This document shows positions 1 to 64,000 of a stretch of DNA of 64,000 bases, one piece after another. This stretch comes from Dehalococcoidia bacterium (GTDB taxonomy: Bacteria; Chloroflexota; Dehalococcoidia; UBA2979). The stretch is taken from the NCBI GenBank assembly GCA_964291495.2, contig OZ219871.1:1303355-1367354 (forward strand). Reading direction: 5' to 3'. Below the pieces are notes generated by a model, which was not told where the DNA came from, made no database searches, and saw only the letters and a program-made list of their open reading frames with translations. Each line of letters begins with the position of its first letter. Positions within the stretch are counted from its first letter, which is position 1. A program made the position numbers and the translations under genes.

Positions 1-972
1 CACGCGGGCCCGGTGGTAGACGGCGGCGTGGATCAGTGCCTCGCGGATCGAAAGGTAGGCGTCGTGCAGCTCCACGTACTTGCCGACCACGGCGATGCGC
101 ACCTCGGAGCCGGGATTGCGCAGCCGCTCGACGAAGTCGCGCCAGTCGTCGAGGTCGGGCGCCGGCGTCTCGATGCCGATGCGCTTCAGCACCAGGTCGG
201 CGAGCCCGCACGCCTCGAGGACCAGCGGGATCTCGTAGATCGAGTCGGCCGTCTGGAGGGGAATCACCGCCTCGCGCTCGACGTTGCAGAAGAGGCCGAT
301 CTTCTCGCGCAGCGCCTCCGGCGCGGGCTGATCGGCGCGGGCGATGATCACGTCCGGCTGGATGCCGAAGGAGCGCAGCTCGCGCACGGAGTGCTGGGTC
401 GGCTTGGTCTTCAGCTCCCGCGTCGAGCCGATGTAGGGCAGCAGCGTGACATGGATCGAGGCCGTCGCGTCCACGCCGAGCGTGTGCCGCATCTGGCCGA
501 TCGCCTCGATGAACGGCTGGCTCTCGATGTCGCCGATGGTGCCGCCGACCTCGACGATCACGACCTCGGCGTCCAGCGCGGCGCCCGCCTCGCGGATGCG
601 CCGGCGAATCTCGTTGGTGACGTGCGGGATCTGCTGGATGGTGCCGCCGAGGAAGTCGCCGTGCCGCTCCTTGCGGATCACCTCTTCGTAGATCTGGCCG
701 GAGGAGGTGGAGTTGGCCTGCGAGAAGTTCTCGTCGAGGAAGCGCTCGTAGTGTCCGAGGTCGAGGTCCGTCTCGGCGCCGTCGTCGGTGACGAAGACCT
801 CGCCATGCTGGTACGGGGACATCGTGCCGGGGTCGACGTTGATGTAGGGGTCGAGCTTGAGAACGGAGACGCGGAGGCCGCGGGCGCGCAGGATGCGGCC
901 GAGCGAGGCGGTGACGATCCCCTTGCCGACGGAGCTCACGACGCCGCCCGTGACGAAGATGTACTTCGGCAT
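1..972 (-). CDS. pyrG: CTP synthase (N-terminal 324 codons; 3' end lies beyond the window start)
   Basis: My reverse-strand translation from ATG (972-970) reads [64 protein letters not shown]..., the canonical CTP synthase N-terminus. GAGGG Shine-Dalgarno lies just upstream. It is absent from the ORF track because no stop lies in the window; track ORF 13..1224(+) is its antisense shadow. Confidence 0.95.
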
Positions 973-1068
973 CAGCCCTCGGATGGTTGGGGAGGACACG
1001 GACCATATTCCGCGCGCGCCGCGAAGGTGTCAACGCTCGGGGGCGTGGGCGCGCCCCAGCACAGCCCC

Positions 1069-1458
1069 CTACGGATCCCCTGTGTAGTCCTCAATGTCGC
1101 CCAGAACCGGTACGCGCCCGATGCCCCAGAGGATCACCTCCCGACTTCGCTCGAAGTCAGCATGGAACTCGAACCAGACCATGCACTCAGGCACATCCGG
1201 AAACCCGGGCTCCGTGAGGAGTAGCCCCTCGCGGATCGGTTCGTCGCCGTCAACGACCTTGATCCGCGGGTGCTCCCGGCCATCCCGGTACGCCTCGATC
1301 TCGCGATCAAGGACGTGCTTGATGCCGCCCTCAAGCAGCTGCAGTCGCGCCACGGCCCCCGGGACCACCGAGGCGAGTTGCGCGGAGAACTCGGGGGTTA
1401 CCTCGAAGTGGTGTGTCCAGCGGCCGGGCGGCTGCTCACGAGGAAGATCTCGTGGCAC
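1069..1458 (-). CDS. hypothetical ~129-aa protein; candidate toxin partner of the upstream Panacea-domain antitoxin
   Basis: Lower part of track ORF 1069..1596(-). The coding-looking segment is WTHHFEVTPEFSAQLASV...ECMVWFEFHADFERSREVILWGIGRVP. Start provisionally set at the in-frame GTG at 1458. The Arg-rich N-terminal part of the track ORF overlaps the antitoxin gene and looks spurious. The gene overlaps the 3' end of 1436..1942, so the two are operonic. No family recognised. Confidence 0.5.
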   Translation of the reverse strand: MPRDLPREQPPGRWTHHFEVTPEFSAQLASVVPGAVARLQLLEGGIKHVLDREIEAYRDGREHPRIKVVDGDEPIREGLLLTEPGFPDVPECMVWFEFHADFERSREVILWGIGRVPVLGDIEDYTGDP

Positions 1459-1942
1459 GTCGTTCCGCCAGCGCCCGCTCCCACGCCGCAACCTCAGTTG
1501 GCGTCGGCTGGCGGTCAGAGATGTACGCGGTCTCGTACGGGATCTCCTCGCGATCACGCGCGAGCCTCCACCCCGCCTCGAGGTGCGACAACGCACTTAC
1601 CTCCGACGCGTTGAGCTCTCGGAGGTCCGCAAGTACGGCATCTACGATGGCGAGTTCGTCGGGATCCAGGACCTCGCTCACTTCCGACCTCCGCAGGGGG
1701 CGGATCACCTTCTGCGGGCGGTTGAAGTAGTGCCGTTCGAAGCGTTCGAGCTCCCCCTCTGCCTCCATTGAGCGAAGAGCTGGAAGCAGTTCCCGGGGGG
1801 CGGGCCCTCTGTCCAGGCGCTGGTAGGTAGCCCCGGTGATCGACTCGCCGAGCATTCCGAACGCCTTGAAATCGCTAAAGTAGAGAATCTTGTTGAGCTT
1901 CGTGGCCCCGAAGCGAGGATCCTCCTCCGACGCTTCGGCCAC
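1436..1942 (-). CDS. Panacea / DUF4065 (SocA-like) domain protein, putative type II antitoxin (PanA-like)
   Basis: Track ORF with GTG start. The core FGATKLNKILYFSDFKAFGMLGESITGATYQRLDRGPAPRELLPAL matches the DUF4065 signature as I remember it (KLxKLLYF ... G.P. ... Y.....GP). A/T-ending codons are visibly more frequent than in the flanking genes. Confidence 0.65.
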   Translation of the reverse strand: MAEASEEDPRFGATKLNKILYFSDFKAFGMLGESITGATYQRLDRGPAPRELLPALRSMEAEGELERFERHYFNRPQKVIRPLRRSEVSEVLDPDELAIVDAVLADLRELNASEVSALSHLEAGWRLARDREEIPYETAYISDRQPTPTEVAAWERALAERRATRSSS

Positions 1943-2200
1943 GTAGAGAACGAGTTCCCGGAACTTGCTGCTATCGAAGGTCCTGGTCAGTGCCGCCCCC
2001 GGTTACTGCGCTGCGCTCTGCCAACAAGACAGCCGCTTACTCGGCTCACCCGTCAACACACTCTAGCCGGGTGGCACGTCCGCTGCCAAGAGCGGATCTC
2101 ATGCGACCATCGGCATTCCTTGCCGACGCTGTACACCCCTCGTACGCTGAGCCGCGGGCAATCGGGCGCCCTTGAGGCCCGCAACTGGAGAGGCTCACGG

Positions 2201-3484
2201 ATGCCACCCGCCGAGGCGATCAATCCCCAGATCAGCACACTGCCCAACGGCCTGCGTGTCATCACCACGCCCGTCCCCACCGCCCAGAGCGCCAGCGTCT
2301 CCTTCTTCGTCGGCGTCGGCTCGCGCGACGAGGATCCGCGGACCAACGGCGTCTCCCACTACCTGGAGCACATGCTCTTCAAGGGCACCTCCACGCGACC
2401 CACCGCGCCTGAGATCAGCGAGGCCATCGAGGGCGCGGGCGGCGGCCTCAACGCCTACACCACGCGCGAGCTGACGTGCTACTGGAACAACATGCCGTTC
2501 GAGCGCGCCGCCACCGGCGTCGAGGTGCTGGCCGACATGATCCAGCGCTCCCTGCTCGACTCAGAGGAGATCGACCGCGAGCGCACCGTGGTCCAGCAGG
2601 AGATCCGCCGCGGCCACGACGCCCCTGCCTCCCGCGCCTCCGAGCTGATGGTGCGCGCCGTCTACGGTGATCAACCAATCGGCTGGCCCGTCACCGGCTC
2701 GATCGAGACCGTCGAGGCGCTCACCCGCGACGACTTCGTCTCCCACGTCGAGCGCTTCTACGGCGCGGAGAACTCCGTGCTGTCCGTCGCCGGGAACGTC
2801 ACGCACGACTGGGTGACCGAGGCGGCCACGGAGTGCTTCGACGGACTGCGCGACGGCGTGGCCGGCGACGCGTCGGCCGCCGAGCACGGCCTGCCGGAGG
2901 AGTCGATCATCATCGAGGAGCGCGAGATCGAGCAGACCAACATCCGCCTCGCCGTGCAGGGTCCGGCGCGCCGCGACCCGGACCGCTACGCGCTGGCGCT
3001 GCTGCACACCGTGCTGGGGCGCGGCATGTCCTCGCGGCTCTTCCAGGAGGTGCGGGAGCGACGAGGGCTCGCCTACTCGGTCGCCTCGGGCGTCGCGCAG
3101 CACCAGGACATCGGCTCCTTCGTGGTCAGCGCGGGCGTATCGCGCGATCAGCAGGAGGAGGCGCTGCAGGTGATCGTCGGCGAGCTGCAGCGCGCCGCCG
3201 ACGAGCCCGTGAGCGCCGAGGAGTTGCAGCGCGCGAAGGACTTCGCCGCCGGCACCTTCCGCCTCTCGATGGAGACGCCGATGGCGCTCGGCCAGCACTT
3301 CGGCACGCAGCTGTTGCAGGACGGCGAGATCGAACTGCCCGGCGACACCGTCGAGCGTATCCGCGCCGTCGAGGCCGCCGATCTGCAGAGCGTCGCGCAG
3401 CGGCTGTTCGGCGGCGAGTACGCGCTCGCCGTCGTCGGACCCTCCGCCTCGGCGGATCGCCTCGGCGCGATCCTCGCGGCCTGA
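2201..3484 (+). CDS. M16 (pitrilysin/insulinase) family zinc peptidase
   Basis: HxxEH zinc motif in GVSHYLEHMLFKGT and typical M16 architecture. Start placed at ATG 2201 (GGAGAGG SD 7 nt upstream) rather than track start 2120. Confidence 0.9.
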   Translation: MPPAEAINPQISTLPNGLRVITTPVPTAQSASVSFFVGVGSRDEDPRTNGVSHYLEHMLFKGTSTRPTAPEISEAIEGAGGGLNAYTTRELTCYWNNMPFERAATGVEVLADMIQRSLLDSEEIDRERTVVQQEIRRGHDAPASRASELMVRAVYGDQPIGWPVTGSIETVEALTRDDFVSHVERFYGAENSVLSVAGNVTHDWVTEAATECFDGLRDGVAGDASAAEHGLPEESIIIEEREIEQTNIRLAVQGPARRDPDRYALALLHTVLGRGMSSRLFQEVRERRGLAYSVASGVAQHQDIGSFVVSAGVSRDQQEEALQVIVGELQRAADEPVSAEELQRAKDFAAGTFRLSMETPMALGQHFGTQLLQDGEIELPGDTVERIRAVEAADLQSVAQRLFGGEYALAVVGPSASADRLGAILAA

Positions 3485-3494
3485 GCCGCCCACG

Positions 3495-4136
3495 ATGAGC
3501 GCGCCGCGCACGAACCTGATCCTGCTGCCCGGCGCTCCCGTCGCCGCGACCCGCGCCGACGCCGTCACCACCTCGCCCGACGCCACCGACGCCGCGCGCG
3601 CGGCCGGCGTCCCGATCGATGTCCGCCTCGCCCACCCGCGCGAGGGCCTGCTGCGCTCGCAGCTCGAGGCGCTCGATGGGCCGGTTGCCTGCGTGCTGCT
3701 CGCCGCGACCACGCAGCCGCAGGATCTGCGAGCGGCCGACGTCGAGCTGCGCCGGCACGAACTGCACCGCGGCCTCACGCCCGGCAACATCGGCCTCGTC
3801 CCCGAGATCGGGAGCGCCGCGGCCATCGAACGCCTGCCGCAACTGCTCGCCGCCATCGACCGCATCGCGAGCGTCGCGCTCGACATCGAGGCGGTCGCAG
3901 CCGACCTTCGCGCACCGGATGCGCGCGCCGAGGCGCTGCAGGCGCCGATCCTCGCGCGGGTCGCGCTCGCGGCGAGCGCCGCAGCGCTGCCCTGGACCGT
4001 CGGCGCGATGGGCTTCTCGCCCGGCGATCGCGCGGCCCTCGCGGCGCGCGCTCGGGTCCTCGGCGCCGCGGGGGTCTACGTGTTGGCCGAGTCCGAGGTC
4101 GCGGGCCTCAACGCGCTCTTCTCCGGCGCCGCCTGA
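3495..4136 (+). CDS. divergent HpcH/HpaI aldolase / citrate-lyase beta (CitE)-like protein
   Basis: Track ORF. RTNLILLPG (compare RSxLFVPG) and PEIGSAAAIERL...IASVALDIEAVAADL resemble the CitE/HpcH family. At 213 aa it is short and the match is weak. GC3-rich coding signal. Confidence 0.45.
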   Translation: MSAPRTNLILLPGAPVAATRADAVTTSPDATDAARAAGVPIDVRLAHPREGLLRSQLEALDGPVACVLLAATTQPQDLRAADVELRRHELHRGLTPGNIGLVPEIGSAAAIERLPQLLAAIDRIASVALDIEAVAADLRAPDARAEALQAPILARVALAASAAALPWTVGAMGFSPGDRAALAARARVLGAAGVYVLAESEVAGLNALFSGAA

Positions 4137-4145
4137 CTGCGGTCC

Positions 4146-4649
4146 CTACGGGATCCGCCCCAACCGCCGCAGCAGCGCCCGGATCTCGCCCACCACGCGG
4201 CGGTGGCGTCGCTCCAGCGTGCGCCGCGCTCGCGCGACGTACGCGCCGCCCGCCTCGTCGAGGAGCCCACTCGCAAGCGCCGCCTCCACCTCGTCCTCGT
4301 CCTCCCAGCGCGTCTTGATGCGGCCCACCGCGTCGACACGCACCACGAGGTCGAGTAGCAGATCGAGGTAGCGCACCTCGCCGTCGTCGATCTCGACGTC
4401 CCGTAGCACGTCGAAGCGGCTCCGCACCTCGCTGCCCGCGTCCCGAGCGCCGGGCGGACGCACGATGTGGTAGCAGCCGTAGGGGCGGCGCGGCCAGAAG
4501 CAGCCGTACGAGTCCAGCGAGTCGGCGCCGCGCTCGATGCGGAACAGCACCAACAGCAGGCTCGGGCTGCGGTGCACCAGCTCGGTCGCGAAGCGCTCCT
4601 CGCTCCCGTCGAGCTTGCGCTTGACCTCGATGATCTCGCTCTCCGCCAT
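4146..4649 (-). CDS. DUF402 family protein (FomD/Ntdp-type nucleotide phosphatase-like)
   Basis: Track ORF. GEVRYLDLLLDLVVRVDAVGRIKTRWEDEDEVEAA resembles the DUF402 core. Family call is from memory. Confidence 0.55.
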   Translation of the reverse strand: MAESEIIEVKRKLDGSEERFATELVHRSPSLLLVLFRIERGADSLDSYGCFWPRRPYGCYHIVRPPGARDAGSEVRSRFDVLRDVEIDDGEVRYLDLLLDLVVRVDAVGRIKTRWEDEDEVEAALASGLLDEAGGAYVARARRTLERRHRRVVGEIRALLRRLGRIP

Positions 4650-4692
4650 CCGGCCAGCCTCCCGGCGCTAGACTACGAAACCGGAGGCGAGA

Positions 4693-5403
4693 ATGAGCGC
4701 ACCGGCTGGACCCTCGGCCGTCGTCACGGGCGCCAACCGCGCCGACGGCATCGGCCTCGCGCTCGTGCGCGAGTTGCGTGCCCGCGGCTGCGCGCCGGTC
4801 GTCGGCACCTACCGCGATGCCGCGACGAGCACGGCGCTGCTCGCCGAGACGGCGAGCGACCCGGACATGCTCGCCGCCGAGCTCGACGTCACCTCGGAGC
4901 AGTCGGTCGAGGCGTTCGGGCAATGGTGCGCGCGCCGCCTCGACCGCGTCGACCTGCTGGTGAACAACGCGGGCCTGGGCAGCGTGCCCGGTTCGATCGT
5001 GACGGCGCCGATCGAGGATCTCGAGCAGCAGGTGCAGGTGCACGGCATCGGCATGCTGCGCGTGACGCGGGCGCTCCTGCCGCTGATGGGCCCCGGCTCG
5101 GTGGCGCTCAGCGTCTCGTCCAGCCTCGGCAGCATCGCCGACATGAACGCCGGCTCGACCTACTACGCGCCAGCGAAGGCGTTCCAGAACGCTCTCACGA
5201 GGCAACTCGCAGCGACCGTGCGGGCCGACGGCGTGATCGCCTTCTCCGCCTCCCCGGGCTGGGTCGCGACCTCGATGGGCGGTGCAGGAGCGCAACTGAC
5301 GCCCGAGGAGTCGGCGCGGCAGCTCGCCGACCTGCTGCTCGGCGCGGGGCCGGAGGACGCCGGCACGTTCCGCAGCCTCGACGGTGGCGTGATCGCCTGG
5401 TGA
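4693..5403 (+). CDS. short-chain dehydrogenase/reductase (SDR)
   Basis: VVTGANRADGIGLA cofactor-binding motif, NNAG, and catalytic YYAPAKAF (YxxxK). Confidence 0.85.
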   Translation: MSAPAGPSAVVTGANRADGIGLALVRELRARGCAPVVGTYRDAATSTALLAETASDPDMLAAELDVTSEQSVEAFGQWCARRLDRVDLLVNNAGLGSVPGSIVTAPIEDLEQQVQVHGIGMLRVTRALLPLMGPGSVALSVSSSLGSIADMNAGSTYYAPAKAFQNALTRQLAATVRADGVIAFSASPGWVATSMGGAGAQLTPEESARQLADLLLGAGPEDAGTFRSLDGGVIAW

Positions 5404-5431
5404 GCCGCTCCGTCCACGCGAGCGAACGCGG

Positions 5432-6196
5432 TCACTCGATGACCACGAGCCAGGCGATCAGCGGGTCCGGGCCTCCGTTTGGATCCAGATCGAGGCCGAC
5501 GGCCACCCGGTCGCCCTCGCGAAGCTCGTGCGGGGCAGCGACCACGAGGTAGCTCGTGCCCGGCGCATCCCGGGCGCTTACCCGATCGCCGAAGACCAGG
5601 TCGACGCCCGGTATCGCATGGTCGCCCTCGAGATCGCGGAGCCGGATCGATGCGCCCTCGACGGACTCGACCGTGCCGCTCACGACCGCCTCACCTGCCC
5701 AGCGCATCACGCCGCCATCGCTCATGTGCACGCGGTGCAGCCCGCCGAGGGCGTCCCGCAGCACGACGCGGAACCCCGGCGTCAGCACCGTGGCGCAGGC
5801 GACGCCCGGCTGCGCGACGCCCAGGCAGGCGTCCGGCCAGACGACCGCCTCGGCGATCTCCACGTCCAGGTCGGTTGCGGGAGCGCCAAGCCACTCGGCC
5901 ATCAACTCGATCGCATTGCCCGTCACCAGCTCCAGCGGTTGTTCGCCGCTCGGCGTCTGCTCGCCAGCGGGCGTAGTCGGAGTTGCGGTCGCGTCGGCGG
6001 TCGGGCTGTCCGTGGGCGTGGGCGGGGCGGTCGGCGCCACGGTCGTTGGCGTCGGCGTCGCAGCCTCGGTCGGCGCGGTCGGACCGGCCGCCGTCGGCGA
6101 GTCGGCGACGGGGCTGCGCGGCGGCGGGCTGTCCGTCGCCGAGCACGCGACGAGCAGCAGCACCGCTGCGAGCGCCAGCGTCAGCCGGGCGAGCAT
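5432..6196 (-). CDS. lipoprotein with Pro/Thr/Ala-rich linker, unknown function
   Basis: Internal ATG at 6196 gives MLARLTLALAAVLLLVAC-S (signal peptide plus lipobox), preceded by GGGAGGGA SD. The upstream 78 codons of track ORF 5432..6430 are Arg/Cys-rich and rejected. Confidence 0.7.
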   Translation of the reverse strand: MLARLTLALAAVLLLVACSATDSPPPRSPVADSPTAAGPTAPTEAATPTPTTVAPTAPPTPTDSPTADATATPTTPAGEQTPSGEQPLELVTGNAIELMAEWLGAPATDLDVEIAEAVVWPDACLGVAQPGVACATVLTPGFRVVLRDALGGLHRVHMSDGGVMRWAGEAVVSGTVESVEGASIRLRDLEGDHAIPGVDLVFGDRVSARDAPGTSYLVVAAPHELREGDRVAVGLDLDPNGGPDPLIAWLVVIE

Positions 6197-6353
6197 CGGC
6201 GATTCCCTCCCGATCCCCACCTCCGAGGATAGTGCGGCGCGGCCTGCGGTATCATGTCCGGGACACCGCGCATCGGCGCCGGCGCCGCGCGCGGTGTTCG
6301 TGCGCCTCGATCCGCGGCGCACGGGCCAGCAGCAGCAGACGCGAGGGCGAGCG

Positions 6354-7670
6354 ATGCCGGCGACGGTCATCATCGGCGGACAGTGGGGCGACGAGGGCAA
6401 GGGCCGCGTCGTCGACTTCTTCGCACGCAACTGCTCCGTGATCGCCCGCTACTCGGCGGGCAGCAACGCCGGCCACACGATCGTCAACGAGCTCGGCAAG
6501 TTCGGCCTGCACCTCGTGCCGGCCGGCATCTTCCACGCGGAGACCACCTGCGTCATCGGCAACGGCGTGGTCGTCAACCCGCAGGCGCTGATCGAGGAGC
6601 TGGAGATGCTCTCCAGCCGCGGCGTCGACACCTCGCGTGTGCGCGTCAGCGATCGCGCGCACGTCGTGATGCCGTGGCACCTCGCCATCGACGAGCTTGA
6701 CGAGAAGCTGCGCGGCGAGCACGCGATCGGCACCACCGGCACGGGCACGGGGCCGGCCTTCACCGACAAGACGGGCCGCCTCGGCGTGCGCATGATCGAT
6801 CTCGCGCAGCCGGAGTCACTGGAGACCCTGCTGAGCTTCGTGCTGCCCTACAAGAACCGCATCATCACGGAACTGTACGGCGGCGAACCGCTGGACTACG
6901 AGCAGATCCGCGACGAGTACCGCGAGTACGGCCGTCAGCTCCGCCCGTTCGTCACCGACACGGCGCGGCTGCTGCAGGACGCGCACGACCGCGGCGAGCA
7001 GATCCTGCTCGAGGGCGCGCAGGGGACGCTGCTCGACCTCGACAACGGCACCTACCCCTACGTCACGTCCTCGGTCCCGTCGTCGATGTCCGCCGGGGCC
7101 TGCCTGGGCGTGGGGCTCGGCCCCACGGCGGTCGACCGGGTGGTGGGGGTGTACAAGGCCTACCAGACGCGCGTCGGCGACGGCCCGTTCCCCACCGAGC
7201 TGTTCGGCGAGGAGGCCGCCGCGCTCCGCGACCACGGGATCGAGCAGGGGACCGGCGAGTACGGCACCACCACGGGCCGGCCGCGGCGCTGCGGGTGGTT
7301 CGACGGCGTGCTCGCGCGCCAGACGGCGAAGCTCAACGGCGTCAACTCGATCGCCCTCACGCGGCTCGACGTGCTCGCACAGTTCGAGTCGGTGCAGGTC
7401 TGCGTCGGCTACGAGCTCGACGGCAAGCGGATCGACTCCCTCCCGGCCTCCCTGCGCGACGCGAACACCGTGCGGCCGGTCTACGAGGTGCTGCCCGGCT
7501 GGCAGCAAGAGGTGTCGGACGTGCGCCACTTCCCGGACCTGCCCCTGGAGGCGCGCCGCTTCGTGCGCCGTATCGAGGAGTTGGTCGACGCGCCCGTCGA
7601 CATGATCTCTGTGGGACCGGAGCGCGAACAGGCAATCGTGACACGCGACATCTTCGGCGTGCCGCTGTAG
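6354..7670 (+). CDS. purA: adenylosuccinate synthetase
   Basis: MPATVIIGGQWGDEGKGRVVDFF..., GTTGTGTGPAF, TTGRPRRCGWFD. The start is an internal ATG at 6354 of track ORF 5556..7670. Confidence 0.95.
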   Translation: MPATVIIGGQWGDEGKGRVVDFFARNCSVIARYSAGSNAGHTIVNELGKFGLHLVPAGIFHAETTCVIGNGVVVNPQALIEELEMLSSRGVDTSRVRVSDRAHVVMPWHLAIDELDEKLRGEHAIGTTGTGTGPAFTDKTGRLGVRMIDLAQPESLETLLSFVLPYKNRIITELYGGEPLDYEQIRDEYREYGRQLRPFVTDTARLLQDAHDRGEQILLEGAQGTLLDLDNGTYPYVTSSVPSSMSAGACLGVGLGPTAVDRVVGVYKAYQTRVGDGPFPTELFGEEAAALRDHGIEQGTGEYGTTTGRPRRCGWFDGVLARQTAKLNGVNSIALTRLDVLAQFESVQVCVGYELDGKRIDSLPASLRDANTVRPVYEVLPGWQQEVSDVRHFPDLPLEARRFVRRIEELVDAPVDMISVGPEREQAIVTRDIFGVPL

Positions 7671-7703
7671 GCGGCGCCTCGAGGACACGGAGAGGGGACG
7701 ACG

Positions 7704-8225
7704 ATGGAACATCTGCTGCCCGGCTTCCACGTGCTGTTCGCTGCCCTGCTCGTCGGAGGGCAGGTCCTGCTCGCCTTCGCCGTCATCCCCTCCACCTGGC
7801 TCATCGACGACGAGGGGCTGCGCCGCCGCGTCACGCTCGTCGTGGCGCGTCGCTTCACCTGGATCGTCGGGATCTCGCTTGTCGGGCTGATCGTGACGGG
7901 GCTCGCGCAGTTCTACACCGACATCTTCGTCCCGCCGGACATCCGCGAGAACATGACCGAGTACCACTTCGGCCGCGTCTTCATGGTGAAGATGCTGTTC
8001 GTCACGATCCTGATCATCATGATCGCCGTGCACGGCGCGGTCTTCGGCCAGCGCATCGCCCGCATCTCGGACGCCGTGCAGGCAGGCGAGACGGACCCCG
8101 GCGACCTCGAGCAGGCGCGCCGCACCTCGCTGGTCTTCTCCGCGATCATGGTGCTGGTCTCGATCGTGCTGATCTTCCTCGGCGCCAGCCTCGGCAATCA
8201 CGCCTACTCGCACAACCCGCTCTAG
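7704..8225 (+). CDS. integral membrane protein, unknown function (4 hydrophobic segments)
   Basis: Track ORF. TM-like segments are LFAALLVGGQVLLAFAVIP, WIVGISLVGLIVTGLAQF, MLFVTILIIMIAVHGAVF and LVFSAIMVLVSIVLIFLGASL. Confidence 0.65.
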   Translation: MEHLLPGFHVLFAALLVGGQVLLAFAVIPSTWLIDDEGLRRRVTLVVARRFTWIVGISLVGLIVTGLAQFYTDIFVPPDIRENMTEYHFGRVFMVKMLFVTILIIMIAVHGAVFGQRIARISDAVQAGETDPGDLEQARRTSLVFSAIMVLVSIVLIFLGASLGNHAYSHNPL

Positions 8226-8229
8226 TAGC

Positions 8230-8781
8230 GTGAGCGCGGCTGCCGAGGCGCCCCGACGCCTGCGCACCTTGCCCGACCTGCTGCGTCCCGGCCTCGACCT
8301 CGTCTTCGTCGGCATCAATCCCGGCGAGCGCTCGGCGCGCCTCGGCCACTACTACGGCCACCCCGGCAACGCCTTCTGGTCCGTCCTCTCGGCGAGCGGC
8401 CTCGTCCGTGAGACCGTCGGGCCCGAGGACGACCGCCGCCTCCCCGCCGAGTGCGGCATCGGCTTCACCGACGTCGTGAAGCGGGTGCAGACGGACAGCA
8501 CGCGGGTGAGCGTCACGGAGCTGCGCGCGTCCGCGCCTGCCTTCCGCCGGCGCATCGCCTACGCCTCACCGCGCGCGGTCTGCTTCACGACGACGCGCGC
8601 CTTCGACGTGCTGCACCCACGCGTGCGGCCCCCGCGAACGTGGGGCCTCCAGCCCGTCCAGGTCGCGGGCGCCGACGCCTGGGTGATGCCCTCGACATCC
8701 GGCCGGGCCGCCAGCTACCGCGACGAGACGCACCGCGTGCTGCGCGAACTGGCGGTCGCACTCGGCCGGGTGGCGCCGTGA
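8230..8781 (+). CDS. mug: G/U mismatch-specific uracil-DNA glycosylase (Mug/TDG family)
   Basis: LDLVFVGINPGERSARLGHYYGHPGNAFW contains the GINPG and NAFW hallmarks of Mug. Confidence 0.85.
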   Translation: MSAAAEAPRRLRTLPDLLRPGLDLVFVGINPGERSARLGHYYGHPGNAFWSVLSASGLVRETVGPEDDRRLPAECGIGFTDVVKRVQTDSTRVSVTELRASAPAFRRRIAYASPRAVCFTTTRAFDVLHPRVRPPRTWGLQPVQVAGADAWVMPSTSGRAASYRDETHRVLRELAVALGRVAP

Positions 8782-9293
8782 GCGAGGAGCAGCGCTACCG
8801 GCCGGACGACGAGTGCCCGCTGTTCAGCGAGCGCCTCGAGGAGCTGCTCGTCGCCGTCACGCGGGGCGAGTCACCGAACGCCGGGCGCTTCTGCGGCCAC
8901 TGCTACCACCCGCTCGGCGAACGCACGCGGTCCTGCCCGCACTGCGCCACGAGCAGCGGGGAGCGCGCGCCCGTGGACTCCGTGCCGGAGGAGATCATCG
9001 AGATGCTCCGCGCCCAGCGACAGACGGAAAGCCGGATCGTGAACGCCTTCGCCTACACCGGCCTGATCATCGCCGTGCTCGGCGGGCTGGCGCTGGTCCT
9101 CGGCGTCCCGTTCCTGCGCGCCAACCTGATCTGGGCGACGGTCGTCTACGCCATCGTGCTGCTGATCGGTGGTCGCGGGCTGGCGGGGTTCCTCGGTGGC
9201 TACTACGGCGACCGCATCGGCTACGAGCGCGCCCGCCGCGCGCTGCGTGAGCGCTGGGCGGACTGGCTCGTGGAGCGCGACGGCGAGGGCTAG
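8778..9293 (+). CDS. zinc-ribbon membrane protein, unknown function
   Basis: In-frame GTG at 8778 overlaps the mug stop (GTGA). CGHC-x10-CPHC is followed by two TM segments. The upstream part of track ORF 8451..9293 overlaps mug out of frame and is rejected. Confidence 0.6.
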   Translation: MSEEQRYRPDDECPLFSERLEELLVAVTRGESPNAGRFCGHCYHPLGERTRSCPHCATSSGERAPVDSVPEEIIEMLRAQRQTESRIVNAFAYTGLIIAVLGGLALVLGVPFLRANLIWATVVYAIVLLIGGRGLAGFLGGYYGDRIGYERARRALRERWADWLVERDGEG

Positions 9294-10186
9294 ACCGCCG
9301 CCGTCACGTCGATGCGGTGCTTCGCCAACTCCGCGCGGATTGCTGCCTGCGAGGCCTCCGAGGGCGGGATCAGCGGCAGCCTCGGCTCGCCGGCGGTCAC
9401 GCCCACCTCGTTGAGGGCGAACTTCACCGGGATCGGGTTCGACTCGATGAAGAGGATGTCCATCAGCGGCAGCAGCCGCTCGTGCAGCGCCTGCGCGTCG
9501 TCCTGGCGCCCGTCCGCCGCGGCCGTGACCATCTGCTTGATCTGGTCGCCGATCAGGTGCGAGGCGACAGAGATCACTCCGTAGCCGCCCATCGCCACCA
9601 TCTGCGCCGTGTCGCCGTCGTTCCCGGACCACATGCGGAAGCCCTCGGGCGCGCCATCGAGGATGGCGGCGATCTGGGCGAAGTCGCCCGACGCCTCCTT
9701 CACGCCCACGATGTTCGGCACCCCGGCCAGCCGCAGCGTCGTCTCGGCGGCCATGTTGAGCGAGGTGCGCGAGGGCACGTTGTAGAGGATGCAGGGCAGC
9801 GGCGTCGCCTCGGCGAGCGTCGTGAAGTGCCGCACCAGGCCCTCCTGGGGCGGCTTGTTGTAGTACGGCACGGTCAGCATCAGCGCGTCCATGCCCGCGT
9901 CGGCGCCCTGCGTCACCAGCTCCAGCGACTCGCCCGTCGAGTTCGTCGAGGCGCCGGCGACGAGGCCGGCGTCCGGCCCAACCGCGGCGCGCACCGCGCG
10001 CCAGACGGCGACCTGCTCCCCCATGCTCAGCGAGGGCGCCTCGCCCGTGGTGCCGGTGATCACGAGGCCGTCCGAGCCGGAGGCGAGCAGCGCCCGCGCG
10101 AGGCGGCCCAACGCCTCCTCATCAACGCCGTCGGCGTTGAAGGGCGTGACCATGGCCGTGAGCACGCGTCCGATCTCGTTTGTCAT
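9290..10186 (-). CDS. dapA: 4-hydroxy-tetrahydrodipicolinate synthase
   Basis: RVLTAMVTPFNADG...LVITGTTGEAPSLS, typical DapA. Confidence 0.93.
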   Translation of the reverse strand: MTNEIGRVLTAMVTPFNADGVDEEALGRLARALLASGSDGLVITGTTGEAPSLSMGEQVAVWRAVRAAVGPDAGLVAGASTNSTGESLELVTQGADAGMDALMLTVPYYNKPPQEGLVRHFTTLAEATPLPCILYNVPSRTSLNMAAETTLRLAGVPNIVGVKEASGDFAQIAAILDGAPEGFRMWSGNDGDTAQMVAMGGYGVISVASHLIGDQIKQMVTAAADGRQDDAQALHERLLPLMDILFIESNPIPVKFALNEVGVTAGEPRLPLIPPSEASQAAIRAELAKHRIDVTAAV

Positions 10187-10262
10187 GGCGCACCTCCGCC
10201 GGGTTCTGCCTGATGGGGTGGACGCAGCGCGTCCGCCTGCCGGTCTGTTATAGCCCTCTGGC

Positions 10263-11288
10263 CTACAGTTTGCCCCGCCGGATCAACTCCTCGGCGATCT
10301 GGATCGCGTTGGTCGCCGCGCCCTTGCGCAGGTTGTCCGTCACGCACCAGAAGGCGACGCCGTGCTCGACGGAGCTGTCCGTGCGCAGCCGCCCGACGAA
10401 GGTGCGGTCGTCGCCCTCGCTGATGAGCGGCGTCGGGTAGACCGCCTCCGCCGGGTCGTCGAGCAGCTCAAGGCCGTCCTGTGCCTCGATCGACTCGCGC
10501 AGCGCGTCGAGCGACGCGGGGCTATCGAACTCGGCGTGGACCGCCTCGGCGTGCCCGACCATCGTCGGCACACGCACGCAGGTCGAGGAGAAGGCCAGCT
10601 CCGGCAGGTGCAGGATCTTGCGCGTCTCGTTGCGCATCTTCGCTTCCTCGCGGGTGTAGCCGTCCTCCTCGAAGTCGTCGACGTGCGGTAGCACGTTGAG
10701 GGCGATCTGGTGCGGGTACTCCTGCGGCGCGGGCAGCGGGCCGCCGCGCCCGTAGGCGCGGAGCTGCAGCGCCAGCTCCTCGACGGCGGCGGTGCCGCTG
10801 CCGGAGACCGCCTGGTACGTGGCGGCGGTCACGCGCTTCAGCGGCGCGACGTCGCGCATCGCATGCAGCGCCATGGCGAGCGGGGTGGTGGTGCAGTTGG
10901 GGATCGAGATGATGCCCTCGTGCCACTCGACGTCGTCGCCGTTGACCTCCGGGATCACCAGCGGGACGTTCGGCTCCATGCGGAAGGCCGAGCCGTCGTC
11001 GATCAGCACGCCGCCCGCCTCCGCGATCCGCGGCCCCCAGTGCCGCGAGGCCGCCGCCGTGGCCGAGCAGAAGACGAGGTCCACGCCCTCGAGCGTCTCC
11101 TCGCTGGTCACCTCGACGGTGATCATCTCGTCGCGGAAGCGCAGCTCACGGCCGGCGGAGCGCTCGGTCGCGAGCAACCGCAGCCTCCCGATCGGGAAGT
11201 CACGCTCCGCCGCCACCTCGAGGAACACGGCCCCGACCGCGCCCGTCGCGCCGATGACGGCGACATCGAGTCCATCGTTGCTGCTCAT
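10263..11288 (-). CDS. asd: aspartate-semialdehyde dehydrogenase
   Basis: VAVIGATGAVG Rossmann motif, active-site IPNCTT, QAVSGSG. Confidence 0.93.
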   Translation of the reverse strand: MSSNDGLDVAVIGATGAVGAVFLEVAAERDFPIGRLRLLATERSAGRELRFRDEMITVEVTSEETLEGVDLVFCSATAAASRHWGPRIAEAGGVLIDDGSAFRMEPNVPLVIPEVNGDDVEWHEGIISIPNCTTTPLAMALHAMRDVAPLKRVTAATYQAVSGSGTAAVEELALQLRAYGRGGPLPAPQEYPHQIALNVLPHVDDFEEDGYTREEAKMRNETRKILHLPELAFSSTCVRVPTMVGHAEAVHAEFDSPASLDALRESIEAQDGLELLDDPAEAVYPTPLISEGDDRTFVGRLRTDSSVEHGVAFWCVTDNLRKGAATNAIQIAEELIRRGKL

Positions 11289-11328
11289 GGCCCGATCATA
11301 TCGCGTGGCGCCCGAGCTGTGCGACGGC

Positions 11329-12120
11329 CTACGCCAGCCCGATCAGCGCATCGAGGCCGTAGACGAGGCTTTCGCGCTGCATCACTTCGCGTACGGCGAG
11401 CAGCACGCCCGGCATGAACGAGTCGCGGCCCGTCGAGTCGTGGCGCAGCGTCAGCGTCTGGCCCGTGCCGCCGAAGATCACCTCCTGGTGCGCCACCAGG
11501 CCCGGCAACCGCACCGAGTGCAGCGCGACGCCGCCCAGCTCCGCGCCCCGCGCGCCCTCGACCGCCTCGAGCTCCGACGTGCGGTGCGTGAAGTCGCTGC
11601 CGCGCGCCTCGCGCATCAGTTGGGCCGTCGCGACGGCCGTGCCGGACGGCGAGTCGACCTTGCCGTCGTGATGCAACTCGATCACCTCGACAGCGTCGAA
11701 GTGCGGCGCGGCGAGCGTCGCGAGGTGCATGAGCACCACCGCACCGAGGGCGAAGTTGGGCGCGACCACGCCGCCGAGGGCGCGCTCCACCAAGCGCTCG
11801 CGCAGCGTCGCGACAAACTCGTCCGGCTGGCCCGAGGTGCCGATCACCGGGCGCACGCCGTGCGCGAGGCAGGCCTCGGCGAGCGTCGGCGTGAACGCCG
11901 CGTTCGTGAAGTCGACCACCACGTCCGGCGTCAGCTCTCCGAGCAGCGCCCCCGGGTCCGGAGCGAGCGGGTACGTCGCCCCGTTCGCCGCCTCGAGCTC
12001 CCCCGCCTCCGTCGCGAGCGGCTCGATGATGCCGACAGGCTCGATGTCCTCGGCCGCCTCGAGCGTGGCGAGGACCTGCGCGCCCATGTTGCCGCTTCCG
12101 CTGACCACTGCCCGGATCAT
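11329..12120 (-). CDS. dapB: 4-hydroxy-tetrahydrodipicolinate reductase
   Basis: MIRAVVSGSGNMG..., ELHHDGKVDSPSGTA signature. Confidence 0.92.
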   Translation of the reverse strand: MIRAVVSGSGNMGAQVLATLEAAEDIEPVGIIEPLATEAGELEAANGATYPLAPDPGALLGELTPDVVVDFTNAAFTPTLAEACLAHGVRPVIGTSGQPDEFVATLRERLVERALGGVVAPNFALGAVVLMHLATLAAPHFDAVEVIELHHDGKVDSPSGTAVATAQLMREARGSDFTHRTSELEAVEGARGAELGGVALHSVRLPGLVAHQEVIFGGTGQTLTLRHDSTGRDSFMPGVLLAVREVMQRESLVYGLDALIGLA

Positions 12121-12170
12121 CGCCTGCCTCCCGCCCTCATCGCCCGTCCGCGCTGCGCGCCCGCAACGAC

Positions 12171-12198
12171 TGCGCCCCGCCTGTTGGGGCGGGGCGCA
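12171..12198 (-). terminator. GC-rich hairpin downstream of pnp (candidate terminator, no U-tract)
   Basis: TGCGCCCCGCC (12171-12181) pairs perfectly with GGCGGGGCGCA (12188-12198); 6-nt loop. Confidence 0.4.
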
Positions 12199-12228
12199 AG
12201 TGTAGCGACTCGGTTCAGGGCCTCGGGG

Positions 12229-14646
12229 CTACCAGCGGCGACCGCCGCCCCCGCCGCCGCGGCTACCGCCGTCGCGGTCTCCGCCACCACGGCCTCCGCC
12301 GCCACCGTCACGACCGCGGCCGCCACCGGAGCCACCGCGGCCTCCGCCGTCTCGACCTCGGCCGCCGCCGCCGCCGCGGCCACCACGACCGCCACGACCC
12401 TCGCCACCGCGGTTGCCGCCACGGCCTCCGCCGTCGCGACCACGGCCGCCGCCTCGACCACCGCCGCCGCGGCCTCCGCGACCACCGGCGAAGGCAGGCT
12501 CGCGCTGCGGCTCGTCGGCGCCGTCCGCGAGGCCGACGCGCTCGCTGCCGTCCTCGCCGTCGCGCAGGCGGGCGAGATTGATGCGCCCGAGGTTGTCGAT
12601 CTCGATCACCTGGACGCGCAGCACGTCGCCCTCGGAGACCTCGTCCTCGACGCGGTTGACGTGGTAGTCGGCCAGGTCGGAGATGTGCACCAGGCCGTCC
12701 TTGCCCGGCAGGATCTCGACGAACGCGCCGAAGGCCATGATCCGGCTGACGGGGCCTTCGTAGACCTCGCCGACCTCGATCTCCTTGGTGAGCCCGCGGA
12801 TCGTGTCGATCGCCTTGCGGACGCCCTCGGCGTCGGTGCCGGCGACGAGCACGGTGCCGTCGTCCTCGACCGTGATGTTCGAGCCCGTCTCCTCCTGGAT
12901 GGCGTTGATGACGCGCCCGCCCGGGCCGATCACCGTGCCGATCTTCTCGCGGTCGATCTCGATCCGCTCAACGCGCGGCGCGTATGGCGACATCTCGTCG
13001 CGCGGCTCCGCGATCGCCTCGAGCATCACCTCGAGGATCGTCATGCGCGCCTCGCGCGCTCGCTCGAAGACCGTCTCGAGCAGACCGTCCGGCAGCGACT
13101 GCAGCTTGATGTCGAGCTGCAGCGCGGTCACGCCGCGCTCCGTGCCGGCGACCTTGAAGTCCATGTCGCCGAGGCCGTCCTCGATGCCCGCGATGTCCGT
13201 GAGCACGCGATAGTCATCGCCGTCGCCGGTGATCAGGCCCATCGCGATGCCTGCCACGGGCGCCGTGATCGGCACCCCGGCGTCCATCAGCGCCAGCGTC
13301 GAGCCGCACACCGAGCCCATCGAGGTCGAACCGTTGGACATCAGCGCGTCGGAGACGACGCGCAGCGCGTAGGGGAACTCCTCGCTGTCCGGCAGCACCG
13401 GCTCCAGCGCCCGCTCGGCGAGCAGCCCGTGGCCGATCTCGCGGCGGCCGGGGCCGCGCAGGAAGCGCGCCTCGCCGACCGAGTAGGGCGGGAAGTTGTA
13501 GTGGTGCATGTAGCGCTTGAACTGCGTCGGCGCGAGCGTGTCGAGTCGCTGGCGATCGCCGAGCGGGCCGAGCGTCGCCACCGACAGGATCTGCGTCCCG
13601 CCGCGGCGGAACAGGCCGCTGCCATGCGCGCGCGGCAGCAAGCCGACCGAGGAGTGGAGGCCGCGCACCTGCTCGATCTCGCGGTCGTCGGGGCGCAGGC
13701 CGTCATCGAGGATGCGCCGCCGCACCAGCTTCTTGATCTCGCCCTCGACCGCGTTGCGCACGGTCCGGGCGTCCAGTTCCTCGTCGCCGATCGCCGCGTA
13801 GACCTCCTTGCCGAGGGCGTCGACGCCGCGCCAGCCCTCGCCCTGCACGGCGGCGAGCATCTCGGCGTCGCGGCCGACGAGCGCCTCGGCGACGCGCTCC
13901 TCCAGCTCCGTGTCCGGCGCGGGCGGTTCGAACGAAGCCTTCTCCTGGCCAAGCGCCTCGGAGATCTCGCGCTGCAGCGCGTTGAGCTTCGCGATCACGC
14001 CCTGGGCGTACTCGATCGCCTCGATCACCTCGGCCTCGGGCACCTCGCTGGCGCCCGCCTCGATCATCACGATCGAGTCCTCGGTGCCGGCGACGATCAG
14101 GTCGAGGTCGGACTCCTCGATCTCCTCGTAGGTGGGCAGTGCCTTGAACTCGCCCTCGACGCGCGCGACGCGCACCGAGGAGACCGGGCCCTCGAAGGGA
14201 ATGCTGGAGAGGCCCAGCACCGTCGAGGCGGCCGTGGTGCCGAAGACGTCGGCCGGGTTCTCGCGGTCCGCGGAGAGCGTGGTCAGCACCACCTGGATCT
14301 CGCGGCGGAAGCCCTTGGGGAAGAGCGGCCGGATCGGGCGGTCGGTCATCCGCGCGGCGAGGATCGCCTCGTTACCGGGGCGTCCCTCACGACGGAAGAA
14401 CGAGCCGGGGATCTTCCCGATCGCGTACATCCGCTCCTCGAAGTCGATGGTCAGGGGGAAGAAGTCGATGCCCTCGCGCGCGTCGTCCTCGGCGACGGTC
14501 GCGAGGATCATCGTGTCGCCGTAGCGGACGGTGCAGGCGGCGGCGGCGTTGAGGGCCAGCAGCCCCACGCCGACGGTGAAGGGCTTGCCCTCGATCTCCG
14601 TGCTGAAGGTTCGTTCTTCGGTCTCAAGTCGCTGAGCGTTGGTCAT
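12229..14646 (-). CDS. pnp: polyribonucleotide nucleotidyltransferase (PNPase) with ~85-aa RGG-rich C-terminal tail
   Basis: Start at internal ATG 14646 (MTNAQRLETEERTFSTEIEGKPFTV...). Two RNase PH domains, KH (GPGGRVINAIQEETG) and S1 (GEVYEGPVSRIMAFGAFVEILPGKDGLVHISDL). The ORF then continues as GGRGGRGGGGRGGGRGRDGGGRGGNRGG...GGGGGRRW. Confidence 0.95.
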   Translation of the reverse strand: MTNAQRLETEERTFSTEIEGKPFTVGVGLLALNAAAACTVRYGDTMILATVAEDDAREGIDFFPLTIDFEERMYAIGKIPGSFFRREGRPGNEAILAARMTDRPIRPLFPKGFRREIQVVLTTLSADRENPADVFGTTAASTVLGLSSIPFEGPVSSVRVARVEGEFKALPTYEEIEESDLDLIVAGTEDSIVMIEAGASEVPEAEVIEAIEYAQGVIAKLNALQREISEALGQEKASFEPPAPDTELEERVAEALVGRDAEMLAAVQGEGWRGVDALGKEVYAAIGDEELDARTVRNAVEGEIKKLVRRRILDDGLRPDDREIEQVRGLHSSVGLLPRAHGSGLFRRGGTQILSVATLGPLGDRQRLDTLAPTQFKRYMHHYNFPPYSVGEARFLRGPGRREIGHGLLAERALEPVLPDSEEFPYALRVVSDALMSNGSTSMGSVCGSTLALMDAGVPITAPVAGIAMGLITGDGDDYRVLTDIAGIEDGLGDMDFKVAGTERGVTALQLDIKLQSLPDGLLETVFERAREARMTILEVMLEAIAEPRDEMSPYAPRVERIEIDREKIGTVIGPGGRVINAIQEETGSNITVEDDGTVLVAGTDAEGVRKAIDTIRGLTKEIEVGEVYEGPVSRIMAFGAFVEILPGKDGLVHISDLADYHVNRVEDEVSEGDVLRVQVIEIDNLGRINLARLRDGEDGSERVGLADGADEPQREPAFAGGRGGRGGGGRGGGRGRDGGGRGGNRGGEGRGGRGGRGGGGGRGRDGGGRGGSGGGRGRDGGGGGRGGGDRDGGSRGGGGGGRRW

Positions 14647-14815
14647 GCTCGCCTTCCTCGGGTGCGCGCGCGACGCGGCGCCCCGCTCTCTCGTAGCTGC
14701 TGGGTGGTTGTTCGGATCGGTGTGCTCCCTCGTCCTCTTCCTGCGCGCGCGCATGGCGCCGCGCATCTCGCGTGCGATTGGTCGTGCCGGGGCGGGGAAG
14801 GGGTGGCGGGGTGCG

Positions 14816-15082
14816 CTAGCGGCGCAGCCCCAGCCTGCCGATCAGCGTGCGGTAGCGCCCCACGTCCTTCTTGCTGAGGTAGCGGAGCTGACGGCGGCGC
14901 TGGCCGACAAGCTTGAGCAGGCCGCGCCGCGTGTCGTAGTCGTGCGTATGCGTGCGGAGGTGTTCCGTCAAGTGGTTGATGCGATCGGTAAGTAGCGCGA
15001 CCTGCACCTCGGGGGAGCCGGTGTCTCCCTCGTGTGTCTGGTACTCGGCAATGAGGTCGCGCTTGCGCTCCACGGAGGTCAT
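14816..15082 (-). CDS. rpsO: 30S ribosomal protein S15
   Basis: Internal ATG at 15082 gives the 88-aa product [69 protein letters not shown]... Confidence 0.95.
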
Positions 15083-15300
15083 GCGTTGGTTCTGGTCTGT
15101 CCTTGTTCTGCTGCTATGTCCACCACGCCTGCACACACCGCTCCGGTCTTCCCCGACCGGGCGATAGCCGCTTGCTCCCTCCGGCGCCTGCCCTCGGGCC
15201 GGGCGCATCCTCGCGCCCGCGGCTACGGAAACACGCTACCACGCGGTTTCGGCGAGGGGCAATGAGGGTGCGCAGAACGCCGCAGGCGCGACCGGCGCGG

Positions 15301-16164
15301 CTACGACGCGCCGGACCTGAGCCCTCGGGTCGGGCGCTGCGCGGGTCGTGGCAGCGACGGGCGCGAGGGGACCATGCCGGCCCACTTCCCCAGCCAGTAG
15401 CGAATCCGCGGGTAGCCGACCCGGTGCAGCGCCAGCGTCAGGCCCAGCGCCACGCCGCAGACCACGAGCCCCGCGAGGCCGTCGAAGATGTAGTGGTTGC
15501 CCGTCCCCACCACCGCGACCGACTGCAGCACGAAGGTGACGATCGAAGCTCCGCGCAGCCACGGGTTGCGCGTCGCCGCGAACACGCCGACGGCGAGCAG
15601 CAGCGCCCACCCGACGTGCAACGAGGGCACCGCCGCGAAGGGATTGACGAACGGCTGGAGCGACTGCGCCTGGTAGGAGAGGTTGTCGTAGACCGCGAGC
15701 GTGTCGATGAAGCCCCACTCGCTCAGGAAGCGGGGCGGAGCGACCGGATAGAGCCAGTAGATCACGAGCGCGATCCCGCCGGAGATCAGGATCGAGTCGC
15801 GCGTCAGCGTGTAGGCGCTGCGCCGCTTCCAGAACATCACCAGCGCCACTGCCACGATCAGCGGGAAGTCCATCCAGAAGTAGACGAAGTTCAGCGCGCG
15901 CCGCAGCAGCTCGTATTCGAGCACCCAGGCCTGGAACGCCGGCTCGACGAAGAGCCCCCACGAGTATTGGAGGTTCACGATCCAGTGCGCGTTCGCAAAG
16001 GCGTCGGCGGTGCGGTCCACCACCGCGCCGCGTACGAGGAAGTAGAGCAGGAAGCCGAGCGCGACGAGCCCCAGCTCCGAGGCGTCCCACCAGCTCAGGC
16101 CCTTGCGCCTCGGATCGGTCGAGAGGAAGAGATAGCGCGCAAGCCGCGCTCGCAATGCGTTCAT
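15301..16164 (-). CDS. PAP2-superfamily membrane protein (PAP2_C / phosphatidic acid phosphatase-like)
   Basis: Start at ATG 16164 (MNALRARLARYLF...). Multiple TM segments. PSLHVGWALL and GNHYIFDGLAG resemble the PAP2 S-x-H and H-x3-D motifs. The remaining upstream part of track ORF 15301..16824 overlaps pepA and is rejected. Confidence 0.65.
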   Translation of the reverse strand: MNALRARLARYLFLSTDPRRKGLSWWDASELGLVALGFLLYFLVRGAVVDRTADAFANAHWIVNLQYSWGLFVEPAFQAWVLEYELLRRALNFVYFWMDFPLIVAVALVMFWKRRSAYTLTRDSILISGGIALVIYWLYPVAPPRFLSEWGFIDTLAVYDNLSYQAQSLQPFVNPFAAVPSLHVGWALLLAVGVFAATRNPWLRGASIVTFVLQSVAVVGTGNHYIFDGLAGLVVCGVALGLTLALHRVGYPRIRYWLGKWAGMVPSRPSLPRPAQRPTRGLRSGAS

Positions 16165-16293
16165 CGCGATGCCCTGCACCTGTGTCCCCGCCGGCCCGGC
16201 TGCCTGCCCGCGTGCCGCGCCGCCCAGTAATGATAGCGTACGCTCGCACGCGTTCATCACTCGCATATCCCAAGGCTGCGAAAGGAGCCCCCG

Positions 16294-17796
16294 GTGGAGA
16301 TCAACGTCACAAGCGGCGACCTGGCGGCCCAGCAGGTAGACACGATCGTCGTCGCGTTGCCCGAGGAGACGCGCCGCCTCGGCGGCGCGGCGGCCGCCCT
16401 CGACCAGGCGCTCGACGGCGCGATCACCGCGCTGCTGCGCTCCGGCCTGGCGCCCGGACGCGCGAACGAGGCCACGCCGATCGCCACGGGCGGCCGCATC
16501 CCCGCCGCCCGCGTCGTCGTGCAGGGACTCGGCAAGCGCGAGCAGCTGACGCCCGACCGGCTGCGCAACCAGACCGCCGGCCTGGCGCGCGCGCTGCGCG
16601 GCCTGGACGCCGGCAGCGTTGCCCTCTCCACGCAGGGCGGCGCCCGCGCCACCAGCGACGCAACCGAGACGGGCCGCATCCTCGCCGAGGCCTTCGAGCT
16701 CGGCCTCTACCGCTTCGACCAGCACCGCACCCGCGCGCAGGACAAGCCGCGCGGCTCCGTCTCCGCGCTGACCATCGTCGAGACCTCGCGGCGGCGCGCG
16801 CGGGCCGCCGAGCAGGGGGTGCACAGCGGAACAATCCTCGCCGAGGCCCAGAACTTCACGCGCGACCTTGCCAACTCGCCCGCCAACCTGATGACCCCGA
16901 GCGATGTCGCCGAGCGCGCCCAGGCGCGCGCCGACGAGCTGGGCCTCGAGTGCGAGGTGATCGAGCGCGCCGCGGCCGAGCGGATGGGCATGAACTCCTA
17001 CCTCTCCGTCGCGCAGGGCTCGCAGCAGCCTCCGAAGTTCATCGTGCTGCGCTACCGCGGCGGCCGCGGCCGCCGCAGCATCGGGCTTGTGGGCAAGGGC
17101 ATCACCTTCGACACGGGCGGGATCTCGCTGAAGCCCCCGGCGAACATGGAGCGGATGAAGGGCGACATGAGCGGGGCAGCCGCGGTGATCGGCGCGATCG
17201 GCGCCATCGCCCGCCTCGAGCCAGCCGTCAACGTGACCGCGATCGCGCCCTGCACCGAGAACATGCCGAGTGGAACGGCGACCAAACCCGGCGATGTCTT
17301 CTACGCGATGGACGGACAGTCGATCGAGGTGATCAACACCGACGCGGAGGGCCGCCTCGTCCTCGCAGACGCCCTCGCCTACGCGAAGTCGCAGGGCTGC
17401 ACGCCGCTCGTCGACGTGGCGACGCTGACCGGGGCGATGGCGATCGCGCTCGGCAACGTGCGGGTCGGCGTCTTCGCGAACAACGACAGGCTCTACGCCG
17501 ACCTCGAGCGCGCCGCGTCCGCCTCGGGCGAGAAGCTCTGGCGCTTCCCGCTCGACGCCGAGTACGACGAGCAGATCCGCTCGGACGTGGCGGACATCAA
17601 GAACACAGGCGGCCGCGGCGCCGGCTCAATCACCGCAGCGAAGTTCCTGCATCGCTTCGCCGGCGACACTCCCTGGGCCCACTTCGACATCGCCGGAGTG
17701 ATGGACGCGGACCGCGACCGCGGGGTGCTGGTCAAGGGCAACGCCGGCGCCGCGACGCGCACGCTCGTCCACTACGCCCTCAACCGCGCGCGCTGA
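16294..17796 (+). CDS. pepA: leucyl aminopeptidase (M17)
   Basis: GKGITFDTGGISLKP, NTDAEGRLVLADAL, ATLTGA. Confidence 0.93.
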   Translation: MEINVTSGDLAAQQVDTIVVALPEETRRLGGAAAALDQALDGAITALLRSGLAPGRANEATPIATGGRIPAARVVVQGLGKREQLTPDRLRNQTAGLARALRGLDAGSVALSTQGGARATSDATETGRILAEAFELGLYRFDQHRTRAQDKPRGSVSALTIVETSRRRARAAEQGVHSGTILAEAQNFTRDLANSPANLMTPSDVAERAQARADELGLECEVIERAAAERMGMNSYLSVAQGSQQPPKFIVLRYRGGRGRRSIGLVGKGITFDTGGISLKPPANMERMKGDMSGAAAVIGAIGAIARLEPAVNVTAIAPCTENMPSGTATKPGDVFYAMDGQSIEVINTDAEGRLVLADALAYAKSQGCTPLVDVATLTGAMAIALGNVRVGVFANNDRLYADLERAASASGEKLWRFPLDAEYDEQIRSDVADIKNTGGRGAGSITAAKFLHRFAGDTPWAHFDIAGVMDADRDRGVLVKGNAGAATRTLVHYALNRAR

Positions 17797-17839
17797 GCCC
17801 CGGCTCGGGGGTACGCAGCCGGGCCGGGGTGCGAGGCGG

Positions 17840-19189
17840 CTAGGCGACCTCGCGGGCGCGCTCGACCAGCTCGCGCAGCGTGGCGATGTCGCGCTTCGTC
17901 TCCGGGTCGACCTGGACAGAGCGCTCCATCTTGCTCCAGCCGTGGTGGACCGTGGAGTGGTCGCGGCCTCCGAGGGTCTGGCCGATCTCGGCGAGTGAGC
18001 GGTGCGCGAGCTCGCGCATCAGGTACATCGCCAGCTGCCGCGGGTAGGCGACGCGCTTCTCGCGGCTCTTGGAGAGCAGCGCCTCGCGGTCGATCTCGAA
18101 GTAGCGGCAGACCACGTCGAGGATCGCCTCCGGCGAGGGCGGCAGCCGCGGTTCGGTCGGGTCGAGCGAGGCGAGCGCGGATTGCACGAGCGCCGGTTCG
18201 ATCGGCTCGCCCGTGAGCCGCGAGTAGGCGACGACGCGCGTGAGCGAGCCCTCGAGCTCGCGGATGTTGCTGGTGAAGCGCCGCGCGATCACGTGCAGGG
18301 CCTCGTCGTTGACGTGCACGCGCTGCTCCTCCGCCTTGGAGCGCAGGATCGCGACCCTTGTCTCCAGGTCGGGCGCCTGGATGTCGGCGATCATCCCCCA
18401 CTCGAAGCGCGATCGGAGGCGCTCCTCGAGGTCCGGGATCAGCACCGGGCTCTTGTCCGAGGTGATCACGATCTGGCGTTCCGCCTCGTAGAGGCTGTTG
18501 AAGGTGTGGAACAGCTCCTCCTGCGTGGCTTCCTTGCCGCCGACGAACTGGATGTCGTCGATCAGCAGCGCGTCCGCCGAGCGGTAGCGGGCCCGGAACT
18601 CCTCTTGCGTCCGCTGTTGAATCGCCGTCACAAGGTCGTTCGTGAACTGCTCCGCGGAGATGTACGTGATCTGCCGGCCGGCGCGAACGAGGCGGTGGCC
18701 GATGCCCTGCAGGAGATGCGTCTTGCCCAAGCCGACCGCCCCGTACAGGAACAGCGGGTTGTGCAGCGTGCCGGGAGAATCGGCCACGCCCTCGGCGGCG
18801 GCGAACGCGAGGTGGTTGCCCGGGCCGACGATGAACGTGTCGAAGACGTAGCGGGTATGCAGCCTCGGGCGCGGGTAGACGGGCCCCGCCGGCTGGGCCG
18901 CGCCGCCGCGCTGGAGCAGCGGCGAGTCGTCCGCGGGCGCTTGCAAGGGCTCGAACGCGACCTCCAGGGGCCGATCGGCGAGATCCGTGAGCGTGCGCAC
19001 GATCAGCGGACGCAGGCGCTGCTGCAGCCACTCGGTCACGAACTCCGAGCGCGTGCCGATGATCAGCGTGGAGCCGTCGAGGCGGACACCCTCCGTGTCG
19101 GCGAGCCAGGTCTGGAAGTTGGCTTCAGAAACGTGCTGCCGGAGGTAGCGCAGTGCGGACTGCCAGAGCTGCGCCGGGTCTTGTTGCAC
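17840..19189 (-). CDS. dnaA: chromosomal replication initiator protein DnaA
   Basis: GTG start with GGAGGG SD. Walker A in [26 protein letters not shown]-terminal DNA-binding [19 protein letters not shown]. Confidence 0.96.
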
Positions 19190-19585
19190 CCTTGTGGCCC
19201 TCCGGCGCTCCGGCGGCGGCCTGACGCAGAAACGCGCGCCGGGCGACCACGCCCCGTACGGATGTCAACGAGCAATGCACACGTGTTGGCAAACACGCGA
19301 ACGCGACCACTGGCCCCGCTGTGTCTATCCAGGGCCAGCCGCTCCCTCGCCCCCGCGATTCCAGCTTCGAGGGTGACCCTACGTGATTCCAATGCCCTTG
19401 GCAGACGGGAGGCTAGCGAACCAGCGGCTTCCTCGACAAGCCTGTTATGTGAGCATCGCAGTGGTTTCCCCGGCACTTTATGCGGTTCGGGATGATGTTG
19501 GGATGAACTGTGTATAATCCGCGCCCTCGCCGCCACGCCCGCCGACTCACGATCCGCGCCGCACAAAGTCCCGGAGCCGAACCCT
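19190..19585. other. dnaA-coaX divergent intergenic region; dnaA promoter region and weak replication-origin candidate
   Basis: 396-nt non-coding spacer, less GC-rich than coding DNA. One 8/9 DnaA-box match, TGTGTATAA (19509-19517), which also contains TATAAT at 19513-19518. A weaker related copy, TGTGTCTAT, is at 19320-19328. Predominant gene orientation switches from minus (left) to plus (right) here. Confidence 0.3.
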
Positions 19586-20356
19586 GTGCTTCTCGCCATC
19601 GACATCGGCAACACGAGCATCACGATCGGCGTCTATGACGGGGCGCACCTCGCGGCGCGCTTCCGCCTAGCCAGCAACGACGACCGGCCCGCCGATGAGT
19701 ACACGCGCGAACTCACCGCCCTTCTGGGCAACGCGGGCGTCGAGCCCGCTCGGACTACCGGGGTGGCGCTCTCCTCAACCGTTCCCACCCTCGAGGCAAC
19801 CTTCGTCTCGGTCTGCCGCGACGGCTTCGGCTGCGAACCGCTGGTCGTCGGCGCGGACCTGCACATCGGCATCCCGATCCGCTGCGACAACCCCCACGAG
19901 GTCGGAGCGGACCGCATCCTGCACGCCGTCGCCGCGCTCAGACGGCACGCCCCGCCGTTGATCGTCGTGGACCTCGGGACGGCGCTCGTTCTCGACGCGA
20001 TCTCCGCCGAGGGCGACTACCTGGGCGGCGCGATCGCGCCGGGAATCGGCATCGCCGCGGAGGCGCTGTTCGAGCGCGCCGCGAAGCTGCCGTGCGTCCC
20101 CCTCGAGCCCCCTGGCGCCGACGGCGCGATCGGTCGCAACACGAAAGACTCGATGCAGTCGGGTATCGTGTACGGCTACGCGGAGATGGTGTGCGGCATG
20201 GTGCGGCGCTTCAAGGCAGAGATCGGCCCGCGGGCCAAGGTGATCGCCACCGGCGGCTACGCCGCCCTGATCGCCGACGCCGCCTGCTGCATCGACGCCG
20301 TTGAGGACGACCTCAATCTCGAGGGCCTGCGCCTGGTCTACGAGGCGAACCGATGA
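19586..20356 (+). CDS. coaX: type III pantothenate kinase
   Basis: LLAIDIGNTSITIGVY..., GADR, ATGGYA. GTG start. Confidence 0.92.
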   Translation: MLLAIDIGNTSITIGVYDGAHLAARFRLASNDDRPADEYTRELTALLGNAGVEPARTTGVALSSTVPTLEATFVSVCRDGFGCEPLVVGADLHIGIPIRCDNPHEVGADRILHAVAALRRHAPPLIVVDLGTALVLDAISAEGDYLGGAIAPGIGIAAEALFERAAKLPCVPLEPPGADGAIGRNTKDSMQSGIVYGYAEMVCGMVRRFKAEIGPRAKVIATGGYAALIADAACCIDAVEDDLNLEGLRLVYEANR

Positions 20357-21588
20357 CCATGCAGCCAACAGCCGCGCCCGCGCCGCTGAGCGGCCGCACG
20401 ATCGTGCTCGGCGTGAGCGGCTCGATCGCCGCCTACAAGGCCGTCGAGGTCACGAGCCGCCTCGTGCAGGCGGGCGCAGCGGTCGAGGTCGTGATGACCG
20501 AGGCCGCCACAAAGTTCATTGGGCCATTGACATTCCGGGGCATCACCGGGCGCGAGCCGTTCGTCGATCTCTGGGCGACGGCCGGGCCGCACGCCGAGCC
20601 GCACGTCGCCCTGGGGCGCAGCGCCGACCTCTACCTGATCGCGCCGGCCAGCGCTTCGACGATCGCGCGGATCGCGCACGGCATCGCCGACGACTTCGTC
20701 TCGCTGACCGCGCTGGCGATGCGCGGACCGGTGCTGATCGCGCCCGCGATGGACGCGCAGATGTGGGCCAACGCCGCCACGCGCGACAACGTCGCCCTGC
20801 TCCGGGAGCGCGGCATCGAGTTCCTCGGCCCCGTCGATGGGCGCCTCGCTTCCGGCGAGGTGGGCGCGGGGCGCTTGCTGGAGCCGGCCGCCATCGTCGA
20901 CCAGCTCAAGGCGCGCCTCGGGCGGGCCCACGGCGACCTCGCGGGCAAGCGCATCGCCGTCACCGCCGGCGGCACGCGCGAGCCGGCCGACCCCGTGCGC
21001 TTCATCGGCAATCGCTCGACCGGCAAGATGGGCCACGCCGTCGCCGAGGCGGCGCGCGACCGCGGCGCCGACGTGGTGCTGATCACCAGCGCCGAACTCG
21101 CCCCTCCCGGCGCCACCGAGGTCGTCCATGTCGAGACGGCTCACGAGATGCTCGCCGCCCTCGAGGCGCACGTCCCGACCTGCGACGCGCTGGTCATGGC
21201 CGCCGCCGTCGCCGACTACCGCCCCGCCGCGTCGCTGGCGCACAAGCAGAAGCGCGGGGGCCGCGAGCACTGGTCGCTCGACCTGGAACGCAACCCGGAC
21301 CTGATCGCCTCGATCCAGCGCGAGGGGCTGATCAAGGTCGCGTTCGCCGCGGAGACGGACGACCTGCTGCAGAACGCGGCGCACAAGCTGATCGCGAAGG
21401 ACGCGCACCTCATGGTTGCGAACGACGTGAGCGCCGAGGACGCCGGCTTCGCCGTCGATACCAACCGCGTCGTCATCCTCGACCGCAACGGCGGCTGCGA
21501 CGAGCTCCCGCTGCTCTCGAAGTACGACTGCTCGCACCTGATCCTCGACCGGCTGGCGGCGCTGCTCCCGGGCAACTCCCGCCGCTAG
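20353..21588 (+). CDS. coaBC: bifunctional phosphopantothenoylcysteine decarboxylase / phosphopantothenate-cysteine ligase
   Basis: IVLGVSGSIAAYKAVEVTSRLVQAGAAVEVVMTEAATKFI (flavoprotein domain) and a C-terminal DFP ligase domain (FIGNRSTGKMG). ATGA overlap with coaX. Confidence 0.93.
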   Translation: MTMQPTAAPAPLSGRTIVLGVSGSIAAYKAVEVTSRLVQAGAAVEVVMTEAATKFIGPLTFRGITGREPFVDLWATAGPHAEPHVALGRSADLYLIAPASASTIARIAHGIADDFVSLTALAMRGPVLIAPAMDAQMWANAATRDNVALLRERGIEFLGPVDGRLASGEVGAGRLLEPAAIVDQLKARLGRAHGDLAGKRIAVTAGGTREPADPVRFIGNRSTGKMGHAVAEAARDRGADVVLITSAELAPPGATEVVHVETAHEMLAALEAHVPTCDALVMAAAVADYRPAASLAHKQKRGGREHWSLDLERNPDLIASIQREGLIKVAFAAETDDLLQNAAHKLIAKDAHLMVANDVSAEDAGFAVDTNRVVILDRNGGCDELPLLSKYDCSHLILDRLAALLPGNSRR

Positions 21589-21931
21589 GGCGCGGCCGCT
21601 GAGGCAGCTCTCGGATACGTCGTGGATAACCGCCGACTCGCTGTTCGCGGGCTCCGCGTAACCTCGGGTCCCCTTCAGGTGGGCTCGGACGGCAGGCGCT
21701 GCCGGTCGGCGACCCCTCCCCAACTGCCCACGATCTGCTCACGAGTGTTCTCTCTTTACTCCGAAGCTCCCCACGCCCCGGAACCTGCGGTATCGGCTAC
21801 CCGCCCGCCCGAAACCGGTTCCCGTCCACATCCCGCACGGCCCTACTACTACGACGTTCCCCCACCCAGACATCCGTGCCCCCTGGTCCTGCCGTGGACA
21901 AGTACCCTCGCCGCGTTGTGGAGTAGATCCC

Positions 21932-23230
21932 GTGATCGACCAGGTTGAGATCGAAGTAGCTGCCGGGAAGGGCGGCGACGGGATCGTCTCGTTCCGCCGA
22001 GAGAAATTCGTGCCGCACGGGGGCCCCGACGGCGGCGATGGTGGCCGAGGGGGCTCGGTCGGGTTCGTTGCGGACCGGACGGTGACGGGACTTGGCGCCT
22101 ATCGTGACGGGCGGATTCGGGTGGCGCCGCTCGGGCAGCCGGGCAGCTCCTCACAACGCCGCGGCGCCTCGGGCGAGGACCTGTGGTTGCCTGTGCCCGT
22201 GGGCTGCGTGGTGTGGGACCTGGAATCCGGGAGTGCGCTGCAAGAGTCGCCCGGTGGCGAAGAGCGCGGGCCGTTCGCGGACCTCGCGGAGAACGGCGCC
22301 CAGGCGATCGTTGCGAGGGGTGGCCGTGGCGGCTGGGGCAACAAGCGATTCGCCACGGCGACCCGGCGGACACCACGCTTCGCCCAGCGCGGGATGGCGG
22401 GTGAGCGCCGTCGGCTGAGGCTCGAGCTGAAGCTGCTGGCGGACGTGGGCCTCGTGGGGTTGCCGAACGCGGGCAAGTCGACACTGCTCGGCGCGTGGTC
22501 GGCGGCGCACCCGAAGGTGGCCGCGTACCCGTTCACGACGCTCGAGCCGGAGCTGGGGGTAGTCGAACTCGGTTACGACTCGTTCGTCGCGGCGGACATG
22601 CCGGGCCTGATCGAGGGCGCAAGCCAGGGCGTGGGGCTCGGGCACGAGTTCCTGCGGCACATCGAGCGCACGCGGGTGCTCGTGCACGTGCTCGATATGA
22701 CGCGGGACGACCCGCTCGCCGACCGCGAGCTGATCGACCGCGAGCTGGCGGAGTTCGGCCATGGTCTGTCCGGGAAACCGCAGCTGCTGGCCCTGAACAA
22801 GATCGACGACCCGGACGCACGGGCGCACGTTGAGTTGATCGAGGAGCTGCTGGAAGCGCAGGAGACGCCGTGGCTCGCCATCTCGGCGGCCTCGCTGGAA
22901 GGCACGCGGCAACTCGCCGAGCGAGCCTTCCAGCTGCTCCGGGAGCAGTTGCTGCGAGAGGAGGCCGAGGTTGCGCCGCCGCCGTTGGTGGAGCCGCTCG
23001 AGGTCCGGCGCGAGCGCTTCCATGTCGAGCGGGATGCGATGGGCGGCGTAGTTGTGCGCGGCCGCACCCCTGAGTGGCTGGCGGCGACGTTCGACCTCGA
23101 GGACCACGAGGCGCGCGAGGAGTTGCTCGACCGGCTGCGGCGGCTGGGTCTGGCGCGCGCTCTCTCGCGCGAGGGCGTGACGCCCGGCACGACGATCCAC
23201 GTCGGCGACGTCGCGCTGGTCTGGGAGTAG
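21932..23230 (+). CDS. obg: GTPase Obg/CgtA
   Basis: IDQVEIEVAAGKGGDGIVSFRREKFVPHGGPDGGDGGRGGSV, G1 motif GLPNAGKSTLL. GTG start. Confidence 0.95.
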   Translation: MIDQVEIEVAAGKGGDGIVSFRREKFVPHGGPDGGDGGRGGSVGFVADRTVTGLGAYRDGRIRVAPLGQPGSSSQRRGASGEDLWLPVPVGCVVWDLESGSALQESPGGEERGPFADLAENGAQAIVARGGRGGWGNKRFATATRRTPRFAQRGMAGERRRLRLELKLLADVGLVGLPNAGKSTLLGAWSAAHPKVAAYPFTTLEPELGVVELGYDSFVAADMPGLIEGASQGVGLGHEFLRHIERTRVLVHVLDMTRDDPLADRELIDRELAEFGHGLSGKPQLLALNKIDDPDARAHVELIEELLEAQETPWLAISAASLEGTRQLAERAFQLLREQLLREEAEVAPPPLVEPLEVRRERFHVERDAMGGVVVRGRTPEWLAATFDLEDHEAREELLDRLRRLGLARALSREGVTPGTTIHVGDVALVWE

Positions 23231-23235
23231 GCGCG

Positions 23236-23844
23236 ATGCGCATCGGCGTCCTCGGTGGCACCTTCGACCCGCCGCACCTCGCACACCTCGTGCTGGCGTC
23301 GGCCGCGAGGCGCACGCTCGGCCTCGACCGCGTGCTCCTCGTGCCGGCGGGCGACCCGTGGCGCAAGGCGGGGAGCGGGGTATCGCCGGCGGCCGATCGC
23401 CTGGCGCTGACGCGTGCAGCCATCGAGGACGCACTGCCCTGGGCCGAGGTCAGCGAAATCGAGGTGCGCCGCAAGGGCCCCAGCTACACCGCCGAGACCC
23501 TCGAGGAACTGCAGGCGAAGGAGCCGGGCAACGAGTGGTGGTTCATCCTCGGCTGGGACGCGCTCGCCGACCTGCCGAACTGGCGGCGGCCGGAGCGCAT
23601 CCTCGAGCTGGCGCGCCTCGCCCTCGCCGAGCGGGGCGATGCGGACGCGGATGCGTTGCTGCCGCGTGCGGCAGCCGAGGCGTTTCCGGACCTCGCGGCT
23701 CGCGTAGACCGCGTGCCGATTCCGCGGCTCGATGTCTCCGCCTCGGAGCTGCGTCGCCGCCTGCGGGAGGGCGAGCCGACGGCGCCGCTGCTGCCGGTGG
23801 GCGTGCGGAAGCTGATCGCCGAACGTGGGCTCTACCGCGCCTGA
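23236..23844 (+). CDS. nadD: nicotinate-nucleotide adenylyltransferase
   Basis: Internal ATG at 23236: MRIGVLGGTFDPPHLAHL..., 5 nt after the obg stop. Confidence 0.92.
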   Translation: MRIGVLGGTFDPPHLAHLVLASAARRTLGLDRVLLVPAGDPWRKAGSGVSPAADRLALTRAAIEDALPWAEVSEIEVRRKGPSYTAETLEELQAKEPGNEWWFILGWDALADLPNWRRPERILELARLALAERGDADADALLPRAAAEAFPDLAARVDRVPIPRLDVSASELRRRLREGEPTAPLLPVGVRKLIAERGLYRA

Positions 23845-23853
23845 CGCCCGCCG

Positions 23854-24546
23854 TTACGCCTGGTCGGGTGGGCGCCCGAAGAGGATCGAGGCGCGGGGGA
23901 CCGGCGGGAAGAGGAATGGGCGCAGTCCCGCCTCGACGGCGAAGGGAAAGCCTGCCTCCTGTGCGAAGCGCAGCAGCGTGCGCCCCGATCGCAACTGCGG
24001 CGAGCGCACGTGGCGGCCCAGCCAGCGCCGGTTCCAGGCGTCGAGGAAGCGCCGCCCGGTCGACGCGAACTCCCAGATCAGCGCCAGTCCGCCGGGCGCG
24101 AGCACGCGCCAGACCTCGTCGAGCAGGTCGCGCAAGCCGTCGTCATCGAGGTGCTTCACCAGGTAGCCGCAGAGCACGAGGTCGAAGGCGCCCGAGGCGA
24201 GCGGCAGGCTCGTCGCCGAGCCCTGTACGAGGTCGAGCAGGCGGCCGCTCGAGCGGTTGTCGCGCCGAGCGTGCCTTAACGCCGCGCGCGAGAAGTCGAG
24301 GCCCACGGGCGGTTGCTTGAAGCCCACGCGTCCGTCCATGAAGCGTGGCACGGAGCCACGGCCGCAGCCGATGTCGAGCACGCGCAGGTCCGGCTCCATG
24401 CCCAGCTCGTCGGGCAGTCTCAGCAGCGGCCCGTTCATCACGAACGCGCCCTGCGGGCCAAGCGCCCAGCGCAGCCCTGTCGCGGCCAGCCCCGGCCGGC
24501 TCAACAGGCGTTCGTACTCGTCGAGGCGGGTCCGCTCGAAGCTCAT
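23854..24546 (-). CDS. class I SAM-dependent methyltransferase
   Basis: Start at ATG 24546 (MSFERTRLDEYE...). Motif I is RVLDIGCGRGS. The track ORF extends to 24678, but that part is Arg-rich. Confidence 0.85.
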   Translation of the reverse strand: MSFERTRLDEYERLLSRPGLAATGLRWALGPQGAFVMNGPLLRLPDELGMEPDLRVLDIGCGRGSVPRFMDGRVGFKQPPVGLDFSRAALRHARRDNRSSGRLLDLVQGSATSLPLASGAFDLVLCGYLVKHLDDDGLRDLLDEVWRVLAPGGLALIWEFASTGRRFLDAWNRRWLGRHVRSPQLRSGRTLLRFAQEAGFPFAVEAGLRPFLFPPVPRASILFGRPPDQA

Positions 24547-24577
24547 GAGTGAATCGTGGCACGCCGGCGATCGGCGC

Positions 24578-25063
24578 TCAATCACCGGTCGCGGGCGGCC
24601 CCGGCTCGCCGAGGTCGAACGAGAGCCGCACGCGCGCGCCCTGCGCGGCCGCCCAGTCGCACATCGCCGCCAGCTCACCGAGCCGCGGCGCGAGGTCCTC
24701 GTAGCCCTCGAGCAGCTCGTCGAGCTGGCGGTCGCCGGCCGTGGTGGCCGCGGCGACGGCGCGGCAGCAGTCGGCGAGGGCCGCCGGGTCCTGCCACATC
24801 CGCTGCAACTCGCGGCGGTCCGCCTCGTCCTCGACGCGGCGGTCGGCGTAGCGCAGCAGCGGGCGCAGCGTGACCTTGTGCAGTGTCTCGATGCGGCTCG
24901 CCGCCCGCGCCAGCTCGTGCTGCGCCCCGAAGCGCAGCGAGAACGCCCACGACGCGAAGTACAGCACCACCGAGGAGTCGCCCTCGAACGCCACCGGGCA
25001 GGCCTCGTCCGCGTCGAACTCGACGTGGAGGGGCGGCGGGGCGTCCTCGGCAGGGCTGGTCAC
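24578..25063 (-). CDS. hypothetical acidic protein, unknown function (immediately downstream of gyrB)
   Basis: Track ORF with GTG start, 17 nt after the gyrB stop on the same strand. GC3-rich codons. No family recognised. Confidence 0.55.
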
Positions 25064-25080
25064 GGCGGGTGCTCGCGCCG

Positions 25081-27141
<2,061 letters not shown>

Positions 27142-27401
27142 TCAGTCCGTGCAGCGGCTACGGGACGGGGTACACGCCACGCGGCGGTTCGCCCGGATCG
27201 CATCTGCCGGGGAGGCGGATTCCGCGCCAGGCGAGAGGGCCTTTCGCGGTGAAATCACGTGACGAAACGGCTGCGTTGGACCTGATGTTCCCGGCACTTG
27301 GATAGTATACCTGATGAGCGCTGTTCGCGCTTGAGTTGCGGGGGTCTCGGGCGGTCCGCTGGCAGGCCCGGAGGCTTGGAACCACAACGGAAATCGCCGG
27401 T

Positions 27402-27854
27402 ATGGCACAGCAACGTAATCCTATCTCGATCACCCCCATCGGCGTCGTCCGCAACGGCGAACGCGACCCCGCTCGCCAGGACTGGACGCGCGTCCGCAGC
27501 CGCATCGAGTTGCACCCGGAACTCGCCCCCGCGCTCGATGGCCTCGAGGGCTTCTCGCACGTCATCGTCGTCGGCTGGCTCGACCGCATTCCGGAGGAGC
27601 TGCGGGAGCGCAGGCACGCGCATCCCGGCGGTGACGATCGGCTGCCGCTGCTCGGCGCGCTCGCGCTGCGCGGCGGCGCGCGGCCCAATCCGATCGCCGT
27701 TACCGTCTGCCGCCTGCGCGCGGCTGGCGACGCGGCCGTCGAGGTCGAGGGCCTCGACCTGATCGACGGCACGCCGGTGCTCGACATCAAGCCCTACATC
27801 GCCGTCTACGACTCGGAGCCGGACGCGACGCTGCCGGACTGGGCGCAGGGCTGA
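27402..27854 (+). CDS. trmO: tRNA (N6-threonylcarbamoyladenosine(37)-N6)-methyltransferase TrmO / TsaA (YaeB) family
   Basis: Internal ATG at 27402: MAQQRNPISITPIGVVRNGE..., GFSHVIVVGWLD, RPNPIAVTVCRL, DGTPVLDIKPYI. Confidence 0.85.
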   Translation: MAQQRNPISITPIGVVRNGERDPARQDWTRVRSRIELHPELAPALDGLEGFSHVIVVGWLDRIPEELRERRHAHPGGDDRLPLLGALALRGGARPNPIAVTVCRLRAAGDAAVEVEGLDLIDGTPVLDIKPYIAVYDSEPDATLPDWAQG

Positions 27855-27900
27855 GGCGGGAGGCGTTGCGCCAGCACGCTGCCCGTCCGACGCTGGCGGC

Positions 27901-28992
27901 ATGGACATCGCGATCGTCGGGCTGCCGGGATCGGGCAAGACCTCGCTCTTCAATGCGCTGACACGAGGCGAGGCGCAGGTCGGCGCCTACAGCTCGCGCC
28001 TGGAGCCGAACCTCGGCGTCGCCGCCGTGCCCGACGAGCGGCTCGACCGGCTCGCGGCGCAGGAAGGCTCGAGGCGCGTGACGCACGCGGAGCTGCGCCT
28101 CGCGGACTACCCGGCCGCGACCTTCGATGCGTCCGGCATCGACCGTCAGAGGCTGCAGGATCTGGCGCAGGCGGACGCGCTCATCCTCGTCGCCCGCGCC
28201 TTCGAGAACCCCGCCGTGCCCGCCCCCGAGGGCGGCGTCGACGCCGATCGCGACATCGAGGCGATGCAGCTCGAGCTGACCTACGCCGACCTCGCGTTGA
28301 TCGAACGGCGCATCGAGCGGATCGAGCCGGAGCTGCGCTCACTCCCCGCCGCCGAGCGGGGCGCGCTCGAGCAGGACCGGGCGCTGCTGCTGCGGCTGCG
28401 CGAGGCCCTCGAGGCGGGGAGCGCGCTGCGTGCGCTCGATCTCACCGAGGGGGAGCGGCGGCTGCTCGCGAGCTACCAGTTCGCCACGCGCCGGCCGCTG
28501 CTGATCCTCGTCAACGTCGACGAGGACGACCTGCCGCGCCTCGAGGAGATCGAGGCGGACCACGCCGGGCGGCACCGCGCCCCGGGCGTCGGTGTCGTCG
28601 CGCTCAGCGCGCGCATCGAGGCGGAGCTGGCGCAGATGGAGGCGGAGGAGGCGGCCGCGTTCCGAGGCGAGCTGGGCCTGCCGGAGCTGTCGCCGCTCGA
28701 TCGCGTGATCCGGGAGACGTACGACCTGCTCGGCGTACTCACCTTCCTCACCGCGAGCGACCGGGAGGCGCGCGCCTGGACGCTGCGCCGGGGCGGGACG
28801 GCCCTCGATGCGGCCGGCCGCATCCACAGCGACCTCGAACGCGGCTTCATCCGCGCCGAGGTCGCGCGCTGGGACGAGTGGCTGGAGGCGGGCAGCGAGG
28901 CGCAGCTGCGCCGCCAGGGCCGGTTGCGCACAGAGGGCCGCGACTACGAGGTGCAGGACGGCGATGTCGTGCACGTGCTCTTCAACGTCTGA
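27901..28992 (+). CDS. ychF: ribosome-binding / redox-regulated ATPase YchF
   Basis: MDIAIVGLPGSGKTSLFNALT and a C-terminal TGS-like ...RAEVARWDEW...GRDYEVQDGDVVHVLFNV. Confidence 0.9.
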   Translation: MDIAIVGLPGSGKTSLFNALTRGEAQVGAYSSRLEPNLGVAAVPDERLDRLAAQEGSRRVTHAELRLADYPAATFDASGIDRQRLQDLAQADALILVARAFENPAVPAPEGGVDADRDIEAMQLELTYADLALIERRIERIEPELRSLPAAERGALEQDRALLLRLREALEAGSALRALDLTEGERRLLASYQFATRRPLLILVNVDEDDLPRLEEIEADHAGRHRAPGVGVVALSARIEAELAQMEAEEAAAFRGELGLPELSPLDRVIRETYDLLGVLTFLTASDREARAWTLRRGGTALDAAGRIHSDLERGFIRAEVARWDEWLEAGSEAQLRRQGRLRTEGRDYEVQDGDVVHVLFNV

Positions 28993-29037
28993 GCACGTCA
29001 TGGGAGGCGGCGATATGATCGCTGCCGTGAGGCGACG

Positions 29038-29904
29038 ATGAGCGAACAACAGTCACCTGAGGACGTGCGCGCGCGCCTCGTCGAGGAGGTCGAGGCCGCC
29101 CTCGGCGGCGGCCCGGCCGTCGCCGTCGCGACGGTGATCGATCCGGGCGAGCAGGATGGTCTTCAGCTCGGCGCGAAGCTGCTCGTGCGCGCGGCCGGCG
29201 GGACGCTCGGCGCCCTCGGCGCGCCCGCGATCGACGAGGCCGCCGCGGAGGCGGGCCGTGCTGCGCTCTCCGCGCGCCCGCGCATCGAGGCGCAGACCGT
29301 CTACGTGCGCGCGCCCGGCGAGCTCGTCGAGCGGCGCTCGCGGGCGCGGCCGGGCGACGGCCGGCTCATGCTCGAGGTCTTCGAGGCGCCCGGACGCCTG
29401 CTGATCGTGGGCGGCGGCCACATCGGGTTGGCCCTCGCGACGATCGGTTCCACGCTCGGCTTCCAGGTGACCGTGATCGACGACCGCGAGGAGTTCGCCA
29501 ACCGCGAACGCTTCCCGATGGCCGCGGAGGTGATCGCCGGCGAGGTGGACGAGGAACTGGAGAAGCTCGCGATCGACGGGCGCACCTACGCGGTGATGGT
29601 CTCGCGCGGCCACCAGGTCGACGAGCTCGCGCTGCGCCACACGATCGGCCGCGGCGCCGCCTACGTCGGCATGATCGGCAGCCGCCGCCGCACCGGCACA
29701 GTCATCCAGCACCTTGTCGATGAGGGCTTGCCGCGCGAGGACCTCGAGGCGGTGCGCACGCCGATCGGGCTCGACATCGGCGCGGAGACGCCCGAGGAGA
29801 TCGCGCTCGCCATCCTCGCGGAGATGGTGATGCTGCAGCGCGGCGGCAGTGGCTCGCCGATGCGCGAGGTCAAGGGTCGCGCGCCCGCTGGGCAGGACGC
29901 GTAG
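29038..29904 (+). CDS. XdhC/CoxI family molybdoenzyme maturation factor (N- and C-terminal domains)
   Basis: N-terminal VAVATVIDPGE...GAKLLV and a Rossmann-like RLLIVGGGHIGLALATIGSTLGFQVTVIDDREEFANRERFP. Confidence 0.85.
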   Translation: MSEQQSPEDVRARLVEEVEAALGGGPAVAVATVIDPGEQDGLQLGAKLLVRAAGGTLGALGAPAIDEAAAEAGRAALSARPRIEAQTVYVRAPGELVERRSRARPGDGRLMLEVFEAPGRLLIVGGGHIGLALATIGSTLGFQVTVIDDREEFANRERFPMAAEVIAGEVDEELEKLAIDGRTYAVMVSRGHQVDELALRHTIGRGAAYVGMIGSRRRTGTVIQHLVDEGLPREDLEAVRTPIGLDIGAETPEEIALAILAEMVMLQRGGSGSPMREVKGRAPAGQDA

Positions 29905-29983
29905 CGCGGCGTCGCGCGCTGGTAGCGCGCTGGTAGACTGTATCGACACGACCGGCCGGGAGCCGGGCGGGACAAGGAACACG

Positions 29984-30301
29984 ATGGCAGACGCCGAACT
30001 GTTCGCCGAGATTCGCGAAGCGCAGGAGCGCCGGGAGCGCCGCGTGCTGGCGACCGTCGCCGACGCACGCGGCTCGACGCCGCGCAGCCCCGGCGCGCAG
30101 CTGCTGCTGCGCCCGGACGGTAGCTTCCGCGGCACGATCGGCGGCGGTTGCGGCGAGGCCGAGGTCTGGCAGGAGGCGATGGAGACGATGGCCGACGGCC
30201 GTCCGCGCATCGTCACCGTCGACCTGACCGAGGATGTCGAGGGCGACGACAAGATCTGCGGCGGCGTGATGGACGTATTCATCGAGAGGATCGCGGACTA
30301 G
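29984..30301 (+). CDS. stand-alone XdhC/CoxI N-terminal domain protein
   Basis: Internal ATG at 29984: MADAELFAEIREAQERRERRVLATVADARGSTPRSPGAQLLLRPDGSFRGTIGGGCGEAEV... Confidence 0.75.
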   Translation: MADAELFAEIREAQERRERRVLATVADARGSTPRSPGAQLLLRPDGSFRGTIGGGCGEAEVWQEAMETMADGRPRIVTVDLTEDVEGDDKICGGVMDVFIERIAD

Positions 30302-30386
30302 TCGCAGGGAGTTGCCCGCGGCGGCTGCGTGGTACGATTCGGCGTCCGCCGGCACGGCGGATGCGGCGCACGGAGGGGACTGACCG

Positions 30387-30629
30387 ATGATCGGTGGACT
30401 GGGCTGGCAGGAGTTGCTGATCATCCTCGTGATCATCGCCCTGATCTTCGGGGCGACCCGTGTCGCCGACCTCGGCGGTGCGCTCGGGCGAGGCATCCGC
30501 GAGTTCCGCCAGGAGGCGGCGCGTCCGGATGACGAGGAAGAAGAAGAGGGCTCCGAGACTGCTTCCGCGTCCGGCGGCTCCTCGGACGGCGAGTCGGAGG
30601 CCTCCAGCGACAAGGAGTCATCCGGCTGA
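30387..30629 (+). CDS. tatA: twin-arginine translocase TatA/E with acidic Ser/Glu-rich tail
   Basis: MIGGLGWQELLIILVIIALIFGATRVADLGGALGRGIREFRQ. Confidence 0.92.
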   Translation: MIGGLGWQELLIILVIIALIFGATRVADLGGALGRGIREFRQEAARPDDEEEEEGSETASASGGSSDGESEASSDKESSG

Positions 30630-30661
30630 CCGCGCTCCCACGAAGGCGAAGCTGAGAGCCG

Positions 30662-30688
30662 GCCCGGCGTAGAGATGCGCCGGGCTTT
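30662..30688 (+). terminator. rho-independent terminator candidate after tatA
   Basis: GCCCGGCG (30662-30669) pairs with CGCCGGGC (30678-30685), with an 8-nt loop, followed by TTTCGCTT. Confidence 0.6.
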
Positions 30689-30780
30689 CGCTTGTCCACC
30701 AGCCCCCGTTTCGTACCATCGATGTAGTGCGATTCGCCGAGGGACGTACATGGCGGCCCCTGCGCGACGCCAGGAGTGAC

Positions 30781-32211
30781 ATGGCCGCGCTCGCAACGAT
30801 GACGAACAGGCTGCGGACCGGCGCCGCGCTGATCGCCGGCGCGGCAGCCGCCGAGGCATCGCGGCGCCTCGGGCGCGGCGGGGGGACGGCGCTGCCGGGC
30901 CTCGTCGCCGCCACGATCGCGCCGGACATCACCGCGCAGCTCGTGCGCCGCGCCGCCGCGGGCACGGTCGTCGTCACCGGGACCAACGGCAAGACCACGA
31001 CCGCGCACCTGCTCGCCGAGTGCGCCCGTGCGGCCGGCGTCGGCGTGATCGCCAACCGCTCCGGCTCCAACCTCGAGCGCGGCATCGTCTCCGCGTTCCT
31101 CGCGGACCGCGGCAACGGCGCCCGCGAACGCCTCGGCGTGCTCGAGGTCGACGAGGCGGCGTTGCCGCCGCTGCTGCCCGCGCTCGCGCCGCGCGCGATC
31201 GTCTTCCTCAACCTCTTCCGCGATCAGCTCGACCGCTACGGCGAGGTCGACTCCGTCGCCGAGGGCTGGGAGCGGATGCTGATCGCCGACGCCTCGGGCG
31301 CCACGCTCGTGCTGAATGCGGACGACCCCTCGATCGCGCCGCTCGCGGAGGCGGGACGCGGCGAGGTGGTGACGTTCGGCATCGAGGATGACGGCATCGC
31401 CCGCGGCGGCCCCGACCACGCCTCGGATGCTCGCTTCTGCCGCTGCGGCGCGGCGTTCCGCTACGACGCGGTCTTCGTCGCGCACGCCGGCCGCTGGCGC
31501 TGCGACGCCTGCGGCCGCTCGCGGCCCCGCCCGCTCGTCGCGGCGCACGAGATCGAGCAGTTCGAGGACGGCTCGCGCTTCGCCCTTGATCTCGCGGGTG
31601 AGCGCCTCGCGGTCGAGCTGCCGCTACAGGGGCTGTACCCGATCTACAACGCGCTCGGCGCGGTGGCGGCGGCGCACGCGCTGGGCCTCGATGCCCCGGT
31701 CGTCGCGAGGGCGCTTGCGGGCGCGGGCCCGGCGTTCGGGCGGCAGGAGCGCTTCCAGCTGCGCGGCCGCGATCTGCGGCTCTGGCTGGCGAAGAACCCG
31801 GCGGGCATGAACGCCGTGCTGCGCGCCCTCACGGCGGCCGGGACGCCCTCGGAGGACGCCGCGGAGCCACGGCTGCACGTCCTCGCGGCGCTGAACGACG
31901 GCATCCAGGATGGGCGCGACGTCTCCTGGATCTACGACGCCGACTTCGAGCTGCTCGCCGGTCACGCCGCGAGCGTCTGCGTCACCGGCGATCGCGCCGA
32001 CGACCTGGCATTGCGACTGCGCCTCGCCGGCGTACGCGTCGACCTCGTGCAGCCGCATCGCGCCTCGGCGCTCGACGAGGCGCTGCACCGGCTGCCGCAG
32101 GGCGAGCGCCTCGAGGTGGTCACGACGTACACGGCGATGCTCCAGCTGCGGGAGATCATCGCGGCCGGGAGCGGCATCGCGCCGTACTGGGAGCGGGAGC
32201 GGCAGCGATGA
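30781..32211 (+). CDS. murT: lipid II isoglutaminyl synthase subunit MurT (Mur ligase family)
   Basis: Start at ATG 30781. VVVTGTNGKTTT P-loop and a Cys4 ribbon CRCGAAFRYDAVFVAHAGRWRCDAC typical of MurT. ATGA overlap with gatD. Confidence 0.88.
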   Translation: MAALATMTNRLRTGAALIAGAAAAEASRRLGRGGGTALPGLVAATIAPDITAQLVRRAAAGTVVVTGTNGKTTTAHLLAECARAAGVGVIANRSGSNLERGIVSAFLADRGNGARERLGVLEVDEAALPPLLPALAPRAIVFLNLFRDQLDRYGEVDSVAEGWERMLIADASGATLVLNADDPSIAPLAEAGRGEVVTFGIEDDGIARGGPDHASDARFCRCGAAFRYDAVFVAHAGRWRCDACGRSRPRPLVAAHEIEQFEDGSRFALDLAGERLAVELPLQGLYPIYNALGAVAAAHALGLDAPVVARALAGAGPAFGRQERFQLRGRDLRLWLAKNPAGMNAVLRALTAAGTPSEDAAEPRLHVLAALNDGIQDGRDVSWIYDADFELLAGHAASVCVTGDRADDLALRLRLAGVRVDLVQPHRASALDEALHRLPQGERLEVVTTYTAMLQLREIIAAGSGIAPYWERERQR

Positions 32212-32984
32212 GCGCCGCGGCGGACAGGCCGGCGATCCGTGTGGTCTGGCTCTATCCCGAGCTGATGAACGTCTACGCCGATCGCGGCAACGTGATTGCG
32301 CTGGAGGCGCGCTGCGCCGCGCTTGGCGTCGGCTGCGAGGTCACCCGCGTCGGGATCGGCGATCCGCTGCCGGACGAGGCCGACCTGGTGCTGATCGGCG
32401 GCGGCCAGGATCGGGAGCAACGCCGCGCCGCGCCGGACCTCGCGCGTCACGCCGGCACGCTGCGCGACTGGGTGGACGAGGACGCCGCGATGCTCGCGGT
32501 CTGCGGCGGCTTCCAGCTCTTCGGCCGCTGGTACCGCACCGCCGAGGGCGACGAACTGCCCGGCGTGGGCGTCTTCGACGTGACCACCGTCGCGCCGCCT
32601 CGCGACGAGGAGCGCTGCATCGGCGACGTGCTCGCGCGCTCGACCGTCGAGGGCGTCGGCGAGGTCGTCGGTTTCGAGAACCACGGTGGACGCTCCTACC
32701 TCGGGCCGGGCGTGGAGCCGTTCGCGCACGTCGAGTTCGGCTATGGCAACAACGGCGCGGACGGGGCCGAGGGCGCGCGCGTGCGCGAGGCGATCGGCAC
32801 CTACCTGCATGGCTCGCTGCTGCCTCGCAACCCGGCGCTGACGGACCATCTGATCCGCGCCGCGCTGCGCCACCGCTACGGCGAGGAGCCGGAGCTGCCG
32901 GAGGCGGCCGCTCCGTTCGCCGCACGCGCGCACCGCACGGCCGCGGCCGTCGCGCGGCGGCGCAGCCGCCGAGCGGGGGCGTAA
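32208..32984 (+). CDS. gatD: lipid II isoglutaminyl synthase glutaminase subunit GatD (CobQ-like GATase)
   Basis: IRVVWLYPELMNVYADRGNVIALE..., LIGGGQDREQ, AVCGGFQLFG. Confidence 0.88.
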   Translation: MSAAADRPAIRVVWLYPELMNVYADRGNVIALEARCAALGVGCEVTRVGIGDPLPDEADLVLIGGGQDREQRRAAPDLARHAGTLRDWVDEDAAMLAVCGGFQLFGRWYRTAEGDELPGVGVFDVTTVAPPRDEERCIGDVLARSTVEGVGEVVGFENHGGRSYLGPGVEPFAHVEFGYGNNGADGAEGARVREAIGTYLHGSLLPRNPALTDHLIRAALRHRYGEEPELPEAAAPFAARAHRTAAAVARRRSRRAGA

Positions 32985-33063
32985 CGGCAGGCCCGAGGTT
33001 TGACGCCCTCCGCGTGCGCCCGCGATTCTGTGATCGGCGGGGGCTGCACGGAGGCGCGGCCCG

Positions 33064-33969
33064 TTGACTGCGACAGGTCCCAGGTTCTCGCGGCGCAGGT
33101 TCCTCAGGCGCACCGTCCTCGGCGTGCTGCTCGGGGGCGCGCTGATCGTCTCCTGCTCGCGCTTCCGTCCGGACGACGAAGAGCCGCCCGAGGTCGTCGC
33201 CCACAGCCCGACGCCGACGCCGATCCCCACCGAGCCGCCGCCGGCGACCGTGACGCCCACGCCAACGCCCCGGCCGCTGCCGACGCGCAGATCCCGGCCG
33301 GCCACGCCGACTCCGACCGCCACCTCCGACCCCACGCCCGTCACGCCGACGCCGTACCCCTCGATGCTTGATCCCGAGGATCTGCGCGGCTTCGCCGTTC
33401 CGATCGAGGGAGGCTGCCTGCCCGACTCCGACCGGCTGATGCCGAACGCGCCCCGCGAGTACCGCAACGGCATCCATGAGGGCGTCGACTGGTACAACGG
33501 CCTCGCTTGCGCCGCCGTCTCCGAAGGCACCCCGGTGATGGCGATGTACCAGGGCATCGTGGTCCGCGCCGACCTCGACTACGTCGACATCACCATCGAG
33601 CAGGTCAACGAGTTCGCGGAGCGGACGGCCGAGAAGGGCTACACCGAGGAGCCGATCCTCGACATCTACCGGGGCCGGCAGGTCTGGATCGACCACGGCA
33701 ACGGCGTCGCCACCCGCTACTGCCACCTCAGCGTGATTGCCGAGGGCCTCGATGAGGGCGTCGAGGTCCAGCAGGGCCAGGTGATCGGCGGCGTCGGCGA
33801 GTCCGGCACGCCGGAGTCGATCACGGCGCCGGGCACGGAGATGCACCTGCACGCCGAGGTGCGCATCGGGGACTCGTTCCTCGGCTCCGGCCTGCCGCCC
33901 GACGAGGTGCGCGCGCTCTACGTGAAGCTGTTCGGCCTCGGCGCGGACGAGTCCGCCTCGGGAGGCTGA
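33064..33969 (+). CDS. M23 family metallopeptidase, Tat-signal lipoprotein
   Basis: TTG start. SRRRFLRRTVLGVLLGGALIVSC (twin-Arg plus lipobox), Pro/Thr linker, HEGVDW, IDHGNGVATRYCHLS, THLHAEV. Confidence 0.85.
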   Translation: MTATGPRFSRRRFLRRTVLGVLLGGALIVSCSRFRPDDEEPPEVVAHSPTPTPIPTEPPPATVTPTPTPRPLPTRRSRPATPTPTATSDPTPVTPTPYPSMLDPEDLRGFAVPIEGGCLPDSDRLMPNAPREYRNGIHEGVDWYNGLACAAVSEGTPVMAMYQGIVVRADLDYVDITIEQVNEFAERTAEKGYTEEPILDIYRGRQVWIDHGNGVATRYCHLSVIAEGLDEGVEVQQGQVIGGVGESGTPESITAPGTEMHLHAEVRIGDSFLGSGLPPDEVRALYVKLFGLGADESASGG

Positions 33970-34026
33970 CGAGGCCGCCGCGCCGTACACTGCCGTTAGC
34001 GTGCGAGCTCATGCGAAGGGGGCGCG

Positions 34027-34893
34027 GTGCCGATCCTCTCGATCGAGATCCCGTGGGATCCGAACATCACGCAGATCGGCGGGTTGCTGCTGACCTGGCA
34101 CGGGCTGTTCACCGCGATCGGCATCTTCGCCGGGGTGCGGCTGTCGCTCTTCCTCGTGAACGTCGTGCAGTACGACTACGACGACGCCTACACGCTCGCC
34201 CTCGTCGGCGTGCCCAGCGGGATCGTCGGCGCGCGCCTGCTCTTCGTCTTCGAGCACTGGGAGTCGTTCAGCGGCGACCCGGTGGCGATCCTGCGCATCA
34301 CCGAGGGGGGCATCTCGATCTGGGGCGCGATCCTCGGCGGCGTGATCGGCGGCCTGGCCTTCGGTCTCTGGAAGGGCTACCCGGTCGCCCGAGGGCTGGA
34401 CCTGGCCAGCTTCGGCATCATCCTCGGGCAGGCGATCGGGCGCCTCGGCGACCTCGTCAACGGCGAGCACCTGGCGAAGGCGAGCGAGCTGCCGTGGGCC
34501 GTCTTCTACACGCACGAGGACTCGCCCGCGTTCGTGCACTCGCTGCTGGTCGGGCCGCACCACCCGGCGACGACCTACGAGTTGATCGGCGACCTCGTGA
34601 TCCTCGGGGCGCTGTTCGTGCTGATGTTCCGCGTCTTCTGGCACAAGCCGGGGCTGACCTTCTGCTGCTACCTGGTCGGCTACGCGGTGATGCGCTTCTT
34701 CCTCACCTACCTGCGCATCGACTCCAGCGGGACGATCGTGCCGGAGCTGCGCGTCCCGCAGCTCGTCTCGCTGCTCGTGGTGCTCGGGATGGTTCCGGTG
34801 GTCTGGTACTTCGCGACGCGGCCGCCCGAGGAGGAGCCGGCGCCGCTCCATCGTCTGCCGCTCATCGGGCGGCTGCTCGGCGCGGAGCGGTGA
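34027..34893 (+). CDS. lgt: prolipoprotein diacylglyceryl transferase
   Basis: LTWHGLFTAIGIFAG, GARLLFVFEHW, GGISIWGAILGGVIGG, GQAIGRLGDLVNGEH. Confidence 0.92.
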   Translation: MPILSIEIPWDPNITQIGGLLLTWHGLFTAIGIFAGVRLSLFLVNVVQYDYDDAYTLALVGVPSGIVGARLLFVFEHWESFSGDPVAILRITEGGISIWGAILGGVIGGLAFGLWKGYPVARGLDLASFGIILGQAIGRLGDLVNGEHLAKASELPWAVFYTHEDSPAFVHSLLVGPHHPATTYELIGDLVILGALFVLMFRVFWHKPGLTFCCYLVGYAVMRFFLTYLRIDSSGTIVPELRVPQLVSLLVVLGMVPVVWYFATRPPEEEPAPLHRLPLIGRLLGAER

Positions 34894-35162
34894 CGGACGT
34901 CGTCCTCTATGGCCGAGAGGGCTGCGCCCCCTGCGCGCACGCCCGCGACGCGCTGCGCCGCCTCGGGCGCGACTTCGCCTTCGAGTTGCGCGAGCAGGAT
35001 GTCGACGCCGACCCGGCGCTCGACGCCCGCTACGGCGATCGCGTGCCGGTGATCGCGGTCGATGGCCGCGAGGTCAGCGCGGGCCGCATCGACTCGGCGG
35101 CGGTGCGGCGCGCGCTCGCGGAGGCCGGGCGCGCTGTTGACAGCAACAGCGGTCGTTCATAG
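34890..35162 (+). CDS. glutaredoxin-like (DUF836/YruB-type) thioredoxin-fold protein
   Basis: In-frame GTG at 34890 overlaps the lgt stop (GTGA): VTDVVLYGREGCAPCAHARDALRRL...RVPVIAVDGREV. It lies within the spurious long track ORF 34011..35162. Confidence 0.7.
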   Translation: MTDVVLYGREGCAPCAHARDALRRLGRDFAFELREQDVDADPALDARYGDRVPVIAVDGREVSAGRIDSAAVRRALAEAGRAVDSNSGRS

Positions 35163-35294
35163 CCTCGATTCACGCAGCGCGCCCGCGCTACGTGACATGG
35201 GCGTAGAGGCAGGAACGCGGAACGACCCGATGAGCGAACGACTGCTCCCGCTCCTCGCAGCCGCCGCCATGCAGCGCCCCGATCGGGGCCACAT

Positions 35295-35355
35295 GGTGAT
35301 GCGCTAGCCCGCCCGCCCCGCGAGAGCCGGGGCCAGCGGGCAGCCTCGCATCATC
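35295..35355 (+). promoter_or_regulatory. long nested hairpin in the 220-nt leader of the thrC-like operon (candidate attenuator or RNA element, class unknown)
   Basis: GGUGAUGCG (35295-35303) pairs with CGCAUCAUC (35347-35355, one G-U). Inner helices are GCCCGC/GCGGGC (35307-35312 / 35336-35341) and GCCCCG/CGGGGC (35315-35320 / 35328-35333), with a 7-nt loop. Confidence 0.3.
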
Positions 35356-35382
35356 CCGAACCCAGCCCGGAGCATCCCTGCC

Positions 35383-36642
35383 ATGTCCTTCGAACGTTCA
35401 CTGCGCTGCCGCGAGTGCGCGCGCGAGTTCCCGCTCGCCGCGGCCTTCTTCTGCGAGTTCTGTTTCGGCCCCCTCGAGGTCGCCTACGACTACGAGGGCA
35501 TCGCCGCCTCGATCTCCCGCGAGTCGATCGCGGCCGGGCCGCCGACGCTCTGGCGCTACGCCGATCTGTTGCCGTCCGAGCCCGAGTACCGCGTGGACCT
35601 CGGGGCGGGCTTCACGCCGCTGCTGCGGGCCGACAACCTGGCTGCGGCGCTCGGCCTCGAGCGGCTCTGGATCAAGAACGACACCGTCAACCCGACGTGG
35701 TCGTTCAAGGACCGCGTCGTCGCCGTCGCGATCGCAAAGGCGCGCGAGTTCGGCTACACCGGCATCGCCTGCGCCAGCACCGGCAACCTCGCGAACTCCG
35801 TCGCCGCGCACGGTGCTCGCGCCGGCATGGAGACGATCGTCTTCATCCCGCACGACCTCGAGGAGGGCAAGGTCGTCGGCAGCGGGATCTACGACCCGAC
35901 GCTCGTGATGGTCGAGGGCTCCTACGACGACGTGAACCGGCTCTGCACGGAGGTGTCGCAGTCCAAGCCGTGGGCCTTCGTCAACATCAACGTGCGGCCC
36001 TACTACGCCGAGGGATCGCGCACGCTCGGCTTCGAGGTCGCCGAGCAACTCGGCTGGCGCACGCCGGACCACTGCGTGGTGCCGATGGCCTCGGGCTCCC
36101 TCTTCACGAAGATCTGGAAGGGCTTCAACGAGCTGCACCAGGTCGGCTTGATCGACGAGCCGCGCACCCGTATGTCGGGGGCGCAGGCGGCCGGCTGCTC
36201 GCCCATCGCGACTGCCTTCGAGGAGGGCACGCTCAACTTCCGACCGCAGAAGCCGGACACGATCGCGCGCTCGATCGCCATCGGCAACCCGGCGGACGGC
36301 TACTATGCGCTCAAGACGCTGGAGGAGACGAACGGCGTCGCGGCAATGGCGACGGACGCGGAGATCGTCGACGGCATGAAGCTGCTGGCGGAGACCGAGG
36401 GCATCTTCGCGGAGACGGCGGGCGGCACCACGATCGCCTGCCTCAAGCACATGGTGGAGCGCGGCCAGATCGCGCCCGGCGAGGAGACCGTCGCCTTCAT
36501 CACCGGCGGAGGCCTCAAGACCACCGAGGCGCTGCAGGGCGGGCTCGCCAGCCCGCTGCTCGTGCCCGCCCGCGGCGACGCGTTCATCGAGGCCTACGAG
36601 GCGCGGCGGGCGCCCGCCGCAGCCGCGACAGGAGGGGCATGA
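35383..36642 (+). CDS. threonine-synthase-family PLP enzyme with N-terminal Cys4 zinc ribbon (ThrC, or MetM-like O-phosphohomoserine sulfhydrylase)
   Basis: CRECAREF...FCEFCFGPLE ribbon, PLP-lysine motif NPTWSFKDR, CASTGN, ITGGGLK. Function is ambiguous because of its operon partners (NIL plus CysO-type carrier). Confidence 0.9.
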   Translation: MSFERSLRCRECAREFPLAAAFFCEFCFGPLEVAYDYEGIAASISRESIAAGPPTLWRYADLLPSEPEYRVDLGAGFTPLLRADNLAAALGLERLWIKNDTVNPTWSFKDRVVAVAIAKAREFGYTGIACASTGNLANSVAAHGARAGMETIVFIPHDLEEGKVVGSGIYDPTLVMVEGSYDDVNRLCTEVSQSKPWAFVNINVRPYYAEGSRTLGFEVAEQLGWRTPDHCVVPMASGSLFTKIWKGFNELHQVGLIDEPRTRMSGAQAAGCSPIATAFEEGTLNFRPQKPDTIARSIAIGNPADGYYALKTLEETNGVAAMATDAEIVDGMKLLAETEGIFAETAGGTTIACLKHMVERGQIAPGEETVAFITGGGLKTTEALQGGLASPLLVPARGDAFIEAYEARRAPAAAATGGA

Positions 36643-36887
36643 TGGCAAGCAGGCCGGTCCGCTTCACTTTCTCGCCCGAGCTGATCCAGGAGCCGCTGAT
36701 CTACCTGCTCGGCCACGAGTTCGAGGTGATCACCAACATCCGCATGGCCGACGTCGACGCGCGCGTCGGCTGGGTCGTGCTCGAGCTCGAGGGCGAGCCG
36801 GACGAGATCGATCGCGCCATCGCCTGGGCCGAGTCGAAGGGCGTGCGCGTGGACCAGGCGACCCTCGGCGACGTCGTCGAGGGCTAG
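36639..36887 (+). CDS. stand-alone NIL domain protein
   Basis: ATGATG at 36639 overlaps the upstream stop (ATGA): MMASRPVRFTFSPELIQEPLIYLLGHEFEVITNIRMADVDARVGWVVLELEGEPDEIDRAIAWAESKGVRV, the NIL pattern (ferredoxin-like fold, as in the MetN C-terminus). Confidence 0.75.
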   Translation: MMASRPVRFTFSPELIQEPLIYLLGHEFEVITNIRMADVDARVGWVVLELEGEPDEIDRAIAWAESKGVRVDQATLGDVVEG

Positions 36888-36939
36888 CGAGCCGCAACCC
36901 GCCCGGCGCGCCGGGCCCGACAGCGAGAGGACCACTGCG

Positions 36940-37215
36940 ATGGCAGTGAACGTGCGAATCCCCGCCCCGCTCCGCACCCTGACGGGCGACCAGGAGCTCG
37001 TCAGCGCCGACGGCGCGACGCTGGCCGACGTGGTCGAGCACCTCGAGGCGTCCTACCCCGGCATGCGCGAGCGGCTCTGCGAGGACGACGGCGAGCTGCG
37101 CCGCTTCGTCAACGTCTTCGTGAACGGCGAGGACGTGCGTTTCCTCTCCGGCCTCGCCAGCGAGCTGAGCGAGGGCGACGAGGTCTCGATCGTCCCGGCG
37201 GTGGCCGGCGGCTAG
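36940..37215 (+). CDS. CysO/MoaD/ThiS-family ubiquitin-like sulfur carrier (carrier 1, MetO-like by context)
   Basis: 91 aa ending ...RRFVNVFVNGEDVRFLSGLASELSEGDEVSIVPAVAGG-stop. GAGAGGA SD. Confidence 0.9.
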   Translation: MAVNVRIPAPLRTLTGDQELVSADGATLADVVEHLEASYPGMRERLCEDDGELRRFVNVFVNGEDVRFLSGLASELSEGDEVSIVPAVAGG

Positions 37216-37231
37216 CCGGCAGCAACCGCAG

Positions 37232-38404
37232 ATGACCGGCTCGACGATCACGGACCTTCGCTACTACCTGGTCCACCCGACGCCGCCCGAGACCGGGCAG
37301 CCCGATCGCTACACCGCGGGCAAGAACCTCTGCTTCGTGCGCCTCGAGACCGCCGACGGCCTGCACGGCTGGGGCGAGTGCTACACGCAGTCCGATCGCG
37401 ACATCCAGATCACCGCGCACCTCGAGGCGCTGCGACGCTACATCGAGGGCTGGGACGCGGCGCGGATCAAGCCGTGGACGGACGCGATCTACAACGACTT
37501 CGGCAACCGCCGCGGCGCGATGGACCTCTACTCCGCGATCTCCGGCGTGGAGCAGGCGATGTGGGACCTCGCGGGCAAGCGCGCGGGCATGCCCGTGCAC
37601 CAGCTGCTCGGCGGCGCGGTGCGCGACCGGCTGCGCGTCTACGCCAACGGCTGGGCGCGCATGGACGACCTCGATGAGCTGCAGGCCCGCGCGCGGGCGA
37701 TGGCCGATCGCGGCTTCACCGGGCTCAAGTTCGACCCCGTGCCGGGCAAGTGGCGCAGCTACGTGGGCATGCCGGAGCTGCGCACCGCCGCCGATCGCGT
37801 CCGCGCCGTGCGCGAGGCGGTTGGCCCCGACGTCGACATCCTCGTCGAGGTCCACCGGCGGCTGAGCCCCTCGAACGCCGTACGGCTGGCGAAGCTGGTC
37901 GAGCAGTACGAGCCGTACTGGTTCGAGGAGCCGGTCTGGGCCGAGAACGTGACCGCCCTCGCCGCCGCCACGGCGCAGATCAACATCCCCACCGTCACCG
38001 GCGAGGAGCTCTACACCAAGTTCGAGTTCCGCGAGGCCTTCGAGCAGCGCGCCGCCGACATCATCAACCCCGACGTGGCGAACGTCGGCGGCATCAAGGA
38101 GCTGACTGAGATCGCGGCGATGGCCGAGGCCTACTTCGTCGCGGTCAGCCCGCACAACTACAACTCGACGACGGTGGCGCTGGCCTCGACGCTGCAGGCC
38201 GCGGCGACGATGCCCAACTTCATCATCACCGAGTACTTCGTGAACTTCGAGGGGTGGGGCCGGGAAGCGGCGACGGCGCCGTTCGAGGTGGTGGACAGCC
38301 ACATCGCCCTCCCGACGGCGCCGGGCCTCGGCATCGACCTCGACGAGGAGGTGCTGAAGGCGCATCCGGCGCGCGAGTTCCCGGTGCGCACGATCGGCGA
38401 CTAG
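37232..38404 (+). CDS. enolase-superfamily enzyme (mandelate racemase / muconate lactonizing family, acid-sugar dehydratase-like)
   Basis: HGWGECY, AISGVEQAMWDLAGKRAGMPVHQLLGG, VEVHRRL, YWFEEP, GEELYT, ADIINPDVANVGGI. Starts 16 nt after carrier 1. Confidence 0.88.
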   Translation: MTGSTITDLRYYLVHPTPPETGQPDRYTAGKNLCFVRLETADGLHGWGECYTQSDRDIQITAHLEALRRYIEGWDAARIKPWTDAIYNDFGNRRGAMDLYSAISGVEQAMWDLAGKRAGMPVHQLLGGAVRDRLRVYANGWARMDDLDELQARARAMADRGFTGLKFDPVPGKWRSYVGMPELRTAADRVRAVREAVGPDVDILVEVHRRLSPSNAVRLAKLVEQYEPYWFEEPVWAENVTALAAATAQINIPTVTGEELYTKFEFREAFEQRAADIINPDVANVGGIKELTEIAAMAEAYFVAVSPHNYNSTTVALASTLQAAATMPNFIITEYFVNFEGWGREAATAPFEVVDSHIALPTAPGLGIDLDEEVLKAHPAREFPVRTIGD

Positions 38405-38469
38405 CCGATCCGGGCTCCGCTCCTCGGGGCGAGGTCGCTGAGCCAGGGAGCAGATCGAGGGGCAGTCAG

Positions 38470-39555
38470 ATGAAGGTAAGCGGCTGGACCACCCGCGTGC
38501 TTGAGGTCCCGGACGTCAATCCGCTCATCGTCGGCGTCGACCAGCCCGGTACGCGGGAGTTCGTCACGCTGGAGCTGGACACCGACGAGGGCGTGCAGGG
38601 CATCGGCATAACCTTCTTCGGCGGCCCGCTGACACCGGCGCTGCGCACGGCGGTCGACAACCTCTGCGAGCTGACGGTGGGCGAGGACCCGCTGCAGGTG
38701 GAAGCGGTCAGCGACAAGCTGTGGCTCGCGGCGGGCGGCGCCGGCCCCGAGGGCATCTTCACCCTCGCGCTGGCGGCGATCGACATCGCGCTCTGGGACA
38801 TCAAGGGCAAGGCGCTGAACCAGACGGTGTGCTCGCTGCTGGGCGGGCACCGCGACCGGGTGGTGACCTACGCCAGCGGCGCGCTGGGGCGTCCGATGAG
38901 CATCGAGTATCTGGCCGAGGCAGGCCCTCGGCTGGTGGACATGGGCTTCAGGCAGATGAAGACCCAGATGGGCGCCGAGCCGACCGCCCGGCGCGAGGTG
39001 GCCCGCATCCGCACGCTGCGCGACGCGATCGGCCCGGACATCGATCTGATGTGCGACATCAACCAGCTCTGGGACGTCAACCAGGCGATCGAGATCGGAT
39101 CGCGCGTGGAGGAGTACCACCTGTACTGGCTGGAGGACGTGGTCGTCCGCGACGACTACCAGGGCCTGGCGCGGGTGGCCGACGCGCTCACGACGCCGAT
39201 CGCCGCCGGAGAGTACGTCTACGGCATCCGCCCCTTCCGGCACATGCTGGAGCAGCGCTCGATCGACATCGTGATGGTCGACCTGCTGCGGGTGGGCGGG
39301 TTCACGCAGTTCCGCAAGGTGGCGGGCATGGCCGAGGCCTTCAACCTGCCCGTGGTCAGCCATTTGGTCCCCGAGCTGCAGGTGCACTCCATCGCTGCCG
39401 TGCCCAACGGGCTGACGGTGGAGTACATGCCCTGGACGCTGCGGCTCTACGAGGAAACCCCGGCCATCGAGGACGGGGAAATCGTGGTGCCGGACAAGCC
39501 GGGCCTGGGCCTCGCGTTCGACCGGGACGCCCTCGAGCGCTACCAGGTTGGCTAG
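38470..39555 (+). CDS. enolase-superfamily enzyme (mandelate racemase / muconate lactonizing family), second paralogue
   Basis: Internal ATG at 38470 (MKVSGWTTRVLEVP...). ALAAIDIALWDIKGKALNQTVCSLLGG, DINQLW, YWLEDV, AAGEYVY, DIVMVDLLRVGG. Confidence 0.88.
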   Translation: MKVSGWTTRVLEVPDVNPLIVGVDQPGTREFVTLELDTDEGVQGIGITFFGGPLTPALRTAVDNLCELTVGEDPLQVEAVSDKLWLAAGGAGPEGIFTLALAAIDIALWDIKGKALNQTVCSLLGGHRDRVVTYASGALGRPMSIEYLAEAGPRLVDMGFRQMKTQMGAEPTARREVARIRTLRDAIGPDIDLMCDINQLWDVNQAIEIGSRVEEYHLYWLEDVVVRDDYQGLARVADALTTPIAAGEYVYGIRPFRHMLEQRSIDIVMVDLLRVGGFTQFRKVAGMAEAFNLPVVSHLVPELQVHSIAAVPNGLTVEYMPWTLRLYEETPAIEDGEIVVPDKPGLGLAFDRDALERYQVG

Positions 39556-39562
39556 CGAGCGC

Positions 39563-39590
39563 TTGGCCCAAGAGGGCAATGTGCTAGAAT
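39563..39590 (+). promoter_or_regulatory. candidate sigma-70-type promoter of the rrf2-cysK-... operon
   Basis: TTGGCC (39563-39568), a 16-nt spacer, then TGC-TAGAAT (extended -10; TAGAAT at 39585-39590). It sits in a locally AT-rich 70-nt island (tgtgctagaatgttgagcaacttactcgacaatagc) 39 nt upstream of ATG 39629. Confidence 0.45.
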
Positions 39591-39628
39591 GTTGAGCAAC
39601 TTACTCGACAATAGCGGCGGTCGGGTCC

Positions 39629-40075
39629 ATGTGGCTGAGCAGGAAGGGCGACTACGGCGTTCGCGCGCTGATTGACCTCGCGCTCCACGACGGCGAGGGG
39701 CCGGTCCAGCGCGCGGGCATCGCCGATCGCCAGGAGATCCCGGAGTCCTACCTCGATCACCTGATGGCGCTGCTGCGCCGCGGCGGCTTCGTGCGCAGCG
39801 TGCGAGGCCCGGGCGGCGGCCACCTGCTGACCCGCCGCCCCGAGGAGATCTGCCTGCTCCACGTGATCGAGAGCCTCGAGGGCTCCGTCGCCCCGATTTC
39901 CTGCGTCGAGGATGGTGAGGAGTGCACCTACGACTGCGGTCTCTGCGCCCAGCGCCCCGTCTGGGAGGAGATCTACCAGGACATGCGCCGCCGCCTCGGC
40001 GCGGTCAGCATCGCCGACCTCGCGGAGCGCGCGCGGGCGCAGCAGCACGCCCGGGCCGCGCACTACTCGATCTGA
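39629..40075 (+). CDS. Rrf2-family transcriptional regulator (IscR/CymR-like) with four-Cys cluster
   Basis: MWLSRKGDYGVRALIDLAL..., wHTH IADRQEIPESYLDHLMALLRRGGFVRSVRGPGGGHLL, Cys cluster ISCVEDGEECTYDCGLC. Confidence 0.9.
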   Translation: MWLSRKGDYGVRALIDLALHDGEGPVQRAGIADRQEIPESYLDHLMALLRRGGFVRSVRGPGGGHLLTRRPEEICLLHVIESLEGSVAPISCVEDGEECTYDCGLCAQRPVWEEIYQDMRRRLGAVSIADLAERARAQQHARAAHYSI

Positions 40076-41028
40076 TGACGACGACCACGCACACCACGGA
40101 GGGTCGCCGCGCCCAGCCGGCGATCGCCGACTCCGTGCTCGACCTGATCGGCGGGACGCCGCTCGTGCGGTTGCACCGCGTCGTACCCGAGGGCTGCGCC
40201 GAGATCCTCGGCAAGCTCGAGTCGCGCAACCCGGCCGGTTCGGTCAAGGACCGGATCGCGCTGAGCATGATCGAGGACGCGGAGCGCGACGGCCTGATCG
40301 CGCCGGGCGACACGATCGTCGAGCCGACCTCGGGGAACACCGGCATCGGCCTCGCGATGGTCTGCGCGCGCAAGGGCTACGAGCTGATCCTGACGATGCC
40401 CGAGGACATGAGCGTCGAGCGGCGGCGCCTGCTCGAGCGCTTCGGAGCGGAGCTGCGGCTGACCCCGGCGATCGAGGGCATGACGGGCGCGGTCTACGCC
40501 GCCCGGCAGTTGTCCGAGGAGCACGGCTACTTTATGCCGCAGCAGTTCGACAACCTCGCCAACCCGCGCACCCACCGCGAGACCACGGGCCCCGAGATCA
40601 TCGAGGCCACCGGGGGCGAGCTCGACGCGTTCGTCGCCGGCGTCGGCACCGGCGGATCGATCACCGGCGTCGGCGAGGTGCTGCGTGAGGCCGGCGTGGG
40701 CGTGCGCATCGTCGCCGTCGAGCCGTCGCGGTCGCCCGTGCTGCAGGGCGGGCGCGCCGGGCTGCACGGCATCCAGGGCATCGGCGCCTCGTTCGTGCCG
40801 GGCGTGCTCAACCGCGAGGTCTACGACGAGGTGATCAGCGTCCGCGACGAGGACGCCTACACGATGGCGGAGCGGCTCACCCGCGAGGAAGGCCTGCTCG
40901 TCGGCATCTCCGCCGGCGGCAACGTCTGGGCCTCGATCGAGATCGGCAAGCGGCTGGGGCCGGACTGTCGCGTGGTGACGATGTTGTGCGACACCGGGGA
41001 GCGCTACCTGAGCGTGGCGCTCTCGTGA
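40075..41028 (+). CDS. cysK: cysteine synthase (CysK-type PLP enzyme)
   Basis: ATG at 40075 overlaps the rrf2 stop (ATGA). LIGGTPLVRL, ESRNPAGSVKDR, EPTSGNTGIGLAMV. Confidence 0.9.
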   Translation: MTTTTHTTEGRRAQPAIADSVLDLIGGTPLVRLHRVVPEGCAEILGKLESRNPAGSVKDRIALSMIEDAERDGLIAPGDTIVEPTSGNTGIGLAMVCARKGYELILTMPEDMSVERRRLLERFGAELRLTPAIEGMTGAVYAARQLSEEHGYFMPQQFDNLANPRTHRETTGPEIIEATGGELDAFVAGVGTGGSITGVGEVLREAGVGVRIVAVEPSRSPVLQGGRAGLHGIQGIGASFVPGVLNREVYDEVISVRDEDAYTMAERLTREEGLLVGISAGGNVWASIEIGKRLGPDCRVVTMLCDTGERYLSVALS

Positions 41029-41093
41029 GCGGCAAGCGACTGGGAACGGATCGAGAGCATATGACAGAGCGGCAGGAAGGACGGCGATCGGAG

Positions 41094-42212
41094 ATGGCGG
41101 TCAGCGTCTACATCCCACAGCCATTCCGCAGGTTCACGGCGAACCGCGAGTACGTCGAGGTGGACGGCGGCGACGTCGCGGGGGTCCTCGACGCGGTGAA
41201 CGCGCGCTACCCCGGCTTCGACATGCTGGTCTATGACCGCGAGCGCCGGGTGCCCGCGCACATCAACATCTACGTCAACAACCAGGAGATCCACGACCTC
41301 GACGGCATCTCGACGGCCGTCGGCGACGGCGACCAGGTCGCGGTCATCCCCGCGCTCGCGGGCGGCGCCGCGCCCAGCACGGCGCTCACCCCGGACGAGG
41401 CGATGCGCTACTCGCGGCACATCATCATGCCGCAGGTCGGCTCGATCGGGCAGCGCCAGCTGCGCAACGCGAAGGTGCTGATCGTCGGCGCGGGCGGCCT
41501 CGGCTCCCCGGTCGCGATCTACCTCGCGCTGGCCGGCGTCGGCACGATCGGCCTGGTCGACTTCGACGTGGTCGACCTCTCCAACCTGCAGCGCCAGCTG
41601 CTGCACCAGACCGAGGATGTCGGACGCACGAAGCTCGACTCGGCGGTGGACACGCTGCACGCCTACAACCCGCACGTGCGGGTCGTGACGCACCCTGCGC
41701 CGCTGCACTCGGAGAACGCGATGGAGATCATCGGGGACTACGAGATCATCGTGAACGGCGCGGACAACTTCGCGACGCGCTACCTGGTGAACGACGCCGC
41801 CTACCTGCTGGGCAAGACCCTGGTCGACGGCTCGATCCTGCTCTTCGACGGGCAGGCCACGGTGTTCAAGCCCGGCGAGGGCTGCTACCGCTGCCTTTAC
41901 CCCGCGCCGCCGCCTCCCGGCCTCGTGCCATCGTGCGCCGAGGCGGGCGTGCTCGGCGCGATCACCGGCATCGTCGGCTCGATCCAGGCGACCGAGGTGT
42001 TCAAGCAGGTGCTGGACATCGGCCGGCCACTCGTCGGGCGGCTGCTGCTGATCGACGCCTTGACCATGGAGTTCCGCGAGATGAAGCTGCGGCGCGACCC
42101 GGCTTGCCCGCTCTGCGGCGACGAGCCGACCGTGACGGAGCTCATCGACTACGACGCGTTCTGCGGCTCCCCACCGCTCGAGGCCCCGACGGCCAACGGC
42201 GGCGGACACTAG
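41094..42212 (+). CDS. fusion protein: CysO/MoaD-like ubiquitin-like sulfur-carrier domain (residues 1-91, ending AGG) plus MoeB/ThiF-type E1 adenylyltransferase
   Basis: MAVSVYIPQPFRRFT...ARYPGF...INIYVNNQEIHDLDGISTAVGDGDQVAVIPALAGG (GG encoded at 41361-41366) continues without a stop into AAPSTALTPDEAMRYSRHIIMPQVG...VLIVGAGGLGSP...SCAEAGVLG, with CYRC...CPLC zinc motifs. Alternative start at ATG 41061. Confidence 0.85.
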   Translation: MAVSVYIPQPFRRFTANREYVEVDGGDVAGVLDAVNARYPGFDMLVYDRERRVPAHINIYVNNQEIHDLDGISTAVGDGDQVAVIPALAGGAAPSTALTPDEAMRYSRHIIMPQVGSIGQRQLRNAKVLIVGAGGLGSPVAIYLALAGVGTIGLVDFDVVDLSNLQRQLLHQTEDVGRTKLDSAVDTLHAYNPHVRVVTHPAPLHSENAMEIIGDYEIIVNGADNFATRYLVNDAAYLLGKTLVDGSILLFDGQATVFKPGEGCYRCLYPAPPPPGLVPSCAEAGVLGAITGIVGSIQATEVFKQVLDIGRPLVGRLLLIDALTMEFREMKLRRDPACPLCGDEPTVTELIDYDAFCGSPPLEAPTANGGGH

Positions 42213-42252
42213 AGGCGCACGGACGTCCTCGGCGACTGGGAGGGAGCCGGCC

Positions 42253-42528
42253 TTGGAGGTGCGGGTCAACGTGACCTCGGTCATCCAGAAGACCGTCGGC
42301 GGGCAGCGCGCGCTGACCGCCGAGGGCGGCACCATCGCGGAGCTGATCGACGACATCGAGCGGCGCTATCCGGGCTTCCGCGACCAGCTCGTCGACGAGG
42401 GCGGGCAGCTGCACCGCTTCGTCAACGTCTACCTCAACGACGAGGATGTGCGCTTCATGGAGGGCGCCGCGACGGTCCTCAGCGAGGGCGACGAGGTGTC
42501 GATCCTCCCCGCGCTGGCCGGCGGCTAG
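42253..42528 (+). CDS. cysO: CysO-type ubiquitin-like sulfur carrier (carrier 3)
   Basis: 91 aa ending ...HRFVNVYLNDEDVRFMEGAATVLSEGDEVSILPALAGG-stop. TTG (or GTG 42259) start. 15 nt upstream of cysM. Confidence 0.9.
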   Translation: MEVRVNVTSVIQKTVGGQRALTAEGGTIAELIDDIERRYPGFRDQLVDEGGQLHRFVNVYLNDEDVRFMEGAATVLSEGDEVSILPALAGG

Positions 42529-42543
42529 CGGCGGAGCAGCATC

Positions 42544-43512
42544 GTGGGTGAGGCGGCAGCGCGGCAGACCGGGCGGACGCCCGCCGGCAGCGTGCTCGAC
42601 CGCATCGGCGGCACCCCGCTGGTCGACATCTCCGCGATGTCGCCCAACCCGGACGTCAGCATCTACGCCAAGCTCGAGGGCGAGAACCCGACCGGCTCGG
42701 TCAAGGATCGCATCGCCTGGTGGATGGTCTCGAGCGCCGAGCGCGACGGCCGCCTGGAGCCGGGCCAGACGATCCTCGAGCCGACCTCCGGTAACACTGG
42801 GATCTCGCTCGCCATGATCGGCCGCCTCCGCGGGTACCCGGTGAAGGTGGTCATGCCGGACGCCGTCACGCGCGAGCGCGTCCAGCTGCTCGAGAGCTTC
42901 GGCGCGGAGATCCTCTACTCGCCGGGCGACCTTGGCACCAACGGCTCGGTGCGCGAGGCGGAGCGCATCCACACCGAGCATCCCGAGTGGTTCATGCCCT
43001 TCCAGTACGAGAACGAGGACAACCCGCGCGCCCACTACGACAGCACCGCCCCCGAGATCATCGAGGATTTGCCGGACACCGACGTCTTCGTCGCCGGCCT
43101 CGGCACGGGCGGCACGCTGACCGGCGTCGGCCGGCGGCTCAAGGAGCACAACCCGGCCGTGCGTATCGTCGCCGCCGCCCCGCACCCGGGCGACCTCGTG
43201 CAGGGCCTGCGCAGCCTCGAGGAGGGCTACATCCCGCCCGTCCTCGACGAGTCCGTGCTCGACGGCCGGATCGTCGTTGACTCGGCGACCTCGTTCCGGC
43301 TGACGCGGGAGCTGACGGAGCGCACCGGCATCTTCGCGGGCGTCTCCAGCGGTGCGGCGGTGCGCGCCGCACAGCGCGCGGCGGAGCGGATGGCCGGTGG
43401 GAAGGTGGTCTGCCTGCTGGCGGACAGCGGCTGGAAGTACCTCTCCTCGGGCCTCTGGACGCAGGACTACGACGAGATCGAGGAGGACGTAAGCACGACG
43501 CTCTGGTGGTAG
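42544..43512 (+). CDS. cysM: CysM-type cysteine synthase (carrier-thiocarboxylate / O-phosphoserine-dependent type, by context)
   Basis: IGGTPLVDI, GENPTGSVKDR, EPTSGNTGISLAMI. GTG start. Confidence 0.88.
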   Translation: MGEAAARQTGRTPAGSVLDRIGGTPLVDISAMSPNPDVSIYAKLEGENPTGSVKDRIAWWMVSSAERDGRLEPGQTILEPTSGNTGISLAMIGRLRGYPVKVVMPDAVTRERVQLLESFGAEILYSPGDLGTNGSVREAERIHTEHPEWFMPFQYENEDNPRAHYDSTAPEIIEDLPDTDVFVAGLGTGGTLTGVGRRLKEHNPAVRIVAAAPHPGDLVQGLRSLEEGYIPPVLDESVLDGRIVVDSATSFRLTRELTERTGIFAGVSSGAAVRAAQRAAERMAGGKVVCLLADSGWKYLSSGLWTQDYDEIEEDVSTTLWW

Positions 43513-43561
43513 CCGGAGCGTGAACGACCGGCGGCAGGGCCGCCGGGAAGGGGGAAGCAGG

Positions 43562-44386
43562 ATGGCTGACAAGCTTGTCACCGCGGACTGGGTCGCCGAA
43601 CACGGCGGCGATGCGAACGTGCGCCTCGTCGAGGTGGACGTCGACACCGGCGCCTACGACGAGGGCCACATCGCCGGCGCCGTCGGCTGGAACTGGGCCA
43701 CGCAGCTGCAGGACCAGGTGCGCCGCGACGTGATCGCGAAGGACGACCTCGAGGAGCTCCTCGGCGCGTCCGGGATCGGCAACGACACGCACGTGGTGCT
43801 CTACGGCGACAACAACAACTGGTTCGCGGCCTACGCGCTGTGGCTGCTCGAGCTCCACGGCCACGAGCAGGTCTCGCTGATGGACGGCGGGCGCGTGAAG
43901 TGGATCGCCGACGGGCGTGAGATCACGACCGACGCGCCCTCGATCGGCCGCGCGAGCTACTCGGCGTCGGAGCAAGACGCGGGCCTGCGCGCGCAGCGCG
44001 ACGAGGTGCTCGCGGCAGTCGCGGCGCAGGCGCCGCAGCTGGTGGACGTGCGCAGCCCGGCCGAGTTCGTCGGCGAGATCATCGCGCCGCCCGGCCTGCC
44101 GGAGACGGCGCAGCGCGGCGGGCACATCCCGGGCGCGATCAACGTTCCCTGGGCGCGCGCCGTCAACGAGGACGGCACCTTCCGCAGCGCCGACGAGCTG
44201 CGCGAGATCTACGGCGGCGCCGGCGTCAGCGCGGGCGATCCGGCGATCGCCTACTGCCGCATCGGCGAGCGCTCCTCGCACACCTGGTTCGTGCTCAAGT
44301 ACCTGCTCGGCCACGAGGACGTGAAGAACTACGACGGCTCGTGGACCGAGTACGGCTCGCTCATCGGCGTGCCGATCGAGACCTAG
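43562..44386 (+). CDS. two-domain rhodanese (thiosulfate sulfurtransferase, SseA/CysA-like)
   Basis: Internal ATG at 43562 with GGGAAGGGGGAAG SD: MADKLVTADWVAEH...EGHIAGAV. Active-site loop YCRIGERSSHTWF. Confidence 0.88.
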   Translation: MADKLVTADWVAEHGGDANVRLVEVDVDTGAYDEGHIAGAVGWNWATQLQDQVRRDVIAKDDLEELLGASGIGNDTHVVLYGDNNNWFAAYALWLLELHGHEQVSLMDGGRVKWIADGREITTDAPSIGRASYSASEQDAGLRAQRDEVLAAVAAQAPQLVDVRSPAEFVGEIIAPPGLPETAQRGGHIPGAINVPWARAVNEDGTFRSADELREIYGGAGVSAGDPAIAYCRIGERSSHTWFVLKYLLGHEDVKNYDGSWTEYGSLIGVPIET

Positions 44387-44396
44387 CCCGGAGCCG

Positions 44397-44795
44397 GTGG
44401 CGGCGGGCGCGATGGCGGGAGGCAGCGAGGGCGGGCGCGGATCGCAGCGCGCGATCGTCGAGCGAGCGATCGCGCGCGGCGAGTACGGGCTGCTGACGCT
44501 GCGCTTCCGCACCTCCGTCCTCGACCGCTACCGCGAACGGGCGGACGCGCGGATGATCCGCACGCGCACGGTCGGCCGCATCGCGATCGTGCGCGGCTGG
44601 TCGATCGACGCGGGGATCGCGCCCGGCGAGGAGGAGATCGAGGTGTTCGCGTCGGACTTCGCCGAGCGTGTCCCCGAGGCTGAGCGCGCGCACTGGCTCG
44701 ACCACCTCGCGGTGCAGCCGTCGAGCGCGAACTTCGCGCTGATGCGGCTCAGCGGGAACGCCTGCATCGACGACGGCGAGCCGGAGGCCTGGTAG
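44397..44795 (+). CDS. hypothetical protein, unknown function, wedged between the rhodanese and JAMM genes
   Basis: Track ORF with GTG start (alternative ATG 44412). It starts 10 nt after the rhodanese stop and ends 2 nt before the JAMM start. GC3-rich. No family recognised. Confidence 0.6.
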   Translation: MAAGAMAGGSEGGRGSQRAIVERAIARGEYGLLTLRFRTSVLDRYRERADARMIRTRTVGRIAIVRGWSIDAGIAPGEEEIEVFASDFAERVPEAERAHWLDHLAVQPSSANFALMRLSGNACIDDGEPEAW

Positions 44796-44797
44796 CG

Positions 44798-45229
44798 GTG
44801 CCGCGGATTCCTCGAGCCATCGCCGACGCGATCATCGCGCACGCCCGAGAGGATCTGCCGAACGAGGCGTGCGGCCTGGTGCACGCGAAGGACGGCGAGC
44901 CGATCTCGGTGCACCGCGTCACCAACGTCGCCGCCAGCCCCTACCGCTTCGAGATGCACGGCATGGAGCAGATGCGGCTGGAGCAGCAGCGCGACGAGCG
45001 AGGCGAGACGCTGTTCGCGATCTACCACTCGCACGTCGCCTCCCCCGCCTACCCCTCGCAGACCGACGTGCGGATGGCGTTCTTCCCGCCCGGAGAGACG
45101 GACCGCGATCCGGCCTACCCGGGAACCTTCTACCTGCTCGTCTCGCTCGCCGAGGATCCGCCGCCGCTGCACACCTACTACATTCACAAGGGCGGCGTGA
45201 TCGAGGAGATCCCCGCCGAGATCGTCTGA
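44798..45229 (+). CDS. JAMM/MPN+ metalloprotease (Mec+/CysO hydrolase-like)
   Basis: NEACGLV (catalytic Glu) and HSHVASPAYPSQTD, an exact H-x-H-x7-S-x2-D JAMM motif. Confidence 0.9.
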   Translation: MPRIPRAIADAIIAHAREDLPNEACGLVHAKDGEPISVHRVTNVAASPYRFEMHGMEQMRLEQQRDERGETLFAIYHSHVASPAYPSQTDVRMAFFPPGETDRDPAYPGTFYLLVSLAEDPPPLHTYYIHKGGVIEEIPAEIV

Positions 45230-45247
45230 CCGTCCGGAGCGTCCTCG

Positions 45248-46120
45248 ATGCCGCCCGAACCATCCGCCTCGCCGCCCCCGCCGATCACGATCGGCGGACG
45301 CTGCTTCGAGTGGGGACGGCGCAGCTACGTGATGGGCATCGTCAACGCCACGCCCGACTCCTTCTCCGGCGACGGCGTCCTCGACCCCGCCGCCGCCGCC
45401 GGCCAGGCCGCGCGCATGGTCGGGGACGGCGCGGACCTGATCGACGTCGGCGCGGAGTCCACGCGGCCCGACCACGAGCCCCTCGACGCTGCCGGGGAGT
45501 GGGCGCGCCTCGCGCCCGTGCTGCGCGCCGTGCGCGAGGCAGTCGAGGCGCCGATCAGCGTCGACACCTCGAAGGCGCACGTCGCCGAGCGCGCCTTCGA
45601 CGCAGGCGCGGACGCACTCAACGACGTGCACGGCCTGCGCGCCGACCCCGCGCTCGCGCCGCTGCTCGCCGCGCGCGGGCTGCCCGCCGTGCTGATGCAC
45701 AACCAGCGCGGCCGCCCCGCCTCCGGCGACGTGATCGCCGACGTGCGCGCGGGCCTCGAGGAGTCGCTCGCGATCGCCGAGGCGGCGGGCGTGCGGCGCG
45801 AGCTGCTGATCCTCGATCCCGGCTTCGGGTTCGGGATCGGGCCGGCGCAGAGCCTCGAGCTCGTGCGCCGGCTCGGCGAGCTGCGCTGCTTCGGGCGGCC
45901 GCTGCTGCTGGGTAGCTCGCGCAAGTCCGCGATCGGCTGGGCGCTCGGGCGCGAGCAGGAGCCGGCCGCCTCGCGCGTCGCCGGGAGCGCCGCAACGGTG
46001 GCGCTCGCCATCGCCGCCGGGGCCGACATCGTGCGCGTCCACGACGTGCGCGAGATGGCGGACGTCGCGAGGGTCACGGACGCGGTCCTGCACGGGCGTC
46101 GCCGCGAGGAGCCGGCGTGA
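45248..46120 (+). CDS. folP: dihydropteroate synthase
   Basis: [36 protein letters not shown]. Confidence 0.93.
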
Positions 46121-46647
46121 CGGCGGGCGCCGTGCTGCGCGTCTACCTGGGCATCGGCGGCAACCTCGGCGACCGCGTCGCCGCGCTGCGCACGGGCCTC
46201 GAGCGGCTTGCCGAGGCGGGCGTGACCATCGAGGCGGTCTCATCGCTCTGGGAGACGGAGCCGTGGGGTGGACCGGCCTGCGCCGAGCCCGCGCCGGCCT
46301 ACGCGAACGCCGCCGCCTGCGTGCGCAGCACGCTCGAACCCCTTGAGCTGCTGCGCCTCTGCAAGCGCATCGAGGTCGCCGCGGGGCGCGATCTGGACGC
46401 GCCGCGCAACAGCCCGCGCCCGCTCGATCTCGACCTGCTGCTCGCCGGCGACCTGCGCATCGAGAGCGAGGAGCTGCGGATCCCGCACCCGCGCATGCAC
46501 CAGCGCGGCTTCGTGCTCGTTCCCCTCGCCGAGATCGCACCGGACGTCGTGCACCCGCTGCTCGGGCGCTCGATCGCCGAGCTGCGCGACGCGGTGGGCC
46601 TCGAGGGCGTCGAGCCGCTCTCGCCGGCGGGCTGGGAGTCCGGCTAG
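46117..46647 (+). CDS. folK: 2-amino-4-hydroxy-6-hydroxymethyldihydropteridine diphosphokinase
   Basis: [39 protein letters not shown]. 4-nt overlap with folP. Confidence 0.92.
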
Positions 46648-47387
46648 CCCTCCAGCAGCCGCTCGCGCAGGCGCGCGATCAGCGGCTCGTCGACGCCTCC
46701 GAGGGCTAGCAATGCCTCGGTCGAGCCGTAGCGCGCGTCGATCCCGCTGAGCAGCGAGCGCATCGTCTCGGGCGCGGCGTCGAGCATCTCGCGCGTGAGA
46801 TCGGTACCCCACGTCTTGCCGCGCTCCGCGATCTGCTCGTCGCTGAGGTCGCGCCACATCGTCAGGTACTCGCGGGTCAGCGCGTAGTCCGCGACGATCG
46901 TCTCGTCCGGCACGCCGAGGGCGCGCAGCAGCAGCGCCGCCGTCACGCCCGTGCGGTCCTTGCCGCCCTCGCAGTTGAAGGCCACGGTCCGGCTCGTGTC
47001 GGCCTCGGCGATCGCGGCGAAGACCTTGCCGATCGCCGTCACGGCGTCCTCGACGCCTTGCAGGTAGTCGAGGCCGGGCCCGTTGCGGGCGCGCATCGTG
47101 ACCCGCCCGTAGGGCTGGTGGCGGTGCTCCACGCCGTGCTCGTGCAGCGCGGAGATTCCGCTCCTCTCCAACTCCTCGTTGGTGCGCAGGTCGATCACGA
47201 GCGCGAGGTCGAGGTCGAGCAGGCGCTGTACGTCGGCCGGTGTTGCCTGCGAGAGCGTGCTGGAGCGGTACACAGTGCGCCAGCGCACGCGTGCGCCCTC
47301 GCTGGTCTCGTACCCGCCGAGGTCCCGGAAGTTCGTCACGCGCTCGAACGGGAGGCGACGCTCGAGGGCCTCCGCTGGGCCCGTCAT
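46644..47387 (-). CDS. protein tyrosine/serine phosphatase (Y_phosphatase3-type)
   Basis: Start at ATG 47387 (ATGA overlap with the upstream small gene). NFRDLGG; CX5R loop [10 protein letters not shown]. Confidence 0.85.
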
Positions 47388-47614
47388 GGGTTGCCGCCGG
47401 ACGGGGGCTCGTCCTCGTCGTCCCACCGGGCGTACGCCATCGTGTAGCCGATCCAGAAGGCGAGGGCGGAGAGCACGGCAACGCCGGCGCCGACGGGCAG
47501 CGCGAGCGCGGCGTAGGAGCGCCGCGCGGCCGCGCCGAGGAAGACGAACAGCTGCAGGAACGCGCCGGCCATCAGCAGCAGGCCGAGCCGCCGCGAGCGG
47601 TCGGCGTCGCTCAC
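47384..47614 (-). CDS. small two-TM membrane protein, unknown function
   Basis: Track ORF. LGLLLMAGAFLQLFVFLGAA and LPVGAGVAVLSALAFWIGYTMAY. Overlaps both neighbours by 4 nt. Confidence 0.6.
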   Translation of the reverse strand: MSDADRSRRLGLLLMAGAFLQLFVFLGAAARRSYAALALPVGAGVAVLSALAFWIGYTMAYARWDDEDEPPSGGNP

Positions 47615-47817
47615 GGGGACGCCTCGGCGAGCTCCGGCGGCAGCAGATTGGGGATGCCGTCCTCGATGCGGTAGCGGTGGTCGCAGGCCGCGCAGTGCAG
47701 CTCGCCGCGCACGATCTCCTCGCGACCGTGCGCGTCGCTCTCCGCCTGCTCGACGGTCAGCGTCAGCTCACCCTTGCAGACGGGGCAGGCGAGGATCTCC
47801 AGCAGCTCGTGGCGCAT
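47611..47817 (-). CDS. Trm112-family zinc-ribbon protein (UPF0434/YcaR-like)
   Basis: LLEILACPVCKGEL...LHCAACDHRYRIEDGIPNLL. Confidence 0.85.
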   Translation of the reverse strand: MRHELLEILACPVCKGELTLTVEQAESDAHGREEIVRGELHCAACDHRYRIEDGIPNLLPPELAEASP

Positions 47818-47930
47818 CGGGCCTCCCTGCGCGCCTCGGCGCGGCGGCGCTCAATGATAGGTGCTGCCGACCGTGGATGCTTGCTGGTCCGAGTCCGCGC
47901 AGCCGGTACCATGCAACGGGGACCGCAACT

Positions 47931-48725
47931 ATGGACAGGCGACTAGCGGCGAATCGCAAGAACTGGGATGAGCGCACACCCGCCCACGCGGCCTCGGACC
48001 ATTACGACGTGCAGGGCTTCAAGCAGGGCCGGATCACCCTCACCGACATCGAGCGGCACGAGGTCGGCGACGTATCCGGCAAGACGCTGCTTCACCTGCA
48101 GTGTCACTTCGGCCTGGACACGATGTCGTGGTCCCGGCTGGGGGCGAAGGCGACGGGGGTGGACTTCTCGGAGACCGCAATCGGCCTGGCCCGCGCGCTC
48201 AACGAGGAGTTGGAGCTGGGCGTTCGATTCATCAGTTCCAACATCTACGACCTGCCAGACGTCCTCGACGAGCAGTTCGACATCGTGTTCACCTCATACG
48301 GCGTCCTGAGCTGGCTGCCTGATATCGGCGGGTGGGCCGAGGTCGCAAGCAACCACCTCAAACCAGCGGGCGTGTTCTACATCGTGGAGTTCCACCCGTT
48401 CGCGGCGGTGTTCGAGGCGTCCGAGGCGGGTGACATGGCGCCGCTGCACGGCTACTTTCACCACGAGCTGTTCTCCGAGGGCGGCGAGCCAGGCTACGCG
48501 GGCACGGAGCTACTGAAGACCCCGACCTACGAGTGGCAGCACAGCATGAGCGACATCGTCTGCGCGCTGATCGACGCGGGCTTGCGCATCGAGTTCCTGC
48601 ACGAGTTCCCCTTCACCCCCTACCAGGCCCATCCCGTGATGGAGCGGGGAGACGACGGCTGGTGGCGGCTTCCGAGGCACAACGAGAGCTTCCCGCAGCT
48701 GTTCTCAATCAGGGCGACCAGGTGA
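47931..48725 (+). CDS. class I SAM-dependent methyltransferase
   Basis: Internal ATG at 47931 (MDRRLAANRKNWDERT...). KTLLHLQCHFGLDT (motif I variant), FDIVFTSYGVLSWL. Noticeably more A/T-ending codons than neighbours. Confidence 0.7.
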   Translation: MDRRLAANRKNWDERTPAHAASDHYDVQGFKQGRITLTDIERHEVGDVSGKTLLHLQCHFGLDTMSWSRLGAKATGVDFSETAIGLARALNEELELGVRFISSNIYDLPDVLDEQFDIVFTSYGVLSWLPDIGGWAEVASNHLKPAGVFYIVEFHPFAAVFEASEAGDMAPLHGYFHHELFSEGGEPGYAGTELLKTPTYEWQHSMSDIVCALIDAGLRIEFLHEFPFTPYQAHPVMERGDDGWWRLPRHNESFPQLFSIRATR

Positions 48726-48856
48726 GTGGCGCGAGATCCGATTGCCGGAGACGGCCCCGCAAGGCACGTGCTGCCGTCCAGGCGCGCTCGCTGGTCGCCG
48801 CCCCCCGCCCTCACTAGACTCGAACACCCGAGGGCGCGACGGACGGGGCTGGCGCG

Positions 48857-49534
48857 ATGGCAGAGCGGATCCCGCTGCAGCGCGCCGTCGCCGTCATCGG
48901 CGACGACAGCGTGGCGATCCGGCGCTCGCGCGCCCAGCTGGTCGCCCCGCTGATCCAGCTCGCTCTGGCCGCCGGGGCCGTCGCGCTGATCGTCGCCTTC
49001 CTCGATGCCCTGCCGCTGGCGCTGCTCATGGTGCTGCTCGTCGTCGCGCTGCTGATGGGGCCGATCGCGACGCTCGGGCTGATCTACAACGTGATCGGCC
49101 GCTCCGTGCTGCTGGAGCGCCGGAAGCAGTCCGTGCGCTGGCAGCAGGGCCTGCTCGGCCTCGGCATCGGCACCGACGAGCTCGTGCCGTTCTGGCGCAT
49201 CGACCACATCGCCGTCGAGGGCGACTACGAGGCGGAGCTGGAGAGCGGCGAGCGGCAGGACCTCGTGACCTGGGAGGTCGAGCTGGTGAAGGACAACGGC
49301 AAGCGGCTCACGATCGGCACGGTCGTCGTCGCCCGCCCGCTCGCGGCCGAGGGCCTGGCGCGCGCGAACCGCCTGGCCGAGGCGGTCGCGGAGCGCAGCG
49401 ACTCGGCGGCGCACCTCGCCGCGCTGCCGGACGAGCCGCCCGAGGAGGCGGCAGCGGCGGAAGCCGCGCGGCCGAGGCGCCGCCGCCGCATGGTGCGCGC
49501 GGGCTCGGCTCCGCCGGAGGTGAGCGATGACTAG
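48857..49534 (+). CDS. membrane-anchored hypothetical protein
   Basis: Track ORF. Two TM segments (LIQLALAAGAVALIVAFL, LALLMVLLVVALLMGPIATLGLIY), then a soluble domain and an Arg-rich tail. Overlaps the next gene by 8 nt. Confidence 0.6.
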   Translation: MAERIPLQRAVAVIGDDSVAIRRSRAQLVAPLIQLALAAGAVALIVAFLDALPLALLMVLLVVALLMGPIATLGLIYNVIGRSVLLERRKQSVRWQQGLLGLGIGTDELVPFWRIDHIAVEGDYEAELESGERQDLVTWEVELVKDNGKRLTIGTVVVARPLAAEGLARANRLAEAVAERSDSAAHLAALPDEPPEEAAAAEAARPRRRRRMVRAGSAPPEVSDD

Positions 49535-49997
49535 CGAGCCGCTGGAGTGGCAGCTCCTGCGCGAGGCGCGCACGATCGCCGTCGTCGCGCGCTCGCCGCG
49601 CACCGATCGCCCGTGGCACGACATCGCCGGCTACCTGATCGAGGCGGGGTACCTCGTCTACCTCGTGAACCCGCTGCTCGACGAGGCGCATGGGCGGCGC
49701 TGCTATGACAGCGTCGACGAGTTGCCGGAGCGCGTCGACATCGTCGACGTGTTTCGCCTGCCGTGGGAGGCGCCGGAGGTCGTCGAGGACGCCATCGAGG
49801 CGGGTGCGGGCGCGGTCTGGCTGCAGCTCGGCATCGTGCATGAGGAGGCGGCCGCGCGCGCCCGCGGTGCGGGGCTGCCGGTGGTGATGGATCGCTGCAC
49901 GAAGGTCGATCACATGCGGATGCAGGCGGACGCAACCGGGGGCGGTGCGCTACACTGGCGGTCTCCCCCACCCGGTAGCGGAGAGGGGCGCGCTTGA
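49527..49997 (+). CDS. CoA-binding domain protein (YccU/YneT-like)
   Basis: ARTIAVVARSPRTDRPWHDIAGYLIEAGYLVYLVNP...VDIVDVFR...GAGAVWLQLG. Confidence 0.8.
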   Translation: MTSEPLEWQLLREARTIAVVARSPRTDRPWHDIAGYLIEAGYLVYLVNPLLDEAHGRRCYDSVDELPERVDIVDVFRLPWEAPEVVEDAIEAGAGAVWLQLGIVHEEAAARARGAGLPVVMDRCTKVDHMRMQADATGGGALHWRSPPPGSGEGRA

Positions 49998-51442
49998 TTC
50001 CGAGCCTGCGCGAATCCTGCGGCGTGATGGGCATCTTCGCCCCCGGCGAGGATGTGGCTCGACTCACCTTCTTCGGCCTGCACTCCCTCCAGCATCGCGG
50101 GCAGGAGTCCGCCGGGATCGCCACCGCCAACGGCAAGCCGGGGGTGCAGCGCTTCGCCGAGATGGGCCTGGTTACCCAGATCTTCCACGAGGAGGTCCTG
50201 GAGGACCTCCAGGGCACGCACGCGATCGGTCACACGCGCTACTCGACGACCGGGTCGAGCACCCACGCCAACATGCAGCCGCTGATCGTCTCCGGCCCGC
50301 AGGGCGAGCTCGCGCTCGCGCACAACGGCAACGTCGTCAACGCCGACCTGCTGCGCAGCGACCTCATCGAGCGCGGCGTCGGGTTCGAGACCGGCACGGA
50401 CTCCGAGGTGCTCGCGCAGCTCCTCGCGAACGCGCCCGGCGGCGACTGGGAGCAGCGCTTCAGCTACGTGATGCGGCGCGCCTCCGGCGCCTACTCGCTG
50501 ACGCTGCTCACGCAGGATGCGCTGTTCGGCGTGCGCGACCCGCTCGGCATCCGCCCGCTCTGTCTCGGTCGCCTCGGCGGCGGCTGGGTGCTCGCCTCGG
50601 AGACCTGCGCGCTGGACACGCTCGGCGCGGAGTTCGTGCGCGAGATCGAGCCCGGCGAGGTCGTGCGCATCGACGGAGCCGGCGTGCAGTCCTGGCGCTA
50701 CGAGGGCGAGCGTCCCGAGGGCCCCTCGCTCTGCCTGCTGGAGCACATCTACTTCGCCCGCCCGGACTCGAAGCTGCAGGGCGAGCGGCTGTACCCGGTG
50801 CGCATGCGGATGGGCGCGCAGCTCGCGCGCGAGCATCCCGCGCCCGGCGACGTCGTGATCGGCATCCCGGACTCGGCGACCGCCGCCGCCGTCGGCTACG
50901 CGCAGGAGTCCGGCATCCCCTACGTCGAGGGCCTCGTGAAGAACCGGTACGTCGGGCGCACCTTCATCCAGCCCGACCAGCGGCTGCGCGATCGAGGCGT
51001 GGAGCTGAAGTTCAACCCGCTGCCCGAGTTGCTCGGCGGCCAGCGCGTGGTCGTCGTCGACGACACGATCGTCCGAGGCACGACCACGCCGCGCGTGGTG
51101 GCGATGCTGCGCAAGGCCGGGGCCAGCGAGGTGCACATGCGCATCACCTCGCCGCCGATCACGCACCCCTGCTTCTACGGCGTCGACATGGCGACGCGCG
51201 GCGAGCTGATCGGCTCGCATCTTGAGATCGAGGAGATCCGCGAACACATTGGCGCGGACTCCCTCGGCTACCTCTCGCTGGAGGGAACGGTCGGCGCGAC
51301 CGGCCAGCAGCGCGACGCGCTCTGCGCGGCCTGCTTCAGCGGGCGCTACCCGAGCGCCGTGCCGCTGCAGCTCGACAAGTTCGCCCTCGAGAGCGGCGGC
51401 TCGATCGACCGGCACGCGGTGCCGCTGCGCGCCGTCCACTGA
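49994..51442 (+). CDS. purF: amidophosphoribosyltransferase
   Basis: TTG start and a short propeptide, then CGVMGIFAPG...LQHRGQESAGIA. PRPP motif VVVVDDTIVRGTT. Confidence 0.94.
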   Translation: MIPSLRESCGVMGIFAPGEDVARLTFFGLHSLQHRGQESAGIATANGKPGVQRFAEMGLVTQIFHEEVLEDLQGTHAIGHTRYSTTGSSTHANMQPLIVSGPQGELALAHNGNVVNADLLRSDLIERGVGFETGTDSEVLAQLLANAPGGDWEQRFSYVMRRASGAYSLTLLTQDALFGVRDPLGIRPLCLGRLGGGWVLASETCALDTLGAEFVREIEPGEVVRIDGAGVQSWRYEGERPEGPSLCLLEHIYFARPDSKLQGERLYPVRMRMGAQLAREHPAPGDVVIGIPDSATAAAVGYAQESGIPYVEGLVKNRYVGRTFIQPDQRLRDRGVELKFNPLPELLGGQRVVVVDDTIVRGTTTPRVVAMLRKAGASEVHMRITSPPITHPCFYGVDMATRGELIGSHLEIEEIREHIGADSLGYLSLEGTVGATGQQRDALCAACFSGRYPSAVPLQLDKFALESGGSIDRHAVPLRAVH

Positions 51443-51509
51443 GCACCATTGAGGATGGAGTGCGGGGTATGATCCGGCCCGGCCCGACGCCTCCCCCGGA
51501 GCCCGCGCG

Positions 51510-52583
51510 ATGAGCGCCTCGACCGAACGCCCGCCCACCCCGCTGCGCTACGCCGACGCGGGCGTCGACGTGCAGGCCGCCGAGGCGAGCATCGGCGACC
51601 TGCGGCTGATCGCCGAACGGGCGAGCCGCCCCGAGGTGCTCGGCGGAGTCGGCGCCTTCGCCGGGCTGTTCCGCCTCGGCGCCGGGCACTACCGCGACCC
51701 GGTGCTCGTCGCCAGCGCCGACGGCGTCGGCACCAAGGTGCTGATCGCCGGCGCGCTCGGACGCTACGAGGGCGTCGGGCAGGACCTCGTGAACCACTGC
51801 GTCAACGACATCCTCACCGCCGGCGCCGAGCCGCTCTTCTTCCTCGACTATCTCGCGACGGCCGGCCTCGCGCAGGAGCGGCGGCTCGAGCTCGTCGCCG
51901 GGATCGGCGCGGCCTGCGAGGAGAACGGCGTGGCCCTGCTCGGCGGCGAGACGGCCGACATGCCGGACCTCTACTCGCCCGGCGACTACGACCTCGCCGG
52001 CTTCATCGTCGGCGTCGCCGAGCGCGAGGCGATCCTCGACGGCTCGGCGATCGACGAGGGCGACGTGCTGATCGCGCTGCCCTCGACTGGGTTGCAGACG
52101 AACGGCTACTCGCTTGTGCGCGAGATCTTCGGCATCGCCAAGGGTCTCGGCGAGGAGCGCGACCGCGAGCTGCTGGACGAGCGCGTCGAGGAGCTCGGCG
52201 GCACGCTCGGCGAGGCGCTGCTGGCGGTGCACGGCTCCTTCCTCGAGGTCGTGCGGCCACTGCTGCCGCGCCTGCGCGGCATGGCGCACATCACGGGCGG
52301 TGGGCTGCCGGGCAACGTGCCGCGGATGCTGCCCGAGGGCCTGCGCGCGCACCTCGACGTCGCGAGCTGGGAGCCGCCGCCGCTGTTCGCGCACATCCAG
52401 CGCGCCGGCGGCATCGAGGACGGCGAGATGTTCCGCACGTTCAACATGGGTATCGGCATGGTGCTCGTCGCGTCGCCCCCGGACGCGGCCACCGTGCTGG
52501 AGGCGGCGCCGGGCAGCTGGCGCTGCGGCGTCGTCGAGCGCCGCGCCGAGGGCGCGCCGGCAGTCGCCGGGTTACCGGAGTAG
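51510..52583 (+). CDS. purM: phosphoribosylformylglycinamidine cyclo-ligase (AIR synthetase)
   Basis: YADAGVDV, DGVGTK, GGETADMP, AHITGGG. Confidence 0.94.
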   Translation: MSASTERPPTPLRYADAGVDVQAAEASIGDLRLIAERASRPEVLGGVGAFAGLFRLGAGHYRDPVLVASADGVGTKVLIAGALGRYEGVGQDLVNHCVNDILTAGAEPLFFLDYLATAGLAQERRLELVAGIGAACEENGVALLGGETADMPDLYSPGDYDLAGFIVGVAEREAILDGSAIDEGDVLIALPSTGLQTNGYSLVREIFGIAKGLGEERDRELLDERVEELGGTLGEALLAVHGSFLEVVRPLLPRLRGMAHITGGGLPGNVPRMLPEGLRAHLDVASWEPPPLFAHIQRAGGIEDGEMFRTFNMGIGMVLVASPPDAATVLEAAPGSWRCGVVERRAEGAPAVAGLPE

Positions 52584-52598
52584 CGAGGGGGAGACACG

Positions 52599-54164
52599 AT
52601 GCGCGCGATCCTGAGCGCCTACGACAAGACGGGCATCACCGGGCTGGCACAGGGCCTGCACGACCTCGGCTGGGAGCTGTTCTCCACCGGCCGCACGCAG
52701 GCCGCCATCGCCGAGGCGGGCGTGCCCGTGGAGAGCATCGCGACGATGACCGGCAGCCCCGAGATGCTCGAGGGGCGCGTGAAGACGCTGCATCCGAAGG
52801 TGCACGGCGGCCTGCTCGCGCGCCGCGACCGCGAGGACGACGCGGCGGAGCTGGCGACGCACGGCATCGACCCGATCGACCTCGTGGCGGTGAACCTCTA
52901 TCCCTTCATCGAGACCGTGAGCGGCACCGACGTCAGCCTTGCCGAGGCGCTCGAGGAGATAGACATCGGCGGCCCGACCATGATCCGCGCGGCGGCCAAG
53001 AACCACCCGTGGGTGATCCCGGTCGTCGACCCCGCGGACTACGAGATGATCCTCGAGGCGTTGAGCGCGGGCGGGCTCGACGCCGGGGCGCGGCGCGCGC
53101 TGGCGGCGAAGGCGTTCGCGCACGTCTCGCACTACGACGCCGCGATCGCTGAGTACCTGCGCGGCGAGGACGACCTGCTGCCGGAGCAGCTGACGCTGGC
53201 GATGACCCGCGTGGAGGTGATGCGTTACGGCGAGAACCCGCACCAGCAGGGTGCGTTCTACACGCTCGACTCCGTCCGCCAGCCCGTGGAGGGCATCGGC
53301 GGCTTCGAGCAGCACCACGGGCAGGGCATGTCGTACGTCAACTTCCTCGATGCCGACGCCGCATTCAATCTCGTTTGCGACGTCGAGGGCGCTGCGGTGG
53401 CGATCATCAAGCACACGAACCCCGCCTGCTTCGCCGCGGGCGCCGAGGGCGACGCGCTCGCGCCGCTCTACGAGCGCTCGCTGGCCGAGGGCGACTACGT
53501 CTCGGCGTACGGCGGCATCGTCGCGGTCAACCGCCCGATCGACTTCGAGATGGCGGACGCGCTGCGCCAGGTACGTAATCCCGAGTCTGGTGTGCGCATG
53601 CGCTACGACATCGTGATCGCGCCGGGCTATACCGAGGACGGCCTGGAGCACCTGAAGAAGAAGTCGAGGGACCTGCGCATTCTCGAGGCGCCGCCGGGCG
53701 AGCCCCGGCGTGAGCGCATCGAGGCTCGCGGCATCCGCGGCGCGATGCTGCTGCAGACGGCCGATGTCTCCGAGGAAACGACATTCGACCTCACGAGCGA
53801 GCGCGAGCCCTCGGGGGCGGAGCTCGAGGATCTGCGGCTCGCCTGGGTGGTGTGCAAGCACGTGAAGTCCAACGCCGTCGTGTTCGTGAAGGACGGCGTG
53901 CTGATCGGCATGGGCGCCGGTCAGCCCAACCGCGTCGGAAGCGCCCGGCTCTGCCAGCAGCAGGCGGGCGAGCGGGCGCGGGGCGCGGTTGCCGCGACGG
54001 ACGCGTTCATCCCCTTCCCCGACACCATCGAGGTGTGCGCCGAGGCCGGTTGCACGGTAGTCGCCCACACCGGCGGCTCGATCCGCGACGAGGACTCGAT
54101 CGAGACCGCGAACCGCCTCGGCGTCTCGCTGGTAGCAACCGGAGCGCGCCACTTCCGCCACTAG
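52599..54164 (+). CDS. purH: bifunctional AICAR transformylase / IMP cyclohydrolase
   Basis: MRAILSAYDKTGI, VKTLHPKVHGG, VAVNLYPF, IKHTNPC-like IIKHTNPACFA, GMGAGQPNRV. Confidence 0.95.
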   Translation: MRAILSAYDKTGITGLAQGLHDLGWELFSTGRTQAAIAEAGVPVESIATMTGSPEMLEGRVKTLHPKVHGGLLARRDREDDAAELATHGIDPIDLVAVNLYPFIETVSGTDVSLAEALEEIDIGGPTMIRAAAKNHPWVIPVVDPADYEMILEALSAGGLDAGARRALAAKAFAHVSHYDAAIAEYLRGEDDLLPEQLTLAMTRVEVMRYGENPHQQGAFYTLDSVRQPVEGIGGFEQHHGQGMSYVNFLDADAAFNLVCDVEGAAVAIIKHTNPACFAAGAEGDALAPLYERSLAEGDYVSAYGGIVAVNRPIDFEMADALRQVRNPESGVRMRYDIVIAPGYTEDGLEHLKKKSRDLRILEAPPGEPRRERIEARGIRGAMLLQTADVSEETTFDLTSEREPSGAELEDLRLAWVVCKHVKSNAVVFVKDGVLIGMGAGQPNRVGSARLCQQQAGERARGAVAATDAFIPFPDTIEVCAEAGCTVVAHTGGSIRDEDSIETANRLGVSLVATGARHFRH

Positions 54165-54183
54165 TTTGCGATTCGCTCCGGCC

Positions 54184-54354
54184 CCCTCGGAAGCCTCGAG
54201 GGCGCACCGAACCTCGCGAGCGGCGATCCGGCCCCCTCTCCTGGGGGAGAGGGTTGGGGTGAGGGGGCTCGCCTCGCCGTCGCCGTCCTCGCCGGGTTGT
54301 TGCGCCCGCGGCGGCATCCTCCCTCGCCCTCCGCCCTCTCCCTCGGGGCGAGGG
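54184..54354. repeat. cluster of CCCTC/GAGGG-type GC-rich hairpins in the purH-GT2 spacer
   Basis: CCCTCG/CGAGGG (54184-54189 / 54197-54202), right after the purH stop. CCCTCTCC/GGAGAGGG (54234-54241 / 54246-54253, 4-nt loop). CCCTCGCCC/GGGCGAGGG (54321-54329 / 54346-54354). Confidence 0.5.
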
Positions 54355-54445
54355 GACCGGATGCTCCTCTGCATCCGCCTGCGGACGCCGTGGGCAACGG
54401 TCCGGTTGCCCCGAACGCGTCATAACCCGCTACGATTGGCGCACG

Positions 54446-55198
54446 ATGGCGAACGTCGACCTCGTGCTGCCGGTCTACAACGAGGAGCTGATCCTCGCGC
54501 AGAGCGTCGCGCGCGTTCTCGAATGGACGGACGCGCACCCGGAGCACGACTGGCGCATCGTCGTCGCCGACAACGCCTCGACGGACCGCACGTTCCAGAT
54601 CGCGCGCGAGCTGGAGGAGGAGCACGGCGGCGAGGAGGGCGGGCGCTTCGTCGCGCTGCACATCCCGGTCAAGGGGCGTGGCATCGCGCTGCGCGTCAGC
54701 TGGCTGACCTCGCCCGCGGACGTGCTCGCCTACATGGACGTCGATCTCTCGACGGACCTGAAGCACATCCCGGCGCTGATCGACCCGATCGCCGCGGGCG
54801 AGGTGGACGTCAGCTACGGCACGCGGCTGCATCAGGACTCGGAGACGGAGCGCTCGCTGCGCCGCGAGTTCACCTCGAGGACCTACGTGCAGATCCTGCG
54901 GCGGCTGGGGCGGCTCAACGTCACCGACGCGCAGTGCGGCTTCAAGGCGATCGGCCGCGAGCCCGCGCGGGCGCTGCTGCCGCTGGTGCGCGACACCGGC
55001 TGGTTCTTCGACTCGGAGCTGCTGCTGCTGGCGCAGGAGAATGGTTACCGCCTGCGCGAGGTGCCCGTGCGCTGGATCGAGGATCGCGACAGCCGCGTCA
55101 AGATCCTGCACACGGCAATCGAGGACCTCAGGGGACTGTGGCGGCTGCGCATCGGCGGGGTGCCGCGCGTGCCGCAGCGCGGCGGCGGCGCCGGGTAG
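54446..55198 (+). CDS. family 2 glycosyltransferase (polyprenyl-phosphate sugar synthase-like)
   Basis: VDLVLPVYNEE, VVADNASTDRT, YMDVDLS, FDSELL. Confidence 0.85.
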   Translation: MANVDLVLPVYNEELILAQSVARVLEWTDAHPEHDWRIVVADNASTDRTFQIARELEEEHGGEEGGRFVALHIPVKGRGIALRVSWLTSPADVLAYMDVDLSTDLKHIPALIDPIAAGEVDVSYGTRLHQDSETERSLRREFTSRTYVQILRRLGRLNVTDAQCGFKAIGREPARALLPLVRDTGWFFDSELLLLAQENGYRLREVPVRWIEDRDSRVKILHTAIEDLRGLWRLRIGGVPRVPQRGGGAG

Positions 55199-55264
55199 GC
55201 CGCCAGCGAGGGGTCGCCGCGCCCCGATCGGGCGCATTCCAGGCCGTCTCGGGCGCTCGAATCC

Positions 55265-55294
55265 TTGACCGTAGGAAAGGGGCGTCGCTAGGAT
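55265..55294 (+). promoter_or_regulatory. candidate promoter of the cytochrome bc-type operon
   Basis: TTGACC (55265-55270), an 18-nt spacer, then TAGGAT (55289-55294). Confidence 0.35.
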
Positions 55295-55368
55295 CGCGGC
55301 GCCTGGGAGCGGGGCGTTCGCCTCGCTGCGGCGGCTGCTTGCCTCGGGCAGCGAAAGAGGGGCGCTCC

Positions 55369-55476
55369 ATGATCTTCGGTGAAGTCGGAGAAGCGCTCGA
55401 ACTCACCATCATCTTCTTCCTGATGATGGGAGCCTTCGCGACGCTCGTGCTGCTCGGCAAGTGGTGGGAAGCCTAG
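55369..55476 (+). CDS. 35-aa single-TM mini-protein preceding cytochrome b6 (possible small complex subunit)
   Basis: ATG at 55369 with GAAAGAGGGG SD: MIFGEVGEALELTIIFFLMMGAFATLVLLGKWWEA. It is the tail of the spurious track ORF 54166..55476. Confidence 0.5.
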   Translation: MIFGEVGEALELTIIFFLMMGAFATLVLLGKWWEA

Positions 55477-55524
55477 AGACGGCGACAACCATCGGCTCGC
55501 GCGTGAGCTGATCGGGGGGAGCGG

Positions 55525-56280
55525 ATGGCGACGACCGAGCGCCCGCAGGGCCGACCGCTTGCTGATCGGCTGTACGACTTCACCGTCAACAACCGCGTCT
55601 GGCGTTCGATCATCCGCACCGGCTACCCGAACACGCCGCGCAACCAGATGCTCGCCGTCGCGACGAACGTCTTCCTGCACCTGCACCCGACGCGCATCCA
55701 CCGCACGCACGTCAAGATCACGCACACCTACTGCCTCGGCGGCCTCTCCTTCTTCCTCTTCCTCGGGCTCACGATCACCGGCGTGCTGCTGATGTTCTAT
55801 TACGTGCCCTCGGTCGAGCGGGCCTACCAGGACATGCAGGCGCTGCAGACGGACGTGCGCTTCGGGATGCTGATGCGCAACACGCACCGCTGGATGGCGC
55901 ACGGCATGGTGATCACCGTGCTGATGCACATGATGCGCGTCTTCTACACCGGCGCGTACAAGCCGCCTCGCGAGTTCAACTGGATCGTCGGCGTCGTGCT
56001 GCTCGTGCTCACGCTGCTGCTCTCCTTCACCGGCTACCTGCTGCCGTGGGATGAGCTGGCGTTCTGGGCGATCACCGTCGGCACGAACATGATCGGCTCC
56101 GACCCGGTCCTCGGCGAGGTCAACCAGTTCGTCATGATCGGCGGCTTCGAGGTCGGCCAGAACGCCCTGATCCGCTTCTACACCCTCCATGTGGTAGGAC
56201 TGCCGCTGATTGCGGCGATCTTCATGGCCGTCCACTTCTGGCGAATCCGCCGTGACGGCGGGCTCGCCCGGCCGCTGTAG
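55525..56280 (+). CDS. cytochrome b6-type (N-terminal four-helix) cytochrome b
   Basis: [49 protein letters not shown]...[12 protein letters not shown] (haem-ligand His pairs). Confidence 0.92.
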
Positions 56281-56319
56281 GCGCCGGGCGCAGGCGCGCG
56301 GAGAGGCGAAGGAACGCCG

Positions 56320-57255
56320 ATGGTCGCGGACGCACCCGCTCGCGGTCCCTCGAGGTCGCGCGGCGCCGTACCCAGCGCACGCCCGCGCCGCCAGCGCGAG
56401 GAAGAGCTGCTGGTCTGGCCGGACCTTGTCTTCGTCGAGTTCATCTCGGCGCTGGTCTTCACCCTCACGTTCGTCGCGCTCGCGATCCTGATCAACGCGC
56501 CGCTGCAGGACCGCGCGAACCCGGCCAACACGCCGAACCCCTCGAAGGCGCCGTGGTACTTCCTGAACCTGCAGGAGCTGCTGCTGCACATGCACCCGGC
56601 GCTCGCCGGGGTGATCGTGCCGACGGTCTTCCTGATCATCCTTGGCGCCGTGCCCTTCTTCGACACCTCGAACGAGGGTCAGGGGCAGTGGCTGAGCACG
56701 CCGCGCGCCTGGCCGAACGTGATCGTCGGCTTCATCGTCGGCACCATCGGCACCTGGGCGCTGATCATCTACAACTCGGGCAAGCACATCGTCGTGTTCG
56801 AGCGCTTCACGTTCGACGCCGACAGCTTCGACAACTTCCCGCCGCTGATCGTCGACGAGCGGCTGCGGGCGTGGCCGGAGAGCCTGAACTGGCTGACCAG
56901 CGTTCGAGCGCTGCAGACGGAGATCAACTGGCCGAGCGAGCTGGAGACGATCCCCCTCGGCGAGACGTTCGTTCGCACGGACCTGCTGGGGCTGCCGCGC
57001 GGCAGCATCCAGTGGAACTTCCCGGCCTGGATTGTCGAGCAGGCGATCCCGGTCAACCTGATGGTCGGCTTGCCGCTGCTGCTCTGCCTCGTCGCCTGGC
57101 GCCTCGGGCTGGCGAAGACACGGCGCGACTTCATGATCCTGCTGTTCTCCGGCTGGCTGGGCTCCTACCTGGCGCTCACGATGGCCGGGACGTACTTCCG
57201 CGGCGAGGGCCTCGAGTTGCTCTGGCCGTGGGAGGTCCGGCCGGCCGAGTCATAG
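56320..57255 (+). CDS. cytochrome b C-terminal / subunit IV-like protein with long C-terminal extension
   Basis: WPDLVFVEFISALVF and PSKAPWYFLNLQELL (PEWYF-type motif), followed by ~170 extra residues with further hydrophobic segments. Confidence 0.8.
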   Translation: MVADAPARGPSRSRGAVPSARPRRQREEELLVWPDLVFVEFISALVFTLTFVALAILINAPLQDRANPANTPNPSKAPWYFLNLQELLLHMHPALAGVIVPTVFLIILGAVPFFDTSNEGQGQWLSTPRAWPNVIVGFIVGTIGTWALIIYNSGKHIVVFERFTFDADSFDNFPPLIVDERLRAWPESLNWLTSVRALQTEINWPSELETIPLGETFVRTDLLGLPRGSIQWNFPAWIVEQAIPVNLMVGLPLLLCLVAWRLGLAKTRRDFMILLFSGWLGSYLALTMAGTYFRGEGLELLWPWEVRPAES

Positions 57256-57277
57256 TCGGCGGACGAGGGGTGCAGTA

Positions 57278-57961
57278 GTGACGAACGAGGCGGAAGGCGG
57301 AGGCGCTGCGGTGCAGGACGCTCCCGACCCCGGGCAGGTGACGGACGCCTGGCGCGAGGCGATCGCCGCGCGCCGCACCCGCGCGCCCGAGGAGGCGCCG
57401 GTCCCGGCAGCGCAGGCGCGCCGCCCCACCGGCCCGATCACCTCGCGCCGCAACTTCATCCGCGCCTCCTTCTGGGGCGGGCTGGGGCTGGCGCTGCTCG
57501 GCCTCGTTGGCTCGCTGCTGGACTTCATGTACCCGCGGGGCATCAAGGGCTTCGGGGGTCCGGTGGCCGCCGGGAACATCGCCGAGTACCCGCCGGGCGG
57601 CGACCCGGTGCACTTCATCACCGGGCAGTTCTGGCTGGTGAACCTCGACCCGAACGAGACACGGCCGGGCGGCAGCGGCGGCGGCGCCGGGCTGCTCGCG
57701 CTCTGGCACAAGTGCCCGCACCTCGGCTGCACCGTGCCGTGGCGCTCCGGCTTCACCTACGACAACGACCAGGGCTGGTATCGCTGCCCCTGCCACGGCT
57801 CGACCTACACCAAGGCCGGCATTCGCGTGTTCGGCCCGGCCCCGCGCTCGATGACCACGATGAAGGTCGATGTCGACTCCGCGGGCAACGTCACCGTGCA
57901 GACCGGCGACCGCCTCGACGGTGGTCCCGACAACCCGCAGCGCGCGGGCCAGACCTCCTGA
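57278..57961 (+). CDS. Rieske [2Fe-2S] protein with Tat signal
   Basis: GTG start. SRRNFIRASFWGG, CPHLGCTVPW, CPCHGSTY. Confidence 0.92.
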   Translation: MTNEAEGGGAAVQDAPDPGQVTDAWREAIAARRTRAPEEAPVPAAQARRPTGPITSRRNFIRASFWGGLGLALLGLVGSLLDFMYPRGIKGFGGPVAAGNIAEYPPGGDPVHFITGQFWLVNLDPNETRPGGSGGGAGLLALWHKCPHLGCTVPWRSGFTYDNDQGWYRCPCHGSTYTKAGIRVFGPAPRSMTTMKVDVDSAGNVTVQTGDRLDGGPDNPQRAGQTS

Positions 57962-58001
57962 TGCAGCAGGCCGACGGACGCTCTCGGGGAACTGAGGCGA
58001 G

Positions 58002-59177
58002 ATGAACACCAGCAAACAGGTCAACGTGATGATCGGGCTGCTGTTCGTGACCTTCGTCGTCACCGTCGGCTACCTCTTCAACGAGGCCAACCGCCAGGAG
58101 GTCGAGTCCGCCGAGATCAACGAGCGCAACGCCGAGCGTGGCGCGCGGCTGTTCGTGCAGAACTGCCGCAACTGCCACGGCCTCGATGGCTCTGGCAAGG
58201 ATGCGAACGGCGTCGGCACCATCGGCGTCGCGCTGAACGCGCCGCACTTCCTGATTCTCGGGGAGGACAACGTCTACGGCGCGCAGGCCACCTCCGAGAG
58301 CGTGGCGGAGAACATCCGCACCTACCTGAGCGAGACCATCACCTGCGGCCGCGTCGGCACGTACATGCCGAAGTGGGACATCCAGTTCGGCGGCTCGCTC
58401 TCGGCGACGCAGGTGGAGCAACTCGTCACGCTGATCGTGGGCGACCCCACCGGCAAGCATGACTTCTGGGAGCTCGTCCTCGAGGAGGGCGAGCACGCCG
58501 ACGAGGAGCAGTACGGCGCGGTGCTCGAGGAGCGTTTCGCCCTCACGGCGGTGCTCACGGCGCAGTTCGGCCGGGCCCCCACGGAGGAGGAGGTCGCCTC
58601 CTACAAGCAGCAGCTCACCTCGGAGCAGCTTGCGAGGGTCGTCGAGGACTACGGCCGACACCCGACCGCTGCGGAGATCTACGCGGAGAGCGAGCGGCAG
58701 ACGCTCACCCGCGACGCGAGCACGATCACGATCACCACGGACAACTGCGGCCAGTTCTCCAACCCCGCGAAGCTCGCCTTCCGCACCCGCACCGATCCCC
58801 GGACGCAGGTGGGCCCGGCGACGCCCTCGGATGACGGCGGGGCCGCCCCGACCGCGGCGGCGACACCGACCACCCCGACCGCCGAACGGGGCGACGTCCT
58901 CGTCAACGCCCTCGGCTGCCTCGCCTGTCACACGCTGGACGGCACGGAGCTGGTCGGCCCGACGTGGCTGGGCGTCTACGGCCGCACGGAGCAACTCGAG
59001 GACGGCAGCAGCGTCGTCGTCGACGACGCCTACATCCGCGAGTCGATCCGGATGCCGCAGGCGAAGATCGTCGCCGGGTTCGCAGAGGTCGCGGCCATGC
59101 CCGTGTTCGGCGAGGACGTCCTGAGCGACCTCGATCTCGAATCGATCATCCTCTACCTGCAGTCGATCACCGAGTAG
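58002..59177 (+). CDS. membrane-anchored dihaem c-type cytochrome
   Basis: N-terminal TM segment VNVMIGLLFVTFVVTVGYLF and two CxxCH motifs (NCRNCHG, GCLACHT). Confidence 0.88.
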   Translation: MNTSKQVNVMIGLLFVTFVVTVGYLFNEANRQEVESAEINERNAERGARLFVQNCRNCHGLDGSGKDANGVGTIGVALNAPHFLILGEDNVYGAQATSESVAENIRTYLSETITCGRVGTYMPKWDIQFGGSLSATQVEQLVTLIVGDPTGKHDFWELVLEEGEHADEEQYGAVLEERFALTAVLTAQFGRAPTEEEVASYKQQLTSEQLARVVEDYGRHPTAAEIYAESERQTLTRDASTITITTDNCGQFSNPAKLAFRTRTDPRTQVGPATPSDDGGAAPTAAATPTTPTAERGDVLVNALGCLACHTLDGTELVGPTWLGVYGRTEQLEDGSSVVVDDAYIRESIRMPQAKIVAGFAEVAAMPVFGEDVLSDLDLESIILYLQSITE

Positions 59178-59262
59178 AAGCGGCCCGCCGCCGCGCGAGG
59201 GCCAGGCGGCGAGCAGGGCGAACGAGACGGACTGGCGGGCCGACCCGCCGAAGGGGGAAGAG

Positions 59263-59382
59263 ATGGCAGAGGTCGAGACGGGAAAGCGCTACCGCTGCAC
59301 GGCGTGCGGCGCGGAGTTCATCGTCACGCGCGGCGGCGAAGGCGTCCTTCGCTGCGGCGACAACGAGCTCGAGCAGATCTAG
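59263..59382 (+). CDS. 39-aa desulforedoxin-like zinc/iron-ribbon mini-protein
   Basis: Not in the track (too short). AAGGGGGAAGAG SD. MAEVETGKRYRCTACGAEFIVTRGGEGVLRCGDNELEQI resembles desulforedoxin (G..Y.C..CG....V...G.G.L.CCG) but has only three Cys. GC3-rich. Confidence 0.6.
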   Translation: MAEVETGKRYRCTACGAEFIVTRGGEGVLRCGDNELEQI

Positions 59383-59391
59383 GAGCGTCCG

Positions 59392-59535
59392 ATGGCTGTC
59401 GCACTTGGTAAGCGCTACAAGGACGAGAACTCCGAGATCGAGGTGCTCTGCATCAAGCCCGGCGAATGTAATCTCAACGTCGACGGGCGCGGCATGGAGG
59501 AACTGCAGCCCAAGGTGCTGCCCTCCGCCGACTAG
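59392..59535 (+). CDS. 47-aa paralogue of the preceding mini-protein that has lost the CxxC motif
   Basis: Not in the track. AGGAG SD 7 nt upstream. MAVALGKRYKDENSEIEVLCIKPGECNLNVDGRGMEELQPKVLPSAD shares GKRY, E-x-V, GE, L and EELQ positions with 59263..59382. GC3-rich. Confidence 0.5.
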   Translation: MAVALGKRYKDENSEIEVLCIKPGECNLNVDGRGMEELQPKVLPSAD

Positions 59536-59561
59536 CAGCGGCCGGTCCGCATCCACCGCCA

Positions 59562-59586
59562 AAGCCGGGAGCAGCGCTCCCGGCTT
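59562..59586 (+). terminator. terminator hairpin ending the cytochrome operon
   Basis: AAGCCGGGAGC (59562-59572) pairs perfectly with GCTCCCGGCTT (59576-59586); 3-nt loop. Confidence 0.5.
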
Positions 59587-59614
59587 CCGCGCGTCCCCTG
59601 ACTACGTTGCTGCC

Positions 59615-61120
59615 GTGACCCCCTCACCCGAACCGCTGCTGATCGAGGCGCGCCTGCTGACGATGGCGCGCCCCGGCGACGCGCCCGTGCCCGGCGCCGT
59701 CGCCTGCGCCGGGGGTCGCATCGTCGCCGTCGGCACGCCCGAGGACTGCGCGCGTCGCCTGCCGCCAGCGCATCGCCGCATCGAGGCGCGCGACTCGACG
59801 CTGCTGCCGGGCTTCGTCGACGCGCACGTCCACATCCTCGCCGCCGCGGCCGCCGCGGCCGGGCCGGATGTCTCGCCACACGCCATCTCCAGCATCCCGG
59901 AGCTGCTCGAAGTGTTACGCGAGGCGGCGGCGCGCACGCCGCCCGGTCGCTGGCTGCGCGCCGCCGGCTACGAGGAGCTGATGCTCGCCGAGGGCCGCCC
60001 GCCGACGCGCGCCGAGCTCGACCGCGCCGTGCCCGGCCACCCCGTCCGCCTGATCCAGCGCAGCGGTCACGCCGAGGTGCTGAACTCGCGCGGCCTCGCC
60101 CTCGTGGGCATCGACGAGTCGACGCCGGAGCCGCCGGGCGCGGTCTTCGGGCGCTCGCTCGAGGACGGGCGACTCAATGGTCTGCTGCTCGGCATGGCCG
60201 ACGCGATCGAGGCGGCGATGCCGCCGCCGGACCCGGCCGCCGTCGAGGCGCACGTGCGCGACTGGGCCCTCGCGCGGGCCGCCGAGGGCGTCACGACCTT
60301 CGTCGACGCAGGCGTGCGCAACGGACCGGCGGAGTGGACGACGTTCGAGCGCCTGCTGGCCGCGGGCGCGATCCCACAGCGCGTCGTCTCGATGGAGTCG
60401 GTTGACGCCCTCGGAGCGCTGCCGGTCGAGAGCGCCGAGGGCCGCCTGGGGCGCGGCGAGACGAAGCTGCAGCCCGCCACGTTCGAGGGCGAGGCGCCGG
60501 ACGCCGGACCCCTCGAGGCGGGCGTGCGTGCGGCGATCGAGGCAGGGCGCCGTGTCGCCATGCACGCGCCGACGGAGCCGGCCGTCGCGGCCTCGCTGGC
60601 CGCCTTCCGCGCCGCCGGCGCGCCGCCCGGACAGCGTATCGAGCACGCTCCGCTGCTGACGGCGCAACTGATCGAGGAGATCGTCGCGCTCGGCGCGGTC
60701 GTCGTGGCGCAGCCGGGGCTGCTCAACGAGGTCGGTGGCCGCTACAGGCAGTTGCTCGACGCGGAGCAGCGGGCGCGGCTGCACCCGTGGCGGGCGCTGC
60801 TCGACGCGGGCGCTCCGCTCGCCTTCAGCAGCGACGCCCCGATCTCGCGCGCGAGCGCCCTCGAGGCCGTCGCAGCGGCGTCCGTGGACCGCCCTGCCGA
60901 CTTGGCGCCGGAGCAGGCGATCACGCCGATCGAGGCGCTGGACGCGTCGACGGCGGGTGCGGCCGACGCCGCCGGACTCGAGGACCGTGGCCGCCTCCTC
61001 GAGGGTGCCCTCGCCGACCTCGTGCTCATCGGCGAGCCGCTCGAGCGCGACCCCGCGAGCGCCCGCGTGCGGCTGACCGTGATCGGGGGCGAGGTGGCGT
61101 TCGAGGCGGGTGGTCCGTAG
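59615..61120 (+). CDS. amidohydrolase-family metal-dependent hydrolase (Amidohydro_3 / YtcJ-like)
   Basis: Start at in-frame GTG 59615 (VTPSPEPLLIEARLLTM...). LPGFVDAHVHIL metal-binding motif and C-terminal FSSDAP. Upstream part of track ORF 58964..61120 rejected. Confidence 0.82.
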   Translation: MTPSPEPLLIEARLLTMARPGDAPVPGAVACAGGRIVAVGTPEDCARRLPPAHRRIEARDSTLLPGFVDAHVHILAAAAAAAGPDVSPHAISSIPELLEVLREAAARTPPGRWLRAAGYEELMLAEGRPPTRAELDRAVPGHPVRLIQRSGHAEVLNSRGLALVGIDESTPEPPGAVFGRSLEDGRLNGLLLGMADAIEAAMPPPDPAAVEAHVRDWALARAAEGVTTFVDAGVRNGPAEWTTFERLLAAGAIPQRVVSMESVDALGALPVESAEGRLGRGETKLQPATFEGEAPDAGPLEAGVRAAIEAGRRVAMHAPTEPAVAASLAAFRAAGAPPGQRIEHAPLLTAQLIEEIVALGAVVVAQPGLLNEVGGRYRQLLDAEQRARLHPWRALLDAGAPLAFSSDAPISRASALEAVAAASVDRPADLAPEQAITPIEALDASTAGAADAAGLEDRGRLLEGALADLVLIGEPLERDPASARVRLTVIGGEVAFEAGGP

Positions 61121-61185
61121 AGGGTCGACTCCGCTCACGGTGGGCGCATCCGGGGTACGCTATTGATGTGTGAAGGGGAACTCAC

Positions 61186-61416
61186 GTGGGTTGGGAAGAG
61201 CGGATCGAATTGAACCCTGATGTTCTCGCCGGGAAACCGGTCGTAAGGGGGACGCGCCTCGCGGTCGAGTTCATCGTTGAGTTGCTCGCCGACGAGTGGA
61301 CGGAAGAGGCGATTCTCCGTGAGTACCCGGGCCTGAGCCACGAAGACATCCAGGCCTGCCTGCGCTACGCAAGCGAGCGTTTGCAGGCAGAGAAGGTCTA
61401 CCCTCTCAACGTATAA
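61186..61416 (+). CDS. DUF433 domain protein (putative antitoxin)
   Basis: GTG start. IELNPDVLAGKPVVRGTRLAVEFIVELLADEWTEEAILREYPGLSHEDIQACLRYA is the DUF433 pattern. Confidence 0.8.
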   Translation: MGWEERIELNPDVLAGKPVVRGTRLAVEFIVELLADEWTEEAILREYPGLSHEDIQACLRYASERLQAEKVYPLNV

Positions 61417-61422
61417 GCGGAC

Positions 61423-61782
61423 ATGCGGCTTCTCGCAGACGAGAACCTCCCTGGACGTATGGTCGAGGCGTTACGCCGACTGGGCCATGACGTGACCTGG
61501 GTGCGCCTGGAGGCTCCGGGCAGCGTGGACGAGCGGGTACTCGAGCGTGCGGCAACAGAGGACCGCGTGCTGGTTACAGCCGACAAGGACTTCGGAGAAC
61601 TTGCTTTCCGCAATCGACTTCCAGCCGCCAGCGGCGTCATCCTCCTTCGCGTGCGCGGTACCGTCGAGGCGCGCACGGCAGCGCTCGTGGCGGCACTCGA
61701 AGCTCGTGAGGATTGGGCTGGCCAGTTCGCGGTTGTTGCGAACGATCGGGTCCGACTGACCCCCCTGCCCCCGGTCGAATAG
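61423..61782 (+). CDS. DUF5615 (PIN-like / Mut7-C-like) protein (putative toxin)
   Basis: MRLLADENLPGRMVEALRRLGHDV...DERVLERAATEDRVLVTADKDFGEL. Starts 6 nt after DUF433. Confidence 0.8.
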   Translation: MRLLADENLPGRMVEALRRLGHDVTWVRLEAPGSVDERVLERAATEDRVLVTADKDFGELAFRNRLPAASGVILLRVRGTVEARTAALVAALEAREDWAGQFAVVANDRVRLTPLPPVE

Positions 61783-61943
61783 ACGGCTCCGTTCGCAGTG
61801 CCCTTGCGGTTCGACTGTGCCAGGAGAGGCGGACGAGGCCGGCGCCGACGTTTGACGGGCTGCGGGGGCGGCCCATACGATCCCCCGACGGCTACGAACA
61901 CGCGACCCGGATGGGGCGCGGCGGGGACGGGATTGCATACGGA

Positions 61944-62147
61944 GTGACCGAGGTCTTTGTCGGCGAGTCGGAATCCTTCGAGGGCGCACTGAAGCGCTTC
62001 AACAAGCGCGTCCAGGCGGACGGGATCCTGTCCGAGGCACGGCGCGCCGAGTACTACGAGAAGCCTTCGGTCCGCCGCAAGAAGAAGGAAGCGGCCCGCC
62101 TGCGCAAGCTGCGCAAGGCGATGCGAGCCCAGGTCCGGCGACGCTGA
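61944..62147 (+). CDS. rpsU: 30S ribosomal protein S21
   Basis: In-frame GTG at 61944: VTEVFVGESESFEGALKRFNKRVQADGILSEARRAEYYEKPSVRRKKKEAARLRKLRKA. Confidence 0.88.
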   Translation: MTEVFVGESESFEGALKRFNKRVQADGILSEARRAEYYEKPSVRRKKKEAARLRKLRKAMRAQVRRR

Positions 62148-62150
62148 CCG

Positions 62151-62174
62151 GGACCCCGGCAAGCGCCGGGGTCC
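62151..62174 (+). terminator. hairpin directly after rpsU (terminator/attenuator candidate)
   Basis: GGACCCCGGC (62151-62160) pairs perfectly with GCCGGGGTCC (62165-62174), with loop AAGC, followed by GCTGTTGATGG. Confidence 0.45.
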
Positions 62175-62223
62175 GCTGTTGATGGCTGCCGCACCCTTGC
62201 GAGGGGTCCGGCCGGAAGGCGCC

Positions 62224-62676
62224 ATGCCCGCACTGCTCGACACCATTCGTTCCGAGATGACCGCCGCGATGCGCGCCGGGGACACCCGGCGCCGCGACAC
62301 GCTGCGGCTGCTGATTGCGGCCCTCGACAACGCCCGTATCGCCGCCGGCCGCGACCTTGGCGACGAGGACGCACTCGCCGCCCTGCAGCGCGAGGCGAAG
62401 CAGCGCCGCGAGTCGATCGAGGAGTACCGCAAGGGCGGCCGCGACGACCTCGTGGACTCGGAGCAGGCGGAGCTGACGATCATCGAGGCGTACCTGCCGA
62501 GCCAGCTCGGCGAGGACGAGCTGCGCGCGATCGCGCGCGACGTGATCGAGGAGAGCGGCGCGAGCGGCCCCGGCGACCTCGGAGCGGTGATGGGCCCGCT
62601 GATGCAGCGCGTGCGCGGACGCGCCGACGGTCGTCTGGCGAACGCGATCGTTCGGGAGCTGCTCTCCGGAGCTTGA
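62224..62676 (+). CDS. yqeY: GatB/YqeY domain protein
   Basis: Internal ATG at 62224: MPALLDTIRSEMTAAMRAGD...RRDTLRLLIAAL..., ELTIIEAYLP, MGPLMQRVRGRADGRLAN. Confidence 0.88.
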   Translation: MPALLDTIRSEMTAAMRAGDTRRRDTLRLLIAALDNARIAAGRDLGDEDALAALQREAKQRRESIEEYRKGGRDDLVDSEQAELTIIEAYLPSQLGEDELRAIARDVIEESGASGPGDLGAVMGPLMQRVRGRADGRLANAIVRELLSGA

Positions 62677-62725
62677 TGATCGGGGGCGGGATGGTCGCCC
62701 GCATCAGGCAGCGAGGGATGCCGCC

Positions 62726-64000
62726 GTGCTGAGCCGACCGACCGAGGCCCGCGGCTGGTTCGCGCGACCTGCCGCCATCTTGCTGGGACTCGGCATCGGC
62801 GCGGTCCTCTTCGTCGTGCTCTTCCCCTGGTTCCCGGGCGGCGCGGGCATGCGCGAGGGCGACGCCTCGCCATGGACGCTCTCCGCCCCGCGAGACCTGT
62901 CCTACGAGTCACTGGTCCTCACCGAGGCGGCGCGCGAGGAGGCCGCCGGGGCGGTCGCGGACGTGCAGCGCCGCGACGACTCGATCGCCGAGATCCAGAT
63001 CGCGGAGCTGACCCGCCGGCTCGTCCTGATCGAGGAGGCGCGCGCGGGCGTCCTCTCCGCATCCGCCCGCGAATCGAGGATCCGCGCGGCTACCGGCGGC
63101 GAGCTGTCGGACAAGGCCGTCATGCTGCTCGGCGAGATCCCTGACACGGACTTCCGCACGCTCGGTGACGAGGCGCGCGACATTCTCGGACGCCTGCTCT
63201 CGGGCAGCATCGCCGCGGCGGGTGTCGACGCGGCGCGCGAGCAGGCCGGCGAGCTGCTGCCGATAGGCCTCGACGAGGATCAGCGCCTGGTGCTCACGGA
63301 GCTGATCGCTCCGCTCGTCATCCCCACGCTCGTCGTGGACGAGGCCCGGACCGGGGAGCGGCGCCAGGAGGCGCGCGACGCGGTCCCGCCGGTCCGCGTG
63401 ACGCGCGAACGGGGCCAGGTCCTGGTCGTGCAGGAGCAGCGGTTGACCGCGTCCGATATCGAGTTGCTGGACGCCGCGGGGCTGAATCCGCGAGGGGTGC
63501 GCACCACGCACGTGCTGGCCGCGGGCATCGTCTCGCTGCTCTCCGGCGCGGCCTGCGGGGTCTATCTCTTCGTCGCGCGCCCGCGCGCGCTCGCCGGCGT
63601 GCGCCGCCTCACGCTGTTCACGCTGCTGCTGCTGGCTCCGGCGGCGGCGATTAAGTTCACGCTGCCGCTCGTGCTCCCCGATGTCGACCGGCACTTCCTC
63701 GTCTACGCGCTGCCGCTGGCGGCGTCGCCGATCGCGGCGGTGGTGCTGCTCGATCTCGGAGCCGCCGTATTGCTCACGGTCCTCCTCTCCTCGATCGCGG
63801 TCTTCGTCTCGATCTACCTGCCGTTCGCCGATGCCGCGGGCACCGGGCAGCTCGAGACAGCGAGGGCGTTCCTCGCGGTCTGCGCCGCCTCGCTCGCGGG
63901 GCTGTTCGTCGCGGCGAGGGCGAACAACCTGGGGCGCTACCTGACGGCCGGATTCGCGGCTGCGCTTGCCGCCGGCGCGGTGCTCGGAACGGTCTGGCTG
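62726..64000 (+). CDS. pgpH: 7TM-receptor HD hydrolase (YqfF/PgpH-like), N-terminal part; 3' end beyond the window
   Basis: Not in the track (no stop in window). GTG at 62726 with GCGAGGGA SD. N-terminal TM segment, ~250-aa extracytoplasmic domain with VRVTRERGQVLVVQEQRLTASDIELLDAAGL, then consecutive TM segments. rpsU-yqeY-pgpH synteny is classical in monoderm bacteria. Confidence 0.7.
   Translation, partial: MLSRPTEARGWFARPAAILLGLGIGAVLFVVLFPWFPGGAGMREGDASPWTLSAPRDLSYESLVLTEAAREEAAGAVADVQRRDDSIAEIQIAELTRRLVLIEEARAGVLSASARESRIRAATGGELSDKAVMLLGEIPDTDFRTLGDEARDILGRLLSGSIAAAGVDAAREQAGELLPIGLDEDQRLVLTELIAPLVIPTLVVDEARTGERRQEARDAVPPVRVTRERGQVLVVQEQRLTASDIELLDAAGLNPRGVRTTHVLAAGIVSLLSGAACGVYLFVARPRALAGVRRLTLFTLLLLAPAAAIKFTLPLVLPDVDRHFLVYALPLAASPIAAVVLLDLGAAVLLTVLLSSIAVFVSIYLPFADAAGTGQLETARAFLAVCAASLAGLFVAARANNLGRYLTAGFAAALAAGAVLGTVWL

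Follow-up and report, generated by a model that had tools for sequence, protein, structure and literature searches.

Two adjacent, separately controlled operons in an uncultured Dehalococcoidia bacterium (Chloroflexota) probably form one protein-thiocarboxylate sulfur-assimilation system, as had been proposed. The operons most likely combine two already known pathways, those to cysteine and homocysteine, through ubiquitin-like sulfur-carrier proteins. The new twists are a carrier fused to its own activating enzyme, an uncharacterised Cys-bearing protein and unusual regulation. The window analyzed is a 64-kb stretch of contig OZ219871.1, and the island lies at 35383-45229 within it (Table 1).

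Table 1 Features of the two operons and their junction, with positions in the window.
Feature	Position	Strand	Family, motif or basis
Promoter-like site, operon 1	35137..35165	+	TTGACA, 17 nt, TAGCCT; read from sequence
Leader ORF, MSERLLPLLAAAAMQRPDRGHMVMR-stop	35230..35307	+	conserved end ATGGTGATGCGCTAG
GC-rich hairpin GCCCG…CGGGC, beginning at leader stop codon	35307..35341	+	single-sequence folds and alignment fold
ThrC-like PLP enzyme (MetM candidate)	35383..36642	+	PALP, 230 bits
Stand-alone NIL-domain protein	36639..36887	+	NIL, 54 bits
Carrier 1 (MetO/CysO-type)	36940..37215	+	ThiS, 78 bits; ends …VPAVAGG
MR/MLE enzyme 1	37232-38404	+	MR_MLE_N + MR_MLE_C (Pfam)
MR/MLE enzyme 2 (MR2)	38470-39555	+	MR_MLE_N + MR_MLE_C (Pfam)
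Promoter, operon 2	39563..39590	+	TTGGCC, 16 nt, TG-n-TAGAAT
25-bp 9-7-9 inverted repeat	39588..39612	+	AATGTTGAG-N7-CTCGACAAT; overlaps operon-2 -10
Rrf2-family regulator, CymR-like	39629..40075	+	Rrf2, 126 bits; ends …HYSI
CysK (O-acetylserine sulfhydrylase A type)	40075..41028	+	PALP; TIGR01139 cysK
Carrier 2-E1 fusion	41094..42212	+	ThiS (residues 7-91) + ThiF (106-339)
Carrier 3 (CysO-type)	42253..42528	+	ThiS, 60 bits; ends …LPALAGG
CysM-type PLP enzyme (O-phosphoserine sulfhydrylase type)	42544..43512	+	PALP; C-terminal extension ending WW
Two-domain rhodanese	43562..44386	+	Rhodanese, 111 bits in two stretches; active-site loop CRIGERS
127-aa protein	44412..44795	+	no family; Cys118 in C-terminal ACIDDGEPEAW tail
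JAMM/MPN+ metalloprotease (Mec/HcyD-like)	44798..45229	+	Prok-JAB, 74 bits; HSHVASPAYPSQTD

Gene content and conservation of the island

Pfam domain scans identified three ThiS/CysO-type carriers, three PLP beta-family enzymes, one carrier-E1 fusion, one JAMM protease, one two-domain rhodanese, one Rrf2 regulator, one NIL protein and two MR/MLE enzymes. These scans upheld the protein families assigned in the first-pass annotation. The 14 proteins counted there are 13 polypeptides, all encoded on the + strand; the number 14 is obtained for domains when the carrier-E1 fusion is counted twice. Neighbouring genes are separated by 2-73 nt, so the range of 2-65 nt given earlier is right at its lower bound and too low at its upper one. 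The ATGA overlap of the NIL start with the metM stop at 36639 is present as described, and the one placed at 40075 reads TGATG, a 1-nt overlap of the Rrf2 stop with the cysK start at 40073-40077. The E1, JAMM and rhodanese had each been called single, which holds within the 64-kb window, where a paralogue search found no second copy of any of them and no further carrier paralogue.

About 34 species-level genomes of Chloroflexota share the order MetM-NIL-C1 … Rrf2-CysK-C2/E1-C3-CysM-Rhd-unk-JAB, and the synteny of both operons extends down to 74% E1 identity. Since the same order recurs in so many genomes, the cluster does not reflect chance adjacency.

The two MR/MLE enzymes, both sugar-acid dehydratase-like, had been included in the island. 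The gene at 37232 is the first of them, and the E1 fusion lies at 41094. The pair is restricted to 8 of the 10 closest relatives; L038 keeps only MR2, and the flank of L005 shows only MR2. The junction in other lineages holds an amidase, enoyl-CoA hydratase, GNAT, DinB or DoxX gene instead. The MR/MLE genes are lineage-specific cargo inserted at a variable junction between the conserved operons, outside the sulfur system.

Predicted routes of sulfur to cysteine and homocysteine

The chemical steps, the cleavage and the carrier-enzyme pairing described below, as well as both regulatory mechanisms, are predictions from homology and genomic context. The two-domain rhodanese would load a persulfide, probably sourced from thiosulfate. 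The C-terminal glycine of a carrier would be adenylated by the MoeB-type E1, and the acyl-adenylate would be converted to a thiocarboxylate with the persulfide sulfur. In the Cys branch, the CysM-type enzyme would join the carrier-3 thiocarboxylate and O-phosphoserine, and the resulting carrier-cysteine adduct would be hydrolysed by the JAMM protease. In the Met branch, the ThrC-like enzyme, a candidate MetM or homocysteine synthase, would use the carrier-1 thiocarboxylate and O-phosphohomoserine to form homocysteine, borrowing the E1, rhodanese and JAMM of operon 2. That two such branches share this machinery had been suggested earlier, and the suggestion is supported by the likeness to CysO and CysM, the SAM-I riboswitch in relatives and the synteny.

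The C-terminal signature reported for the carriers is present in all three sequences, each of which ends in AGG, and the DNA strings said to be similar in carriers 1 and 3 occur exactly at 37174 and 42487. Amino acid identity is 47% between carriers 1 and 3, 35% between carriers 1 and 2 and 29% between carriers 2 and 3. Carriers 1 and 3 have 1-11 additional residues after GG in many relatives, with 1-5 residues in the carrier 1 orthologues of several of these. The JAMM motif HxHx7SxxD is intact in 33/33 orthologues.

The CysO-CysM-Mec+ cysteine pathway of M. tuberculosis was reportedly described by Burns and colleagues in 2005. PMC3227635 summarises it together with MoeZR. Operon 2 resembles it in that the genes for a CysO-type carrier with a Gly-Gly end, an O-phosphoserine sulfhydrylase of the CysM type and a JAMM hydrolase are neighbours, and in that an E1 would form the thiocarboxylate with sulfur bound to a rhodanese. 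Carrier 3 and CysM are also closest to mycobacterial proteins among solved structures. The best solved relative of carrier 3 is M. tuberculosis CysO (3dwg_C, E = 3e-25) and that of CysM is M. tuberculosis CysM (3dwg_A), with 281 bits compared to 243 for the next family. The alignment to 3dwg_A reaches the C-terminus, extension included, and the Arg matching that of the M. tuberculosis motif YALRNMDEG is retained. Unlike MoeZR, the E1 here is MoeB-type with two CxxC motifs, lacks a rhodanese domain, is encoded in the operon and shares its chain with a further carrier; the Cys in its SCAEAGV motif is invariant. The two rhodanese domains form a protein of their own, and the operon also encodes the regulator of the Rrf2 family, CysK and an uncharacterised protein with a conserved Cys. 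Amycolatopsis MoeZ is one E1 for several carriers. Mycobacterial MoeZR similarly serves CysO, MoaD1 and MoaD2, according to PMC3227635. By this likeness, one adenylating enzyme may charge paralogous carriers of separate pathways here too, although in this case the genes for carriers and E1 lie together, and one of the carriers forms a single polypeptide with the E1.

The rhodanese matches the putative thiosulfate sulfurtransferases 3aax and 3hwi with 347 bits, and its CRIGERS loop is identical in 31/31 orthologues. Because the clusters of L023, L028 and L029 have no rhodanese gene, the cluster does not strictly depend on this enzyme. The 127-aa protein always follows the rhodanese in gene order. 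It had no sequence match in Pfam, NCBIfam or PDB, and its AF2 model (pLDDT 83) gave no significant fold match. Its Cys118 is invariant, and its 40 homologues are found in this clade only, with 88 representatives among 1.84 billion proteins.

Operon 1, with its ThrC-like enzyme, NIL protein and carrier 1, matches the Streptomyces MetM/MetO homocysteine route. Hasebe et al. 2024 reportedly described the formation of homocysteine from O-phosphohomoserine by S. albulus MetM/MetO, and a SAM riboswitch upstream of metM is reported for Streptomyces. Both systems have a threonine-synthase homologue followed by a ThiS/CysO-type carrier, a need for an E1 and a Mec-type JAMM from genes outside the operon, and an upstream SAM riboswitch, found here in relatives. 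They differ in that, here, the NIL gene separates the enzyme gene from the carrier gene and is translationally coupled to the former, that the lineage of the window has only a Met-rich leader ORF and hairpin and no SAM aptamer, and that operon 1 adjoins a Cys operon supplying the shared machinery. The NIL gene is between MetM and carrier 1 at every MetM-bearing locus, and its product weakly matches the methionine-binding C-terminal domain of MetN. The ThrC-like enzyme bears an N-terminal Cys4 zinc-ribbon extension.

Separate control of the two operons

The first-pass annotation described one regulated island. It is rather two operons that appear to be controlled differently: operon 1 has a leader of the Met/SAM type, and operon 2 alone has a promoter with an Rrf2 operator. 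The operon-1 promoter-like site is conserved in the riboswitch-less relatives L001-L016, L027 and L038, and was missed by a consensus scan because its -10 is weak. The 17-nt core GGYGATGCGYTAGCCCG of the leader-ORF end is identical in 26 related loci. Over the 60 nt preceding this core, these loci have 30 in-frame ATG codons compared to 2 and 0 in the other two frames. The leader ORF of the window terminates in MVMR-stop, and the tails of the leader peptides are Met-rich in relatives. The base of the hairpin stem is conserved; its inner stem varies by lineage in sequence, yet remains paired in the alignment fold. Counting against control by the leader, no U tract follows the hairpin, a U-tract terminator is missing, and the long-range pairing proposed for the Met leader had no support beyond close relatives. 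SAM-I riboswitches scoring 66-77 bits (cut-off 44 bits) lie immediately 5' of the metM orthologue in L017, L022, L025, L028 and L030, and a search of the window found no SAM aptamer. The aptamer has been lost from the lineage of the window, where the Met-rich leader ORF and hairpin remain. We propose that operon 1 senses methionine or SAM through the Met-codon leader peptide and hairpin, to which these relatives add the SAM-I riboswitch upstream.

The operon-2 promoter is the only sigma-70-like match in 34800-46800, and its -10 is kept as TAnAAT in relatives. The 25-bp inverted repeat, which has no other close match in the window, precedes the Rrf2 gene in most related loci, and its symmetry is perfect in L016. 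The Rrf2 regulator probably uses this repeat as its operator and would repress operon 2 by binding over the -10. The C-terminal Y-x-I of this regulator is invariant in 35 orthologues and just two Cys are conserved. It scores far below the NCBIfam CymR equivalog cut-off (94 vs 195) and is also below the cut-off of the IscR model.

CysK scores 427.8 bits with the NCBIfam equivalog TIGR01139 cysK, above the cut-off of 351. Its description as a conventional CysK is supported to this extent, but the invariant tail suggests that it is probably the partner of the Rrf2 regulator as well. In S. aureus, the tails of CymR (…GYMFYI) and CysE (…DDYII) are inserted into the CysK active site, where their C-terminal Ile is placed. 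The Y-x-I tail probably docks in the same way at the active site of CysK, which is translated together with the regulator, and it is proposed that O-acetylserine or cysteine status would thereby set operon-2 expression. As with CymR-CysK in Bacillus and Staphylococcus, this is an Rrf2-family regulator of cysteine metabolism with an Ile-ending C-terminal tail. It differs in that it is only distantly related to CymR and has two conserved Cys, that translational coupling links its gene to cysK, and that the regulon seen is the thiocarboxylate operon itself.

Alternative explanations and the carrier 2-E1 fusion

The carriers, E1 and JAMM might instead be a ubiquitin-like conjugation system of the archaeal SAMPylation or Thermus TtuB type, in which target lysines would be modified with carriers that the JAMM takes off again, and the PLP enzymes would be mere neighbours or targets. 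SAMP and TtuB proteins are sulfur carriers and modifiers alike, carrier 1 passes NCBIfam SAMP1 (79 vs cut-off 60), the E1 has a match to the model for UbaA, which activates SAMPs, and the match of the JAMM to 'desampylase' is below cut-off. We regard this explanation as very unlikely, since each free carrier adjoins a PLP enzyme of the thiocarboxylate-using kind, the operon includes a rhodanese, the Met-specific riboswitch or leader and the Cys-type regulator suit amino-acid synthesis, and the fold comparison of the AF2 model detected no E2-like fold in the 127-aa protein. It is also very unlikely that operon 1 serves ordinary threonine synthesis as a mere syntenic neighbour of operon 2, with carrier 1 and the NIL protein acting elsewhere, for example in molybdopterin or thiamin synthesis. 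The ThrC-like enzyme passes the NCBIfam TIGR00260 thrC equivalog (273.6 vs cut-off 167), so sequence alone cannot tell MetM from a true threonine synthase. Threonine synthases are its closest solved structures, the best being ThrC 6cgq (210 bits, residues 56-404), and threonine synthase and deaminase activity is reported for a Microcystis homologue. However, the SAM-I riboswitch and Met-codon leader precede this operon in relatives, carrier 1 always follows the enzyme and resembles M. tuberculosis CysO (55% identity) rather than ThiS or MoaD, and MetM is documented as often misannotated as threonine synthase.

Under the thiocarboxylate reading that we favor, carrier 2 would be made as an E1-fused precursor whose activation requires a prior JAMM cut after Gly-Gly. 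Carrier 2 occupies residues 1-91 (…VIPALAGG) of the fusion and is followed by an 11-aa linker and the E1. The JAMM proteases of the Wolinella succinogenes HcyS/HcyD/HcyF/MetY and Pseudomonas QbsE/QbsD systems trim residues after Gly-Gly before E1 activation, and the same protease later releases the product. Here, too, a carrier would be made with residues past Gly-Gly for JAMM removal, but the 'tail' of carrier 2 is an entire E1 enzyme; the homocysteine-forming enzyme is ThrC-like and not MetY as in Wolinella. Carrier 2 is a separate gene ending in AGG plus 3-10 residues in the more distant relatives L028-L029 and L031-L033, and is on a separate reading frame in L030. These short-tailed, unfused forms suggest that the fused carrier is probably a JAMM-cleaved precursor. 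Its function had been left open, and the comparative data point to such a precursor. A less likely explanation is that the carrier 2 domain is never released and is a built-in regulatory or docking domain, plugging the carrier site of the E1 or recruiting CysM, MetM or JAMM, in which case carriers 1 and 3 alone would truly carry sulfur. In its favor, the fusion is stable in about 28 species genomes, the ThiS + ThiF architecture occurs in thousands of database proteins, carrier 2 has no evident acceptor enzyme, and carrier 2 is the most diverged carrier, with 34% identity to CysO. On the other hand, a conserved Gly-Gly would be superfluous for a docking domain, the carrier occurs free with a short removable tail in the distant relatives, and this tail pattern is that of the JAMM-matured carriers HcyS-Ala and QbsE-CF. 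Moreover, VIPALAGG is invariant in fused and unfused carrier 2, whereas the low-complexity linker, disordered in the structure model, drifts freely in length and sequence across relatives.

Gene content and order of the two operons

Because the G+C content of the window is 70-73%, genes were called by third-position G+C; the called genes were translated and their starts were then checked. Thirteen co-directional genes occupy positions 35383-45229. When the island proteins were scanned against Pfam and NCBIfam, the domain calls of the first-pass annotation were all borne out, and both the carrier DNA strings it quoted and the C-terminal signature it described for the carriers are present. It had counted three carriers with a single E1, a single JAMM protease and a single rhodanese, and there are no further paralogues of these within the 64-kb window. 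The fusion of carrier 2 to the E1, however, begins at 41094 and not at 37232, and of the two ATGA overlaps reported, the one at 36639 is real while the second junction reads TGATG. Exact-sequence database look-ups with the window proteins gave no matches.

Features of the window and of related loci in other genomes (L numbers), with Pfam/NCBIfam outcomes for the island genes
Sequence	Feature	Position	Strand	Outcome or remark
Window	M23 peptidase, predicted lipoprotein-like	33064-33969	+	long Pro/Thr-rich linker; upstream of lgt
Window	glutaredoxin-like gene (grx)	34890-35162	+	DUF836, CAPC motif; GTG start overlaps lgt stop
Window	promoter-like site	35137-35165		upstream of metM
Window	short leader ORF	35230-35307		ends MVMR-stop
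Window	leader ORF and hairpin	35230-35341		
Window	metM	35383-36642		ThrC-like PLP enzyme; MetM candidate
Window	NIL	36639-36887		NIL protein
Window	carrier 1	36940-37215		ThiS family
Window	MR1 and MR2	37232-39555		two MR/MLE enzymes
Window	sigma-70-like promoter	39563-39590		
Window	rrf2	39629-40075		Rrf2 regulator
Window	cysK	40075-41028		CysK
Window	carrier 2-E1	41094-42212		ThiS-ThiF fusion
Window	carrier 3	42253-42528		carrier
Window	cysM	42544-43512		second CysK/M-type enzyme
Window	rhodanese	43562-44386		double rhodanese
Window	127-aa protein	44412-44795		no family; ATG start
Window	JAMM	44798-45229		Prok-JAB with HxHx7SxxD
Window	folP and folK	45248-46647	+	18 nt past the JAMM gene; joined by a GTGA overlap
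L017	leader ORF and hairpin	3385-3699		
L022	leader ORF and hairpin	5747-6089		
L028	leader ORF and hairpin	2981-3324		
L030	leader ORF and hairpin	3589-3872		
L010	extra distant rhodanese-like gene	~2331		between lgt/grx and metM
L027	extra distant rhodanese-like gene	~2885		between lgt/grx and metM
L030	c-di-AMP riboswitch	6993-7128		83.5 bits; in the slot between operons
L028	free carrier 2	7252-7572		duplicated Gly-Gly tail
L012, L013	carrier 3 orthologue	~11209-11520		11-residue tail past Gly-Gly

A synteny scan that took one genome per species found a close relative of the E1 in 34 Chloroflexota/Dehalococcoidia MAGs. The order in nearly all of them is lgt … MetM-NIL-C1 … Rrf2-CysK-C2/E1-C3-CysM-Rhd-unk-JAB-folP-folK (C1 to C3, carriers; Rhd, rhodanese; unk, the 127-aa protein; JAB, the JAMM), and identity across them drops to 74% for the E1 and to about 35-50% for the 127-aa protein. 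This conserved order rules out chance adjacency, the alternative named beforehand. The MR/MLE pair is confined to eight of the ten closest relatives, with MR2 alone in L038 and in the flank of L005; other lineages have an amidase, enoyl-CoA hydratase, GNAT acetyltransferase, DinB or DoxX gene at this junction instead. Since the junction genes differ among lineages, we describe the region as two conserved operons with a variable slot between them. The MR/MLE genes, which the first-pass annotation had counted in the island, are not part of the sulfur system. The c-di-AMP riboswitch of L030 lies within this slot.

Several neighboring genes are worth recording. Most relatives have the lgt-grx pair ahead of the metM operon; thiocarboxylate formation requires a thiol reductant. 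An ORF at 35062-35307 considered as a glutaredoxin was in the wrong frame and was replaced by the glutaredoxin-like gene and the short leader. The extra rhodanese-like genes of two relatives are 30-32% identical to the island rhodanese. Downstream, the JAMM-folP-folK order is retained in nearly all relatives; folP and folK may be co-transcribed with operon 2, and a functional link to it is not evident.

The proposed methionine branch and its leader

The ThrC-like enzyme scores as a threonine synthase and passes the thrC models of NCBIfam, which holds no MetM model. MetM, recently described in Streptomyces, is itself a threonine-synthase homologue and is often misannotated. It converts O-phosphohomoserine to homocysteine, for which it works with MetO as carrier, a JAMM of the Mec type and MoeZ, and its gene is preceded by a SAM riboswitch. 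The threonine-synthase homologue shares an operon with a ThiS/CysO-type carrier in all 33 loci with MetM, and carrier 1 shares 55% identity with CysO. A SAM-I riboswitch (RF00162) is present upstream of the metM orthologue in L017, L022, L025, L028 and L030, with scores of 66-77 bits (cut-off, 44). The presence of this riboswitch before the orthologous operon in relatives points to methionine rather than threonine for operon 1. The Chloroflexota operon differs from the two-gene metM operon of Streptomyces in that it includes NIL, a stand-alone domain that is translationally coupled to the ThrC-like enzyme and always lies between enzyme and carrier. NIL weakly resembles the methionine-binding C-terminal domain of MetN, and we infer that it binds a ligand and serves as a regulatory or adaptor subunit. 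NIL proteins recur in an unrelated homocysteine route of methanogens.

In the window itself, Rfam reported no riboswitch at the gathering score, nor at E ≤ 10 over 34850-35420, and a SAM or other riboswitch there was ruled out on these grounds. The SAM aptamer is confined to more distant relatives, in which the leader ORF stands in tandem behind it; the lineage of the window lost the aptamer and retains only the Met-rich leader, with a GC-rich hairpin that starts at the leader stop codon. The body of the leader peptide is variable. Its tails are rich in Met (for example …VAMMRGMSLGMRMQLVMR, …APMRPMVMR and …MRWPGMRMHAPMVMR), with 2-5 Met among the final 15 codons, depending on the lineage, and a conserved M-V-M-R-stop end. 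At the DNA level, 26 related loci share an identical 17-nt core of the motif ATGGTGATGCGCTAGCCCG, and the 60 nt that precede this motif contain 30 in-frame ATG codons, versus 2 and 0 in the other frames. The conserved 19-mer occurs once per locus, and in metagenomes the full 19-mer is found upstream of metM save in two near-identical unrelated contigs. We rejected it as a regulon-wide element since this distribution makes it metM-specific.

These features would fit a methionine-sensing leader peptide. As in an attenuator, there is a short ORF rich in codons for the regulating amino acid. An attenuator would, however, also switch between an antiterminator and a terminator hairpin followed by a U tract, and the leader has a single conserved hairpin and no U-tract terminator. 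A long-range helix between GGUGAUGCG and a downstream CGCAUCAYC was considered as well; close relatives have it, but it is not claimed because elsewhere it does not exceed shuffled sequences. The leader and hairpin may constitute an undescribed methionine-sensing leader peptide or a riboswitch expression platform.

The proposed cysteine branch and probable control of operon 2

Several proteins of operon 2 resemble those of the mycobacterial CysO pathway. Carrier 3, a ThiS/MoaD-fold protein (ThiS, 60 bits) that ends in AGG, is closest to M. tuberculosis CysO (3dwg_C), with which it aligns over the full length (E = 3e-25). The CysM-type enzyme is closest to Rv1336, the M. tuberculosis CysM (3dwg_A, 281 bits), and the alignment extends through the C-terminal extension. 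It also retains an Arg aligned to that of the M. tuberculosis motif YALRNMDEG, which we take to be the phosphate-binding Arg220, and with these three features it has the makeup of an O-phosphoserine-type CysM. The JAMM encoded in the same cluster (Prok-JAB, 74 bits) has an intact metal site, with HxHx7SxxD in 33 of 33 orthologues. By homology, a thiocarboxylate would form on the carrier and cysteine would be made from O-phosphoserine.

The E1 domain resembles MoeB: it has two CxxC motifs and, within SCAEAGV, an invariant Cys. The protein stops about 30 residues past the second CxxC and lacks a rhodanese domain. A MoeZR-type E1 would instead lack CxxC and carry a fused C-terminal rhodanese; by this distinction (PMC3227635) the E1 is of the MoeB type. 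A separate rhodanese gene lies three genes downstream of the E1. Its product shares about 60% identity with 3aax and 3hwi, both putative thiosulfate sulfurtransferases, and its CRIGERS loop is identical in all 31 orthologues.

The promoter before rrf2 is the only sigma-70-like one in 12 kb. A 9-7-9 palindrome at 39588-39612 comes next and overlaps the -10 element. Most orthologues of the Rrf2 gene are preceded by a conserved copy of this palindrome; no similar site was found before operon 1. The regulator (Rrf2, 126 bits) scores below the cut-offs of the CymR equivalog (NF047409; 93.8 versus 195 bits) and of the IscR model (99 versus 208). Only two of its four Cys are conserved, so that an IscR-type Fe-S cluster is unlikely. 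An invariant Y-x-I-COOH ends the protein in 35 orthologues, and the residues before it vary. In S. aureus, CymR (…GYMFYI) and CysE (…DDYII) each place their C-terminal Ile in the active site of CysK. The cysK gene, whose product exceeds the NCBIfam cysK equivalog cut-off, has a start that overlaps the stop of rrf2. Given this overlap and the shared Ile-ending tail, CysK, besides being an enzyme, probably acts as sensor and partner for the Rrf2 regulator, by analogy to CymR.

Proposed carrier processing, the combined system and the 127-aa protein

Carrier 2 and the E1 form one polypeptide in 28 genomes. In these, a low-complexity linker whose length differs widely separates VIPALAGG from the conserved N-terminus of the E1; an AF2 model of the fusion showed no more than two folded domains joined by a disordered linker. 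In L028-L029 and L031-L033 carrier 2 is a separate gene whose stop codon touches or overlaps the start of the E1 gene, and whose product ends in AGG plus 3-10 residues (SGA, AEQR, ADGGTR, ADGGMG or, in L028, a duplicated tail). The two are also in separate reading frames in L030, where no carrier tail was recovered. Since Gly-Gly is invariant and the linker varies freely, we argue that the JAMM would free carrier 2 from the fusion. Carriers 1 and 3 extend 1-11 residues past Gly-Gly in many relatives. Together with the free, tailed carrier 2, they are in this respect like HcyS-Ala and QbsE-CF, carriers with tails past Gly-Gly that are matured by JAMM proteases. The pairing of carrier and E1 is peculiar to the clade of the window.

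Individual loci show further variants. The free carrier 2 of L028 ends in …VIPALAGGSGIPALAGGSGA, a tandem duplication of the Gly-Gly tail with two possible cleavage sites; the carrier 3 orthologue of L012 and L013 ends in …AGGAATLGRARRG; and carrier 1 of L016 ends in AGGATLVQ, with its stop inside the Rrf2 operator region. Among more distant relatives, L036, L039 and L040 and the SAR202-type L034, L035 and L037 have an unfused E1 directly before a rhodanese or CysM, with no adjacent carrier gene.

The cluster brings the mycobacterial CysO/CysM/Mec and the Streptomyces MetM/MetO pathways together in one place with shared machinery. It varies from both in the E1 type, the carrier-E1 fusion, NIL, the 127-aa protein, the CymR-like/CysK pair and the Met leader. 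The first-pass annotation had likewise proposed joint Cys and Hcy/Met routes; all chemical and regulatory steps of the system we infer. The same set of a ubiquitin-like protein, an E1 and a JAMM could also conjugate carriers to target lysines in the manner of SAMP/Urm1, and carrier 1 passes the SAMP1 model; the genomic context points to sulfur transfer. Within the sulfur-transfer reading, we entertained a bolder and rather improbable scheme in which the fusion is a self-blocked pro-enzyme, with a JAMM-gated E1 and the 127-aa protein as a persulfide shuttle. The Gly-Gly of tethered carrier 2 would not be adenylatable and carrier 2 may fill the carrier site of the E1, so that a JAMM cut would at once make the E1 available to every carrier and set a further, third carrier free; the clade-specific 127-aa protein would carry persulfide from the rhodanese to the E1 on its invariant C-terminal Cys. 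If true, this would be proteolytic gating of bacterial sulfur assimilation in the style of ubiquitin precursors.

We found no description of this Chloroflexota cluster in the literature. Sulfur transfer as proposed would show that widespread uncultured Chloroflexota, known from marine, sponge-associated and subsurface MAGs, make both sulfur amino acids via protein thiocarboxylates, with one activation and release machinery common to both routes. It opens to test the charging of paralogous carriers by one E1, the maturation by a JAMM of a carrier out of its own E1, the role of NIL in homocysteine synthesis and the reach of CymR-CysK docking outside Firmicutes. Annotators of these genomes should not call the ThrC-like gene a threonine synthase, nor should they predict Met or Cys auxotrophy.

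The 127-aa protein is always encoded downstream of the rhodanese gene, and in loci without a rhodanese (L023, L028 and L029) it is truncated or absent. It had no sequence matches in Pfam, NCBIfam or PDB, and a Foldseek search of PDB with its confident AF2 model gave a best E of 0.37, with insignificant frataxin/CyaY-like matches. Only 40 close homologues were found, and a profile search returned 88 representatives among 1.84 billion proteins. The invariant Cys lies in a C-terminal ACIDDGEPEAW tail, and a role as a persulfide relay is our guess. An apparent rhodanese fusion of this protein (P0337) was rejected as a frameshifted gene call. The core of the protein (profile positions 27-106) also occurs inside larger proteins (P0351, P0354, P0363 and P0365, of ~550 aa, and P0358), which belong to no Pfam family and lack the C-terminal Cys tail; they share with it the motif F..DVL.RYR…RT…GRW…LPE.ER.HW.

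Follow-up and report, generated by a model that had tools for sequence, protein, structure and literature searches.

A gene of a Dehalococcoidia bacterium (Chloroflexota) joins a ubiquitin-like (Ubl) sulfur carrier of the CysO/MoaD type, in a single reading frame, to a MoeB/ThiF-type E1 enzyme that in other systems activates such carriers. We think it probable, on the evidence of the sequence and its relatives, that this gene makes an inert pro-carrier/E1 precursor that would be cut after the Gly-Gly (GG) motif of the carrier by a JAMM metalloprotease encoded in the same cluster. The stretch of DNA analyzed here (the window) comprises 64,000 nucleotides of contig OZ219871.1 (assembly GCA_964291495.2), and all coordinates are given relative to its first nucleotide (Table 1).

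Table 1. The fusion gene, its parts and the neighboring genes of the sulfur cluster
Feature	Position	Strand	Remarks
ThrC-like PLP enzyme (MetM-like)	35383..36642	+	Pfam/NCBIfam
NIL-domain protein	36639..36887	+	Pfam/NCBIfam
Free carrier A (MetO-like)	36940..37215	+	ends AGG-stop; 55% identical to M. tuberculosis CysO
Rrf2-family regulator	39629..40075	+	stop codon overlaps CysK start
CysK-type cysteine synthase, directly upstream of fusion gene	40075..41028	+	TIGR01139 cysK, 427.8 bits vs 351 cut-off
Ubl-E1 fusion ORF	41094..42212	+	372 aa; ATG start; TAG stop (42210-42212) included
CysO/MoaD-type beta-grasp carrier domain, N-terminal	41094..41366	+	residues 1-91, end IPALAGG
Gly90-Gly91	41361..41366	+	predicted cleavage site (after G91), predicted future adenylation site
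Linker AAPST	41367..41381	+	residues 92-96; E. coli MoeB residue 4 aligns with residue 97
MoeB/ThiF-type E1 adenylyltransferase domain, without rhodanese	41382..42209	+	Pfam ThiF, PRK05690, 1jw9_B
Free CysO-type carrier B	42253..42528	+	ends AGG-stop, directly upstream of CysM; 47% identical to M. tuberculosis CysO
CysM-like PLP-dependent cysteine synthase	42544..43512	+	Pfam/NCBIfam
Stand-alone two-domain rhodanese (SseA/3-mercaptopyruvate sulfurtransferase-like)	43520..44386	+	Pfam/NCBIfam
Conserved protein of unknown function, between rhodanese and JAMM	44397..44795	+	clade-restricted
JAMM/MPN+ metalloprotease (Mec-like), candidate maturase	44798..45229	+	Prok-JAB, E 1.4e-20

Both halves of the protein are recognized by Pfam, with ThiS (PF02597) matching residues 7-91 (E 3.9e-10) and ThiF (PF00899) residues 106-339 (E 1.2e-78). 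The carrier domain aligns end to end with CysO-type structures (4n6e_B, 7e-13; M. tuberculosis CysO 3dwg_C, 3e-12) and is 33-35% identical to CysO and to both free carriers of the cluster. Past the codons for Gly90-Gly91 the frame reads on without a stop as AAPSTALTPDEAMRYSRH and enters the E1 domain, which is a MoeB/ThiF-type adenylyltransferase with predicted adenylating activity. This domain scores 297 bits against the NCBIfam PRK05690 MoeB subfamily (cut-off 266), aligns with E. coli MoeB (1jw9_B, 1.3e-57) and contains the GAGGLGS P-loop together with the SCAEAGV, CYRC and CPLC motifs. The arginine motif RYSRH, both CxxC zinc motifs and C281, the crossover-loop cysteine within SCAEAGV, match up with 1jw9_B. 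In alignment A1, GAGGLGS, R105-Y-S-R-H, C264/C267, C338/C341 and C281 are invariant, as is the GG of the carrier. Pfam finds no rhodanese domain on the fusion protein, and the MoeZ equivalog score of 367 bits is below the cut-off of 647, indicating that this is not an E1-rhodanese of the MoeZ/MoeZR type. An initial annotation made from the letters and open reading frames had described residues 1-91 as a CysO/MoaD-type domain ending in IPALAGG (GG at 41361-41366), followed by a complete in-frame E1 with these four motifs and without a C-terminal rhodanese, and had noted that the carriers at 36940 and 42253 stop right after AGG; domain searches and translations agree with it on every point.

As translated, the GG of the fusion is internal, at residues 90-91 of 372, and is followed by 281 residues rather than forming the C-terminus. 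A sulfur carrier with a C-terminal GG could therefore be obtained from this protein only by proteolysis. Adenylation of a carrier by an E1 requires a free alpha-carboxylate, and thus the fused carrier would be unusable as long as it is uncut. An AF2 monomer model of the fusion consists of two folded domains with a disordered junction. The carrier domain is folded in this model (block-mean pLDDT 78-91 for residues 1-80), and pLDDT values below 50 at residues 89-95 predict disorder around the GG and the linker.

The fusion itself is well documented in related genomes. Relative to the window gene, ten independent MAG assemblies show 39-73 nt differences, 72-85% of which fall at codon position 3, and the frame at the junction is identical and free of indels in all ten. 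Both Pfam domains are present in 119 of the 120 best homologue clusters (the exception, P0003, is E1-only), the fusion is one continuous ORF in 28 of 34 related Chloroflexota species genomes, and Ubl-E1 fusions occur in unrelated phyla as well. It is true that six related species have two separate genes, with a shift of frame in the linker. Nonetheless, the conserved frame and the prevalence of fused homologues lead us to reject the view that the genes were joined by a frame-shifting error of sequencing or assembly, or by loss of a stop codon, an origin that we regard as next to impossible.

The initial annotation had looked to orthologous fusions for support, which the counts above supply, and had treated orthologues in two pieces as evidence against a fusion. 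Two-gene orthologues do exist, since carrier and E1 genes are separate and translationally coupled in 6 of the 34 species, but these species form one derived clade nested among fused forms and all others are fused. Moreover, the separate carrier of the split species ends in GG plus 3-11 residues. Because the tail after GG persists where the genes are divided, the split orthologues strengthen the case for cleavage rather than refute it, and suggest that the covalent tether is dispensable whereas trimming is not.

Conservation on the two sides of the predicted cleavage site differs sharply. The GG motif, whose invariance had been raised by the initial annotation as a point to establish, proves to be nearly invariant: 119 of 120 fused clade sequences (the window and 119 clusters) have it, the exception being the singleton P0027 with AAG, as do 13 of 14 fusions from more distant lineages (41-63% identity). 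The next residue in fused sequences is A in 100 cases, S in 14, D in 3 and Q in 1. In contrast, the linker beyond GG is 2-27 aa long in relatives, hypervariable, unconserved and of low complexity. Over 34 species the fused carrier domain has a mean identity of 81%, compared with 75-76% for the two free carriers, which argues that the fused domain is under selection. In about a third of the related species the free carriers themselves continue for 1-5 residues past GG, and these extensions suggest that trimming after GG is needed across the clade. Within this one clade, then, the extension beyond GG may be absent, 1-11 residues long or a full E1.

Near-invariance of GG beside a freely drifting linker is not what would be expected if the Ubl domain stayed uncleaved as a regulatory, pseudo-substrate or docking domain and only the free carriers carried sulfur. 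Such a domain might sit in the partner subunit's adenylation site, or might recruit the rhodanese or the PLP enzymes. The cluster already encodes two free carriers that end in GG, such that a third carrier is not obviously needed, and of the three carrier domains the fused one has diverged furthest (33-35% identity to CysO, versus 47-55% for the free carriers). In addition, the linker is as short as about 2 residues in some relatives, and the N-terminal arginine of MoeB reaches the active site of the partner subunit in structure 1JW9; the tail would thus stay in the vicinity of the E1. A fused Ubl-like domain devoid of GG occurs in at least one lineage (P0212), and a non-carrier role has been proposed for a different Ubl-ThiF fusion that co-occurs with solo ThiS (Iyer et al. 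2006). These features notwithstanding, the split-gene clade does without the tether, and distant fusions adjoin a JAB gene with no other carrier gene nearby. A non-cleaved regulatory or docking domain, which the initial annotation had offered as its alternative, is disfavored by GG conservation, the split clade and the distant JAB loci, and we consider it unlikely. The same three lines of evidence support the pro-carrier/E1 precursor that the annotation had put first, with the JAMM gene at 44798 as its candidate protease.

The linkage to JAB genes recurs outside the clade. A GG-bearing Ubl-E1(-rhodanese) fusion directly adjoins a Prok-JAB gene, often overlapping it, in six of six distant lineages, and no other carrier (Ubl) ORF is detectable near these six fusions. 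Since these lineages have the JAB gene next door but lack any other carrier gene in the vicinity, the role of carrier must fall to the fused domain. Several distant fused relatives (P0122-P0124, P0130, P0145 and P0186) have a C-terminal rhodanese. Distant fused Ubl domains are 24-60% identical to the fused domain of the window and 23-43% identical to the free carriers, with no clear pattern in favor of one ancient fusion or of several, and the PLP enzymes beside distant fusions are 39% identical to the CysK and 37% identical to the CysM of the window, values too close to single out either one as the counterpart.

For sister E1s that lack the Ubl domain, no JAMM gene and no Ubl gene lies within about 10 kb. 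Just upstream of the closest unfused E1s (L034-L037, L039 and L040), neither a stand-alone carrier gene nor a JAMM gene was found, which leaves an origin of the fusion through loss of the stop codon of an upstream carrier gene without support. For the GG-less fused variant of the P0212 lineage, no JAB gene is present in the 6 kb upstream; this contrast of no GG and no JAB comes from one locus, which ends at a contig end.

The candidate protease of the window has an intact metal-site motif, H-S-H-x7-S-x2-D (HSHVASPAYPSQTD), and its gene is found within the cluster in all 34 related species. It is located 2.6 kb from the fusion gene and does not adjoin it, a counter-point to its assignment as maturase. 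Mec-type JAMMs also accompany carriers that require no trimming, and thus the presence of a JAMM gene alone proves little. For example, the CysO carrier of M. tuberculosis already ends in GG, and Mec is still encoded there. The two parts of the fusion could instead be separated without the JAMM of the cluster, by another protease, by self-cleavage or by an internal start near Met103. The role of the JAMM would then be limited to that of a Mec-type hydrolase acting on carrier adducts and short tails. At the start of the E1 domain there is indeed an ATG (Met103), with GACGAGG in front of it. However, many fused homologues have T, D or N at this position, so that an internal start is unconserved. 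Cleavage of linear Ubl fusions after GG has been demonstrated for JAMM enzymes, and the adjacent or overlapping JAB genes of all six distant lineages likewise speak against separation by other means, which we judge to be quite improbable.

The genes surrounding the fusion place it in a context of cysteine and methionine sulfur assimilation, with CysK, CysM, a ThrC-like enzyme, a rhodanese and the JAMM protease. The CysK and Rrf2 genes are present in 34 of 34 related loci, the latter in synteny and also upstream in the distant locus L080, and a rhodanese gene is present in 31 of 34. Carrier A adjoins the genes for the ThrC-like and NIL proteins. The small protein encoded between rhodanese and JAMM has no Pfam or NCBIfam match; a counterpart is present in 32 of 34 loci, and its homologues comprise only 40 clusters, all unnamed or 'hypothetical' and confined to the clade. 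Among the ten flanking genes, Pfam reveals no MoaE, ThiG or tRNA-thiolation genes but only housekeeping genes, and a released carrier therefore cannot be assigned to molybdenum cofactor, thiamin or tRNA work.

In the mechanism that we propose, a CysO-family carrier precedes its own MoeB-type E1, tethered to the enzyme's N-terminus via GG and a short disordered linker. The JAMM protein would cut after Gly91, which would free an active E1 and a carrier of 91 residues that ends in an exposed GG carboxylate; ...DQVAVIPALAGG would be the C-terminus of the carrier and AAPSTALTPDEAMR the N-terminus of the enzyme. The released E1 would adenylate its own former carrier as well as the two free CysO/MetO-type carriers. 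Persulfide sulfur for conversion to carrier thiocarboxylates would come from the stand-alone rhodanese, which is the likely sulfur donor. The thiocarboxylates could then feed CysM, the ThrC-like MetM-type enzyme and possibly CysK, for synthesis of cysteine and homocysteine. Short tails after GG on the free carriers of related species would presumably be trimmed by the same JAMM.

The proposed pathway has the same cast as the CysO/CysM/Mec/MoeZ system of M. tuberculosis and the MetO/MetM/Mec/MoeZ system of Streptomyces, namely a CysO-family carrier, CysM-like and ThrC-like PLP enzymes, a JAMM, a MoeB-type E1 and a rhodanese function. The window differs in that one carrier paralogue and the E1 share a single reading frame, in that three carriers share one E1, and in that this E1, unlike MoeZ, lacks a fused rhodanese and is accompanied by a separate two-domain rhodanese. 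A preprint summarizes the MetM/MetO homocysteine pathway with its ThrC-like enzyme, and Mec is reported (preprint) as required for MetO maturation.

Carriers that are made with residues after GG offer a second comparison. QbsE (GG-CF) and HcyS (GG-A) are pro-carriers trimmed by the JAMM proteins QbsD and HcyD. As in those systems, where the protease is needed to expose GG, the fusion has residues after GG and a JAMM gene in the same cluster, and carriers of related species have tails of 1-11 residues. The residue after GG in the fused clade is usually Ala, as in HcyS. Whereas the tails of QbsE and HcyS are one or two residues long, the 'tail' in the window is an entire enzyme of 281 residues.

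Comparable in architecture are M. tuberculosis MoaX (a MoaD-MoaE fusion), the D. radiodurans MoaD-MoaE protein and the engineered SAMP1-MoaE, in which an N-terminal carrier likewise leads via GG into a partner enzyme. In the linear SAMP1-MoaE fusion, HvJAMM1 cleaves precisely behind GG, a cut that is required for function (PMC4443979); MoaX is inactive until cleaved (PMC4326299), and DrMoaD-MoaE is cleaved by DRJAMM (PMC8832034). Activity of these fusions thus requires a JAMM cut after GG, a step that is predicted for the window. The partner in the MoaX-type proteins is MoaE, which uses the thiocarboxylate, whereas the partner in the window is the E1, whose substrate must have a free carboxylate, and the precursor would therefore block the first step of its own pathway.

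Linear N-terminal Ubl fusions that are released by a protease after GG are also well known from eukaryotes, in the form of ubiquitin-ribosomal protein fusions and polyubiquitin, and archaeal Rpn11 reportedly processes a ubiquitin precursor as well (PMC6043591). The window protein resembles these precursors in being made as a linear N-terminal Ubl fusion for which release after GG is proposed. It differs in that the partner is the activating enzyme itself and in that the context, as far as it shows, is a sulfur relay and not protein tagging.

Fusions of a beta-grasp domain to the N-terminus of an E1 adenylation domain are already listed in genomic surveys, as the initial annotation had stated, and neither survey reports processing of them. 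No experimental study of a natural Ubl-E1 fusion was found in the openly accessible literature. The Campylobacter-type Ubl-ThiF fusion of thiamin operons, which occurs with solo ThiS, was read as a non-carrier, its Ubl domain being described as 'distinct from ThiS' (Iyer et al. 2006). The annotated genes of the window do not provide such a thiamin operon with solo ThiS, and no thiamin genes were identified among them. By description, the present family is set apart from the type of Iyer et al. 2006 in being CysO-like, in residing in Cys/Met clusters or adjoining JAB genes, and in keeping GG.

Two extensions of the precursor model are speculative, and we consider them doubtful. As a zymogen, the uncleaved protein might gate the entire sulfur relay, with the tethered GG tail of one subunit of the E1 dimer sitting in the adenylation site of its partner. 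The E1 would then be closed to all three carriers until the JAMM cut, and one metalloprotease would be the master switch for synthesis of cysteine and homocysteine by way of thiocarboxylates. Another possibility is that the carrier, once released, doubles as a protein modifier resembling SAMP or TtuB.

Trimming of carriers by JAMM enzymes and cleavage of carrier-MoaE fusions are established. If the JAMM of this cluster releases the carrier, the fusion would be the first case found of a sulfur carrier made fused to its own activating enzyme, and the known extensions after GG, so far one or two residues, would come to include an entire enzyme. The homologous fusion proteins are currently annotated simply as 'MoeB', and the carrier within them is thus missed; tools that search for pathway gaps could call a carrier absent where the fusion is its only copy. 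The protein would also be a clean natural substrate with which to study how bacterial JAMM/Mec enzymes recognize and cut linear Ubl fusions. The parallel to eukaryotic ubiquitin precursor processing bears on the evolution of Ubl proteins from sulfur-relay systems. For the bacterium itself, cleavage of this precursor would mean that a protease step controls the supply of carrier and possibly the activity of the E1.

The carrier-E1 gene is one unbroken ORF, ATG to TAG, encoding a 372-aa protein. Pfam places a ThiS-family beta-grasp domain at residues 7-91 (E 3.9e-10) and a ThiF adenylation domain at residues 106-339 (E 1.2e-78), and finds no rhodanese domain in the protein. The carrier domain ends in IPALAGG, and beyond G90-G91 the frame continues through AAPSTALTPDEAMRYSRH to an E1 domain that has a GAGGLGS nucleotide loop, Cys281 within SCAEAGV, and the zinc motifs CYRC and CPLC. 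The protein exceeds the cut-off of the NCBIfam MoeB subfamily model PRK05690 and scores far under that of the rhodanese-containing MoeZ model. Over its full length, down to the terminal GG, its carrier domain aligns with the solved CysO-type carrier 4n6e_B (7e-13) and with M. tuberculosis CysO (3dwg_C, 3e-12). Residue 4 of E. coli MoeB pairs with fusion residue 97, which leaves only AAPST as the true linker. An AlphaFold2 model contains two folded domains, with very low confidence at the junction (pLDDT <50 at residues 89-95). The initial annotation had described this in-frame fusion, its lack of a C-terminal rhodanese domain, two free carriers that terminate right after AGG, and a nearby JAMM protease gene, and its factual statements were all correct. 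Carrier, E1 and JAMM are ordinary members of known families (CysO-type, MoeB-type and Mec-type, respectively).

In ten independent MAG assemblies of close relatives, the gene differs from that of the window by 39-73 nucleotides, with 72-85% of the differences at third codon positions, and the junction frame is identical and free of indels in all ten. Orthologous fusions are widespread: both Pfam domains occur in 119 of the 120 best homologue clusters (70-97% identity), the sole exception being P0003, an E1-only protein with an internal duplication of ~190 residues that is probably an assembly artefact. We also scanned one genome per species; both parts are present at the locus in 34 Chloroflexota/Dehalococcoidia species. 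Separate genes, the outcome that the initial annotation had set against a true fusion, do occur in six of these species, but carrier and E1 form one continuous ORF in the other 28, and none of the ten assemblies breaks the frame. Together these counts indicate that the fusion is a selected feature, and an artefact is excluded.

The 34 species share a gene order on one strand, and in the window the cluster genes are tightly packed or overlap.

Shared gene order of the sulfur cluster, with positions in the window
Order	Feature	Position	Strand	Remarks
1	ThrC-like enzyme
2	NIL-domain protein
3	Carrier A	36940-37215		Stops directly after AGG
1-3	Unit of genes 1 to 3	35383-37215
4	Variable region	37232-39555		In the window, two enolase-superfamily genes
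5	Rrf2 regulator
6	CysK
7	Ubl-E1 fusion	41094-42212	+
7	G90-G91 codons	41361-41366
8	Carrier B	42253-42528		Stops directly after AGG
9	CysM
10	Rhodanese			Stand-alone
11	Protein of 127-132 aa	44397-44795		No family match
12	JAMM	44798-45229		Prok-JAB, intact HSH-x7-S-x2-D motif
13	FolP
14	FolK
13-14	FolP and FolK	45248-46647

Two parts of the cluster recall known thiocarboxylate pathways: carrier B, CysM and JAMM are similar to the CysO pathway of M. tuberculosis, and the ThrC-like/carrier A unit is similar to MetM/MetO, a recently described route to homocysteine in which, according to a preprint, the JAMM protein Mec is needed for MetO maturation. In this conserved unit a small NIL-domain protein accompanies the ThrC-like PLP enzyme, which has a Cys-rich motif at its N-terminus, and the CysO-type carrier; the NIL-domain gene has no counterpart among the steps that the preprint's summary of the pathway lists. 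The enolase-superfamily genes, of the mandelate racemase/muconate-lactonising type, are found between the carrier A and Rrf2 genes in the closest relatives alone (loci L001-L009 and L038, most with both genes). They are absent from this position in L010-L033, and the pair is therefore a variable insertion in an otherwise conserved sulfur cluster. The gene between the rhodanese and JAMM genes is present there in 32 of the 34 species and stops 2 nt short of the JAMM start. Its product matches nothing in Pfam or NCBIfam, and its homologues fall into only about 40 clusters, with Chloroflexota the source of every named one; it could be an unrecognised sulfur-relay component. FolP and FolK, of folate biosynthesis, follow JAMM on the same strand in 32 and 31 of the 34 species, and no functional link to the sulfur-relay genes is known to us. 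Among ten flanking genes scanned, none belongs to Moco, thiamin or tRNA-thiolation pathways.

E1 enzymes adenylate a free C-terminal carboxylate, and a fused carrier is therefore chemically inert until it is cut. The junction was scanned in 121 sequences (the window protein and the 120 clusters), of which all except P0003 are fused. The GG, whose invariance the initial annotation had proposed to check, is kept in 119 of these 120: the motif is IPA[LIVM]AGG in 118 and VPALAGG in one. Only the singleton metagenome cluster P0027 departs from it, as the one fused member of the clade with AAG. In the 118 sequences, the residue after GG is Ala (100), Ser (14), Asp (3) or Gln (1), and the linker to the conserved E1 start (ALTPDEVMRYSRH) varies from 2 to 27 residues, rich in Gly/Ala/Ser/Asp/Asn/Pro and without conservation. 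Carrier and E1 might also come apart by a route other than JAMM cleavage: through a different protease, by self-cleavage, or because translation starts internally at Met103. We consider this quite improbable, and Met103, for its part, is not conserved among the fused homologues. Mean identity over the 34 species is 81% for the fused carrier domain versus 75-76% for the free carriers. The fused domain is nevertheless the most divergent of the three paralogues, sharing 33-35% identity with the free carriers and with CysO, against 47-55% between the free carriers and M. tuberculosis CysO.

In the six species with separate genes (L028-L033), the reading frame switches within the linker, and the two genes meet at ATGA or TAG-CG-ATG, as is typical of translationally coupled genes (locus positions around 10250-10340 in L028-L033; 7510-7610 in L028). 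A neighbour-joining tree of the E1 domain places the six as a single clade nested within fused forms, which looks like a single secondary fission. Their carriers retain tails of 3-11 residues past GG (SGA, AEQR, ADGGTR, ADGGMG or AFGFDADGGLR), which argues that the covalent E1 tether is dispensable while trimming after GG is still required. One tail, in L028 (7513-7570), is doubled by a 7-codon tandem duplication (IPALAGGSG-IPALAGGSGA), giving two consecutive candidate GG cleavage sites. Orthologues of the free carriers A and B (L001-L033 and L038) likewise extend past GG by 1-5 residues (A, C, M, N, V, RG, AR or ATLVQ) in about one in three related species, and those of the window end at GG exactly. 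The whole clade must therefore possess an activity that trims after GG, apparently routinely. Judged from these sequences, post-GG extension within one clade is a continuum, from none through 1-11 residues to a whole E1.

An exhaustive profile-free search recovered further fusions at 41-63% identity, many with an added C-terminal rhodanese domain (ThiS+ThiF+Rhodanese), and the junction GG is present in 13 of 14 examined. We read the genomic context of six such lineages, one with a Gemmatimonadales-named cluster member, one with an Evtepia-named member and a third adjoining spoIVA. A Prok-JAB gene directly adjoins the fusion gene in all six, often overlapping it.

Gene order around the fusion in six distant lineages
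Cluster	Arrangement
P0123	Rrf2 - PALP - JAB - Ubl-E1-Rhd
P0287	JAB - Ubl-E1-Rhd
P0124	Ubl-E1-Rhd - JAB
P0130	PKS - PALP - JAB - Ubl-E1-Rhd
P0184	JAB - Ubl-E1
P0200	EamA - JAB - Ubl-E1 - PALP

HMMs built from the carriers and JAMMs of the clade detect no carrier ORF besides the fused domain in five of these contexts, and the called genes around P0130 include no ThiS-family gene. The fused domain must therefore be the carrier there, with the JAB protein its obvious partner. Loci L080-L088, from lineages outside Chloroflexota that include Gemmatimonadales-like and Clostridia-like ones, encode three-domain ThiS-ThiF-Rhodanese proteins of 472-516 aa, with a JAB gene directly adjacent and no separate carrier nearby. 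An SrpI-like gene adjoins the P0287 fusion locus, as the PKS gene does that of P0130.

As controls, the closest unfused E1s (L034-L037, L039 and L040; 68-74% identical, from SAR202 and other Dehalococcoidia) have neither carrier nor JAMM within about 10 kb. These E1 genes adjoin a rhodanese or CysM-like gene, and the carrier of such E1/CysM pairs must be encoded elsewhere. P0212 (L089:6001-6959) is a fused E1 whose N-terminal Ubl-like domain has no GG tail (...NISLLSDDLSVLPELNPQEM), and no JAB gene was found in the 6 kb upstream, although this is a single case on a contig that ends inside the gene. This protein may be a degenerate form of the fusion that does not serve as a carrier. By gene order, JAB genes and GG-bearing fusions show tight linkage across phyla.

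The Ubl domain could also stay uncleaved in a regulatory or docking role, which would fit its divergence and the presence of two free carriers, and which echoes a proposal for a different Ubl-ThiF fusion (Iyer et al. 2006). However, this would leave the split clade, the tails, the distant JAB adjacency and the controls unexplained, and we regard it as unlikely. The comparative case that the conserved fusion is a precursor is strong. Given the conserved GG, the drifting linker, the tailed split clade, the free-carrier tails and the recurrent JAB adjacency, JAMM cleavage after Gly91, as favored in the initial annotation, is probably the best explanation. JAMM proteases are established to trim carriers made with C-terminal extensions. 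Their cleavage of carrier-MoaE fusions is also established (PMC4443979, PMC8832034): HvJAMM1 cuts a linear SAMP1-MoaE fusion exactly after GG, a cleavage required in vivo (PMC4443979), and DRJAMM cleaves native D. radiodurans MoaD-MoaE (PMC8832034). MoaX activity likewise requires cleavage (PMC4326299). In this model, JAMM would cut the precursor after Gly91 and the cleaved E1 would activate all three carriers; sulfur would come from the stand-alone rhodanese, and the carrier thiocarboxylates would be consumed by PLP enzymes of the cluster. Comparison of the PLP enzymes neighbouring the distant fusions does not single out the enzyme using the released carrier.

Comparative-genomic surveys have noted a Ubl-ThiF fusion (Iyer et al. 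2006) and a "Ubl-E1-TBP in Thaumarchaeota", said to be common to bacteria too (Makarova & Koonin 2010), both without follow-up. Literature outside subscription journals yielded no experimental study of a natural carrier-E1 fusion in our searches. The present analysis adds the conservation of the fusion, the continuum of post-GG extensions, and the cross-phylum JAB linkage of GG-bearing fusions. It also corrects an annotation blind spot, as the fusion proteins are at present named simply "MoeB". A carrier-E1 fusion would not greatly surprise a specialist, but it offers a clean, directly testable system.
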